A stretch of 60,393 nt of DNA, the filler included, from Dugesia japonica (Eukaryota): NCBI GenBank assembly GCA_001938525.1. It is 5 parts of 5 records of this genome, joined end to end, with 100 filler letters (N's around TTAATTAATTAA, not from the genome) between each part and the next. Parts side by side here need not be neighbours in the genome. Positions count along the whole stretch, not along the records: positions 33,401 to 42,295 come from MQRL01571313.1; 4 more parts are not named here. One strand, 5' to 3'. Every line of letters begins with the position of its first letter. Positions within the stretch are counted from its first letter, which is position 1. Shown here piece by piece: positions 1 through 60,393 of this stretch. The notes under the pieces are model-generated. The model searched no databases and was not told the DNA's origin. It worked only from the letters and a program-made list of their open reading frames with translations. The translations under genes were made by a program, and so were the position numbers.

Positions 1-35
1 AAAGAAAAAACGCAATTTTTTAAAACTTTTATTTG

Positions 36-80
36 TAATAAATGTTTTGGACAAATCTATGTCCATCGTCAGTTACTGTT
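36..80 (-). ncRNA. Degenerate minimal hammerhead ribozyme motif in the PLE 3' repeat
   Basis: Reverse complement reads CTGACGA-T-GGAC-atagattt-GTCC-AAAAC (GAAA core mutated to AAAA), directly downstream of the GIY-YIG end. Confidence 0.55.
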
Positions 81-1950
81 GTAAAATAAGAAGAAAATTG
101 TTTATATACTGGCCAATAACACTTGTTACGTAATCAATCCAATAAAATAAGATTAAAATAAATTTAAAAGTATATGTGCGTCAATTTGAGTATTAAGAAT
201 TGGAATATGCAAACCAATTTTCAAAGACTCGCAAGCAATTCTTTTAAAATAATTACCAAAACCGCTGTTCAAAACTGTAAACTTATCAATGCTTATTTTG
301 CCTTTTCTATTTTTTCAGCAACAGGCATAATCTAAAACCAAACTTTTCCTACTCAATTGCATATTCTCGCTAACACGTGGGCAAAGATGACGCATTTTTT
401 CTCCAATTTACGTGGCATCACACTCGTTACAATTACATTTATAAATAAGATTAGCGAGCAAAGCTTTTGATGTAGTAGATTTGTTGTTTAAATAACTTGA
501 AGTTTTTTTTGAAGTGAAAATTAATCCAAATTTATTATCATCAGAATATTTCATGGGGGAGCATTTTAATGATTTAGATCCTTCCGAGAATGGTAGTTTT
601 ATAGTTATTTTTTCTTAATTATTTTTAATGCTCTCGTCTTGGTCATTATTTGATGCTGAGGACAGTTTGGTTAGAGTACTCATTATATTATTAAAAATCA
701 TTTTTGATTATATCCATTACTTTGAAATCTATTATCTTATCTGTTAAGGCCATCATCAGCAATCTCAAAGCTTGATGATATAACTTCACTCAATGAACCA
801 AACCTTTTATTAATCCATTGTTTTATTGATCATCACAAAACATTTTAAAAGTAGTGTATAGTCTTTTGATTGTTTGTATTTTATAAAATGAAGTATTATA
901 GTTGTGACCATTTCAACAAACAAGAACATCTTAGAATGATAGTTTACCTTCTTTTTCAAATTCTCTAGTGAATTTCATATTTTGATGAAGATTGTTCATA
1001 TATTCAAGGAAAGCTAGTATATATTATTGGTCTTTAGAAATAAGGAAGATATTATTTTAGTATCTTTTGTATTCTATTGGTTGATTACCAGTAAACGTAG
1101 TAATTCGTGACTCAATATTTAACAAAAATAATGATGCTAATGCTGGTACCAACAATATCTTATTGAGTGAACCAATCATTATGAAATAATAAAATTAGCA
1201 TCTTTACTGCAAAATGACATCAATTCCTTCATAGCTGTTTCATTAAACTTATAGTTTATATCTGATATGCTCATAGATCAACACAGATGGTCTCATTTAT
1301 AGGAACGTTTGTGAACAAACTAACTATATCAAATGAAAACATAATTTCCTTATCTGAGATCAGTTATTTACGAATTCAAAAGTATCCTTACATTCTATAT
1401 CATTACATATTAATGGCTTAAGCATTTTTTCAAGTAATTTAGCAACTTTCTATTGCCTTGTGTTTATTATTGATAACGCCGGTCTTAAAGAAATGTCAGG
1501 TTTATGTATTATTGGTACGCCATAAAGCTTTGCGGGTTGACTTCCATAGCATAAAATGGAATTTAAAATTAAACTACCTTCGTGATTTCCATTTTTTAAT
1601 TTATCTAAAATTTTTAATAATGGATTTTAATTGGATAAATATTTTATTGTAAATTCGACAATGTCGACTTAGCACTCACTGATGAGTTGTTGCAAAATAA
1701 ACGTAGTCTTAATTTGTCGCTCATTAAAAAGAGCTTTGATGATAGTATGGCCCTGAAGTTTTAATTGGGTTCAAATCCAAACAACGGGCCAACCAATCGA
1801 TAAGATTAATTGGTTTTGATAGACTTTGACCCACGAAAAACAAGTATATGAGCGTTATCTTGCTGATAATGGAAACTAATTCCGACAATGTTTTCTAAAC
1901 TTGAATGTAGAGCCTTTTCTAACAATTTTATTTATGAAATTTAAGTTCAT
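36..1950 (-). mobile_element. Degenerate Penelope-like retroelement (RT + GIY-YIG endonuclease), 3' part
   Basis: Minus-strand manual translation gives LYGVPIIHKPDISLRPALS (~1470-1530), EIMFSFDIVSLFTNVPI (~1300-1350) and ANLIYKCNCNECDAT*IGEKMRHLCPRVSE (~365-460), the PLE RT and GIY-YIG motifs. Contains many stops and frameshifts. Boundaries approximate. Confidence 0.88.
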
Positions 1951-3000
1951 TGTGTTTGTATTGTGTATATTACCAACTTTTCATAGTCACTACAAGCACT
2001 CCAGACCATCACATTACCCTCACCAAAATATTGTGTAATCAAATATATATATATTTATAATAATAATAATAATAATATGTTAATAAAATAATATTTTAAT
2101 AATAATAATAATAATATTTAAATCAATTCTTTAAATATTTTATAATAAATAAATTTTCATAAATATTGAATAAGAATAAAAAAATAATCGAAAATAAATA
2201 ATTGTTTATTAAAATTTTATTTGTTTAAACCAATTTCAAAAATTAGATCACAAACATGTAATACAATTATTTATCTCTCGATCCAATTAAAATAAATAAG
2301 CTTTATAACAAGAATTCTCTTTGTTCAGTCAGTGCACATTTGCTTTTGGTAGTTCAATTTTTTGTTAAAATCCGTGAAAATTATTTAAGTTTAATTCCAC
2401 TTTCGATTTTTGATTTGAGAAATTTAATATTCTCTTGTTTTTGTTTTACTAATTCTTAAATGTTGGTTATTTGAATGATGTTGTGAATGTTTTAAATTTC
2501 ATTTATAAGAATAACAATTACATGTAAAATACTAAGACACGAAAATATCAACATCAAAATATCAATTGGTAAATCAAACAAAATAACAAACAATTTTATT
2601 AAGTATTAATTTAATAAAATTTATTAATTACTAATTAAAAAGTATTTTATTGTTTTATTTGACATTCGTGTTATTGATTTTTTTTATCTATGAGGAGAGT
2701 TATAATTTTTTTTAATTACTTAATATTAANNNNNNNNNNNNNNNNNNNNNNNNNNNNNNNNNNNNNNNNNNNNNNNNNNNNNNNNNNNNNNNNNNNNNNN
2801 NNNNNNNNNNNNNNNNNNNNNNNNNNNNNNNNNNNNNNNNNNNNNNNNNNNNNNNNNNNNNNNNNNNNNNNNNNNNNNNNNNNNNNNNNNNNNNNNNNNN
2901 NNNNNNNNNNNNNNNNNNNNNNNNNNNNNNNNNNNNNNNNNNNNNNNNNNNNNNNNNNNNNNNNNNNNNNNNNNNNNAGAAGCCACCAAAATGTTTTTTA

Positions 3001-3155
3001 ATTGAAAGTCAATCTCTGACGAAGACAAAGTCGAAATATAGAATTATTAACAAAAACCTAAAAAACAAATTTTGATCGAAGATTTTATTTTAAATTAATT
3101 CTGAAAAACGATAAATGGTTATGTCCAACAATTATCCTCGCAATAAATGTTATTG
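3001..3155 (+). repeat. Dispersed repeat (PLE terminal-repeat-like) containing a minimal hammerhead motif
   Basis: CTGACGA-A-GAC-aaa-GTC-GAAAT-ATA-GAATT at ~3016-3046. A paralogous copy lies at ~9475-9632 and a partial one at ~54295-54345. Confidence 0.65.
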
Positions 3156-3838
3156 TAAAATAAGAAAACCTTTTTTTAAATATAAATATTTGTTTTGATT
3201 TTAATTATATCTATGATACAAAAGTAAATAAATAGAAAAAATCCATACATTTGACAATGTAATCTACAAAATAATGATTTTCTTTTAGTAGTTGAATTGT
3301 ATTATTAATAATTAAGATTTTAAGAAAATAATTTCCAATTTGTAATATTCAAAAAAAACGTTTTCATTGAAAAACAATTTATCTTAGACAATATTAATTA
3401 ATATATTCTTTTGAAAATAAAAAGAAATTTGTTTTAATAATATAATACTAAAATACCTCAATAAATAACGTTTACTTCTTTAATTATTTCATAAATGGAA
3501 ATGGCCAAATTGAAAAAAACGCATTATTCAAATATTAAAAAAATATTTCTTTATAATTTTATTTTATTATTTGTTAGCCGCTGCTATATTTTCTCCACTT
3601 TCTATCTATATATATTTATTAATAAGTTATATGTAAATCCAGTCAAATCTTTATTCTAATACAAAATAGCAATATTTAAACAATTAATTGTTTTAATTAT
3701 TTTCTTTTTTTATTTAAAATTTATTCAATTAAACTTTTCATAAAATTTTTATGTTGGATATTAAAACATTCTAACATTAGTAATTCAACATTAATTTATT
3801 GGCATAATAATTATTCATAGTCATTTATATTCATATTC

Positions 3839-3841
<3 letters not shown>

Positions 3842-3904
<63 letters not shown>

Positions 3905-3954
3905 NNNNNNNNNNNNNNNNNNNNNNNNNNNNNNNNNNNNNNNNNNNNNNNNNN

Positions 3955-4019
<65 letters not shown>
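3842..4019. repeat. (ATT)n microsatellite spanning an N gap
   Basis: Direct observation. Confidence 0.95.
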
Positions 4020-4023
<4 letters not shown>

Positions 4024-4647
4024 CTATATATAAAAGAGAAATATAATAAATAAGAAAACTTGGAATAAATGAAAACAAATGAAATAAAGAATGTTAATTA
4101 CTTCATTAATTAAATTTCTTTAATCAAATTTAATTATAGAAAAACAAACACAGTTTATACTGTTGAGTTTCCTAAGGAAAAATGAAAAAATCAAATTAAT
4201 TCATTTAATTATCTAATGAAACTATTTGCCGGAAATTGTCAGGTTAAATCATAAAGTTAGACCATTACTGACAAATCGTCAAAGAAAATTCATTAAATTA
4301 TAGAGTGAATTTAGAGAATAATTTTTTAACAAAACTGACAATCAATAATCAGAAACTGTACAGGTCAAGCGGTAATTTGTACAAAACTTTATGAAAACAG
4401 TCGGATAATTTTATTGATAAATATATGCTTTTTAATATCTAAAAATAAATGTTTCGTAATACTGGAATAAACAGTCTACTATTAATAGTTCAATCACAGA
4501 GAAATTGTAGTTCTGATTCTGGAGTTGATTGTTTTTTTGAAATGCAGAAAATATTAAATTTGAAGTAGCTTTGCTTACTATTTGAAGAATTAAACATTAT
4601 TATCATTATTATTAAAAAATTAATAACGTCATTTAAAATAAACTTTA

Positions 4648-4692
4648 GTGTTATATATTTCGACGAATCAACCGTCATCATCAGACATAAAT
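4648..4692 (-). ncRNA. Minimal hammerhead ribozyme motif (PLE-associated)
   Basis: Reverse complement: CTGATGA-T-GACG-gttgatt-CGTC-GAAAT-ATA. Catalytic core and stem II intact, stem I poor. It lies inverted just upstream of the PLE fragment at 4980-5675. Confidence 0.65.
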
Positions 4693-4979
4693 GAAAAAAT
4701 GAGTTTATTTAGTCTGTATTAGGTAAACAAAGATTCAAGCAATTATACTAAATGTAAGATGGCTATAATTCCTAATTTTAACAATTTTTCAATAAACGTT
4801 TTTTCACTTTAAAAATATTTTATTAAAATTACTGTTTTACACCTATAAAATCAAAGACGTTTTTCAAAATTATAAAAAAAAATTTATTTTAAATTATATT
4901 AAAAGTTTTACTTCAAAGTTTTTTCTTTAAAATATTTTGAAAACCTATAAAATAATAAAAAAATTGAATAATAATAAGT

Positions 4980-5675
4980 TCTTGGTCATTGTCCTCAACT
5001 TATTCTGCATATATTAAAAGCATTGAACATTTATTAAAGTTGCTGCAAGCAAATGTATATAATAAGCAATTTTTAAGTTCATTGACTTCTCAGACAATTG
5101 ATAAAATATTGTTTGGTAATAATATTGATTTCGACAAAAAGATTGAAACTGTGTTGAATAATCCTGAATGTGTTAACACTTTATCAAACTGTATTGTGTC
5201 ATTTGTTTAATCGATTCCTTATTTTGAAGCTTTCAAAAAGTTTAAGAATTCTATTCTGAAAGCTGCTAATGATCTCCCTTTATTGAGAATGGTTTCTACT
5301 TCACATAAGATTATTTATAAATTTATTAATAAATCACATACATCAATTGGTTTGTGTTCTAATCTTGTTTATCAATTTCAATGTAATGAGTGTGATGCTA
5401 CATACTTTGGAGAGATTGCTTGTCATATCTGTACAAGAGTTTAAGAGCATAATCATTTCGGTGGTGGTAGTAATATTGCTGTGCATAAAACTAAAAATAA
5501 AAGTAAATGTAATGCGAATGTGGAAATTTCAAATGGTAAAATTGTATCTAAGCAATTTAAAAATACCTGGAAGAGTGCTGTATGAAGCGTTAATGATTAG
5601 AATTCATAATCAAAGCAATAATATACAGGCAGCTCATTCTACTAAATTAATTAAAAAATTTTCAATTTTTTATTA
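4980..5675 (+). mobile_element. 5'-truncated Penelope-like element (RT thumb/linker + GIY-YIG), degenerate
   Basis: GLCSNLVYQFQCNECDATYFGEIACHICTRV*EH at ~5348-5450 and RVLYEALMIRIHN near the end. Confidence 0.85.
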
Positions 5676-5695
5676 AACATTTGCCATCGTTTTTA

Positions 5696-5744
<49 letters not shown>

Positions 5745-5870
5745 NNNNNNNNNNNNNNNNNNNNNNNNNNNNNNNNNNNNNNNNNNNNNNNNNNTTATTA
5801 TTATTATTATTATTATTGTTATTATTATTATAATTATTATTATTATAATTATTATTATTATTATTATTGA
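5696..5870. repeat. (ATT)n microsatellite
   Basis: Direct observation; explains the poly-Ile/Asn ORF 5673..5975. Confidence 0.95.
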
Positions 5871-6039
5871 TAATAATATTAAAATATATATGATGTCTGA
5901 TAATAAAATTTTTTTAAATTTCTCCCAAAATAACAATAATACTTTCTGTAAATTTGTTGAAACCTCTGACTCCATATCTACTTTCGAATCACTGGGAAAG
6001 TAAATTTTTATATGTAAAAAATTCTTAGATCTTCTTTCG

Positions 6040-6620
6040 TCTCAATACCCCAATGACATTGAAAAAAATAATATTAAATGTGATAATATGCATACCTCTA
6101 TTCCAATTGCATGTACTGGCAAGAAGGACATCGTCAATAGTAACGTTATATTCGGGGTTATAGTATTTTGGTAAAAGAACAATCCATATATCCCAGAATT
6201 ATCTGATGACAGCTAATTTGTCAATAACGTTCTTCCGATCTGAGCGCTTATCAAATGGTAATATATTCAAAATTGGCTTAAATTGTGTGAGAGACATTGT
6301 TGCTCTGAATATTGCCCTGCCATATTTTGCATCCTACAAACTATTTGTTGCCTCATTATTTGATCTGAGAATGAGCAAATCAAGAAATGCATCTAACTCA
6401 GCAAGGTTGATATCAGTCCAATTATATTTGCATCGGCGTTTTCCCTCGAAATTTGAATATTGAATAATAACTTTAATATTTTCAGTTATACGCAGATCAA
6501 AGCCGCTTTCCTTCGTATCTATTTGAGATTTAGCATATCTGTTATTCCTGGAATATTACGTATTATATTTCTTTTTCTAGCTCTTCCAGAATTATTATTT
6601 TGTGGACTCTTTGACCAAGC
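6040..6620 (-). mobile_element. piggyBac-type (PGBD-like) transposase remnant
   Basis: Minus strand: IFRATMSLTQFKPILNILPFDKRSDRKNVIDKLAVIR*FWDIWIVLLPKYYNPEYNVTIDD, matching the piggyBac FxATMS..RF..LRFD..DKLAxIR..W..LP.YNP..VTVDE block. Confidence 0.8.
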
Positions 6621-6779
6621 AAAGGTTTAATTTTTTGAAAGTACAACACTGTCGTGAATAACATTACTCGCAATAATATCACTATCCCTACTATTAGTAG
6701 TAGTTTGTTTAGTATTATTTTTGTATTTTTTTTGTATTACTCTAAAATATTACTGATAATTTAATTGCGCAAAATGATC

Positions 6780-8060
6780 CATTGCCTGTAGACAACATTT
6801 CATTTAAACATTTTAAAAATATTTCTTGTGTGTTATCCTGATACTAGTCTTTGGTGTTTATTTGTAAACTTTGAATATAATTTCAAAAAATTTTGAATTT
6901 ACCTGATCATTTTGAAATTGCTTATTTATATACAGCAAAGCAAGTTGGGAGCCTAGTGTATTGATCTTCTTGATGATTACCATTGTCAAAGTATTGTACA
7001 ATTCTTTAGATTATTTACTACTGATTGTGACTATACTAAGACAATTAATCACGAGTCTCTTAGAATTGATGCTTTATCACTATTAGGGATAAAGATACCG
7101 ACTTTATCTCAAGGTTTGACTGGATTAATCATAAAGCTATTAAAAATTTTAAAGAGACAAAAATACTATTTATGTGTTTTTGAATTGCAATTTAATACTT
7201 TAAACAAATTCATGATATAACCATTACATTTGTAGTTGAAATAACTGGGACACTATTACGTAACGATATACAAAATGAAACGGTTACTGTAAACAGTGAC
7301 TTCAGAAAACAAGTTGTATTTCTACTACAAAAAAATCATATCTAACTCTTACTCAATAAAGTGGTATAAAAGTAATGAAAGTAATTCTTTAGCTGATATT
7401 ATGCGTNNNNNNNNNNNNNNNNNNNNNNNNNNNNNNNNNNNNNNNNNNNNNNNNNNNNNNNNNNNNNNNNNNNNNNNNAGCACGTACAAATACATTTTCA
7501 ATAAATGCTCGACCGAATATAATTACTTCTGATGAAAGACTATGTCGACGATGTCATTATTACAATGAAACTATGCCACGTGTCCTACAAAGTTGTTATA
7601 TTAACAAATCATTAGAAACAAAGCGTCATAGAGCATGCATTGAAATAAATGTTCACTATTTAAAATCCCCTGATTTAATAATTGTAATTGATCACTCTTG
7701 TTCTTTGGTTCCAGATTCGTTAGAACGCGTTAATATTATGATTACTGATTCGGAAAATTAAAAAGTATTTCTGGTTGATGTAAAATGTCCAATTGATTCA
7801 ATTGAAGTCTTCTTAAAAATAGATAAAGGGAACAAAATGAAACAAGATGCAATTAGAAAACCTGGTTACTATGTAGAATTGTATACCTGTGTAATATAAT
7901 CTNTAGAAACTATTCGACCTGAAACTTACCAAGTCATTCAGAAAATTGGTGTACCAAAGAGTTTAATAAATAAATGTTTATTTAAATTTGCAATCTCCAA
8001 TATTCATAATTCTGTACGTATTTGGCAATTTCATGTATCAATAATATACCCGAATTTTTA
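6780..8060 (+). mobile_element. NeSL/R5-like (RLE clade) non-LTR retrotransposon, 3' part, degenerate
   Basis: INARPN..RLCRRCHYYNETMPRVLQSC..KRH (CCHC knuckle plus RH), followed by ERVNIMI..KVFLVDVKCPID (restriction-like endonuclease motif). Post-RT YLYTAKQVG segment at ~6920. Confidence 0.8.
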
Positions 8061-9474
8061 AAAAACTTTTGTATTTTTTTATGCATAATTTGAATCTTAT
8101 TTTATTTTACAATTTTCCCATTGAAAATTAAAATGAAAAATAAAATATATTCTTTTTAAAAGAAGAGAAATAAAAGATTTAATTTGTTTATTTTTTATCT
8201 TAATTCAAATGTATACAATGTGTAAAAAGAAGAATGTTGATTTTTGTCTGATTGATTATAATGATGTAGTTTCTACAAATTTGATCAATCCGATTGAGAC
8301 TTTAATGAATTATAGATATTGTGAAAAGTCACTTCAATAATTGCAGATCAACGATTTCAAGAATGACTTCGTCAAGTTGGGAAATTAGGAAAATTGAATC
8401 ATTTTTTAGAAAATCAAATCAGAATAATTAAAAATTGCAAGCAGAATTGATCTCCTAAGAAAAGATGAGAAGCTTTATTTCATAAATAAATCTTTTAGTA
8501 GTATTAGCATTACTAAGTTTTAGTACCCTTATTAGTGTTGAGTGAATTAGAATNATATCAGACAGTACCGTTTAAATATAAATAAAAATTAAAATAAACG
8601 TTTTAAATATTTAAAACGATAATTTATTTATTTATTATTAAATTATATCTTGTGAAATTTATAGATTTTTAATAGCCTAATTATAAATTATTGTTAAAGT
8701 ATGCTAATGATATTTCATTGATACTTGCGAGAAAACATAAGTTCACTTGAATAAACAATCATTATTGATCGGATAGTCCCAAATGATTTTTCAATAAAAA
8801 TTTGTATCTGCCTCATCAAATATTAAAAGCTCCTTCTGCGTACTCCCTTGTTGATCAGTGAAAATAAATTTTCCGTGTCAATATTTTTTTCAAACTAAGA
8901 TGAGAGTTAATGGATCAAAACTAAATTTGATGGATGATTGTAAATTGTTTTTTTTCATTTTTTATTCTAAAACAATTACTAAATCGCTTTAGATGTTTTT
9001 TTCTCGTTTTGAAATGTGTACCTTTTAAGTTAAAATAGATTTTTATGACAAACAATAGGAGGATGCATCAATTTTTAACTTTAGGTAATTTTCTGACCTA
9101 TTTAATTTTAATTATTTTTTAGTTACTAAATTAATTATTAACTTTAATTAAATAAATGGTTTTAGAAAAGGAATATTGTAGAGTTTGGTTTGATTTTAAT
9201 TGATTTGATTTTTAGTTTTTAAAAATAAATAAACAATAAATAATCGAATAAATATTAGTAGGTGAAAACGTACATACAAGGCCAGTTGAGAATTTTATTT
9301 TTACATAGAAGCATCACAAAATTTATAGAAATTCTATAGACGTCATTAAATATTAAATTCTTAAATTTCACTTATATCTGTTATGTAATTTATACCGGTG
9401 TTTCTCAAATCAAATTATTATTATTATTAGTAATAATAATAATAATAATTGAATTTTTCAAATATTCAAATGCA

Positions 9475-9632
9475 TATTGAAATTTCATGAACGAAGACAA
9501 GTTCTAAATATCGAATTGTTATCAAAAATCAATAAAAAAAACAAAAATTTTGATCGAAGCTTTTATTTTAAATGAATTCTGTAAAACGATCAATGGTTAT
9601 GACTAACAATTATTCTCACAATAATTGCAATT
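9475..9632 (+). repeat. Second copy of the hammerhead-containing dispersed repeat
   Basis: Aligns by eye with 3001-3155 (shared ttttgatcgaag..ttttattt..aattctg..aaacgat..aatggttatg..aacaattat.ctc.caataa). Confidence 0.75.
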
Positions 9633-10307
9633 CTAAAACAATTATAATAATAATAATTTCTTTGGAATATAGTACCATTCACAAAATATTTTTTATATTC
9701 CGGCTAATAATTATTTGAAGCCTTTTCAATTGGTCAGTTGTTTTTGAAAGTTTTAACTGCCATGGTATTTCACGAACCGTTGCAAATCTATGAACTTTCA
9801 TTTAGCTTTCATTTAGTGATAGTTTTCATTTAGTCTTCAAAATTTTCCAATGGCCGACGGTATGAATGGTATCATCAAGTTAAAAAATTTCAGAAATAAA
9901 TTTTTTATATTGGTTTCGACAAGTGCGTGATGTTACTGCCTCAGAATTTTACAAGTCACATATTTTCATATGCGAATTTCCAATTGATTTAACTTTCTTG
10001 AAATATAAGAAGTAAAATATGTCTAAAGTGTACGTTTTTACTGTCCATTTGAAAATTACGCCAAACAAAATGTTAAATCATCTAATATATTTAAACAAAG
10101 TTGACATAAGTCATTATAATTAAAAATAAATATGTCTTACAGATTGATGACTTTCACAAACACGTAACACGTTATTAAAACTATGTGCTGGTAAAAAATA
10201 CCTTAAGAAATTTCCAGGCAGCTTAATAATAATAATTTAATTAATTTTTCATTTATTCGTAGAAAATTGTTGAAAATCTTCATAAAAATAATAAGTAAAT
10301 TGCTTTA

Positions 10308-10308
<1 letters not shown>

Positions 10309-10347
<39 letters not shown>

Positions 10348-10397
10348 NNNNNNNNNNNNNNNNNNNNNNNNNNNNNNNNNNNNNNNNNNNNNNNNNN

Positions 10398-10458
<61 letters not shown>

Positions 10459-10465
10459 TTATTAA
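10309..10465. repeat. (ATT)n microsatellite
   Basis: Direct observation. Confidence 0.95.
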
Positions 10466-11094
10466 TAGTAAAAGAAAAAGTTTTAATAAAAAAAACAGGC
10501 AAATAAAAGGTTTTCTTTAATTTGTTGTTAAACATTCAAACAATTCAATTATTTGCCAGAATAGGAGACAAAGACCTATTGTTAGACCAACAATTTGTCA
10601 ATATCTTTCAGTGCTACAATTTACTCACAAATACACGTCTGGCAACGGATACTAAGTTTTCTTCTATTTTAACATTAATTGACTTTAGATTATATTTCAT
10701 ATTGGTTTAAAGAGTTAAAAAAAATTAAGACAAACATGCAATGAAGCCAAGACCATTTTACTTAAATTCCTATCAAATTATCAAACAAATACCATAAATC
10801 TTGAACGTTTGAAATTTCAGTTATTTTATATTGGAATTTTTCTTAAATTTAATTTTTATGGGAAAATACAATACGCAAAAAAATCCGATCACCTAAAATA
10901 TTATTTAGAATAGTACACATTTAGGGAGGTTAATTTCATTCCATTATCAAAATATGAGTCTTCTTCTTATATTTTATGTTAAATGAATAATCTGTTTGTT
11001 AATCTGATTCAATTCTTAAATCGAATAAATTAAATAATTAAATAAGTAATCATTTTTCTAATTTTTTAATGTAAGTTAAAATAGTTTAGACAGC

Positions 11095-11530
11095 ACAGTT
11101 AGATAAACATTCAAACAAAATAAAAGAATAATGGTCTGGGGATGCTTTGACTCACATAATGTTTGAAGCTTTTGGAGGTTAAAAGGAACAACGGACAAAT
11201 AACAATGTAGTCAAATATTAATTAAACAAATTGTACTTTCAGCAAAAATATTGTTCACAGATGGTAATTAAATTTTCTAACATGACAACGATCCATAACA
11301 CAAAGCGAAAATTATTCAGAAATATTTGGAGAAGAAAAGTACTAAAGTCAAGATTTGAATCCTATTAAAAACGTATGGAGTTTTCTGGAAAAACAAATGA
11401 CAGACAGAAATCTACAAAATGAAAAAGAATTATTTTAAATTTTATATTTTTTATGGAAAAAATTAACAACAACGTTTCCCTCGAATCTTATGTAAAGCAT
11501 GCCACGCATATGCCAAGCTGTTATTAACAA
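11095..11530 (+). mobile_element. Tc1-like DD34E transposase remnant
   Basis: RIMVWGCF..., IF*HDNDP*HKAK, SQDLNPIKNVW motifs, with stops. Confidence 0.85.
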
Positions 11531-11539
11531 TTAACAAAT

Positions 11540-12850
11540 TTGAAAATGAAAAGAACAAATGAGAAATTTGTGATTACTGGAGGGCCAGAAAAATCGAATA
11601 CATGCGATTGCAGATGTAAAAGTCAATACAAACAATTGATGGAGAAAATATATGAAAGTGATTCCGAAAGGCAGTACTCAAAGGGCGGGGCTTTACTAGT
11701 AGAGGAGTTGGTAGGAGCTATCTATTGTTAAATGAAGTGATTGATTATTCTCAAGTGGTCAAGAAGTGGTATGATATCGGGAAAGTTATAGAAAAGTATA
11801 CAAATTACTAAAGAGGGAAAATTTGAGGATGATAGAAAAATAGAATGAATTGGAACAATTAAAGCAGAACAGAAAACAACTATTTTGTACCATAAATTGT
11901 GAANCAGACCAAATGTTACGATATCAATTCAAGGAAATAAAGTTTAATGTCTATTAGATACAGTTGGTCAAATTAACTTAATGAGTTTGAGTTTTTTTAA
12001 TAAATTACAGGAACTACATTTAGAAATGAGTGTTGAAGGATTGCGGTGTACAAACTTTAAATTGTGGGAAAACTAGAACTGGTGTAAAAGAAGTTATTTT
12101 CTCAGTTACAGAATGAGTGACACCAAATCTAATTACAGGAATAGATATGCAGAAAACTTTCGGATACCACCTTGTACGAAAGGTTGATAGTAAATTGAAT
12201 AGAAAAATTTATAATTATTACTGTAATATTGAAGCAAAATTTACGAGACAAATTACAAAAGTAAATCAATATACAAAAGCTTTAAATACTTTAAAGATTA
12301 AAGACGATCAACGGTTATTGAAAAAAATAGGAAATAAAGATGTTTTTAAAGCAGATAAATGGGATTTAGGACGTACACATCTGACAAAATAATCACAGAT
12401 GGTGAACCAATCAATGTTTAGTTCAGAGACAGTTCAGAACAATTTGATATTTAATTAACTTCAGAATAAAAGTACAACAGAATTGGCAGATCTCTTACTC
12501 GAAATAGAATATACGATGAATGCAACAAAGCAAAAGACGACAGGAAAAATCCTTGCTGAGATCGTAATTGGAAAGCAAATTCACAGAGAAAATAGTACGA
12601 GTTGGAAGTTGCAAAAATAATTATAGAAAACATTTTAGAAGGGACTACTTATAAAGAATTTAAAGTAGAAGATTATGTCCTCGTCAAGGTAGAAACACTA
12701 AATAAAAGCCAAGACATATGAAGTTCCTTATCGAATAATGTAGACAATTTACGACAGAAGGTGTGTAGTACACGGAGAAAACTGATAAAAATTAGAAAAA
12801 ATTGTAGAAAACTTAGAAAGATTTTTAAGAAGGAAAAGATTGGGAAATAA
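11540..12850 (+). mobile_element. Internally deleted Ty3/gypsy remnant (gag end/protease fused to integrase C-terminus)
   Basis: CLLDTVGQINLM protease motif and NKDVFKADKWDLGRTHL, then WQ..IEYTMNATKQKTTGKxP and FKVEDYVLVKVET. Homologous to the 24547-25200 and 48998-51150 segments. Confidence 0.8.
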
Positions 12851-15169
12851 TTAATAATATCAACCAATGGGAAACAATGAAAACGATTATTAATATTTTT
12901 TATTTCTATTTACTTAAAATAATTTTAATCAGTGTTAATTGTGAAATAAATATATTTGAAAAAAAATTATCATTTGAAGATTTACCTAACTAAGTAATAT
13001 ATACACCAATAAAATAATATCAAAATATCTATCTAAAATTAAAACAACTAAACTAGTAGTAGAAGTAGAATTAGTATTTAATTAACAAATTTTAAATTAA
13101 ATCAAATAAAAAAAATTCTTTCAAAAATATTATATAAAAGTAAATCTATTTAAATTACACAGTTCTCTTATAAATTTTGAAAATAATTTTCATTCATCTT
13201 TGCTAAATTATTTAGTCGATTTTCGTGTAATTGCGGGATTCTTATTAGTATTTTTCTCTGAATTTCAGACACTGAAAAATTAATGAGAAATCAGTAAGTA
13301 TAGAATTGTGTCTTTATAATTTAGCGGGTAATTATTATATTAAAAAACCAGCTTTTAATTTTCAGTTTTTTTGTTTCACAGAAAATATTCAAATGCATCA
13401 ATTAATATTTTAAAATACTAATTTTTCTTCACTTTTACAAAAGAATTTAATTGCAAAAATGGCTAAAATAAATCCGACAGGAAGTCTTTCGAAAAAAATA
13501 ATAAAAGGAAAATCTTTCGTTTTTCCTATAAAAATTTTCAAAAACAAAGTATTTTCGTTGTTTTAAAACCACGGTATTGGTCAAAAAAACGTAAAATAAA
13601 TTTCCGATTTAAACTAATGAATAATAATAATAATTTTTGAGCAGTTTTAATTTTTATTTAAGAATATTACATTGAAAATTCTTAAAATTTAAAAATTTAT
13701 GTAAATTATAAAAAAAATTAGAGAATTTTTTAATTTTTTTATTTTTCTGTATGAAATAACCTAAACAAAATTGTTAATTGTTTTAAATTGTTTAAATTTA
13801 AAATAAATAGTTTTAAAAATATCAAAATGAATTTTAATAAATATTAAAATGAATTTCATTAATTATTCAGATTTTAATTCTCAAACTCAGACGAACATTT
13901 TTATAATATTTAAAATTAAAACTTTTTATTTTAAAAAATGTTTCTTACATTTTACGTTAAATTTAATATGCAGTCGGACCTCATTGTAGGTGAATTATTT
14001 GTATACGCTTTTTTTTATTAAAAAGCATATATTTGTTAAAATTTTTATTTAAGAAAAACCTTAAAATATTTGCACCCAAATTAGCATTAATTAATAACAG
14101 TTTTTTGTATCATATTAATTTTAAGATTTAATTGGTCATAATAGAAAATAAGAAAAATACATTTCTTTGGAAATTTAATTTAAAGTTAAAATATTGAAAA
14201 TGCGAAGTAGATATTTTTAGTTATAAATAAGAAAATCGATATCTCCATTATGATCCAGGTTATAAAAGAGCCTTCAGATTTCAATGTGATTTGAAGATCT
14301 TTATATTTATTATTAGCTCACAAGACATAAAAGAATTCAGCTGAATTTACTTGCTGAATACTTTTGTCTTTGAAAACAAACAGAAACATACTGTTTATTT
14401 TATTTCTTAATGTTATAGTAGTAATTTTATTATTTAAAGTTATCTAATAGTTTTAATAAAACTGAATGACAAATTAAAGGCATAGTTTTCTACTAAAGAT
14501 AAATAAATAAAATTTTGCATTTATTGGTTTTAGTTTCTATTTCATTTTATCTTTGCTTTTGGATAGAGTTCGTCAAAATGTGAATTATATGTATATTGCT
14601 GTAAATTTTATATCTTTATAGTATTTAATATTTAATAATAAAATTGCTAATTATGTCGAAGGAATTTATGAGAAGGAATTTATTTCTGGTAATTTCAAAT
14701 TTTTTCTTAAAATATTTATTCTAATTTTACTTTTATTAATTTTATACTTCATTTTAAAATTTCAAAATATTCTTATACTTNNNNNNNNNNNNNNNNNNNN
14801 NNNNNNNNNNNNNNNNNNNNNNNNNNNNNNNNNNNNNNNNNNNNNNNNNNNNNNNNNNNNNNNNNNNNNNNNNNNNNNNNNNNNNNNNNNNNNNNNNNNN
14901 NNNNNNNNNNNAATTATTATTCTTTTATTGATTTGCCACAAAAAAATTCCCCAAATCAACCTGTCTATTTAATTTACCTCACAAGTAGAATTGCAAAAGG
15001 AAGGAAAACAAGTTTTATGTACAAAGTTTAAGCATAATTCATGTGATGTTGGACGTATTTACAAATCGATTAAATAAATAGATATTTATTTAGATTATCT
15101 TTAAAAATTTCGATGACTACTTCATCAACCATTTCATTCAACTCATAAAACCTCGTTTTCTTATGGAGT

Positions 15170-16040
15170 AGTATAAATATTTCAATGCAATTGAAGCCCA
15201 CAGAAGTATTTTTATATCTATGGAAATGTGTTAGGTGTTCATTAGTGTCAATAGTGATTCACTTGATTTAGATCAGGTAATTACAGTCTTCAGAATAAGC
15301 CAAATTATGGACGGCCTCAGTACTGGACAACGATGTTTGGAGAGATTCGATCTAGTCAAACCTTTTCCAAACTATAAAAATTGTGGCTCAGACACTTGTG
15401 TGAGAAAAGTCTATTGTTCAGAAGCACTTAATATTTTTTAAAAGTTTTTTAGAACTGGGTAATGCGTTCCGCATGAATTGACTGGAGGAAAGAAAGCACA
15501 GCAAATTTTGATCCCCATAAAAAATTAACCATTTGTCCAAAATCTGATTAACGGTGATGATAATAGGGTTTTAATTATCTCATGGTAAGAAGTCATTAAG
15601 ACCAGCACGACTTCGTCTTCATCTGAAAATGGCACTGTGTTTGTTACGATCAAATAAGAATAATCTTTTTTGGAGTGGTTAACATGAGATAGATTGTGAC
15701 GGAAAACAATTTATTGTCAACAATCGGTGAGTTTACATTAAACCCTGATAGCTAAATGCCTAGCACTAATCATGAGAGGAGAAATTGTCCTCTATTAAGT
15801 TAAAGCTTGTCAACATTCCATAAACGTCACTCAATAAAAATAGAAGGTTTTGGTTGGGACCTTCTTCACACCTATCTTATAGTCTTGATATTGCTTCAAT
15901 GGATTACCATTTATTTCGATTTCTCAACACTGGAGGTAAAAAAAACTTGATGTTCGGGATGCTATCAAAAGTGTCCTATCGGAATACTTTGCATCGAAAA
16001 AGCTTTCATTTTATAAGTGTGAGAGAGATTTGGGAATTGT
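15170..16040 (+). mobile_element. Mariner (DD34D) transposase remnant
   Basis: CVPHELT (WVPHEL-like), NLINGDDNRV (ITGDEKW-like), HLSYSLDIASMDYHLFR (HPPYSPDLAPSDYHLFR-like). Confidence 0.85.
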
Positions 16041-16649
16041 TTAACTTCAAACTTATTTGCGTAATTAAAATATTTGTAAAATGTTTGAAATTTAAAATAG
16101 TTGGAAAAATAATTAAAATAATTATTGCTCATATTTATTTGAATATTAAAACTTTTCTAATTTAATTAATTCATTTCGGTCAAACATTGTGTTAAATAAA
16201 TGATTGATAATGAGAATGTTTTTCTTGCTAATAATAAGCATGGTATTGGAAATTTGGTGTTAAGATGGACCTGATTTCATCAAACATGATAGTGAATATA
16301 ATGATGAATAAATTTTTTAACCTGTTAATTAAATAAAGTTTTAATTATTTAATATAAGATTGAAAACGCGGTTTATTTCCGGTAAACTTGCAGGGTTAAA
16401 AGTTCAATTTAATATTTTAAGCGCGGATTTAATTTCAACTTTAATTTAATAAATACAGCTAGTATATAAAATCTAGTAAATAAAAATCTAATTAAACTGT
16501 AAACCAGGAAAGAATAGAATAAAAAAACATGTCATTATTAATATTTTTCTTTGAACCATTGAAAAACGGATAATACATATTTGAAAGATGCAAATAAAAT
16601 ACAAACTCTGAAATTATGGAAGAAATGTTTCTTGAAAAAAGCACTACTT

Positions 16650-17500
16650 TTATTTCATCAATTATATTTTATTAACATTTCTTATTTCTTCTAAGATATC
16701 CCTAAAAATTCCTAACAGTTCTCGGACGTTAAAAAATCTCACACTATTGGTTATTTGTTGGTAAAGTTCTTCAGCTGTCTTGGGTTCACTTTTTCTAACG
16801 CATTCTTTCCATTTAGTAAGCATATTGTCAAGAGGATTTAATTGTGTTGTATACGAAGGAAGAAATATGAAACGGTGGCCTTTATTTTCAAGTAATTTTT
16901 TTACTCTAACATTTTATATGAAATGAAACGTTATTCATTACAAAAGTACGATAAGATAAAACCTAAAAAATAAGAAAATTATCAATGAATTTATAAAAGG
17001 TTTGAGAATTGAAGACATTAGATTTTTCTCTAAAGAATTTCTCTTCCATATTGTTCATCGCATTATATAAACAAAAGTTACAAAATTTTATTCCGGGAGC
17101 AATACGAATATGGCTTTGACCAATGGAGTATAATCATAATGAGAAAATTTGAAAATCCTTTTTCCATTCAATGTAATTAGAAGATCTTGAAAGGTTCGCG
17201 AGTAGACAGCTCTTTGTTATTGAACTTCCAGGCTTATATTATTTTCCGCAACATCTTTTATTCTCTTAAAAAAATAATTCAAATCTTTGAAAACGTTTGC
17301 AATGGAAGTCAAAGAAAGTAAAACACTACAATTATTAAGAACTAACATCTCTAAAGTATTCAGTATAATATCACACTTTTCATCGACTTTTTCTCAAACA
17401 AAGAGTTTTATATCATCAGTTATCTTTACAGATTTTAAAGCAACAACATTTAATTTTTTGATTTTTGTTTTTTTTTAAACTTTAATTATATTAAAAATTC
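16650..17500 (-). mobile_element. IS630/Tc1-family (DDE_3) transposase remnant
   Basis: Minus strand: TFVMNNVSFH (VMDNxxFH) and GHRFIFLPSYTTQLNPLDNMLTKWKECVR (FLPPYSPxLNPIE..W). Confidence 0.78.
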
Positions 17501-18039
17501 TGGATGTTGTTAAATAAATTATTTGTTAAACTTCCACTTTATTTTTCCATCGTAGTTGTTTTGAATGGTAAGATATCTCATTACATTTGTAATTTTATTT
17601 TGTTATACTACCATAAGAGCAGCATATTGTTTTAATGACAGAATCCATTAAATTGATTTAGTAATATTTAATTGGAGTTCAAACAGATTAAATTTGACTT
17701 TATTTTGGAGTGCTTTAATTCGGTTCTGAAGCTAGTATTCGATTCCAATCTAATGAGACATCTTCAGTGAAATTGGAGGAGATTAAANNNNNNNNNNNNN
17801 NNNNNNNNNNNNNNNNNNNNNNNNNNNNNNNNNNNNNNNNNNNNNNNNNNNNNNNNNNNNNNNNNNNNNNNNNNNNNNNNNNNNNNNNNNNNNNNNNNNN
17901 NNNNNNNNNNNNNNNNNNNNNNNNNNNNNNNNNNNNNNNNNNNNNNNNNNNNNNNNNNNNNNNNNNNNNNNTTCTTTGAGAATGTGATCATTGTTAAATT
18001 TTCTTCTCCAGATACATTTGATGACAAAGGTTGTCTAGA

Positions 18040-18400
18040 TGAACTTTCTTATTTGGAAGCAGTTTTGATTTCTTTGGCAAGTTCTGAGTATTTTTCAATA
18101 TTTACAAGTTGGATATTTTTCACTGACGACAGGATGTCGTATGAAGTTTTAATATCAATGAGAAATAATTGCTTTTTAGGTTTAACTTCAATTTGCAAGT
18201 CCAGGCCAAGCTGGTTGTTAGAAAAAGAACTGCGTTGATCTGTTAAAATAAGCCAATCCCGGTGAGCGGCAAGTATTGAGGAGAAGAGAATTTCAACAAT
18301 AGCGCTATATATATTGTTGACAATGTTAAAGGCAAATCGTTATCTCTGGATAAGCAAGCTACCTAGCTATAAAGTCTTTTCTAAAGTAATATACAATACT
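18040..18400 (-). mobile_element. NeSL/R5-like RLE endonuclease fragment
   Basis: Minus strand: DQRSSFSNNQLGLDLQIEVKPKKQLFLIDIKTSYD...NIEKYSELAKEI, similar to the REL segment at 54800-54960. Confidence 0.6.
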
Positions 18401-18563
18401 AAAGAAAATAAATAAAAAAAACCCTCTTATTAAATAATTTACTGTTTATGGAAGTTTATCAAAAAGCAAACAGAATTGCAAGGTAGTTCAAATTATTAAT
18501 AAATCAAGTTTTCAAAGATCTTTTAAAAAAAATAATTGTTTGATATTGTCGATAATTATATTG

Positions 18564-18663
18564 NNNNNNNNNNNNNNNNNNNNNNNNNNNNNNNNNNNNN
18601 NNNNNNNTTAATTAATTAANNNNNNNNNNNNNNNNNNNNNNNNNNNNNNNNNNNNNNNNNNNN
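18564..18663. other. Artificial scaffold join N44-TTAATTAATTAA-N44 (six-frame stop linker)
   Basis: An identical 100-nt construct also occurs at 33301-33400, 42296-42395 and 51249-51348. Confidence 0.92.
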
Positions 18664-18820
18664 TGATCCGATCAAAAAAAATTGATCCGATCAAAAAAAA
18701 TTGATCCGATCAAAAAATTTGATCCCAAAAATCATACTGTCATCGTAATGTTTTTACGAGCCCCCCCCGGGGGGGGGCAGCGCCATGCATGTGCGGGTAA
18801 TGCGCTACTATCCCCCTACT
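18664..18820 (+). mobile_element. Polinton/Maverick-like right terminus (TIR end) with ~19-nt subterminal tandem repeats
   Basis: About 3.3 copies of TGATCCGATCAAAAAAAAT, a C8G9 tract, then ...ATGTGCGGGTAATGCGCTACTATCCCCCTACT, similar to 51426-51463. A ...CTACT 3' end is the AGT-repeat terminus type of Polintons. Confidence 0.6.
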
Positions 18821-18831
18821 TAATAAGATGA

Positions 18832-18996
18832 TTAGGCTTCTTCCTCTATGTCTGCATTAAAGCTCAATGGGAAGTAAGTTTCGTCGGGATGTTCTACTAA
18901 TTCGGGAAATAACAAGTGGCCGATGAGTTGCCGGATGCGAGCACGTTTTTGCTGATTCAATATTACTCGTAGAACATTTATTAATTCACCTGGCAT
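18832..18996 (-). CDS. 54-aa unknown protein (MPGELINVLRVILNQQKRARIRQLIGHLLFPELVEHPDETYFPLSFNADIEEEA), small-ORF cassette member
   Basis: Intact ORF below the track cut-off, preceded by ttttcatttAG|aatATG. Clear protein-level homolog at 38359-38544 (LR.IL.Q.K..R..QLI.H.LF..LV.HPDET). Confidence 0.6.
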   Translation of the reverse strand: MPGELINVLRVILNQQKRARIRQLIGHLLFPELVEHPDETYFPLSFNADIEEEA

Positions 18997-19139
18997 ATTC
19001 TAAATGAAAAAAGGTTTAAAATTAATTTTTTGTCGTGGCATAGCTATGAATTTCTTGATTCAACTAAAATGGATTAATATAAGTAGAAATGTTGTCCTAG
19101 ATTTCCTTAGAGTTGATAATTACCTCTCTTAATAATATC

Positions 19140-20100
19140 AACTTGTGAATAGGATTATTACACCATTATCTAGGTATAGTCAAATAACGAGAATCTTGTT
19201 AGTAATAGTTAACGGTGAAAACAGGGTAGCGATAGTGATAATAAATATAATAACGGTAGCAATTTTGATAATAATAATTAGCATAATAGCCATACCAATA
19301 ATAGAAACCACATTAATCATAATTTTAATAGCAATAATACTCACTATTATAACAACTATAATAATAATAACAATTATAATAGTAGTAATAATTATACCAT
19401 TAGTAATAATAATAATAGGAACAATCATAATCTTAATACCAAATACATGGAGACTATTTTTAACAGTAATATCGATGATAACCAAGATTGTGCAATAATT
19501 TTAACGGTTGCTACCGCTTATAACAAAGTTCGATAACAAATCGGGTTCATTCATATATTGCCAATAATTACATATTGCAATCCTATAAAAACAGACATTG
19601 TAAGAAATCGCTTTAGTGGGGAGATCAATCATGAGGACGTGGAAAATTCTCAACGATAGTCCTTATTTGGAGGATATTAATTTTGAGGAAGAATTCTCAT
19701 AGCTGCACAAGGATTCAGAATATTACTAATGATCCTTATAAGAGAGATGTCAATAATCGTAACAATACTAATAATCATGATAGTAACGGCATTAATAATA
19801 ATGAGCCCTATAATGGTACGAATAGTGATTAATATGATAATAATATTAATAATCTGAAAATCCAGCAAAAAAAATTACTATTAGTTATAAGAATGATAAT
19901 CGTAACTCGTAACTTCTAGTAAACTCATGATAACAAGCTGACAATGAGAATAATTTCCTTGATGTTATTAATCATCAGTTCCTGAGGAGGGTTTTATTTA
20001 AAACACACATAATATTAGCCATTAATACTAATCGTAATAAAGAGTTCTAATGTAATTTTATAGATGATTTTGTTAGCATTTATTACCATAATCAGAACGT
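19140..20100 (-). repeat. Degenerate (ATT/AAT)-derived low-complexity region upstream of the cassette ORF
   Basis: Cryptic trinucleotide repeat with Ile-rich ORFs on both strands. Equivalent position and polarity at 37900-38250. Confidence 0.6.
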
Positions 20101-21460
20101 GATATTTTGAGTTAGAGTTCCTCTGATAATAATGAGAAATGACTACTAAATAACTTTATGTTAAAATAACTTTATTTTTTGCAGAAACTTCTCATGGATT
20201 AGATTTTAAGCTCTATTAATGAATGAAAAATACAAAGATGATAAAAAAATTTGAACAATGAGAATTTGGTGAGGATTATTCATTTTTATTGGCTATCTAA
20301 AGATTACAAAAAATAATCTTTATAACATTTTATTTGCCAATGTATTTTATTGGATATTGTTATGAAATCGAGTTGTGTGCCTATTAGTACTTAAAAGAGT
20401 TGAATTACCATTCAAATGAGTACAATTCTTAAAAAAGTTCGCAGATTCACCAAAGGAAATTGTGTAATAAATTGTAATAAATTGTAATAATAAAAAATTG
20501 TAATAAATTTAAATCATTGAAATAAATTCTTGTTTAAAACAAGTTTAGATATTTTAAAGAAAATTTGTTTCAAACAATGAATAAATTTAAATCGAATAAA
20601 TATTTTCTTATCATTAAATGGACTTTCAGTTGATAATTTAAGAAAGTTCCATGCTAATTTTATAGTCAATTTATTTATTAAGAGATTTTGTTTTTGTAAC
20701 CCAAAACATTAATTGAACCCTCAGAAATAAGTATATATGTGCTATTATAAAAAATGTAACTCATTAATAAATTTTGTGCTTATTTCAGATGTCTCCTTTT
20801 TTAGCGTATTAAATAATGCGCTTTGTAGGTAAATAGTGGCTCATGACCTCGCACCTACCCCCTCCCCCCTCACGGAAAGAAATAACATTTGCGGTAGAAA
20901 ATTATATGTTTTCTTGATGGAAAATAATTTCTTGTTTCAATGGTTAAAATATTTTTAAAATCGGATAGATAAAATTTTTAAAGAATAGCGCGCAAGTTTT
21001 CTAATCCTTATCAAATTTTGTATCTATGCACAGAAAACGTGAACTTGAACATTTTGGTGCTATTTTCATTTAAATGTTACAAATGTGCTAATCGATAATC
21101 ATGAAAAAAACTTTTAGCACTTAACAGCAATCTAATTTTATTGATTTTCACTTTTTCGAATCGAAACCGTTGCTAACGACGTGGGACCGAAATTCTATCT
21201 ATACATTGCTTAATGAAATTTTGGCGTAAAGTGCTTCGTTCTCTATATAAATCATGTGCCACTAGCGCATGATTTCACCTGATCGGTCATCGCGTATTTG
21301 TGAAAAAATTGATCCAGTTTCTCTATAGTCCGATCAAGTATAACGTAATTAGATGTCACACACTACTGATATTTTCAAAGTCAAGAAAATCAATATTCAA
21401 ATCAAAAATTGGAAAAAAACGTTTTACAATGGGTCTACAACAAAGTTTTCCCATAACAAA

Positions 21461-21836
21461 TGTGAGCATGTTTTGAAAACCGAGTTGAAATTTTTGTGTG
21501 ATTGGTGATCCTTTTACTTAAAATCTTTTATTTAAAAAGATGTAAATTATAGATGAAAAATTTAATTAACGAATATCTGGTTTTAAATTTTAATAATCAA
21601 TTGAAATTTTGGATGAACGAATATTTGGTTTTAAATTTTAATAATAAAGTAAAATTTTTAAATAAAATTAAAATAAATTTTAAATAATTTGAAAAAATGA
21701 CCACTAATTAAAACATGAGATTTTAATTTGTTTGAATAAACAAATGGAGTTAGTTAGTTCTAGTTTGTGAAAAATTTTTCTATGCAATCAAGTTTTGATA
21801 TTAATGATCAGATGAGTTCTTCAAACTCATCTAACA
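21461..21836 (+). mobile_element. Ty3/gypsy LTR (5' position)
   Basis: TGT...ACA ends; near-identical to 25204-25576; followed by a PBS. Confidence 0.92.
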
Positions 21837-21852
21837 TGATGGCAGCGGTAAA
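21837..21852 (+). promoter_or_regulatory. Primer-binding site, tRNA-Leu-like
   Basis: TGATGGCAGCGGT directly after the LTR, resembling TGGTGGCAGCGGT (complement of a tRNA-Leu 3' end). Confidence 0.65.
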
Positions 21853-22199
21853 CACCGATGCTATCACAGAGAGATTGTGGCCAAAAATTTTTTGCAGAGG
21901 CGATGATCTAGAGAAGTTTATTAAATGATGTGAAATATACAATGCCGTCCATATGTTTTGAGCTACCCTTGTCATTTCCATAAAATAATGGAAATGCATA
22001 ACTATAAGTACTTTGATTCAGTCTGTATTTAACTGTATCATAACATATTTTGAAGTACATATTTCCAATCAAATATTTCCAAAGTATAATTTTTGTAAAT
22101 GCAGAAAAACTGATTTTTTCAAAAACATGAATTTTAAAGTCATTTAAGACAGTGAAACATTTTTATAACCATTTTAGTAACCTAACAACTTTTAAAATT

Positions 22200-22802
22200 G
22201 TTAAAATTAACTTGTATTTATGCCTTTATGTTTGATTACCTCTTGGATTCTTCTTGACATGCTTGAATAAAGATGTTTAATTTTAAATACCGGAATCATC
22301 ACCCAGTGGTCCTCCAAATTCCTACAAAGTGTCTCAATATTAATCGGCCTATAGCTAACAACCCTGGCTTTAAATCTGCCCACAGTGGCTCAATTATATT
22401 CAGATCTGGTGATTGCGTCTGCCAATCACTGAGCACACATAACTTTTGATTTTTCCAAAAAGGATGACACCAACCTTGATTTATGACATGGAGATCCGTC
22501 CTGCTGAAATATATTTTCTGCCTCATATATTAGCAACAACCCTTTATTTAATACGTTCATACAGGCAACATAATTCATCCAATCCGGACACCTTATAAAA
22601 ACTCTAGTGCCATCTTCTTTGATTGCGCCCCAAACCATCAAACTCTTACCTCTGAATTTCACAGTTTTCGTGGTATATTTGGATTTTCCTTTGATATACG
22701 AATAAGTGATCTTTTCAGATCTTAGTGTATTTTCGGCTTTCAACCACATTTAAATAAATTTCCCAATGTTTTATATTGTTTCGTCTTGAGTATAGCATGC
22801 CT
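22200..22802 (-). mobile_element. Tc1-like DD34E transposase remnant nested between the gypsy LTRs
   Basis: TVKFRGKSLMVWGAI...IFQQDGSPCHKS / DWQTQSPDLNIIEPLW. Confidence 0.9.
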
Positions 22803-23129
22803 NNNNNNNNNNNNNNNNNNNNNNNNNNNNNNNNNNNNNNNNNNNNNNNNNNNNNNNNNNNNNNNNNNNNNNNNNNNNNNNNNNNNNNNNNNNNNNNNNN
22901 NNNNNNNNNNNNNNNNNNNNNNNNNNNNNNNNNNNNNNNNNNNNNNNNNNNNNNNNNNNNNNNNNNGTAAATATAGTTTTTACTTAAAAAATTAATGAAT
23001 ACTTTAAAATAGTTTATATATTTAAATAATATCAAAATTTAAAAATACGCCATATTATAACAAATGTATTTTAATAATTATACAATAATTATTTGTAATA
23101 ATTTTTTAATGAATAATGATAACAGTATC

Positions 23130-25203
23130 ATCAGGAAGTGTAATTCTCAATGAAATACGCCATTAATCTGCGTTTCGAAAAAGAAAACATAGAATATACG
23201 ATTATACTTAGACTTTAGACAGCTCAATGCAATAACAGAAAGACAAGCTTTTCCTATGTCAAATGCGAACGAAATGGAAAGATTCTCAAGAGAAAACGGC
23301 CTTTTCGACCAAACAATGGCAATTTTGTTTCAATAGAATGCATTTTAGAATTGCGGCAGCACCAGTTACGTTCCAAGAAATGATGAATAAAGTAATCGGG
23401 AAAATAAAAGAAGCGATGATTTATGTAGACAATATTCTCATATTTATCGAAAAAAAGGAACGACATTATGAAATAATCAATAAGGTATTGACAGAAATTA
23501 AGAATGCTGGTCTAAAACTTAATCCAGAGAAATGCCAATTCATGCGAAAGATGATCATATTTTTGTTACATGTTATCAGAAAAAAGGTGTCAAAACAGAG
23601 ACAACTAAAAAAGAAGCAATTAAGAACTTTGGTAAACCAAAATGCGTTAACAAGATGAGAAACCTTTTGGAAATTTGTAATTACTATAGCAAGTTTATTA
23701 AAGATTTTTCAAAAAAATCTAGATTGCTGGAACAACTGTGTAATGAGCCAAATAACAAGAAAACGGAATAGGCAAATGAATTGGAAGAATATTTTAATGG
23801 AATAAAACAAGCACTAATGATGTCTCTAATATTATGTTTTCCAGATATAAATAGTAGATTTATTATGGAAACGTATGGGAGTTTTCAAACGCAGTACTAT
23901 CTTAAATAGAAAACAATGGACAAAAAAGAGTAATTGCGTATGGATCACACGCAATGACGATTCATGAGAAAGAATATTGTACTACGTGGAAAGAATTACT
24001 CACAGTTTACTACTTTTGTATTTTTTTCAAAAAATATTTGTATGGGAAGGGATTTATCCTCAGAACAGACCCTAAAGCCATCACTTTAATGCTAAATACC
24101 AAGAAACCGATTGTATCAAAGTTTCAAACTTGAATTAATAATTCGAGCTGTTTAGATAAAAAAAATTGGAATATAGAAAAGGATCGCTTCATACAAATGC
24201 GGATATGTTGTCAAGGAGTAAATACGATTAATGTGCACAATGTAAAATGTCAGATGAAGATTCCAAGAGTAGAAAATTCAAAACAAAGATATTAAATATA
24301 GTAGATATTCAAGAGAAACATGAAAATTGTGGGAAAAATGATGAAGGAACATGGATGCCAGATGATAAAGCAGAAGATGTTATATGCTGAAGCAGAAAAA
24401 GTTGCAGCGTATATGAAGCATAAATATAACGCAAAACATTTGTGAAGCAAAATACAAGAAGTTGTCCGAATCTGTATAACAAGCTAGAAAGCTAAAGTGT
24501 TAACATAAACACGAAGGAAGAAACGAAAAAGACACAGCCAACCGAAATGTTTGAGTTGTTATTTATAGATGTGTGTGGATCACTGCAGGAGACAAGTTTT
24601 CGAAAAAGAATTGTTCTCGGTATAATATATCAATGCAGTAAGTATTTAGCCTTGATTGTAATTAAAAAACAAGCGGAAGATACCACAAGGAAGGCAATAA
24701 TGGAGAAGTGGATATTAAAGTTCGGGTGTCCGAGAGAAATTAAAGTTGATTGTAGAAGAGTATTTAAGTCTAATACAATTAAAGATTTTGCATGCAATTA
24801 CTCTCAGGTTTTCGATTCCATATCATCACAAATGGACAAATCAAGAGACATTTTAGATCTATGCAAGACATTGCCGGAGATAGAATTTACCTTGAATGCT
24901 ACAAAACAGAAAACCATTAGGAAAAACCCTGCCGAAATTGTATTTGGAGAGAGAATCAGCAGAGAAAAATGGTACGAAACAAATACTCTAAGAAAGCACA
25001 AAGAACAAGATAAAGAGATATTGACCAAAAGAAAATTCAAGGTTGGTGATGAGGTCTTAGTGAAAGTTGAAACAAGATCATTATGATGTAACCTATAAGA
25101 TCAAAAGAAAGGTTCACGACAGACGTTACATCCTTGAAGATACAAACGGAAAAAACATCGAAAGAAATATAGAGAATATCAAAGAATTTCTTAAAAAGAG
25201 GGA
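23130..25203 (+). mobile_element. Ty3/gypsy pol pseudogene (RT, RNase H, integrase) with polypurine tract
   Basis: KTAFST..QFCFNRMHF..APVTFQ..YVDNILI (YxDD-like), RNase H VIAYGSHAM..EKxYC..KELL, integrase FELLFIDVCG..KFGCPREI..D. PPT AAAAAGAGGGA before the 3' LTR. Confidence 0.92.
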
Positions 25204-25576
25204 TGTGAGTATGTTTTGAAAAGCGAGTTGAAATTTTTGTGTGATTGGTGATCCTTTTACTTAAAATCTTTTATTTAGAAAAATGTAAATTATAGATGAA
25301 AAATTTAATTAACGAATATTTGGTTTTGAATTTAATAATAAATTGAAATTTTGGATGAACGAATATTTTGTTTTAAATTTTAATAATAAAGTAAAATTTT
25401 TAAATAAATTAAAATAAATTTTAAATAATTTGAAAAATGATAACTAATTAAAACATGAGATTTTAATTTGTTTGAATAAACAAATAGAGTTAGTTAGTTT
25501 TAGTTTGTGAATAAATTTTCTATGCAATCAAGTTTTGATATTAATGATCCGATAAGTACTTCAAACTCATCTGACA
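25204..25576 (+). mobile_element. Ty3/gypsy LTR (3' position)
   Basis: Direct repeat of 21461-21836, TGT...ACA, preceded by the PPT. Confidence 0.92.
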
Positions 25577-25946
25577 AAAGTCATCAAGTTTTTGATATTA
25601 CTTGATAAAGAAGTAAAACATAGTATCAAAATTTTTATAATTTACATGCGAGGTATCATAAGACAATTTACTTGTAACAAAAAGCGTGTATTTAATAAAA
25701 TACTAGATAAGCCTCCAACAAAGAAAATCAAACAAGAATTAATTGTAACTGAGGATGATTACGTCATCAAATATGCAAAAATCATCAAAAGATGAAGTCA
25801 GCAAAGATGATGTGACTTTTTGAAGACGATGTGGTCATCGTAAATCATGAGATTATCAATGATGAAGTGATGATAGAACCAAAAACGTTCACTCCATCCT
25901 ATTTAATATATGCTAATTTTGAGTCAGTATTTCCAACATATGAAAA

Positions 25947-25989
<43 letters not shown>
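25947..25989. repeat. (CA)n(TA)n microsatellite
   Basis: Direct observation. Confidence 0.9.
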
Positions 25990-28207
25990 CTAAAACATTA
26001 ATGATTTGTTCCAATGCTAAATTAAAACAGATTTTTCAAAAAAAAAACAATTTATAGTTTCTAATGAATTTATTTATTCTATATAGAATATTATAGTTAA
26101 GAAATAATTAAAATTAAAATAAGACGTAACAATTAATCTTATTTTCCTCAGATTAAATAAAAATCATATATTTAAGAAAATCAGAATCTAGCGCTATTGG
26201 AAATTTTTGATTGGACGATGCAACATTTGTTCGATTTTTAAAATAAAATTTTTCTTTTACAGAAGTTTTATCAAACTTAAATCAAGTGATGTAAATTCTT
26301 ACACATAATTGTAAACAAAAATCAAAATAAACTGTAATAATTTTGTTGTTTGACATTTAGACATTAAAGAAATGTTTCAGCTACACACAGTGAAAGTAAA
26401 AAAAATGATTTATATTTATATAAGATTCCAGTTATNGTTTGGTTATTTTTAACGCCATTGGAAACGGCGCAAAACTATTAGCCGATGTTTTTTCGTCGCA
26501 ATGTTAAACGTCGCAAAGTGAGGTATTAGTGGATATCTATATACCAGGTTTATAGAGACTGCTCAAATAACTAAATCACGTTTAGTTTATACAAGAGTAA
26601 AAATTATGTTTGACTTTGAAGTGTGTTTAAACATTTTCATTTCATAAGTTTTCATTTTCATAAGGGGTGAGGTGATGGGCCACTATTTGCCTACTGCGCT
26701 TTGACACTTTTTCAACTGGTATGGCAGTCAATTTATTCTCACAAACAACTCCAACAATATTTGAATTCCCAAGGATAAGCTCAAGTGAAATTCCAACAAA
26801 TAACTCTAAATTACAAAGTTACAATACGAACATCCACCAATCATTTATTGCATTAATTATGCACTTCACTCGGTATGTTGGTAACCAAATAGATTTTTTG
26901 AAATGTTGCCATAGGTCACTTAATTTAATACGTATTTTGATTATATCACTTTCTTTTCAGCGCAGAACAACGCAATAACAATCATCTTGAATGAACCACA
27001 TGTGCATTTAATGAAAATTTAATAAAACTTCGATTTCAATAAAATACACACAAAAGCTAAGCAGGAAAAACATTCGATAATATTAAATATTTTACATATA
27101 TTAATAATTGGTTTAAAAACAGTAGCTAATTTAATTTTTTAGTTTTCAAATTTTAAAAATTACCAATAGTATGAGTTCGTTTATTTGATAAATTCAAAAA
27201 TATATAATTCAGCTAAAATTATTATAGTTGTTTATAATGATATTCTATACTTATCGAATCAATGAGTTCGTAGTATTGGTTTAAGTAATGATTTGGCAAA
27301 AATGAAATAACAAACACCAAAACATTGTATTTTTGCAAGAGCAAATTTCCAAATGATAATTGATGGAAATGATGATGAAATACACAAGTTTGTGTTGAAA
27401 AAGAATGTCATGATATGAATTTTATTAATGAAACTGAGAATGTTCAGTAAATTGAGAAATGAAAATGTAGAAATTAAAACTAAAAATAAACAAACCAAAT
27501 ACAATTTTAGAGAAAAGTATAATTTCAACCGGAACATAAAGGTGAATGGTATTTTATCAAATTATTAATAAGTCGGCGTGTTACAGACGACTAGCTGCAC
27601 TTGACTTTTTAAAGTATAAAATTACAATTTTTTAAGTTTCTTTTCTAATTGAATTTTCATATTGTATTAATGTTGGTTTTGCTTTCTGAGGTAAAATAAG
27701 ATTTATAATAAATTATCTACTGAAAATTGCAAGTAGAATAGAAGTATAGCGTTACACACAGAAGAACAAGCATATTATGAAAAGTACATAATTATATCTA
27801 AAAAATTAGATTACCAATTTCTAACTGACAATTTAGTATAAACAGTTATAATTATTTACATTCCTGCTGATTTGTTTAACTAATATTCACAAAACATCGA
27901 AAGCTTATTAATAAATTTCGTAATTAATTAGACATGCATTCTAGTGGGTTTTATTTTTAAAAATAAGATAACAAAGGAATGAATTTAATACTAAAAATAA
28001 TGTATAAATGTCAAAACTTCAACGAATATTTATACAACAATACAAAATTAATCTAAATAAGCAAAAATGTTGGGGAAAATACCAAAAAACATCCTAAAAC
28101 AGTCATTATCAAAATACAAATTTAACAAATCAACTGGTTATCTGGCAATATTCAAAGGTTTATTTTCAATAAAAAAATCATGAGCTAATTCCAAATTTTT
28201 AAAAATT

Positions 28208-31200
28208 TTATTCCTCAGAATTAACAGTGGAATCTGCATTTTGATTATTTATTTTAGCATTTAGCTTCGTAAGAATATTCTGAAAACAATCTTTACCCAT
28301 GTAGTCTATTTCTCCTCGTTCCCACTGCTGCCGATGATTATTTTCAATTTCTTCTTCTTTTTCCGAATCCGACAATACCGGAACATTTTCAACTTTTTCT
28401 TCTTCATCTGTTGGAATATTGGCGTCGTAATCAGATTTATGATCAACGGATACAGTTTCATTTAACAAACTCTGGAAGTTAATAGAAACTTGAAAACAAT
28501 TTTTATTAATTAATAATATAGATATACCATTGTATCAAAATACTCAAGATTTCGAAATATAAAAACACTAAATTTGTATTAAGTAAAATAATTTTTTATG
28601 ATATGTAAAAGTGCAAATACATTAAATATCCAAAAAAAAATAAAAAATGCAAGTGAATTTTTATGAAAAATTTTATATAAAAGAATCTTCCAACGCTTTA
28701 TACTTATAAATCATATAAATGCATGTCTTTCATTTTATACTTGTTTTCATATTTACAAAATTATTTTGCCAAAGAAAATATTTTCATTATGTATATTGAA
28801 GAAACTATTAAAATGTAAAAATGATTCACATTTCAATGATATTTATAAAAAATACATTAAGAAAATAAAATTTTCAAAGATAACATAATAGTAATAACAT
28901 TTCAATGATTTTAGAGTGAAGAGTCACTTTCTGAATTCCCTTGCTTCTCTAAATTATCAAATTTTAAAATTAGAGTTGTGTGAAGGTAAATTTGAATTTG
29001 AATTTTTTTAATTTGTGAATCAAATAAATTTATAGAACAGTAAATTACCTGTTCATGCTTTTGATTATCATCTGAAGGATACTCCGAAATGGAAACGTAA
29101 TTTGGAATATCGTTTGGCATATTATGATAGCCACCAGAAGTGGTTTCATTGCTGCATTCATGAACATTGACAACTTGATGCTAAAAATATTTTATATTCT
29201 ATTTTAAATACCAAATTTATAGAAATATAAAACAAACTGAAACAATAAAATTTGACTGCCAGCTTTTGTGACATACAATATAAAAGTAATATGACTAAAA
29301 GATTAATTCATCGTTCTTGGTCTCTCTCTTTTACTTTTATCAAAGCAGACAAAAGTCTAAATAAATTAATTTCCTTACTTCATAATAATGGGTATTGTAA
29401 ATTGTTCACGGACAAATAATTTTTTGAAACTTTGAATAAACTAAATGGTGATTTCTCTCGTGTTGACGTATGTGAGGTTGTAGAAACAGATCCTAAAATG
29501 ATTTTATCTTTACCTTATTCTGAAGGCTTTAAAAATTTCAAACTTTCAATTGAAAATGCTTTTAAGAATATTTTAAATATAAAGGTTGTATCTCAATCTC
29601 ATAATGTTAAAAATATCTCTTATAATTAATCTATAACCTCTTTAAGCTTGTGCTTTAATCTGGTCTATCAATTTAAATATAATGGATGTAACACCGCATA
29701 CATTGGAGAGACTTCCCGTCATCTCTGAGCCAGAGTACAAGAGCATAGTCGAAATAGTAATATTGTCGAGCATAGAAGAAAATGTTTAAATTCAATGGGG
29801 TTTTCTTATTTTAAAATCTTGTGCAGTCGATTTAATAATTATTCAGAGAGTAATGTTCGAAGCTTTGTTGATAAGGACGTTAAATCCTAAAAATAATTTT
29901 CAGTTGACAGATTCAACATCGCCCTTAAATTATTTTGTTGATTATAAAGAAAGAACCATCTATTTAGTGAGGTTAGAATTTTTACATTACCCTGATAGCA
30001 TTGCAAGTGATTCCAAAGCTAATAATTATAGTACTTTTAACATAACTTATAAATAAGCTTTGAAAAAGCACACAGTTGAATTATTAGAACGTTTAACATG
30101 AAATAAGTAAAAGAATATCCAAAAGATTTCATACAAATCAATTAAATTTAGTACAAAAAACAAGCCTGAGTCTAACATCAAAGGTATGATTCATATACGA
30201 TGGAAATTAATTTGTTAGCAATACAATAGATTAAAGAATCCTTGAATTAATAATTTAAATCGATTTCCAAAACTAGCGATGAAACTGACAGAGTATTTTC
30301 AACTGCAGGATTGTTTTGTACTGAAATAATATCAAGCCTTGAAGATGTGACTCTGGATAGTTTGTTTTTTTAATGGAAATGAAAAAATATTTTACAATTT
30401 GTATTCTAATAATGCCTATTCAAAATTTAGTACTGATTATAACATAATTAAACAATCATTCCAAATTAATATATCATTTAGTATTTAAAATAATAAATTA
30501 AATTTTTATTTTGTATTCTCAAGGATATATTTTTATTTTCAGATAATTATTATTATTATAAAATATTTTATGTATAATAAATCTAGTTTTCCGATTGATT
30601 GTTCTTTTTATCCAGTATTTAATTTCATGGTTATTTCGTAGAAATTTTGGTGTTTATAGTATGATCTTGAAATACATTTTTGGGTTTCATCCCAGCATTT
30701 ATATGATTTTATGTACCAATTCTTTAGATTATTTTCAATTAAAATTTAGTCTGTTTTGAAATTTTCAAACTCGACTATACGAAATCCTACCGTTTGATTC
30801 TAGATAATATGAGGTATTGGTCTATTTTTATTTATATTTATATTTATTTATATTTTTATATCTATTATATTTTTAAAAGTATACCGATTCTCAAAATATA
30901 TACTCTTGTAGTTAAATTATAAATATCACTATGGGTTTCGAAGTCTTTTTATTTGTAACTTAATTTATATCTATATAATTTGTTGAAAATATTGTATCTC
31001 ATTAGATATATATTAAATATTCCAAAAACAACATAACGTATTCAATTTAATTTAATTTAAAGTGTTGTTTTAATACAATAAAAATTAGTTAGTAAAATCA
31101 ACAATATTTAGAGAAATGTTTTACTTTGAAATAACTAAATTTCTTATCAAAATTATAGTGTTATGAACATATTTAAACTAAGTAAAAGTAAAAATATTTA

Positions 31201-32832
31201 CTTCTTTGTGTTCATCGACACTTGATTCATTTNCATGAATTTCTGGAGCAGTGACATGACTTCTCGTCGGCGATTTATCACGACAATAAAATTTATCATT
31301 CCCCCAGTCTATTCTGTTGAAATCCTGTGTCTAAAATATCAATAAAGAAATAATAACATTAAGACTGTTTAAAGAAAAAAAGTAACATTTTTAATGTTCA
31401 CAACAAAGTATGTATTTTAAAATAATGTAAACTAAATTTTCCAATTTTTATAACATAACTATTTATACATATTTCATAATTTTTTCAGACTAATTTCAAT
31501 GCAAAGTCAAAAAATCTAAAAATTCTCATTCAAATCTCTAAAATTATTTTTAATGATTTATTGTTATTTATTTTTTATTTACAAATTTAGCTATATTTTA
31601 TTTATTTATTCTTAATTTATACAACAAACATTATTAACAATAAATCAAAATATTTTAATATTACAAAAAATTAATTTTTGTATTTTTCAAATATATTATA
31701 TTTGGATTTGCTAAATTTCTAGAGTTACTATTTACAGAGCTGGCCCAAACAAAAGCGAATCCCGGAGTAAAGTTTCCTAACGAGGCCTTTAAAGAAATAT
31801 AAAAATTATCATAAATAGAATATAAAAACAATGTTTTAGTTTTAATATATACATATATTAATATTACACTAGAAAAACTTTTATTAATATAATTAATTAT
31901 GTTTTAAATTATTAAGTTATTTATGATAATTTTTTTCAAAAACAAAAGATAAAAATAATTTATTAATAACATTTTATTTAAAAACGGGAACGACATTGGT
32001 CTTGTGCGGTCGCAAAGTTTGTACTGGCCTCCGGCCAGCCCTGATTATTTACAATAATTATTTTCAAAATTAGAATATAGCCTTATGCCATTAGTATTCC
32101 GCGCTTTTCTCCTTTCACATATTTTTTAAAACTATACTTTTTATGTACCTCAAAGTTAGATAGTTAATATCTATTTATAAACTCGAAAAATATGAAAAAA
32201 AATTCCAACAATATTTGAACATTTTCTAAGTCTAAATAAGCAATTTTATTTTGTTTGCTGAATTAATTAATGAAATATTTCCAAAAATACCTCAAAATCA
32301 AAATAATTTCAAAACTGCCTCTGATTTATTAAAAACTTATTTTCTTTAAATGAAATTTAATTAGTTTATTTATTTTTCACATATTTTTTACATTGATATA
32401 TTTTTGAATTTATAAAAAATATAGAATTGTTCTTTATTATATTCAAATTGCTTTTAATATAAAAATTCTATATTTTTGTTACAAATTCAATTGAAAAATT
32501 TTGACGCGTGATAAAATGTTACAATTTCAAAAAAAATATGTTGTAATTATCCTAAAGAATTTGGAATCCCATGTGTTTGTCACTGCGGTGTTTGTCTACT
32601 TCTAAATGAATCTTCAAAAAACGTTTTGTCACGAGAGGCACCTAATTAGTAATATTAGGCAAATATGTCAAGGAGCTTTATATCTATCTGATACATCTGA
32701 TCTGGAAGAGACCGGAACGCTTTTACATACTAAAGAGATTGGTTGAGGAAGACCAAAACAATAAAGTATTTGAAGTTCGGCCGAATCAACAAAATTTATT
32801 AGTAAATGCGGATGTTGTAGCCAAAGACGATC
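28208..32832 (-). CDS. 3' exons of an unidentified host gene: 32731-32832, 31202-31330, 29049-29180, 28208-28471
   Basis: Four open exons with canonical AG/GT boundaries, all phase 0, that join in frame: DRLWLQHPHLLINFVDSAELQILYCFGLPQPISL|TQDFNRIDWGND...EHKE|HQVVNV...KHEQ|SLLNETV...WERGEIDYMGKDCFQNILTKL...SEE*. The 5' end is lost at the scaffold join. Confidence 0.7.
29270..29945 (+). mobile_element. Intronic 5'-truncated Penelope-like element (GIY-YIG end)
   Basis: NLVYQFKYNGCNTAYIGETSRHL*ARVQEH and RVMFEALLIRTLNPKNN. Confidence 0.88.
30060..30385 (+). mobile_element. hAT transposase C-terminal dimerisation-domain remnant
   Basis: KTSDETDRVFSTAGLFCTEIISSLEDVTLDSLFFL, similar to the hAT PxTSxxSERxFSxAG...RxxL...LxxLxFL motif. 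Confidence 0.7.
31735..32043. mobile_element. hAT-type MITE
   Basis: TIRs CAGAGCTGGCC / GGCCAGCCCTG; 8-bp TSD ACTATTTA / ATTATTTA (7 of 8 identical). Confidence 0.8.
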
Positions 32833-34246
32833 CTGTAAAATTATTTACTAATTAGTAACATTTAAAAAAAATTTAAAAAATAAGTTTTTAATAATTACAG
32901 GGTAATTTTGGAACTTTTAATTTTGAGGGGGCATTTTTGGAAATACCCCTTAACTAGTTTAATAAATTTTTTCATATTTCGGATTGGTTTAATATACAGA
33001 TTTCATCCATGCATTCACACATGAGCATTTATTTATTTACATATTTATTTTTAAACCATTCTTTAAATTATTTTTTCTAAATTTAATTTTATTTAATTTA
33101 TAATCTTTATAATATTAACACTAAAAATAAAATAAAATTCCAATTTTGAATTAAATCTAAATATTACATGATTTAATATTTTCTTGAAAAAACCTAAAAT
33201 CGAAAATCTATTGTGAATGGTAGTGAATATCAAGATAATAAAAATAATAACAGTTCACCCATAACTCTGGAATTTCCTACAAAAGAAATATCTATTTTGA
33301 NNNNNNNNNNNNNNNNNNNNNNNNNNNNNNNNNNNNNNNNNNNNTTAATTAATTAANNNNNNNNNNNNNNNNNNNNNNNNNNNNNNNNNNNNNNNNNNNN
33401 GATAAATATGGATACGAATAAAATTAATTACAGATTGTATTTCTGAATTTTTGATTATAGCAGGAGTTAATAATGATTAATGACGTTTAATTATTAAACG
33501 AGAGCCGGATAGAAATTGGGACCTAAGACGGGATTCAGCATAGTCCCGCTGAATTCCGGGAAATGGGGTATCGTGTTACTAGAAAGAGTAACGCAAATTT
33601 CTGTTGTTGTTAGGTATTCCCCAGACCGAAATTATATCTATCAGAACGAAAATGGTGATCAGAAGAATGGTAATAAAACTCAGGAGATCGAGTATAAACC
33701 AACATAAAAAAGTCTAGCGACCCAACATACCTATAACTACCCATGTTAATTAATTTATTGAATCTCACCAAATTCACATTTGATTTAACTTAACTGAAGA
33801 TTCAAAACGTTTAGCTCAAACTGTTGAAATTTCACCCGGATTTTATCAATTTTCCATGATTACAATTTCGCAATGTTTTCGATTTAACTTTATTTTAATG
33901 TGTAATAATTTATTAAATTTTAAGATTACAATTTTGAAGTTTTAATTTATTTGAATTTTATTTATTTTNNNNNNNNNNNNNNNNNNNNNNNNNNNNNNNN
34001 NNNNNNNNNNNNNNNNNNTAAAATTTGAATTACTTTTTTTATTTTACTTATGCTTTAAATTACTTGAAATTGGAATGAATACTTGTGACATGATTATATT
34101 TAAAGAAAATCTATTATTTATTTAAGATTTAAACCATCCAAAAATTATTCATTTAATGAAAACCATGAATGAAATTTTAATTTAATTTTTTTAAGAAGTG
34201 AAATGAAGACAAATCAAAACGTGTTAACTTCATTTGATTATTTAAA

Positions 34247-35362
34247 ATGAATTTATTAAATTGTTATAATAAACAAATCTTAGAATGTGTTTATTTGAAA
34301 AATTTGTAAATCAGCTATTTACTTTTATTAATGAAATGTATATTTATTTTTATTCGAAAGTGATACTTAATAACTTAATTTTAAATTTCAATTAGAGATG
34401 AGTATGATTTCATTTGTCTTAATGTACGTGACTGTCCTCAAATATTTAAAGAAAATAATGCCTTAGCCATTTGTAGTTGTATAAAGCAAAAGTTTTATAA
34501 ATATTGTTTTGAAAATGCAATACAAAGCAAAGAAGACAGTATTTGTTTATTAGATTAAATCTTTAAATCTGATTTGATTAGAGTTTATAATTGGTGCTCT
34601 TTTAGTTTCACCTGAAACAGCTACATTATGGAATTTGAGAAAACAAAAAGTTTTAGAGAATTCTAATTCAATTAAAAATGAATTTCATTTAATAAATCTA
34701 ATTTTAAATTATTCTCCAAGATATACAGAACCTTGGAAACAAAGGCAAATCATAATTAATTTTGAGAAAAACATTTAATACTTGTAGAATCTGGATATAT
34801 TCAATTATTAAGCATATTAGTATGGATTGTATAAAGGATGATTTCAGTTTATCTTTGAAATTGGCTACAAAATATTCTCATAATTACTTTTTGTGGCAAT
34901 ATTTAAGAAACTTANNNNNNNNNNNNNNNNNNNNNNNNNNNNNNNNNNNNNNNNNNNNNNNNNNNNNNNNNNNNNNNNNNNNNNNNNNNNNNNNNNNNNN
35001 NNNNNNNNNNNNNNNNNNNNNNNNNNNNNNNNNNNNAAATAATTATTTAGAATTTGTTACTGAAAGATTTATTAAAATTACATCAGAATTGGTTGGATAG
35101 AAACTGTTGTGATCTCAGCGCTTGGAAATTCAGAATTTATTTATTCGTTCTGATTTATTCATCTTCATCATCTGATGGAGATTTGACAAACGATTTACTC
35201 ATAGAAGAAGAATTGAAATGGACGAAAAATATTCATGATTTTTATGGAACTCGATCAATTGAAATTTACATGTTAAAATATTTTATAATTAATCAATATT
35301 TTTTATTTGTTTATTTATTTAGGGATGAACTAAATCAACTAATTTGTTCAAAAACGAAATAA
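34247..35362 (+). CDS. PTAR1: Protein prenyltransferase alpha subunit repeat-containing protein 1-like; exons 34247-34305, 34396-34538, 34582-34744, 34788-(gap), 35051-35271, 35323-35362
   Basis: Spliced translation: LDEYDFICL..PQIFKENNALAI..ALLVSPETATLWNLRK..NEFHLINLILNYSPRYTEPWKQRIWI..LATKYSHNYFLWQYLR..WLDRNCCDLSAWKFR..IEEELKWTKNIHDFY. This follows the PTAR1 pattern (LLNPDFTTAWNVRK, PKSPETWxHRxW, YPSNYxAW, SDHS). The last intron is uncertain (51 nt, in frame). Confidence 0.8.
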
Positions 35363-35520
35363 AATAATTTATTTGAATTTTTAACTGGAATTATTTTAAT
35401 AATTTTTTTATTNNNNNNNNNNNNNNNNNNNNNNNNNNNNNNNNNNNNNNNNNNNNNNNNNNNNNNNNNNNNNNNNNNNNNNNNNNNNNNNNNNNNNNNN
35501 NNNNNNNNNNNNNNNNNNNN

Positions 35521-35635
35521 ATTATTGATTATTATTATTGATTATTATCATTTTTGATTATTATTATTGATTATATTATTGATTATTTTTTAATTATTAT
35601 TGATTATCATTTTTAATTATTATTGATTATTTCTA
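35521..35635. repeat. Short tandem repeat (ATTATTATTG-like)
   Basis: Direct observation. Confidence 0.8.
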
Positions 35636-35778
35636 TGGTTATTACCCACCTACAGATAATATATTTACGAACTAATTGAAATTTGAATTTTATAATTTCT
35701 TAATTACATGCCTCAGTCTAATTTAATTCCAATCTCAATTAGTCGTTTATTACGAAACTTTATATCAAAATTAATTAG

Positions 35779-35811
<33 letters not shown>

Positions 35812-35815
<4 letters not shown>

Positions 35816-36800
35816 GTGAAACACCCGGTTTTAGAAGGAAATTATGACCAGGGGTCCAAATTGGAAGTAATAAAATAAAGCAAGGGAGCCGGAAAATTGA
35901 TTAGGATTAATTATCAATTGTTTAAATTATGATAATTATAATAATGGAAAATCTGAAGAGAAGACGAAATGAAGAAAGAAATTGCCAGATGAATAGATTA
36001 CTAGTTTAATTAATTCCGGAAAATTAAGAAAAATTAATTTATTAATCAAAAAACAGGAAAATTATCATTAAAAATAATAGTTATTTAGCAGGAAAAAATT
36101 AATTAATTTTAGTCAAAAAAGAAGTTAAATTAGGTGGGAATCAGTTTTTGTAGGATATCTTCGCTCTAGAAGGTCACAAGAGACCCTAGCAAGAAAATCT
36201 GAAGAGGAAATGTTATCGGGCAATAGAATTTTCCAACAAGAATAACCTACCAGCAACATAAGGCCCACTAAAAAGGTTTGAAGAATGGACCAATAAGAGG
36301 CCAGAAAAGAAACGTAAAACAAAGAAATATAAATAACAAGGTGCTCCAAAAATAGGCACCAATAATGTGACTAAAAATGATCAAAAATTTTAGAATTTTG
36401 GAGTTGGCACCAATAGGAAACAAGAACCGAAAAATAAAAATAGTCAGCCAACAGGAAAGTAGTCGGGTTGTATTGAAAAAGCTATAAAAGCTTCAGAAAA
36501 TTTATTCAAAAAATCTACTTTTTTCATAAAATCCAAGTATTGGGCTATCCGGAGTATCCACGTATTAATTTCAAGGAAAATTTATCGAATTATTTGGAGA
36601 ATAATAAAGAAATCAGAAAAAGGAGTACATCATTCATTTCGGTGTGAAACCACATTTATTAGAAGAAACAAAAGACTGTTGCAGAAAGCTTAAAATCATT
36701 TTACAAAGTAAATTTTATGTTGTTATTACGTAATTGTCAATAATGCAGTAATCCTAAATATATGTTATCTTTAAAATATATGTTATCTTTAAATATATGT
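35812..36800 (+). repeat. LTR-like/promoter-like repeat next to (TA)n
   Basis: Begins after (TA)n; has several CCAAT boxes (~36290, 36359, 36410) and TATAAAA (~36483). No coding motifs. Boundaries uncertain. Confidence 0.35.
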
Positions 36801-38358
36801 TATCATGAATTCATATTTAAACATGAAAAAACGAAAATCATAAATGAATTTTTTTAAAGTAATAGAATTATCAATTTTGTCAGAATGGTCATTTAAATCA
36901 TGATACTGGTAGTGTACTTATAATCCTGGTTCCTGCGAAATAAAATACCTTTGAACGCTGTGTGTTCACCGATAGGAAAATCTGCCGCACAGAGTTGATA
37001 AACCAGAATTTATATCCAAATTTTTCTAGCAGTAATAGCTTAAATATTGAACTACGGCTGTAATTATAAGTTACTACCAAATGATGAGCCAACTGGTGTT
37101 ATTGATTCAATTATCTGATAATAGATACGACCCATTTGTTTAAGACATTTTAAACCAGAAACGTGGAAAATATCATCGTTAAACGTTAATCAAACAGTTT
37201 TGTGAATCACATTATACAAGAGAACTATCACGAAATTTCCACAACTGATGAAGACGTAATTCTAGATCACTGAGTAAATTTGCCGCATTTGACATTTGGT
37301 GAGTTAATAACAGATTACTGCTGTGAATTAGCTAATTTTCTACAGCAGACATACCGTAATAACTTTAGGATTTATCAACAGACCCACTATCAGTATGTTG
37401 TCAATAATAACCTCGATATTTCATGATGAGTCTACACAACTGTTTTGCACATAACTAACTCCGTCTGCCCCAATTCCTGTGTATTTCATCGATCTTCACT
37501 TTTAATTTAGATGACTAATTTTATGGGTTTTGCCGATAAATGATAATTCTGAGATTCGGTGAACATAATTTGCCAAATACCGGGATTACTATTGAATCTA
37601 GGGACACGAAGTTTTGGGCATTAAATTTTAGTATGAGAGACATCCTATTTAGATCAGAACATTTGTAAAACTTAAAAACTCAATCATTGGAATCTCTAAG
37701 ATTCAGTTGGAATTTAAGAAAATATAGTTCCGGGTCGTTCTGTGCTGAGTATCGATATCCACGTGAATTTTTTGTTGATTATTTCATCGGATTTGCAGAG
37801 TTAACATTTTTGTGATCATACATAAATCTAGATTTTAGGTGTTCTTGTATTAGTCACCTGCTACGATGGTGCTACCTTTTATTAATTTAGTTGTATCAAG
37901 TTAGATACATTGAGTCTAACCATAACCATTATTAATCATTATCTCTCCTTGTATATTTAACCTTAACATTATCGTTATTATTATTCTTATCATTATTATT
38001 ATTATTATTATTAGACTATCCCTATTATCACTACTAGTAATGCTATCATTATTATTATTATTAGTTTTATTATTATTGTTCTTGTTATTACATCCAGTAT
38101 TACCATTATTATTACTATGATCATAGTCATTATTATCACCATTATCAAAATAAATATTCTCACCATTAATCCTACTGTTATATCATTGTTTCAACCACCA
38201 ATAATTTTGGGGGTTACATTTAGTGCAAGAATATCGTTTACAAGATTAATAGAAAGAAGAGATAGAAAGTTTTTTTGTTACGGGGTTCGTAATTACGGCA
38301 CCGTATGTAATTGCTAGCATAAGTTGGGTTAACATTTGTTATATTTCTCATTTAGGTT

Positions 38359-38544
38359 ATGCCTGCCTAGTTAAAAACCACCCTGCGGTTAATTTTAAAG
38401 CAGCGCAAAGCCGTACGTCGCAAACAATTAATCGATCATATATTATTTTCCGCACTAGTTAAACACCCTGACGAAACTGACTTACAGTGTTTCGTCGAGA
38501 TGTTCCCATCAAGCTGCCACGTAGATATCGATAAGGAGTTGTAA
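38359..38544 (+). pseudogene. Homolog of the 54-aa cassette ORF (one early in-frame stop)
   Basis: ctcatttAG|gttATG CCT GCC TAG..; MPA*LKTTLRLILKQRKAVRRKQLIDHILFSALVKHPDETD...DIDKEL*; AATAAA at ~38609. Confidence 0.65.
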
Positions 38545-38676
38545 TGGATTTGAGTTCAAAATCACTCTGTATTATAACTCCTTTTCCTCATATAATGTTA
38601 ATTTGTTAAATAAAAACTTTGAACTTGTTTTATTTCATAATTTCATATTTTAAATGTTGGGGTAATTTTTCTTTGA

Positions 38677-38946
38677 ATGAACCATAAATGGGAAGTAATC
38701 CATAACTGGGTTACTGGCCGGATGCTGTTTAAGAAATATACAAATCCTTTTAATCGAGATGCGGTCGTTCTGATAGAACGAGCCAACTTGCCAGCTAGCG
38801 TCGCATACGAGGAGCGACACATGGACTCAACGGCTTGTCAAGCATATTATAACTGGACTGGCCCTGATCACAGTCGCGTCACCTTTTCTGTAAGAATGGT
38901 ATCCACAGACTATGTAAACGGGAGGTCGGTCATGCAACGAGAGTGA
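38677..38946 (+). CDS. 89-aa unknown protein within the small-ORF cassette
   Basis: GC-richer open frame between two cassette genes; AATAAA at ~39132. No homolog elsewhere in the window. Confidence 0.4.
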   Translation: MNHKWEVIHNWVTGRMLFKKYTNPFNRDAVVLIERANLPASVAYEERHMDSTACQAYYNWTGPDHSRVTFSVRMVSTDYVNGRSVMQRE

Positions 38947-39307
38947 AGAGAGAACACCCCTCCTTCACCCGAGCCTGTCCTCACCCTTATCGGTATAGGT
39001 GGATTAATCAGTGACACACTCTGAAGTGTTCGAAACACAGAAAGTGAGGGAAGTGAGGAAAATATCGAGCCCCCCACGGAGAGTGTAACTCATTTATGAA
39101 TAATGTCTTATATGATTTTGTGTTGAGTACTAATAAAATGTTTTTGTATTACATGAAAAATTTCTAACTCCTTTTTGGTTTCCTTTGTGATAGCTGATTT
39201 ATGTTCGACATAAGTTGATTACTCATGATAAACTCTGTCTAACGTTATTAATGACTGATTGATAAATTAACTTTCCTGTTTAATGTATTCTTCACTCAAT
39301 CGTTCAG

Positions 39308-39591
39308 TGGCCCCGACAAAGAAAGTAAGTGAAATCAGTAATGATACCGAAATGTCATGGGAGCTCTATCGTCTTGCTAAACGTCACTAGGAGGCTGACA
39401 CTGCTACAGCAGAAAGTAAGGTCAAGCGTTATAAAAATAAATGTATTGAATTTCGTAAGGAAGCCGAACCCCCACACGCACAGGAACTGCTTTAGAAAAA
39501 TAAGCTGGTCAACGATATAATGGATTTGAGGAAAGCTATGCCACTTGAGCCGTTAATGATAGATAAGAGTACACAAACATCACGGCCATGA
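39308..39591 (+). pseudogene. Helical/coiled-coil cassette protein ending in DKSTQTSRP (two in-frame stops)
   Basis: cgttcAG|TG GCC CCG..; (M)APTKKV...KRYKNKCIEFRKEAE...NKLVNDIMDLRKAMPLEPLMIDKSTQTSRP*. Homolog at 58363-58582. Confidence 0.65.
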
Positions 39592-39752
39592 TCTCCTACG
39601 TTTCTCTTTTGTTAGATTGTAAATAAAATTCTTCTTGAGTTTGAACTGATTTGTTTTCCATTCGTTTACGTTTACCGTATAAATATTTTTAGTTAATTAA
39701 ATTTTAATAGTGATCTGACTATTTTCTATTCTAATTGTTACTATTTGTTTAG

Positions 39753-40088
39753 TGCCCCGAATTCAGTTGCCCACCAGCTTACGTAGATGCCATCGCCTCA
39801 TACAAAAACTTCTTTTAGAAAGGCACATTAAGCGGCAAAACGAGAGAGCATTGTTACGACATCTGACCCAGAGAAATCGCCTTATTAAAAAACTAAATGT
39901 TATAGCTAAAAAACAGGGCGAACTAGCAGATCACACGAAGCAGGTACTCGTACACAAAATAGAATTCCTACAACAATATATATCTGATCTGGCAAAACCG
40001 TCTAGAACAAGAAACATGGATTTGCTGGAATAGCGAAGATGATGAAGCCGCTTTTGTTTTCATGTCTGGAGAGCCTACCCAGTGGTTA
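39753..40088 (+). CDS. Basic coiled-coil cassette protein (MPRIQLPTSLRRCHRL...), 3' end frameshifted relative to the 58715 copy
   Basis: ORF 39752..40033 is strongly similar to 58715..59080. Both start at ctaat..tttgtttAG|TG CC and share the GAGCCTACCCAGTGG (EPTQW) end. Confidence 0.65.
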
Positions 40089-40809
40089 GACCCGGGTGCT
40101 CTATAATTTATGTGACTAATTAAAATAAATTTTATTAATAGTATATTGTTAATTTATTTGGTAAATGAAAATAAGGGGAAAATAACGAACCCGAAATAAA
40201 CGTACACGAGTGAGCACATCAAGTAAGTCATGGAAGTCAACCGCTCTGTACCGATAACCTAATTAGGGATATTAGGTAAATTTTTAGGTAAAATCAACTA
40301 CTGAATTTTGTAATAAATTTATGTAATAAACGACTATTCATCACTGTATTTTTATCAAATAATTGAAATTGGAATTAAATTAGCTTCAGAAAATTAATTT
40401 CGTATTTCGAATAATTTAAAAAGCTATATTATTATGGTTATTTTTATTTATTTTAATAACATGTATTATTATCTTGTGAAAACTTGCTAATGTGATAAGA
40501 AATACTTAAACGTTTTACAAGAAATTTCATAAATTTTTCAAATAAATATCATAAATTCATATTTTGTTACTCCTCAGACTTTTAATTTGAAACAAAATTC
40601 AACCAATTAACACTGAGAAATAATTAAAATAATTTACATGAATGATTGAAATTTAAATTTAATATTATTATTTTTTTAACTTTCCAATTATATGGCAAAA
40701 TATACATTTTAAATATGTTAAATAAGTGAAATGAAAGTACTTTAACTAATTGAAATTCAATTAATTCAAAGATAAACCGGTAATAAATATTAAATAAATC
40801 AATTAAAGT

Positions 40810-41280
40810 TGTTAGATGAGTTTGAAGTACTCATCGAATAATTAATATTAAAACTCGTTTCCATAAAAGTTCATCCACAAAACTAAACTATATCCATCAC
40901 TATTTGTTTATTCAAACAAATTAAAACTCCATACTTTAATTGGAATCATTTTTCAATAAATTTAAAATTTTGGATTAAATTTTCATTTAAAATAATTTTG
41001 AAAATTCAAATGAAATAATCAAAATCTCATTTAAAATTTAAATAAAATAATCATTTGTTGTTAAAATCTTATTTAAAATTATAAAAATCTATAATAAATT
41101 GTGTATAAAAATATTTAAATAAATCCTTAAATTATTCATAATTTTTGTACAAAATATTTTAACTTAATTTACTTTAATTTCTTAATTAATTTCTGACTAT
41201 TAATTTTAAAAAGGATTTTAAGAAAATGATTTCCAATCAAAGCACAAAAATTTCAACTCGCTTTTCAAAACATACTCACA
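40810..41280 (-). mobile_element. Solo LTR of the same gypsy family
   Basis: Reverse-complement similarity to 21461-21836 at both ends; perfect 5-bp TSD AAAGT (40805-40809 / 41281-41285). Confidence 0.9.
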
Positions 41281-42529
41281 AAAGTCATACAAATGTACGA
41301 ACTTTTCATTAAATAATACAGAAAATTATTGAGAACTTCATACAGCTATACAAAGATTAATCAATCTCATTAAACCATGATAATTACAAATTTATATATC
41401 CAATAATTTCATACAAATATAACCAACTTTCATACAAAGTTAGAATTATTTCATTATCATACAACAAATTTCGATAGGTATTGTACAAGTAAAATAAATT
41501 TTCAACATGGAAAAATAACAAATAGTGAAAATAATAAACTATACTTAATGGTCAAAGTAAACTAACGACCTCAGTAAGCCAATTTGCATAATAAGTCAGT
41601 TAATACAGTTAGTCAATAGATACTGTAAATCGATAGGAAGAGTAACCCAATGGGTTTTCAAAANNNNNNNNNNNNNNNNNNNNNNNNNNNNNNNNNNNNN
41701 NNNNNNNNNNNNNNNNNNNNNNNNNNNNNNNNNNNNNNNNNNNNNNNNNNNNNNNNNNNNNNNNNNNNNNNNACTATGAACTTTTTACAAGTATATAACG
41801 TTGTAGTATTTTAGAACTTACTAACTAATACAAATGAAATGACCCCAAAACTCGTACTATTATTGATCCTTAATTAATACATCTTTTTAATCCAAATTTG
41901 TACATTTATAATTGTAAATAATAGTAACACATTAATGAAAATAAATTAACATAATAAAAACGTTCAAAATTTTCATCAGTGAAAATATAGAAAAAATAAA
42001 ATAAAAAAAACATAAATAAAATAAATAAATAAAAAAAAAATTTAAATAATAAAAAGTCATTTAAAATCAAATTAACTATAATAACGCGCTAAGATACATC
42101 ACCCCAGTGAAAAACAACAACAGTAGCAGAAAGAAGGAAAACATAGAGTGGGTAATGCTATCCAAAGTACATGTATCATTGGGAAATGATGACTCATGTG
42201 TTATTCAAACTTCTTATATGGTTGGTTAATGGGTATTATATACTATGTACATATATGCGCGCGCGCACACACACATATAAATATATATATATATANNNNN
42301 NNNNNNNNNNNNNNNNNNNNNNNNNNNNNNNNNNNNNNNTTAATTAATTAANNNNNNNNNNNNNNNNNNNNNNNNNNNNNNNNNNNNNNNNNNNNTTATA
42401 CAAACATCATTAAATGGAGAAAAAATTATTTTTATTGAAATTATTTAATTAAGTGATTTTCATATTATTTATAAATATAATTATAAAAATGATAATAATA
42501 GTTATAATAATAATAATGATAATAATAAT

Positions 42530-42645
42530 TGTTAGATGAGTTCGGAGAACTCATCAATACCAAATTACACTCCATAGGAAAATTTATTCAACAACATCTA
42601 TAAACATAAATTTGCTTTTTTCAAACAAATTTAAAAATTCCTAAA
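42530..42645 (-). mobile_element. Diverged fragment of a related LTR 3' end
   Basis: TGTTAGATGAGTTCGGAGAACTCATC matches the LTR terminal hairpin. Confidence 0.6.
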
Positions 42646-42759
42646 AAAAATATCAAAAAATAGCGAAAAATATCAAATATCAGCAGTTGTTAGATTTTTT
42701 TAATTTTAAAGATTTATTACCAAATTTTCCATGTTAGAAAGTTTGAAGATAAACCTGTT

Positions 42760-43080
42760 TTAGCCTAGGAGAAACGAACACGGGATGAGAGCCCATGTGA
42801 CAGTGAGACAGAGTGACGATGACTCAACATTAGACGATTATGANGTGTATTGATCAACGATTCAGTAGAGTGCGCTACCAGAACGGATGAGGCGTTTGGC
42901 TGATTATGAACTTAATTGATCTTGAAATCATCGGGAGTGTTGTATTATGATATAAAATTGGTTTGAATATGTTATCATCAAGAGGCAGATTTTTTTAAGT
43001 GGTTAAATACATTTTAAATTATTTCGTTTTTCATTTTATTGAGTTTTGCACAGCAAAACGTTTGCTGGGTTTTAATAATA
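42760..43080 (+). mobile_element. Possible LTR-retrotransposon 3' end fragment
   Basis: RRN..H and P.R.R.LADYEL* type integrase tail, purine run GGGAG, then TGTTG. Confidence 0.4.
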
Positions 43081-43880
43081 CCCATACCACTAAATTTTTC
43101 TTTTTTCTAGAATAAGACGACTTCAAAGTTTAGCATAATTTTTTTATTACCGATGTTTCATTTTTTAACGGTATTGATTTCATTATATTAATTTTACCAT
43201 CTATTAATTCTTATAATTTTTTTCTAAGTTTGATTTGGAAAATTTATCTATTAATTGGTACTCATTCTATACCTATAACGTTAATAACTAAACAATATTA
43301 ACTTAAGAAATAAAATTTTATTAAATATTTACCAATAAGAAAATCTATCAAATTAATTTTCAATTTTTCATCGATAATTATACTCGTGACTAAACTGATA
43401 AATTTTGATTGGTTAAATCCCTGAAATTGTCAAAAGGTTAATCAAAATGACTAAATTATAATTTATTCTACATTTGAAATTTCATTATACTATTCAGATT
43501 TATCTTAAATGTAATTAAGTTTCCTATTGAAATTTACACGCGTTTTCTAAATTTAGTAACATTAAATTAATTAGCATTATTCAACCATGTTTTACAATTA
43601 ATTTGAGAGTACGGAGATTTTGGTTAAATGAAAAACAAAAAAAATAGATTATAATATAAATAAACAATACAAGACATTGAAAGCAGCAAACAGGTCATCG
43701 ATTGTTCTCGCTAAAAGTCATAAGAAATAATGTCAATAAAACAAAATTTATCAATTTTATAAATTGTTATCTCTGATTGTTTATAATATAAACTAAAATC
43801 ATCATATACACCTTTATAATCTAGTCTATGTATAAAAACTCAAAAAGTTATTACAAATTAAAATTTAATAGCAATATTGA

Positions 43881-44981
43881 CTATTTGCTTCGTTTTCTTG
43901 CTGTCCATACCAAGCATGTTGTGTCCCATGAGCAAGTAGCTATCGCTACTCCGTCTGGGCTAATTTTTACACCACTAACCCTGCCATCATGGGCTGATAA
44001 CAAACCTATTCTTTCTTCCCTCAAAAGATCCCACACATGACAAATAAAATCATCATATCCTGCAATAAGAATTCTACCTGATTTTGAAAGTGCTAGACTT
44101 GTGCTGCCACTTTTTATGTAATCATCAGTATAAATAGCAATACATTGATCAGATCGAATGTCCCAAAGCCTACAAGCTTTATCATCTGAAGCACTAACAA
44201 ATCCATATGATGCTTCAGGGAAAAATGAAATTCCATTTACATCTTGTTCATGGCCAACAAACACTTGAACATATCTGTTTGGTATTCGGACATCCCACAA
44301 ACGGCATGTTTTATCAGCGGAAGCAGTAACAAACATATTTGTATCTTTCTTATTAATATCTAAACAAGTAACATCATTTTCATGCCCCAAATACGATGAT
44401 AACATTTTATTAGTTTCTAAATTCCATAAACCACAACTTTTATCTCCTGAAGCACTGATTATAGAATCATCATTCTGAAATCGACAAGATGAAATGTAGC
44501 CATCATGGCCTACCAATTCACAACATGGCGCTTCTGGCCCTGCAACAGTTTGTAAATCGAAAATGCTGATAACATTATCTAGTCCACCACTNNNNNNNNN
44601 NNNNNNNNNNNNNNNNNNNNNNNNNNNNNNNNNNNNNNNNNNNNNNNNNNNNNNNNNNNNNNNNNNNNNNNNNNNNNNNNNNNNNNNNNNNNNNNNNNNN
44701 NNNNNNTGAGAAGCAGTTACGAGTAGTTGACTATCTGAAGCCCAATCCAAGCTTGTTACTTTGGACAAATGTGATCTTAATTGTTTGCATACTTTGAATT
44801 TAAGTCTCCCAAGTTCTTTAACGTGTTCTGTCATTTGGAAAAAATCTGTATCTTGAACTTCTTGTCTAACTGAATCAAGACGTTCTTTTATAATTTCGAT
44901 TTCATCAATCAATTTGAGCTCTTCAGGACACATGTCCTCTAAATTGTCATCAACACCAAGATTAACTATAGTTTTATCCAT
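43881..44981 (-). CDS. Heterotrimeric G-protein beta subunit, divergent, apparently intronless
   Basis: N-terminal coiled coil plus WD40 repeats with G-beta motifs (LRSHLSKV..W..DS.LLVTAS; GGLDN..SI; GHDGYISSCRF; SGD..CxLW; GHEQDVN; SDD..CRLWDIRSD; SKSGR.L.AGYDDF; HDGRVS; CSWD). The N gap length (~39 codons) matches the missing protein segment. Confidence 0.95.
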   Translation of the reverse strand: MDKTIVNLGVDDNLEDMCPEELKLIDEIEIIKERLDSVRQEVQDTDFFQMTEHVKELGRLKFKVCKQLRSHLSKVTSLDWASDSQLLVTASXXXXXXXXXXXXXXXXXXXXXXXXXXXXXXXXXXXXXXXSGGLDNVISIFDLQTVAGPEAPCCELVGHDGYISSCRFQNDDSIISASGDKSCGLWNLETNKMLSSYLGHENDVTCLDINKKDTNMFVTASADKTCRLWDVRIPNRYVQVFVGHEQDVNGISFFPEASYGFVSASDDKACRLWDIRSDQCIAIYTDDYIKSGSTSLALSKSGRILIAGYDDFICHVWDLLREERIGLLSAHDGRVSGVKISPDGVAIATCSWDTTCLVWTARKRSK

Positions 44982-46040
44982 AAGATAGATAACAGTTAGT
45001 TTTTAACTTTGTTTTAAATCAGCTTGTGATAACTACCATCATACATCTTGACATCTTTGGATACTATACACAATATATTTGATTGGGCGTGTGTAAAAGA
45101 TAATAGAACTAATAATAATTGGAACTAGATATGCATTATCACAGATATCGACTAATCGATACTAAGCCTTTGTGTAGCTTGATTCAGCATACAAACTCAA
45201 TATAGTCCAATTAATACACACATTCCTATAGACTAAACACACAGTACCATGCATACTCACCTTAGAGTGAATATTTATGCATCCAGATTAGCAAACTTAA
45301 CTGAACAGATAAAATTGATAATAATTATTATTAATGAAATAGCAAACTTTGATTTGTCTAAACAAACCAATGAAAATCCAAATTGGATAGAAAATTATTT
45401 GAAATAGCCAAAATTTGTGAAAATATTAGCTTATCAATTTTCAATAAGGAATTTCTAATTTATTTGCCATAAAATAATAAACCATTTCAAAGAAATATTT
45501 TTAATGTAGAATTTAAGAAAATATATTAAAATTAAGACTGTCAATATAAAATCGTAAAAATAATTCATAACTTCAATGTTCAAGTCACTTTGATATTTAA
45601 GAATTCAATGTAAATAACAGTGAATTAATTTCTTTTCAAAAATCAAATGCGGATATAACGATTAAAATATTAATGTAAATAAATCTTCATGATTTTCCAG
45701 AACTTAACTGATCGGAATCATAAATTGTTAAAGTGCTTTTTACTCTACTGTTCTTCATTAATTTAAATCTTCATAACATCTATTTTGTGTATTTTTAATG
45801 ATGAATCAAAATGAACCTTATCTCATATTATCTCAAAAAAATTTATCTCAAAGATAATTTTTTTCCTATTTTTCATAGTTTCACTTGAGATGAATAGTGG
45901 AAGGAGATATTGGTGAAAGAAGTAAATGGTTCAGTGGTATAGAAGGCTAAACGTTGTCAATTGAAAGACTATGAATAAGAGGTTAAAGTAAAAGATAACA
46001 ATCAATAACAAAGAACAACTGTAGACAGAAGAAATAACTA

Positions 46041-46466
46041 CCGTCCGAAAATAAGGCACTGTCTTTTTTTCTTTTTTAGCCCAAAATACGTGCTAGGGAT
46101 TATTATCCGGGATGTCTTATTTTTTAAGTTTTTCAAAATATATTCGTTTAATATTTATTTATATGTAAGAATTTCACATTTATTACTTTTATTTATGCTA
46201 ATACATGTACATTTTAGTTAAATTTAGGTATATGTTTATGTAAATTTAAATTTATTCAAATACAGTCATGTCATCTTCTTCTGGAACATCNNNNNNNNNN
46301 NNNNNNNNNNNNNNNNNNNNNNNNNNAATGTTTTCTTTGATAATTTTATATTTTTCACATTGCTTTAACTAGGGCTTATTTTTAGTGTAGGACTTATATT
46401 TCAAAAAATCCTGAAAATCACACTCGGGCTTAATTTCAAGGTTGTCTTATTTTCGGAAAAAGACGG
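46041..46466. mobile_element. Tc1/pogo-type MITE
   Basis: TA TSD; imperfect TIRs CCGT..CCGAAAATAAG / CTTATTTTCGG..ACGG; internal repeated TAGGGCTTATT motifs. Confidence 0.8.
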
Positions 46467-46960
46467 TATGAAATAGGACAATAAGAGTAAGAACAGAAAA
46501 ATATAACAAGATAGGAAATGACAGATTAAGAAGACAAAGAAGCTGTAAGAAATGAAGGGGGCAAATAATTCATTAAAAGAAATAAAAATGCTAAATCAAA
46601 TTAATATTCAGCCACAGAAAAATAAATAAAACGAATTATTTGAGAGACAGAAAGCTAAATTAATTTTAATTATAAGCTTAGAATGGAAGAATATAATGAA
46701 AATTAATAACTTAATTATAAAGAAAAATAAAACCAACAATTAATTTATTAAAATAAGAAAGATCATCCAAAATTTCATGATTTATTATTATAATAAAACG
46801 GATGTAATTTCNCGAGAAAGTCAAAACTGAAGAAAAATAGGGTTTCCTAGTGCGAGAAAATTAGCAAAACAAGAAATTTATTGTCGCAAAAAATGCGCAG
46901 ATTTCAGAAATTCCAGTTAAAATTTTTTTAGCTCTACTATGAAGTTACAAGAGTTTTAAC

Positions 46961-47142
46961 GAAAGCCAATTGGATTCTATCAGCTTTGAAATTTCAAAAG
47001 ATTAGCCAATAGGAATTAGTGGTACGATATGGCAAGATAAACTTAGCCAATAGAAGTTATTGAAGGATTGAATAATTTTGATAAGCCAATAGGATTGTTG
47101 AGATTTGAATATTACATAGCATGCAGGCAAAATATATAAAAC
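46961..47142 (+). promoter_or_regulatory. Array of four AGCCAAT boxes at 39-41 bp spacing followed by TATA
   Basis: CCAAT at 46966, 47006, 47047 and 47086; TATATAAAA at ~47133. Confidence 0.6.
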
Positions 47143-48879
47143 ATAACATGTAAAATAAACACCAAGTTCAAATCAAATAAACATCAAAGAAGTATTCGAG
47201 CACAATCAATCCAAGTCAATGAAATCAATCCAATTCAATCAATGAACCCTCTATAATGATCTACTTTGTGTTATTTTACATCTAATGATTTATTGGAACA
47301 TTTATTTTATGTTTATTGTAAATACTTATTTTTTGAATAATATTTTGCAAAAAATTGTATATAAAGTTTGCAAATAATAATCAGTTGTTTTAACGATTCA
47401 TTTTTAATGTATGTGAAACTACGGATGTTAAATCAGTATATATACTGATTAATTTTAACTAATTTTCAGACAATCTCGATTCGACTAGAATCCAACCTCT
47501 AAGGGCGGCATTACTAGCCTGGAATCTAAAATATTGCTAATAAGTGTACACAGTTATATTTTATACCCAAAATAAAGTTTTGCAAACGTTATTGATTAAT
47601 CATTTTTATAAGGAATATACCACATATCACTATATCTATAAATTTCGATAAAATATTTTTATATAATACAGTATTGACATATAAAGGGAAACGTATAACA
47701 CCCATAAAATCAATAAATATATTCTTGAATAATAGTTATAAAGTAATCGAACCATAAAATCTTTTGTTGAGTAGAAATACCCAACAGGATGAATGGGACA
47801 TACCAGAGAACAGGTATAAATACCGTTGCAATTTTCATGAAAATCAATCATAAAATCCTCTTTTCAGTTTAACTACTAGTAGAGGTAGCTTATTAAAAAA
47901 TTAAATGAGGTACAATGGTTTCTGCTGATTGATTAATAAGGATAAATTAAAATAATTTGGCTGAAGAATTAATGTTGTGCTTCTTGCTCCGGATGCTTAA
48001 CAAAGTCCACGTGAGTAATTATGTAGCATGTTAAATATGTAATCCGAAATTTTGGTACAATCAGTTATAATAAAATTTTCTAACTTCATGACTCATGATC
48101 TCACCGATTAAAGTAATAACCATATAATTGTAAATGTCAAGATATTTCAAAATAATTCTCGAATTTAATGATAATAAATATAATAATAAGGCTACCTAAT
48201 AAATAATGAGGCAAAATTAGTGCAGACCCCAAAATATTGGTAAAAACTCCGATTATAAACTGACACAATAACGAATTGAAAAAAGGTCACTGCCTGAGAA
48301 AAATACAACGCAAGATGAATAATGAATATTATGTACAAANNNNNNNNNNNNNNNNNNNNNNNNNNNNNNNNNNNNNNNNNNNNNNNNNNNNNNNNNNNNN
48401 NNNNNNNNNNNNNNNNNNNNNNNNNNNNNNNNNNATTGCAAAAGGCTGATATGAAAAACTAAAAACCTACGTTTACCAATTGAAAATTTCAATTTACTTA
48501 TAATTTCTTTAGAAACTTTTAATTAAAATTTGTAATCATAATTCTGTTTTTCAAGTAATTGCTGATATTATTTTACTGATACAATTATTTTACTATTATT
48601 AGTTAAATTGATTCATTTAAACAAAATAATTAAATATTATTTATTTCAAGTCGTTGCAATATTCTAAAATTATTTCATCCAATTATGTTGCGTCGCGGTA
48701 TTTTAAAATTAGTTATAATACACTCATAGATTGTTTTAAGTGAGTAAATGAGTAAAAATTATGATATACACACAAATAGAGTGATTCGTATCGTATATAT
48801 AAAGAGAGAGAGACTTTAACCTTTAAGAGAGAATTTAACCACTCTAAGAATTTAATCTGGTGTCCTTATACTAGATTTT

Positions 48880-51155
48880 TGGATTAGGAACGATAAATGT
48901 AATGAAATGAGTAAAGTGAGAGAAAAGGTTTACAAATTCCCGAAAAGGGAAAGTTTCAATGAGGCAGAAGTTAACAAAGCAGAAGGGATAGGAACAATTG
49001 AGGAAAAATAATGTAGAAAGTTTGTATAAGATGCAAGGGAGACCTATCATTTATGTGATGATCAAAGGTGAACAGTTTGATTATTTGTTAGATACGGGAT
49101 CACGAAAAAATGTAATGAGCATGAAAAGATTTAGTAGACTCGGAGAAATAATGTTAGAGAAAAGTGAGGAAAGATTGCATTGCGCGAATAACAGCTCATT
49201 GGAGACTATTAGAAAGATACTTGTGAAAGTTGTCGTTTCAGAGGTGTGCAAGGAAGTAATATTTATAAAAATAGAAAAACTAATACCGCATCGAATTAGT
49301 GGAGTGGAATTTGAACATACTTTTGGGTATCATCTGCAAAAAAGGGCAGGGTAAACATCAATAGTCAACGAGAAATTTTTTTTGCAACATCGAGGCAAAA
49401 TTTGGAATACAGATACAGATGGACAGACAATTGAGACTTGCGATGGAGATTCTAGAAGTTAACAAAGATCATAGATGGACTCCGATTATTCAGAATAATA
49501 AGGATGTATTTATGGTGGGAAAATGGGACATTGGATGCACAAACTTAACAAAGCATCGAATAATCACTAAAAAAGGTCCAATCAACATAAAACTTTATCG
49601 TCAACCAATGAATCTAGAAGAGAAGATTGAAGAGGCCATCAAGAATCTGTATGATAACGGTATCATCGGGAAGTGTAACTCTCAATGGAATACACTATTA
49701 ATCTGCGTTTGGAAAAAGGAAAAAAAGGATATACAATTATGCTTAAAGTTTATACAGAAAGACAAACTTTTCCTATGCCAAATGTGGGCGAAAAGCTAGA
49801 TGCTTTGGAAAGTACCCAGTATTTTAGCTTAAAAGACTTGAGAAATGCATATGAAATAGTCAATAAAGTATTAAAAGAAATTAAGAATGCCAGTCTAAAG
49901 ATTAATCCGGAGANTTTTCAATTCTTTCGAAACGAGATCAAATGTTTGTTACAGTTATCACTAAAGAATATTTCAAAACAGATCCAACTGAAATAGAAGC
50001 AATTAAGAACTTCGGTAAAACCAAAATTCGTTAAGAAAATGAGAAGCTTTCTGGAAATTTGCATAATCTATCACAAATTCATTAAAGATTATTCAAAAAA
50101 GCTAGATTGCTGGAACAACTGTGTAGTTGACCGAGTAACAAGAAGATTAAATGGTTGAACGAGTTAGAAGAAGTTTTTAATGAAACGAAAGAAGCACTAA
50201 TGATATTTCCAATATTATTTTTCCAGATATCAATAAAGAATTTATATTAGACACAGATGCGAGTTTCGACACGACTGNTGCAGTACTGTTTCAAAGAAAC
50301 AATAATGGACAAGAAAGAGTAATTGCATATGGATCACACGCAATGACAAGTCATGAGAAAGGATATTGTACTACGTGGAAAGAATTACTCGCAATTTACT
50401 ACTTTTGTATTCATTTCAAACATTACATATATGGGAAGAGATTTATTTTTAAAACAGATCATAAAGCTATCACTTTTATGCTAAATATAACGCGAAACAT
50501 TTGTGGAGCAAAGTACAAGAGGTTGTCCGAAGCTGGATAACGTGCGAGAAAGCTAAAGTGTTGACAACAAAAACAAAGGAAGAAACAGAAATTACACAGC
50601 CAGTTGACATTTTGTAGTTGTTATTTATAGATGTGTGTGGACTATTGCAGGAGACAAGAGGTCAAAAAATATACGTTCTCCGTATAATAAATCAATACAG
50701 TAAGTATGTAGCCTTGATAGCAATGGTAAGACAATATGAAGATACCATACGAAAGACAATAATGAAGAAATGGATATTAAATTTCGGGTGTCCGAGAGAA
50801 ATTTGAGTTGATTCTAGAAAAGCATTTAAGTCTAAACCAATGAAATATTTTGCACCTGAACATGGAATTACCCTCAGGCTTTTGAGTCCATATCATCATA
50901 ACACAAATAGACAAATCGAGACACAGTTTATCGAGATATGATAAATGCGACAATTACAGAAAGGAAAACCTCAGATTGGGCTGATGTATTGCCAGAGATA
51001 GAATTTACCCTGAATGCTACAAAACAGAACACCACCGAGAAAAGCCCTACTGAAATCGTATTTGGGAAGAGAATAAGCAGAGAAAAATTCTACGAAACAG
51101 ATACTTAAAAAGTGCACAAATAGCGAGATAAAGTGATACTAACCAAAAGTCAATT
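48880..51155 (+). mobile_element. Ty3/gypsy pol pseudogene (protease, deleted RT, RNase H, integrase)
   Basis: YLLDTGS protease, WDIGCTNL.KHRI.T..PI, FILDTDAS RNase H, EKGYCTT.KELLAI, integrase LFIDVCG..FGCPREI, PYHHNTN.QIE. Same family as 23130-25203. Confidence 0.92.
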
Positions 51156-51348
51156 TCCACAGAAGATAAATTCAAAAATTTGGAAAAAATAAAAAACGTT
51201 TTTTGGAAAAGTTTTTGTTATTTTAATAAAAATTTTAAAAAGAAACATNNNNNNNNNNNNNNNNNNNNNNNNNNNNNNNNNNNNNNNNNNNNTTAATTAA
51301 TTAANNNNNNNNNNNNNNNNNNNNNNNNNNNNNNNNNNNNNNNNNNNN

Positions 51349-51463
51349 AATTACATCATAGATAAACGATCAAATAACCGATAATCGCACTAATTACGTA
51401 AAGGGGGTGGGGGAGGGTTCTACTGAATGTGTGCGTGGTTACGTGCGCTACTATCTATCTACT
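51349..51463 (+). mobile_element. Polinton-like right terminus inserted into a pPolB gene
   Basis: G-rich tract then ATGTGTGCGTGGTTACGTGCGCTACTATCTATCTACT; the pPolB coding sequence starts abruptly right after it. Confidence 0.65.
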
Positions 51464-53631
51464 AATAGAAAAAAGAAAATAAATACATTAACATCAGAAC
51501 AAGAAATATCGTTCAGATCAGCAAAAATCTGTAATATATGTAAAAATGAATTAAAAGATCCTGTTCGTGATCATGATCACTTTACAGGAAATTTTATCGG
51601 AGCTGCATGTAATAATNNNNNNNNNNNNNNNNNNNNNNNNNNNNNNNNNNNNNNNNNNNNNNNNNNNNNNNNNNNNNNNNNNNNNNATCATATTTTGAAG
51701 TATGGTATCAATAAATTTCCAAGTTGGAACATATCATGTATACCAACCACGTGTGAAAAAATCTTACGTTTAATCGTTCATCTGAGTAAAACAACAATCA
51801 GATTTATAGACTCCTATCAGTTTATAAATTCGTCCTTAGATGCAGCAGTGAAGTCATTAAAAGAGATCTTTGGCGACACAAGAATTTAAAGATGAAAAGT
51901 TAACAAAGTCAAAAGGTATTTTCCCGTATAATTTTGCAACAAGCTTAGATGGTCTCAAAGAAGCAACAAGTATGCCTCCAAAATGGCCAGAAATTAGTCA
52001 GAAAGAGTATGGTAAAGCTATAGAAATGTGGCAAATAACTGGTTGTAAAAATCTATTAGACTAAATATGCTAGTTTATTTAAAGTTAGATGTTTACTTGT
52101 TAGCCGACGTCTTTCGGCAGTTTCGAGCAAAATCAACAGCGCATAATAGTTTGGAACCATTAACATTCTTTGGTATACCTGGAATGAGTTGGGCATCTGC
52201 CTTGATGTCGTTAAATGAGCCAATAGAACTGTTAGCAGATAATGATATGACAACCTTTTTTGAAGGTGGAATAAGAGGCGGTTTAACTTTTGTTAATAAG
52301 CATTATGTAGAGACTGATGAAAACACTGAGCTCCTATACATAGACATTAACAATCTTTATAGATAGGCGTTAAGTCAGAAGCTTCCTTATAAAAATTTTG
52401 AATGGGTCTATTCTGGATTTGATAAAATTTTAGAAGAATGTGAGGAATCTGACCTGGACTCATTGTCATATGGATATTCATTAGACGTTGACATGATTAT
52501 TCCCGAGAAAATTCAAGAGCGATTAAATGATTTCCCAGTTGCGGCAGAGCATCAATGCGCTCCCGGAAGAAACGTTAAGAAATTAATGTTAACTCATTAT
52601 CCAAAGAAGAACTACATTATTCATCAGAGGTTGTTACAAATGTATATCCAGTTAGGTGTTGATGTGACAAAGGTACACAGAGGTGTTAAATTTGTACAGG
52701 CATCGATTTTCGAGAATCATATTAATGTCAATACAGATTTGAGATCGAAATGCGAAACAGAGTTGGAGAAAAATTTCTACAAGTTATTAAACAACAGTCT
52801 ATATGGTAAAACTGTAGAGAATTTAAAAAAGATGATAAATCTACGTTTATGCAATACGAAAAAAAACTTGTTACATATACATCAAAAGCTGGATTTTAAA
52901 GATCAATAAAAATTGATAAGGACTTAATAGCTGTTTTGTTGAATAAAGAAGTGGTTTGCTTAGATCGAACAAGTTATATTGGACAAACGGTTCTTGATTT
53001 AAGTAAACTAAGAATGTATCAACTTCAATATAATCAGTTGCAGAANNNNNNNNNNNNNNNNNNNNNNNNNNNNNNNNNNNNNNNNNNNGACACTGACAGC
53101 TTTTTCCTTGAAGTCAAAAATATTAAGTTAGAAAAACTAACTGGATTGATGGTTGAAGATCAGTTGTTAGATACTTCAAATTATGAAAAAAGTTATCCTC
53201 TTTTCAATGATAATTTAAATTCAGTTATTGGAAAATTTAAAGATGAAAGTAAATTCCACAAATATATAGAATGGATTTGCTTGAGACCGAAATGTTATAG
53301 TCTTCTAAGTGAACAAGTTTCGATGAAGGCTAAAGGTATTACTTTAAAAAACACTGGTCTCACTCATCAATCGTATATTGAATGTTATGAAAAAGATAAA
53401 TCAGTTTTAGTAGATCAATTTTTGATGGCATCAAAAGAACATCAATTATATAGTATAAAATGTAGGAAAATGGCTTTATCAAACAAAGATGATAAAAGAG
53501 TATGGACTGACAAAAATTTAAGTTATCCATACGGATATTACAAATTATCCAAAAATCTTTCTGAAATTGATGAAGGCAATAGTTACAGTATAAACACGAA
53601 AGAAAATTCAGGAAGACAGATATTTTTTTAA
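51464..53631 (+). pseudogene. Polinton/Maverick (adintovirus-like) protein-primed family B DNA polymerase with EndoVII/HNH-like domain; 5'-truncated, frameshifted
   Basis: CNIC..VRDHDHFTG.FIGAACN, RFIDSYQF..SL, KGIFPY, YLKLDVYLLADVF, GIRGG, LLYIDINNLY, YKLLNNSLYGK, DTDS, IGKFKDE, LRPKCYS, KAKG, DDKR. Confidence 0.95.
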
Positions 53632-54699
53632 ATACATCTTGTTTTTCAAAGTTGAATTATTTTCTTATTTAGTTTTTATGTATAGTTATCTATATTTTTA
53701 ACTTTTTATTTAATTCGTGAATATTAAAAATATTCTCAAGAACAGCNNNNNNNNNNNNNNNNNNNNNNNNNNNNNNNNNNNNNNNNNNNNNNNNNNTAAG
53801 TATTTGTTTCTCTAATTTAATTTTAAATGTTTAATAAATTAATTTAAAATAAAATCAATGCACCCTTATTTCACCCAACTCAATGCATTAGAAAAAACCA
53901 AACTAAATGCAAGTGTTCCAGTGTTTACGTATCTACATACTATTATCTTAACATAAAAATGTATAGTAGGTAAATACTTAAACACTGGAACAGTGCATTT
54001 AGTTGGTATTTTTTTAAAACAACCAAAAAAGGTTGAAGAAGAAAAAATTTGAACCACAAAAAATAAAACCACAAAACATTTGAAGAACTAAAAATTAAAG
54101 AACAAAACCCCCCCTCGACCAGACAGTGTTCCAGTGAGAAGTACTAAGATTGTACTAAGACTTAAAAAGTCGGATTTTTATGGATATGTGAATAATATTA
54201 TTTTATTTGTTTAAGGAAATTTTAGAAAATTCATAACACAGATGCAATTCAAGTACAATTCAAGTACAAATAATATCAATTTTAATGAAATCTCAAATCC
54301 AATCAATGGTTAAGTCCAGCCATTATTCTCACAATAATTGTAATTATTAAATTTAAATATTTAATTTTCAAATAATGGACTATACGAATTTAACACGCCG
54401 CGATAAACAAAGCCATTTTGCAGGCTAGAAAATAATCCCCAGGTTTAACCATGTCCTGATTCTGGCAGCGTAAAGCTGTCGAAGTAAACAAAAGTGAAGA
54501 AATAAGAAGGCGCAAATAAATGGGGGTTACGTTTGGGAACCATAATTGAAATTTTCCACATCACACCATCTAGATCTACTCACATTGAATCTCTTCAATC
54601 TCAAGAGTGCCAGCCGGTCCATTGTAGAAACTCCAATTCCTACTCGACNNNNNNNNNNNNNNNNNNNNNNNNNNNNNNNNNNNNNNNNNNNNNNNNNNN

Positions 54700-57370
54700 N
54701 NNNNNNNNNNNNCCTGTTTTAGCACTGGTTCATTTTCAACACACTTTAATCCCAAACACCCTACTGAGATAGTCTCAAAGAAAACTTTATTATCTGAATG
54801 TCCTTTTTCAATGTGTGTATTTATTTATGTTCAAGTCTTTAACTAATTTTAAAGTAATGTATTTGTCGGAAGCGGTTTTCACATCCAGTAAGAAAATATA
54901 CTTCTGCTTAACATTTATAAGCTGCAAGTCAACGCGATCAGTCCTATCAACAAGGTCACAGGTTTGATCGACTATAACTTTGAAGTTGTATTAGCTCTAA
55001 CAAACCTAGCAAGCCACTTAAGCACATCATAGTGACAAAAACGTGTGCTTCAGTTCTTAAATTGTAAGAACACTTCCTGCAGGATTTAAAGGGCATACCG
55101 TAATTGCTATCTATAGAAATAGTGTTTGTTCTTGTCTTATGAATAAACCGCATATTCTCAGGTTTTATAAAGCCATCATACAAAGGTTAAGTAGAAAGTA
55201 TGGATACACCAATCGCAGGAGTAAGCGCATCAGTTTTAACCAAACACACTTCCTAATGTGTTTCCAATTTAATAGACCATGAAGCAGTTTAGTCGTCGCT
55301 CTCCGGTCTTCAAATGAAATTAAATAATTTCCTTCACCGATGATATTTATCACCTGCAAGCAAACTTCCAGTTCATTCCTATTAACTTTTACTTGCAGGT
55401 CAAGCTCACGATCTCGATATGCGATTGCATCGTAAATCTTGGACCATCAGCTTTTGAGATTTAATTTGGTGGTATAAAAGGATAGCCAGTTCAGCGCTTC
55501 GTCAATTGAACACAAATTTAAATTTTTCATGTGCTTATTAGCCGCATGAATCAGGTCATGATTAAAACATCTCGTACTATCTCATCTGGGCATAAAAGCA
55601 TTTTGAAAGCTTGTACAAGAGATTTTACAGAATACTTATTTCTAGTAGAGATTAGACCGACCGCCACAATTTTCAGGAGTTATAAAGATAGTCGCAGGGT
55701 GTCAGCACTGGAACATAAAATCTGTTTTATGGATGTACGAATTTGTTTATCAATACTTCAGATTCAGAAAATTGCGACATTTTCAGAGTGGCAACAACAG
55801 TCAAATTCTCTCAACGGAATGTTGAAATTTTGAAATGCGAACGTAAACCTTGAGCGAATAAAAGTTCGGTATGCTTGTATCTTTTGCCAGTGATAAAGAA
55901 CCAAATGTTTTATCTTTTGAAGGTCTCGGACAGATTTTTCAAGAATTTCTGTTGGAGTTTGGAAATTATCACGGTTTAAGTTCACCACTAGGTATCTACA
56001 GAAATCTTAATGGAGGATTTTGAGAGCTGGTTCTCACTTGATTGCTATTTGAGCAGGTTCGCACTTCCTAAGTCAAAATCAAGAAAAGACCAGTCATTAG
56101 ATGTTACCGTGACAACCACTATATCGTGTAAACTAACCTTGGAAGTGGCTACAAGTGCTAAACCATCAGCATATGCCAAAGAAGATATAGAGTGTTCAGT
56201 ACATCTAACACCAGCACCATAGGTTTTGGAAATATCATTAATCATTGGATTGATATCAATGTTAAACAGTAACATAGACAGTGGACAGCTCTATCAAACT
56301 CCTCTTTTATTAGCAATATGATGGGAGGAAATAACATTGCAGATGTAATAGCTGAAACAGTCATAGTTCAGCGCTCTGATTAATCCGGTAGCCTTTACAG
56401 TTAACCACACTTGCGTGAGCAGACCAAGAATATGATCACGGGTGATACTTCCAAAGATGTCAGCTATATCCAAGAAAGCGATATGCAAGTTTAACTTTGT
56501 ATATCCGCTCTGTTCACTAAGCAAGAAACGCAGCAAAAGTTTGTGCTCAGAACACCCTTAAGATTCTCCAGCACTCTTCTGAAGTTTATGTAGTCAACCG
56601 AAATTTTAAGCTCAGCTTGAGAGTTGCAATCCACAACAAGCCATGAATAGCTTGTAGATGCAGTCAAGCAAAGCTATTAGCCTCCAAAATGAAACAAAAT
56701 GATAAGAACCAGCTTTGGATATACCAGCTTTGGTATCATCAGAGTTGAGTATATCCGCCAGATATTTCGAGTCATTCCAGATGCAAAAATTGTCTTAAAA
56801 ACTTTATGTATCAGAACACTGACAGACCATTGAGAGTGTGTTTGAAGCTAGTAGGTTCTGCACTATAAACTCGAAATTATCATCCCCAGATTTCAAAGAC
56901 AGGCAAATATCCCAGTTTGTAACGGGTCCGACAAAAGACTTGGACTGAAAGTAGCTTTTTAAATCAAGATGAAACGGAAAGAAATAGGCCAAAACCTCAT
57001 TAGTATTAAGCTTAAAGACCGCTTTTTGAGAGTAGTAGAACTTATTCCTGATGTTGAGATAAACCTCGACACTCTTAGTTGTCTTTCCCTCATCGATTCT
57101 AAAATTCAAATCTTATGGCTTGATGTAGCCATCAAGCAGGTCTCTAGAAGCCTTAACATCATTACCATCGACATCCCTCACCAAAATTTTAGACTTATTT
57201 TCACGATCCTTTGGATCGATAATGATTTTAACTGAATCTTTGTTGTTTTTTGAGGTTTTATTAGTAATATTAATAAAATTAATTTTATTTTTTGATTTAA
57301 AATTTAAAACTTTAGACTTTAACAAATTAAGATCAACTTTAATTACATTCACAAAATGAGGAATCAAGAA
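54700..57370 (-). mobile_element. NeSL/R5-like RLE non-LTR retrotransposon, degenerate (RT, CCHC, REL)
   Basis: FWRLIALLDCIYKLF, AFLDIADIFGSI, RGV...LSMLLFNIDI, SLAYADGLAL (YADD), WQKIQAYRTFI, RFIHKTRTN..CRKC...EAHV, DRVDLQL..FLLDVKT. ORFs 56804-57400 may be its N-terminal part (less certain). Confidence 0.85.
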
Positions 57371-57371
57371 G

Positions 57372-57432
57372 AGTAGATAGATAGTGACACACAAGCACAA
57401 TTTTATAAATCACCCCCCTCCCCCTATGGGTT
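57372..57432 (+). mobile_element. Polinton-like left terminus
   Basis: AGTAGATAGATAGTGACACACAAGCAC...CCCCCCTCCCCT, the inverse of the 51400-51463 end (14 terminal nt exactly complementary, plus a C-rich tract about 40 nt in). Confidence 0.6.
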
Positions 57433-58039
57433 CGGAAACACATTACTTTTTATTTTTTTTTATTTACTAAATTTATTAATATCATGTTACAAAATAAATT
57501 CCTGGTTTTAACAGCATGTCTTCAGGATTCTCAAAATTTCATAGTTACTCCAAAAAAAGTGTTACAAATTCCAGTTATTAATTATTAATTTAACAAAATA
57601 ATTACACCGGATTGTTTACTTCGTGTCTTATTAGCTTTTATCAGATTAACATATATATTACAATTTGGAGTAACTCAAATATGGCGAATCTAGACTAGAC
57701 CATTTAATCGGCATATTTTATTTNATTTTCAATGTGAAGAGAATTATAAAATAAAATAAATAGAAGCATTATGATTTTTTTTTAATTAATTTAGGACAAA
57801 TTAAATTTGTAAAATAAAAGAAATTTGTTATCATTTTTATTTCTATTTTTTATCAGTGTGTTGCTCGATATGTATTGCGAACTAGCAACACTTCTTTAGT
57901 AAGGTGTGGTCTGACATTTTTCTGATAAAATGTAACTCTTATTATAAGGATTAACAATTTTTTCAATTTGTTATCTCTGCTTAAAAATGAAATTAATTCG
58001 TGTTCATTTTTATGCTACGATTTTTAACTTGGGTTAACT

Positions 58040-58362
58040 TAACAACAGTACATCAATCAGATTACTCAGACTTTAGGTAGAAATACAAAAGCAATGCTTC
58101 AACAACACGAATGAGAAATCTTGGATATATGCATATTAGACCAAGATTAAGCAGTAGTCGAATGTATGGGTCTTTCAAGATAAGCGAAAACCAACAAAAG
58201 TCATTCGTACTCGAAGCACTTGTTTTACGGTAAAACTGGATATACGGCAACCTTAACTTTGTGACTGGTAGAACGATTACGAGAGTCATTGGGAAACAAC
58301 AATTAAGAAAAAACAACGTGTGACGCTGGTTTATTCTACATCATGACAATGCGATCTCACAT
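58040..58362 (+). mobile_element. Mariner transposase fragment
   Basis: SWIYAY*TKIKQ*SNVWVFQDKRKPTKVIRTRST, FYGKTG, WFILHHDNAISH. Confidence 0.82.
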
Positions 58363-58582
58363 AAATGAAAACAAAAGGAAATGCCTAGCTTTTAAGAAGG
58401 AGGTTGAGGCCTCTAATACCCAAGAAAGAGTCTGGAAGGCGCAAGTAGAATCTTTTGCGGAGATCATCCGGTCCCTCCATGACCGTGAGAATAAACTGGT
58501 GACGGACATTTTACTGCTTCGGAAGGCAATGCCCCTTGAGCTTTTAATGGTCGATAATGGTACCCAGACAACACGACCTTGA
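58363..58582 (+). CDS. 3' part of the coiled-coil cassette protein ending DNGTQTTRP
   Basis: KRKCLAFKKEVEAS..QE..ENKLVTDILLLRKAMPLELLMVDNGTQTTRP*, homologous to 39308-39591. The 5' end is replaced by mariner sequence. Confidence 0.6.
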
Positions 58583-58715
58583 TGTCGGTTATTTTCAAAT
58601 ATCATAAATAAACGATTTTCTTCTCTTAATAAATTCTTTCTTCCTATTTGTCTACTTAATTAATAATTCGTTTAGTTTAAGAGAAATAAATTATCTAATT
58701 GTGCATCTTGTTTAG

Positions 58716-59080
58716 TGCCACGAATTATATTCCCCAACAGTTTAAGATGCTGCCATAGAATAATCCGGCTACTTCTACTAGAACGGCACCACAAACGTCA
58801 GACCGAGCGTGCCTTGCTAAAATACCTTTCTCAACGAAATAAGTTGATTAAGAAGTTAGATATCATCGTGAAAAAGCAGGGAGACCTAGCGGAACAAACA
58901 AAGCAACTCCTCCAAAATAAAATCGACTTTTTAAAAAAATACATAGCGGATCTATCCCGCCAGCTAGGCAACGCGTCGTGGTTACAATGGGACTATAAAG
59001 ATAATAATGTTGCGTTCAATCTTATACCCGAAGATAATACTGCGTTTAATTTTATTCCAGAAGAGCCTACCCAGTGGTAA
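58716..59080 (+). CDS. Basic coiled-coil cassette protein with acidic tail (MPRIIFPNSLRCCHR...EEPTQW), intact
   Basis: 121-aa ORF starting at ctaat..cttgtttAG|TG CCA; homolog at 39753. Confidence 0.65.
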
Positions 59081-60393
59081 GACCCGGGTGCTCTCGATAA
59101 AATGTGATTTATAAAATAATACATATTAATATAAGCATATTGTTTATTTATTTTGTGATTTCAATAATTGGGAAATGAATATGAACCCAAACTAAAGGTG
59201 TACGGGTGTGAACTTCAAATAAGGTTGGAAGTCAACCGCTCTGCACTAAATATCTAAAACAGGGACTTTAGATTTAAATTCTTAAAGGGGATCTCCTGAG
59301 GACCGTTTTTCCCCGGTCAGCGCCCTTCTCAACACCAGCTCAGGTGGAACCCCAACAGTATTTTGTGAAGTACTCCGCTTTAAACTTGAAGAACTAGAGA
59401 ATAACGGATAAGCCAGTCACTGTATATTAAAAAGTTATTCAATAAATTTTTGTGTAATTTTGTGTAATTTAACATTATTTAAAACGTTTTTTATTTAAAT
59501 GTTGAATTCAATAAAAATGTATTTCTTTTCTTTGAGTGTACATTAGTTATTTTCTTAAATTAAATAAGCTCTACTTAGAATCAATTTTTAAAACGAAATC
59601 ACGGGCCTAAACCAGTCTCCGTTTTCAAGACAAAAAAGAAAAAATGACAAAGAATTTTTAACAATTAAAACAAAGGAAACTTAAACAGTATGATTACCAG
59701 AAACACAGAAGAATGACAGTCAGATAATAGAAAAACTGTTTTACACAAGAAAAGTCTTTTTTACAACATAATAACCAACTACTGATTGACGTGTCAAAGA
59801 CTTACACAGACAGTGAAGAGGTCGAATATGCTGTGGAANGAGTATAGATTTCATTTATCACATGAAACTAGTTCTAAAACAACGAAAACTTTAATAAAAA
59901 TATCACGTGATGTTTTAATTCATCTCAGTTTGTTAGTGAATTTTACCTTTTCAAAGCATGAAGACGTAAAGAACAACAGAAATACTTGAAAATCTAAAAT
60001 CAATTTATGAAATTGATATTCTAGCTTACTCGGATTAAAGATTCGAAGCAGAATGAAATATGAAATATCAAAATTCAAAATTCAGGCTCAATCCAGATCC
60101 ACGTATTTATAATCTAATAAAATGAAATAACAAGTCCGTTTATAAAAATTATGCATATGGAATAACAATAAAACTTCATTAAAATGAAAATGGTCTCGAA
60201 ACAAATGTGATGCGAAAACATTGGACATTTTACAAAACATGTAACTTGCATTAGATCTTAAACATAAAGCCTAAACAATAAATAAAATGATAAACAATAA
60301 AATTTTAAAAATAAAAGGTAAAAATTTAACTTTGAAAATGAATTAATAAAAATGGGTTTCTAAGATGGAAATTAGCCTAATTAAAGTTTACAA

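Follow-up and report, generated by a model that had tools for sequence, protein, structure and literature searches.

The genome of Dugesia japonica (GCA_001938525.1) contains a high-copy repeat carrying a block of four small genes, ORFs B to E, which read from their sequence as protein-coding and whose products belong to no recognised family. Their arrangement suggests an accessory block of a Polinton-type element expressed by shared-leader splicing, a reading to which we give a probability of about 0.4. Considered alone, and whichever element carries the block, the splicing anatomy seems rather probable, and for a Polinton-type origin of the block we see roughly even odds. The window referred to below is the whole stretch of DNA analysed, 60,393 nt of that assembly, and gene linkage was judged within the window only.

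In the focal block (copy 2), ORFs B, C, D and E begin at 38359, 38677, 39308 and 39753 and form GC-rich islands (GC 0.40-0.46 versus about 0.2 in the spacers), each then followed by AATAAA. The features of the three copies are as follows, a slash marking a candidate splice boundary.

18832..19900, minus strand: copy 1, comprising an ATT tract and an open ORF B (54 aa); the homologue is open at 18996-18832
37632..37815, plus strand: ORF A, a doubtful member, with AG/tATG at 37633 and a stop at codon 12
37930..38200, unstranded: degenerate (ATT)n tract belonging to the element, found upstream of B in copy 1 as well
38359..38544, plus strand: ORF B, 61 codons with a stop at codon 4; own ATG, acceptor at 38356
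38470..38496, unstranded: inverted repeat within ORF B, 8-bp arms and 11-nt spacer, a candidate cis element
38609..38614, plus strand: AATAAA after B, 64 nt beyond the stop, then U-rich DNA
38677..39099, plus strand: ORF C, 89 open codons, own ATG, stops at 38944 and 39022
39132..39137, plus strand: AATAAA after C
39308..39591, plus strand: ORF D, opening as AG/TG, stops at 39388 and 39493
39562..39579, plus strand: predicted LC8/DYNLL-binding motif of D, DKSTQT in the focal copy and VDNGTQT in copy 3
39622..39627, plus strand: AATAAA after D, aligning with 58607 in copy 3
39731..39752, plus strand: ORF E acceptor (CTAAT branch motif, pyrimidine tract, AG), kept in copy 3 at 58695-58715
39753..40106, plus strand: ORF E, opening as AG/TG, a predicted coiled coil, with a frame change after about 40003
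40070..40103, plus strand: hairpin at the 3' end of E, near-identical at 59063-59095 in copy 3
40124..40129, plus strand: AATAAA after E
40206..40286, plus strand: conserved non-coding tail, with a 17-nt block at 40232 identical at 59227
58343..59290, plus strand: copy 3, comprising the C-terminal part of D, an open E without Met, the hairpin and the tail

The splice and polyadenylation signals that a preliminary description had reported were found in place. Acceptor-type starts are present as AG/tATG at 37633, AG/gttATG at 38359 (the opening of ORF B) and AG/TG at 39308, 39753 and 58716; the CTAAT branch motif of E lies at 39731 and 58695, and the start of ORF C at 38677 is indeed preceded by no AG. 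The acceptors of B, D and E fall within the top 1.4-5.1% of the 5073 AGs in the window. Among 30 pyrimidine-tract AG/TG sites in the window, three combine an upstream AATAAA with a GC content of 0.40 or more and an open frame of 26 codons or longer (cut-offs chosen post hoc), and all three had been noted earlier. Additional AG/TG sites at 57857 and 59537 follow AATAAA and lead into AT-rich, stop-interrupted frames. From B onwards, AATAAA occurs 17-64 nt beyond each stop, at 38609, 39132, 39622 and 40124 (the last had been placed at about 40123). Any given point has AATAAA within 65 nt with a background frequency of 0.20, or 0.34 in AT-rich DNA, and the chance of four out of four is about 0.002-0.013, for a feature picked post hoc. 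The layout of an acceptor before and a polyA signal after the gene is shared between copies at B and E and is present at D in the focal copy; C has the polyA signal without an AG. ORF A, once counted as a gene of the cassette, is weak: its GC3 is 0.28, its acceptor ranks in the top 14% only, its frame is stopped at codon 12, it has no homologue, and its ATG is absent from the one contig aligned there.

Homologous members elsewhere in the window were confirmed at 18832-18996 (minus strand) and 58343-59080 (plus strand), with E-values from 3e-10 to 5e-34; the weakest inter-copy match, the N-terminal piece of D, has an E-value of 7e-4. In run X3, 2418 contigs align on the 3.1-kb block, and 77 differing contigs are seen at a single site. 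The focal copy is a decayed pseudogene, disrupted by the stop in B, two stops in D and the frame change near the end of E. It breaks off near 40286, with loose ends at 40282 in 67 contigs. Copy 1 is cut by an AGTAG end at 18820, which faces outwards and lies 11 nt past the ORF B stop, and copy 3 runs on into a GC-rich stretch to about 59400. The ATT tracts align from 37490-38262 to 19902-19125, weakly owing to low complexity. Upstream of B, an ORF on the minus strand that is N-rich or env-like matched no family.

The block copies show past purifying selection. The conservation at the protein level claimed earlier was borne out by a dN/dS-type check, which gave a pN/pS of 0.27 between copies (bootstrap 0.20-0.35); differences at codon positions 1, 2 and 3 number 46, 25 and 85 over 150 codons, and synonymous sites are near saturation. 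The spacer surrounding the E acceptor has drifted between copies 2 and 3, with the acceptor signals retained. Conservation of acceptor positions therefore stands for B and E, which keep theirs in diverged copies, and the D acceptor was not seen in copy 3, where the DNA preceding D has no alignment to B or C. In copy 3, E opens as AG/TG at 58716 and not a single methionine is encoded in 58676-59080, so that this open copy needs either an upstream exon or a GUG start. The proposal that E requires an upstream exon is supported by this conservation between two deeply diverged copies.

The proteins themselves are without close company. ORF C probably extends to 39099, and to 140 codons in relatives, as its stops at 38944 and 39022 are missing in most aligned related contigs. 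Its single outside homologue, P0002, sits on a short ENA contig and shares 43% identity across 63 aa from Met1 (HMMER, 3 matches), so the ORFs would be whole small proteins rather than pieces of a polyprotein. Two other candidate relatives of C, P0001 (KNL1 MELT repeats) and P0003 (bacterial PPC repeats), were rejected since their scores were summed over repeats. Neither PDB sequences nor a fold search with AlphaFold models (pLDDT 49) gave a match to C, the latter at E-values below 0.35; the N-terminus of C has a WW-like look, for which Pfam gives no support. ORF D is a predicted coiled coil followed by a conserved 30-aa C-terminus, and a sequence match to the LC8/DYNLL-binding motif, defined as [D/S]-K-X-[T/V/I]-Q-[T/V] (PMC3078936), stands near the coiled coil at the end of D in both copies (IDKSTQT and VDNGTQT). 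D is predicted to be a coiled-coil protein dimerised by LC8, and this points to a role in host interaction or transport.

A protein search with the ORF B alignment returned zero candidates; for E, none of eight candidates of near length passed, and longer forms were found in 0 of 4671, a weak test. Pfam and PHROGs gave only sub-threshold matches of coiled-coil type to the block proteins, scans of metagenome and prokaryote genome collections gave no match to them, and no relatives of B, C or E were found in viral contigs. As for candidate structured elements, the inverted repeat within B is the deepest bin of the block (depth 9817) with a fold z of -1.9, alone not significant, and the E hairpin has fold z values of -1.3 and -2.2 at a bin depth of 5620. 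Rfam yielded nothing at gathering score, and reading the B inverted repeat as a hammerhead was rejected by eye because the core is incomplete.

If shared-leader splicing is the case, a single promoter would drive a long pre-mRNA spanning the block, and a shared non-coding leader would be spliced onto alternative last exons. A leader ending in A would complete AUG on joining the D or E acceptor, B and C would be translated from their own ATG just downstream, and acceptor choice, coupled to the next polyA site, would give each gene its own short mRNA. An element that replicates as DNA would pay no price for introns and internal polyA sites. The alternative-acceptor, separate-polyA anatomy proposed earlier holds in so far as it is conserved between two deeply diverged copies; its shared leader is inferred, and no junction was seen. 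Splice joints number zero among 243 RNA reads from three runs, all of which are below 95% identity, many on the ATT tract and with thin coverage. No leader exon was found 5' of the block within the window, and the best candidate donor, A/GTAAGT at 40223, lies 3' of E and is missing in copy 3. The most specific version, a high-copy animal Polinton-type element with an adenovirus-style unit for an array of orphan microproteins, in which the leader gives the A of the start codon, splicing gates translation of several genes and one product hijacks LC8, we hold to be rather unlikely.

Adenoviruses have separate polyA sites for each gene group. Adomavirus late genes combine a three-exon leader with acceptors immediately 5' of the ATG of successive ORFs (bioRxiv 10.1101/341131). 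The block resembles both late units in having acceptors directly 5' of successive ORFs, which are served there by one leader, but it differs from them in that two of its genes appear to need the leader for AUG; moreover, their late ORFs encode virion proteins with their own ATG, whereas the block encodes proteins of 55-140 aa in a high-copy genomic repeat. A start codon assembled over a splice junction from an AU dinucleotide has been described for env of insect endogenous retroviruses of the springer subclade (PMC12992720). That env has one acceptor and one LTR polyA site, whereas the block has several acceptors, internal polyA signals and no env likeness.

Polintons/Mavericks (adintoviruses) are large integrated DNA elements with TIRs, target duplications of 5-8 bp (typically 6 bp) and variable extra ORFs. 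The window is similar in holding AGTAG ends with a 6-bp duplication as well as a pPolB relic, but differs in having no core gene linked to the block. In appearance the AGTAG ends are of Polinton type: the pair at 20824 and 26695, which does not contain the block, flanks a 6-bp target duplication, and at 53900-54000, just beyond pPolB, two ends are set back to back. The end nearest to copy 3 is the following.

57372..57470, plus strand: AGTAG-type end facing right, which breaks a LINE reading frame and has copy 3 on its inner side

Copy 3 lies 970 nt inside this end with no multi-N gap between them, and no partner end was found within the window. The claim that two of the three copies lie near Polinton-like termini consequently survives for copy 3; the argument from copy 1 is lost because the end at 18820 points outwards and cuts the cassette short. 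With six AGTAG-type ends in 60 kb, it is not rare for one of three copies to lie less than 1 kb inside an end, the chance being roughly estimated at 0.25. At the focal copy no TIR-type end was found; ACTACT at 40297 was considered and rejected as a Polinton end, as it belongs to another repeat. The pPolB relic (51362-53631) is 4.7 kb from copy 3, with two gaps and a LINE between. Window scans detected no pPolB, integrase, ATPase, protease or capsid gene adjoining any copy, and Pfam on 24 read-through frames around the three copies had zero matches, the copies being fragments. GC3 is 0.38-0.49 in the block, 0.28 in pPolB, 0.34-0.37 in the retroelements of the window and 0.18-0.22 in host genes. 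The earlier assignment to a Polinton accessory block is accordingly backed by the 6-bp duplication and the placement of copy 3, and opposed by the want of an adjoining core gene and by the GC3 mismatch.

Alternatively, the block may belong to a giant Burro-like LTR retroelement, lying antisense to the genomic RNA or within a long LTR and spliced from a donor in an LTR, which we consider unlikely. The very high copy depth fits, as Burro is present in thousands of copies that carry accessory ORFs and tandem repeats, and plant Retand has, between pol and its 3' LTR, both antisense ORFs and tandem arrays; Burro/GYPSM1, compared by description only, and Retand share with the block high copy number, accessory ORFs, tandem repeats and coiled-coil (Smc-like) products. 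The GC3 of the block is nearer to that of the window retroelements than to pPolB, and the donor 3' of E would be sensible if the unit were directly repeated. Nevertheless, the block has no tied gag-pol or LTR, and self-alignment and Pfam joined no RT, integrase, PBS or clear LTR end to the copies, which are fragments; besides, four sense polyA signals would hinder genomic RNA, and copy 3 lies inside an AGTAG end. An origin from another integrated DNA virus, adomavirus-like or of an undescribed group, is a slender prospect. The nearest described splicing layout is that of adomavirus late genes, a short ENA contig carries the only homologue, P0002, and the composition is unlike the local pPolB, but no helicase, capsid or further viral hallmark is nearby, B, C and E have no relatives among viral contigs, and the high copy number would imply an integrase-driven element.

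Other explanations would dispense with the shared leader. Separate transcription units or GUG starts, with the motifs marking individual 5'-UTR introns and 3' ends, are improbable, though a little less so than another virus. They agree with the fact that neither leader nor junction was observed, with GTG in frame at all three AG/TG sites and with C lacking an AG; nevertheless, only 68-176 nt separate each AATAAA from the next start, leaving little room for a promoter, an exon and an intron, and a GUG start does not require the branch motif that is conserved with the AG. The least probable reading is that of an operon, in an element or a host gene family, whose transcripts are resolved by trans-splicing of a spliced leader. 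Acceptors that follow a polyA signal within 70-180 nt are operon-like, and flatworm operon candidates are defined by spacers of up to 300 bp (PMC12582326). The flatworm spliced leader ends in AUG (PMC12582326), however, which would fit B only and put D and E, where a one-base phase is needed, out of frame; the copies are also dispersed, truncated, decayed and nested among transposons, unlike host genes with their low GC3.

Polinton gene expression is little described. Our literature search found no paper on leader splicing in Polintons, nor any Polinton in which acceptor-coupled mini-genes, each with a polyA site of its own, stand in tandem. If the accessory block is of Polinton type, a shared leader with alternative last exons would tie Polinton transcription to adenoviruses and adomaviruses; should a giant LTR element prove to be the carrier, its spliced accessory program would be unusually complex by retrotransposon standards. 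An ORF finder cannot see a gene whose AUG is interrupted by an intron. This would account for the lack of database relatives of B, D and E, and other repeat libraries may likewise be missing such split-AUG blocks.

The preliminary description had placed a tandem of same-strand ORFs in the focal copy (about 37632-40286, +), starting at 37633 (A), 38359 (B), 38677 (C), 39308 (D) and 39753 (E), and every site it named is present in the sequence. The tandem holds for B, C, D and E but not for A, which we do not count as a member because its GC3 is host-like, it meets a stop early and its ATG is absent from the single matching contig; its acceptor ranks only in the top 14% of 5073 AGs, those of B, D and E falling within the top 1.4-5.1%. 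ORFs B to E stand out as GC-rich islands (0.40-0.46), with spacers of about 0.2 GC between them; the window as a whole is AT-rich animal DNA (GC about 0.15-0.39 per kb). The block carries last-exon-type splice and polyA signals. The polyA signals of these + strand ORFs lie 68-176 nt before the next start:

38609, AATAAA of B, 64 nt past the B stop
39132, AATAAA of C, about 33 nt past 39099
39622, AATAAA of D, 30 nt past the D stop
40124, AATAAA of E, 17 nt past the end of E's tail frame and 33 nt beyond the position of the E stop in copy 3

At some acceptors the AG directly precedes TG, i.e., ATG minus its A (AG/TG). Only three of the 30 pyrimidine-tract AG/TG sites in the window (39308, 39753 and 58716) have AATAAA upstream and, on the exon side, both a high GC content and a long open frame, under thresholds chosen after looking. 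Two further AG/TG sites behind AATAAA, at 57857 and 59537 (+), flank copy 3, and a GC-rich 36-codon frame at 59290-59398 is followed by AATAAA at 59441; these are possible further members of the array.

The protein-level conservation claimed for the copies was borne out by comparison with copy 1 (18832-19900, -; ORF B) and copy 3 (58343-59290, +; the C-terminal part of D and an open E). In an alignment of 150 codons from B, D and E, codon positions 1, 2 and 3 carry 46, 25 and 85 differences, with pS 0.78, pN 0.21 and pN/pS 0.27 (0.20-0.35); the two shifted frames of E gave ratios above 1. The codon-position bias and the low ratio indicate that the copies stem from lineages long under selection. 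The ORFs are genuine, but the focal copy is dead: B has a stop at codon 4, C has stops at 38944 and 39022, D at 39388 and 39493, and E undergoes a late frame change. Most contig depth reads otherwise at 38944 (34/42), 39022 (153/160) and 39388 (228/279), so these three stops represent decay private to this copy, and C probably spans about 140 codons.

The block is a high-copy repeat. In run X3, 2418 contigs match it (173 at 99% or more, 1136 below 90%), and summed depth, which is not a copy number, rises to 9817 in the B core and to 5620 over the E hairpin, with 1200-2200 along the tail, the reference depth for an exact unique piece being about 12. Coverage is deepest where B contains an 8-bp inverted repeat (38470-38496) and where a hairpin closes E; we regard both only as candidate cis elements since their folding z-scores are modest (-1.3 to -2.2). 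At 40282, 67 contigs continue into other sequence, resembling by eye the window from 59280 onward; the focal copy is therefore truncated there. From 40290 a different repeat begins, with an inverted partner near 35700-35790.

A HMMER search with C gave three matches, two of which were rejected as repeat artefacts. The third, P0002, is a 94-aa protein from an ENA contig of 512 bp; in an alignment from Met1 of C it shares 43% identity over 63 residues, supporting the C start and showing that the family also occurs beyond the window. Protein searches found no relatives of B or E, family searches with all ORFs gave no match above threshold, and structure models of C were unusable. A simple test detected heptad periodicity in D and E. 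Both D copies terminate in an LC8/DYNLL-type motif (IDKSTQT and VDNGTQT), TQT occurring 10 times among 120,782 six-frame residues. IDKSTQT fits the natural consensus and VDNGTQT is like the phage-selected VSRGTQT (PMC3078936); the D C-terminus is predicted to bind LC8/DYNLL.

The upstream exon proposed for the AG/TG genes stands for E, with a GUG start as the alternative: the open E copy contains no methionine between the preceding stop and its end, and CTAAT, pyrimidine tract and AG/TG are kept in both E copies while the spacer has drifted, so E requires a phase-1 upstream exon or a GUG start. Each of B and C carries an ATG of its own, and the start of C matches that of its homologue, which speaks for a non-coding leader rather than a coding exon common to the genes. 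If such a leader ended in A, it would supply the missing base of the AUG in D and E. A flatworm spliced leader, which terminates in AUG (PMC12582326), would leave D and E in the wrong frame. There are precedents: in adomaviruses the late genes have a three-exon leader and acceptors immediately ahead of the ATG (10.1101/341131), and for the env of an insect retrovirus, splicing proceeds from an AU dinucleotide (PMC12992720). A search for the leader exon did not locate it; the best donor after an A, at 40223, lies downstream of E and is absent from copy 3. Three RNA runs yielded 18, 174 and 51 matching reads, none at 95% or more and many on an ATT tract, with no splice joints at a depth too low to test splicing; there appears to be low-level transcription of diverged relatives. 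On balance, we consider shared-leader splicing probable.

The window holds gypsy, Tc1-type and LINE relics. The assembly is a gappy draft and linkage was read within the window only; the TTAATTAATTAA linkers at 18607, 33344, 42339 and 51292, inside N gaps, are artificial and mark contig joins, across which adjacency is not trustworthy. Two neighbouring features are:

51362-53631, +, pPolB relic, with an AGTAG-type end breaking into it at 51463
43881-45002, -, gene for a divergent G-protein beta subunit, a 373-codon frame across a gap

The G-protein gene has no evident intron within its sequenced part. At 34578-35362(+) lies a probable host gene, which we take to be PTAR1-like; it matches the prenyltransferase-alpha repeat weakly, with a Pfam E of 0.008 that misses the cut-off. 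The stretch 35811-36650, beside a TA microsatellite and just ahead of the focal copy on its upstream side, shows TG...CA by eye and is probably a solo LTR; no link to the block was apparent. Upstream of ORF A, a few-stop frame at 36950-37430(+), low-copy in X3 and with no family match found, is possibly another decayed gene. Decayed non-LTR retrotransposon pieces lie at 54900-57371(-) and 18049-18339(-), with a weak RT match (E 0.003) and, presumably, restriction-like endonuclease motifs. One gypsy pol region occurs twice (23116-25037 and 49651-51155, 76-80% identical), with a more distant third piece near 11500-12600.

Polinton ends start with AG and short tandem repeats. The Polinton-like termini reported near two copies are real as ends: one AGTAG-type end is common to the sites 18820(-), 51463(-) and 57372(+) (three matches vs none in 100 shuffles), and 20824(+), 26695(-) and 53965(+) carry looser relatives of it. 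The end at 18820 begins 11 nt past the B stop of copy 1 and points away, making copy 1 the target rather than the cargo of that element. No end of this type accompanies the focal copy. The end at 57372, which breaks a LINE frame, faces copy 3, and neither a multi-N gap nor a partner end was found between them; copy 3, which lies inside this end, either belongs to that element or inserted into it later. The inward-facing pair 20824/26695 is flanked by a 6-bp duplication, a feature described in Polintons (PMC3014272, 10.1101/2023.08.22.554363). The 5.9-kb element between them contains Tc1-type and gypsy relics and is probably a non-autonomous Polinton-type derivative. Beside the pPolB relic (51349-53990), the region around 53900-54000 holds two ends placed back to back, an arrangement like that of a tandem or circle junction.

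The proposed linkage to Polintons may hold for copy 3; none of the three copies in the window has a core Polinton gene beside it. Two kinds of LTR source make a real rival, a Burro-like giant element (PMC6431247) or an antisense block of the Retand kind (PMC11963269); PMC8532177 and PMC11410931 provide general background. GC3 in the mini-genes (0.38-0.49) is nearer that of retroelements (0.34-0.37) than that of the local pPolB (0.28), and far from that of host genes (0.18-0.22). A Polinton-type origin is, in our judgement, an even bet, and for Polinton-type origin and shared-leader splicing together we would put the probability at roughly 0.4. Neither for Polintons nor for flatworm retroelements did the literature searched, which lacks most subscription journals and Repbase, describe a unit of this kind. 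We conclude that the block is real and has been under selection; it comprises several accessory genes of a high-copy mobile element and has decayed at this locus.

What the first reader, a model, noticed from the sequence alone, without database searches (positions are those of the whole stretch)
39308..39591. Cassette protein ends in a dynein light chain (LC8)-type TQT motif conserved in both copies
Seen: C-termini LMIDKSTQTSRP* (motif at 39562-39579) and LMVDNGTQTTRP* (58553-58570) follow a helical/coiled-coil region. Known: (K/R)xTQT, specifically DKSTQT, is the LC8/DYNLL-binding motif of rabies virus phosphoprotein and of Bim, and LC8 sites often sit next to coiled coils. Inference: the element encodes a factor that recruits host LC8 (dimerisation or transport). 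That is a virus-like host-interaction module rather than a transposon housekeeping function.
Basis: partly seen in the sequence, partly recalled or inferred. Interest (0 to 1): 0.7.

Follow-up and report, generated by a model that had tools for sequence, protein, structure and literature searches.

The report
Decayed virus-like gene with LC8 motif
Two broken copies of a small gene from a repeated, virus-like DNA element end in a short tail that looks like a docking site for the host hub protein LC8, probably to clamp the protein into a dimer, but binding is untested and neither copy here can make the protein.

Summary
The motifs are real: DKSTQT at 39562-39579 and DNGTQT at 58553-58570, each three residues before the stop, in a predicted disordered tail after a long heptad helix. 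Both genes are broken. Copy 1 has two in-frame stops and a 17-codon gap before the motif; copy 2 lacks its 5' part. The copies lie on different joined scaffolds. They belong to a multi-copy family of compact orphan genes whose synonymous sites are saturated, so they once coded under selection. One copy shares a scaffold with a Polinton-type DNA polymerase; no capsid, ATPase or integrase was linked. No relative was found outside the host. TQT is no better conserved than its flanks (tail 22 of 30 identical), but the four changes in the 8-residue site all avoid D-4, T-1, Q0 and T+1. Copy 2 misses the (K/R)xTQT consensus. Best reading: a Swallow-like coiled coil plus LC8 site in an accessory protein of a probable Polinton-like endogenous virus, using LC8 as a dimer clamp rather than for transport (about 0.5). 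Binding was not tested. LC8 use by viruses is well known; I found no paper on it for Polintons.

The parts
39307..39591 (+). ORF B, copy 1: coiled-coil protein with LC8-type tail; broken (TAG at 39388 and 39493, 17-codon gap against copy 2)
   Evidence: acceptor-like cag|TG at 39307/39308 and AATAAA at 39622
39562..39579 (+). DKSTQT (site IDKSTQTS, positions -5 to +2)
58361..58582 (+). ORF B, copy 2: open 3' 73 codons; helix 2-56, then unstructured tail; 5' part missing
   Evidence: AATAAA at 58607
58553..58570 (+). DNGTQT (site VDNGTQTT)
38356..38544 (+). ORF A0, about 62 codons, broken; core HPDETDLQCFVEMFP, which resembles an E1A CR2-type stretch (recalled) but is not a strict LxCxE
   Evidence: highest contig depth of the laid stretch at 38458-38534
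38677..39099 (+). ORF A, about 140 codons with two internal stops; orphan; low-confidence all-beta model
   Evidence: AATAAA at 39132
39752..40106 (+). ORF C, copy 1: basic helical protein, frameshifted near 40000
   Evidence: tag|TG acceptor-like start
58715..59095 (+). ORF C, copy 2 (54 of 81 residues identical to copy 1; stop at 59078-59080)
59150..59420 (-). Candidate convergent ORF D, broken in all frames; its 3' part is also at 40150-40282 in copy 1
   Evidence: high contig depth at 39998-40305; reading frame not established
51350..53631 (+). Broken type B DNA polymerase (PF03175) with an endonuclease VII-like stretch; Polinton/adintovirus type; same scaffold as copy 2
   Evidence: E 2.9e-05 and 1.9e-07; PF02945, E 2.3e-04, below cut-off
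54850..57350 (-). Decayed non-LTR retrotransposon between the polymerase and copy 2
   Evidence: RVT_1 E 5.3e-07 at 56100-56599; PD..D endonuclease-like and CCHC-like stretches read by eye
58060..58356 (+). Foreign stretch in place of the 5' part of ORF B copy 2; ends in RWFILHHDNA, like a mariner transposase motif (recalled)
   Evidence: Pfam gave no transposase hit
18835..18996 (-). Third copy of ORF A0
   Evidence: tblastn E 5.4e-13, 48% identity
18664..18780 (.). Terminus-like stretch next to the third A0: short tandem repeats and a C-run/G-run palindrome, at a scaffold edge

Best explanation
ORF B encoded a protein of about 110 residues: a long parallel coiled-coil helix followed by a short disordered tail with one LC8 site. 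An LC8 dimer would bind the tails of two chains as added beta-strands and clamp the helices into a dimer, as for Drosophila Swallow. It is an accessory gene of a multi-copy element, most likely a Polinton/adintovirus-like endogenous DNA virus. Shown: the motif, its position, past coding selection, multi-copy status, and breakage of both copies here. Predicted: the helix, the heptads and the disordered tail. Inferred: LC8 binding (about 0.6), a dimer-clamp role given binding (about 0.8), and Polinton membership (about 0.55, a separate question).
For: Motif and context. D-4, T-1, Q0 and T+1 are kept while -5 (I/V), -3, -2 (S/G) and +2 vary; D at -4, small residues at -2 and V at -5 are favoured in PMC3078936 and PMC6607443. 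By hand, four changes avoiding four key sites of eight is 1 in 70, post hoc. In the tail, 18 of 28 base differences are at third codon positions, pS 0.79 against pN 0.17; ORF C gives pS 0.81 against pN 0.20. The stretch is multi-copy: 2284 contigs of run X1 were laid at 80% or more. RNA reads from diverged copies cover ORF B thinly (X14). Swallow has the same order, coiled coil then LC8 site (PMC3995210). A PF03175 polymerase lies on copy 2's scaffold.
Against: Only two sequences could be aligned. TQT is not above its flanks: the tail is 22 of 30 identical, LRKAMPLE is 8 of 8, and the chance that four given sites all match is 0.23. Copy 2 has N at -3, and neither copy has D/E/P at +2. Only 7 of 19 matrix-predicted peptides bound LC8 in PMC6607443. 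Neither copy here is intact. The variant table showed 40 of 444 rows, none inside the motif, so it says nothing on conservation across copies. About 4.7 kb, two N gaps and a retroelement separate the polymerase from copy 2, and no capsid, ATPase, protease or integrase was tied to either copy.
Confidence: 0.5

Rival explanations
1. The motif is incidental. The tail is conserved as part of another interface (for instance with ORF C or another element protein), and TQT was simply carried along.
For: Flanks are as conserved as the motif (22 of 30; 9 of 28 three-residue windows fully identical). Copy 2 misses the K/R consensus. TQT non-binders are common.
Against: DxxTQT is rare by composition (0.003 per 500 aa), and it sits exactly where LC8 sites are expected, in a disordered tail after a coiled coil. 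The pattern of changes fits LC8 preferences.
Confidence: 0.3
2. The tail binds LC8 in order to link a particle or nucleoprotein to dynein for transport to the nucleus, as proposed for African swine fever virus p54.
For: p54, adenovirus protease, papillomavirus E4 and rabies P are listed LC8 partners (PMC3995210). The element may be a DNA virus.
Against: LC8 binds partners and the dynein intermediate chain in the same grooves, two chains of one protein at a time, which argues against a cargo-adaptor role. Nothing shows that ORF B is a virion protein.
Confidence: 0.1
3. The cassette is not viral. It is an accessory module of a non-viral transposon or a captured host gene family, and the tail could act on host LC8-dependent transposon silencing.
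For: No viral hallmark gene was tied to the cassette, and no viral relative was found. LC8 is needed for piRNA-guided co-transcriptional silencing in Drosophila (PMC7861614 abstract).
Against: The genes are compact, tandem and each followed by AATAAA in copy 1. A PF03175 polymerase is on the same scaffold as copy 2. Panoramix-type silencing is shown only in Drosophila in what I read, and the host here is not identified.
Confidence: 0.1

Closest known systems
Drosophila Swallow (coiled coil followed by one LC8 site)
   Same: Order of parts; linker of similar size (Swallow 17 residues; here the helix ends at residue 56 and Q0 is residue 69); a single TQT-type site.
   Different: No sequence homology found; here the protein is about 110 residues, the site is at the extreme C-terminus, the gene sits in a mobile element, and binding is untested.
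Viral LC8 binders: rabies virus P, African swine fever virus p54, adenovirus protease, papillomavirus E4
   Same: A short linear LC8 motif in a protein of a selfish element. Copy 1 carries DKSTQT; that rabies P and Bim carry this exact hexamer is recalled, not seen in a call.
   Different: No homology to any of them; the genes here are endogenous and decayed.
Polinton/Maverick and adintovirus accessory genes (Oncoid, Adintoc; PMC8502044)
   Same: Small orphan ORFs near a PF03175 polymerase; the neighbour A0 has an LxC-containing acidic stretch like an Oncoid.
   Different: A0 reads LQCFVE, not LxCxE; no hallmark virion or integrase gene was linked; no LC8 site appears in the sections read.

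Membership tests
TQT-anchored LC8/DYNLL clients | TQT anchor at -1/0/+1 with a polar residue (D) at -4 | tested here: met
   both copies (rules)
TQT-anchored LC8/DYNLL clients | K/R or another large residue at -3 | tested here: inconclusive
   K in copy 1, N in copy 2
TQT-anchored LC8/DYNLL clients | D/E/P preferred at +2 | tested here: not met
   S and T; not hydrophobic, so not in the disfavoured class; a preference, not a requirement
TQT-anchored LC8/DYNLL clients | Motif in a disordered segment next to a coiled coil | tested here: met
   prediction only, copy 2: helix 2-56, pLDDT 52 and 45 in the last blocks; heptads
TQT-anchored LC8/DYNLL clients | Motif conserved above its flanks | tested here: inconclusive
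   two sequences; not above flanks; no further homologues obtained
TQT-anchored LC8/DYNLL clients | Measured binding to LC8 | not testable with these tools
   no binding data and no complex model
Polinton/adintovirus | Protein-primed type B polymerase (PF03175) in the same element | tested here: inconclusive
   present on copy 2's scaffold, 4.7 kb away across gaps and insertions; none seen on copy 1's scaffold
Polinton/adintovirus | rve integrase, packaging ATPase, protease, major and minor capsid genes | tested here: inconclusive
   none among the 32 selected stretches scanned against Pfam, apart from rve and aspartyl-protease hits in LTR-retrotransposon-like pieces on other scaffolds; the scaffolds were not scanned whole and are only about 9 kb
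Polinton/adintovirus | Terminal inverted repeats | tested here: inconclusive
   one terminus-like stretch beside the third A0; no paired termini identified
Adintovirus Oncoid | LXCXE followed by a CK2 site | tested here: not met
   A0 copy 1 reads LQCFVE; the third copy lacks these seven residues; other copies not seen

The most novel reading that the evidence does not exclude
A Polinton-like endogenous virus family of this animal carries a row of small host-manipulating genes expressed from a shared leader spliced to alternative acceptors, with the start codon completed at the splice junction (AG|TG). One of them, ORF B, recruits LC8, possibly drawing it away from LC8-dependent piRNA silencing, and its neighbour A0 is an Rb-binding E1A-like protein.
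Probability: 0.12. Interest if true: 0.75.

Novelty: new member of a known kind. Interest (0 to 1): 0.38.

Why it matters
LC8 capture is known for several RNA and DNA viruses. A search of the held library for 'polinton' with 'dynein light chain' found 0 papers, and a search for transposon-encoded LC8 binders listed 4 papers, none on that subject by title or abstract start. If binding holds, it would give a first function to an orphan accessory gene of a Polinton-like element and support a virus-like way of life for the family. It is cheap to test with two natural peptides. The value is limited because the copies are pseudogenes, the motif is short and the element's class is unproven.

Tried and rejected
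No relatives of ORF B: profile against 1.84 billion representatives, 0 hits at E 0.001 (73 profile positions only); word-index search, 0 of 11 candidates (lengths 40-165 only); JGI metagenomes, 0 of 261 pattern matches confirmed; PDB sequences, best E 1.1; ESM Atlas gave generic coiled coils at low recognition; Pfam and PHROGs gave only weak helix-type hits. ORF C: 0 of 52 candidates, 0 of 40 in IMG/VR. A0: none. ORF A: no Atlas hit; model pLDDT 49 with no fold match at E 0.001. Polymerase tail: 0 of 7 in IMG/VR. A conserved DNA word at the end of ORF C: 0 in IMG/VR; its hairpin is not better than shuffles (z -0.89 and -1.40). No whole genome is held. No RNA holder was listed for copy 1; this is no evidence on expression. 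No complex model with LC8 was obtained, so docking is open. Spliced-leader trans-splicing as the source of the start of B and C was considered: a leader ending in AUG (flatworm type, recalled) would be out of frame at AG|TG. An AG|TG at 40344 was first taken as the start of D in copy 1 and dropped, because family depth ends near 40305 and that stretch matches another repeat at 35702-35783. Earlier findings: none for this place or sequence. The host was not identified; 'flatworm' is a guess from composition and recall. No supplements were read; those of PMC8502044 (genome maps, protein sets) could hold similar accessory genes.

Full report
Observation. They are the only two DxxTQT matches in the six frames of the window; TQT alone occurs 10 times and [KR]xTQT 3 times. 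From the composition of the cassette proteins, DxxTQT is expected about 0.003 times in 500 residues, or 0.023 with a looser anchor. This estimate is post hoc, and the two copies are homologous, so they show one origin and one retention.

State of the genes. Neither copy can make the protein. Copy 1 (39307-39591) has in-frame TAG stops at 39388 and 39493 and lacks 17 codons that copy 2 has. Copy 2 is open for its last 73 codons, but its 5' part is replaced by a stretch ending in RWFILHHDNA. That looks like a mariner transposase motif from memory; Pfam did not confirm it. The window is also not one locus. Linkers of 44 N, TTAATTAATTAA and 44 N stand at 18564-18663, 33301-33400, 42296-42395 and 51249-51348, which I read as joins between scaffolds. 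Copy 1 and copy 2 are on different pieces. No whole genome is held. The host is an AT-rich eukaryote with a G-beta gene; it was not identified.

Past coding selection. In the last 31 codons, 18 of 28 differences are at third positions, with pS 0.79 and pN 0.17. ORF C gives pS 0.81 and pN 0.20 over 81 codons. The two copies therefore come from lineages that diverged while the proteins were under selection.

Architecture of ORF B. AlphaFold2 on the 73 open residues of copy 2 (two-row alignment, mean pLDDT 86) gives one helix from 2 to 56 and an unstructured, low-confidence tail. The best heptad register has 62% LIVMF at a/d against 15% elsewhere; the N-terminal part of copy 1 shows no such register (22% against 16%). 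Q0 is residue 69. Drosophila Swallow has the same order, and LC8 raises the melting point of its coiled coil from 15 to 45 C (PMC3995210, passages).

Motif quality. The 8-residue sites are IDKSTQTS and VDNGTQTT. PMC3078936 (passages) gives the consensus [D/S]-K-x-[T/V/I]-Q-[T/V]-[D/E], Kd 5.6 uM for Ac-DKSTQTD and 0.07 uM for Ac-VDKSTQTD, and selection of small residues (Gly, Ala) at -2. PMC6607443 (passages and section 9) favours a polar residue at -4, a large one at -3 and D/E/P at +2, and reports that only 7 of 19 matrix-predicted peptides bound. Copy 1 is thus a strong match and copy 2 a fair one. In favour, the four changes within the site fall at -5, -3, -2 and +2 and spare D-4, T-1, Q0 and T+1 (1 in 70 by hand, post hoc). 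No LC8 complex model was obtained.

The element. Copy 1 lies in a row of small genes: A0 (38356-38544), A (38677-39099), B, C (39752-40106), and a candidate convergent D. AATAAA follows each of the four plus-strand stops in copy 1, but only B of the two in copy 2, and the hexamer occurs 8 times in this 2.2 kb AT-rich stretch. A0, B and C begin at splice-acceptor-like sites. B (copy 1) and C (both copies) begin AG|TG in the phase where an upstream A would complete ATG; 29 of 456 acceptor-like sites in the window are followed by TG. No splice joint onto these sites was among the 15 of 25 joints shown, so this stays an inference. Laying four runs on 38150-40450 at 80% likeness gave 2284 contigs in run X1 over all 30 bins, with peaks on the A0 core and on 39998-40305. 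The family is large and diverse, and the first stop in ORF B is not shared by most laid contigs (22 contigs; 228 of 279 depth). Two RNA runs, each read to about a quarter, gave 64 and 8 reads, all under 95% alike and all only partly laid; some lie on ORF B. They point to weak transcription of other copies, not of this one. The variant table showed 40 of 444 rows and none within the motif, which proves nothing either way.

Is it a virus? Copy 2 shares its 9 kb scaffold with a broken PF03175 polymerase on the same strand. Between them lie two N gaps, a non-LTR retrotransposon (RVT_1) and the mariner-like piece. A third A0 copy at 18835-18996 runs into a C-run/G-run palindrome and short tandem repeats at a scaffold edge. 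A0 carries DLQCFVEMFP before an acidic end, which recalls adenovirus E1A CR2 (from memory) and the adintovirus Oncoids (PMC8502044, sections 7 and 8), but it is not a strict LXCXE. No capsid, ATPase, protease or integrase was tied to the cassette; only selected stretches were scanned. Polinton-related insertions are reported in flatworms (10.1101/2025.04.19.649669, passages; PMC8532177, passages), but the host here is only guessed. The giant Burro retrotransposons (PMC6431247, passages) were considered; nothing here matches their polyprotein layout. I put Polinton-like membership at about 0.55.

Relatives. None was found for ORF B, ORF C, A0 or A. These collections are mostly microbial and the queries were two-row profiles, so the blanks show only that the genes are not widespread there.

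Mechanism. Most likely two ORF B chains pair through the helix and an LC8 dimer binds both tails and locks the pair. Transport is less likely, because partners and the dynein intermediate chain use the same grooves. The main rival is an incidental motif in a tail conserved for another reason. A further possibility is interference with LC8-dependent piRNA silencing, shown for Drosophila (PMC7861614, abstract and outline); nothing here tests it.

Novelty and verdict. LC8-binding viral proteins are a known kind. Searches of the held library found no paper joining 'polinton' and 'dynein light chain', none joining Polintons with splicing, leader and start codon, and no transposon-encoded LC8 binder among 4 listed papers (listing only). 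Interest 0.38.

Noticed in passing
window 18564-18663, 33301-33400, 42296-42395, 51249-51348: Linkers of 44 N + TTAATTAATTAA + 44 N: the window is a join of small scaffolds, so neighbourhood across them means nothing.
   Followed up: yes
window 39307-39309, 39752-39754, 58715-58717, 59418-59420 (-): Several genes of the element begin at an acceptor-like AG|TG, where a leader ending in A would complete the start codon.
   Followed up: partly
window 38463-38540 and 18835-18996: The A0 core HPDETDLQCFVEMFP is by far the deepest part of the laid stretch and resembles an E1A/E7 Rb-binding region; the third copy lacks exactly the seven residues DLQCFVE.
   Followed up: partly
window 40070-40102 and 59062-59094: A 33-base stretch at the end of ORF C is 32 of 33 identical between copies whose synonymous sites are otherwise saturated; its hairpin is not better than shuffles.
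   Followed up: partly
window 53888-54017: Nested inverted repeats (30-base arms, 90% complementary, 19-base loop) just downstream of the polymerase.
   Followed up: no
window 35702-35783 and 40293-40399: Inverted pair of about 80% likeness flanking the cassette of copy 1; appears to be another repeat, not part of the family.
   Followed up: partly
window 43881-44981 (-): Divergent G-protein beta subunit (PF25391, E 7.5e-81) in one open frame with a 115-base N gap.
   Followed up: no
window 54250-54650 (-), 9500-9640, 3020-3170: A further repeated stretch next to the polymerase, with two related copies elsewhere in the window; no Pfam match.
   Followed up: no
window 21460-25576, 48970-51150, 11890-12840: Decayed LTR-retrotransposon-like pieces (protease, RT, rve hits) with an LTR-like direct repeat at 21460-21836 and 25203-25576; a DDE_3-like piece at 22426-22749.
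   Followed up: no
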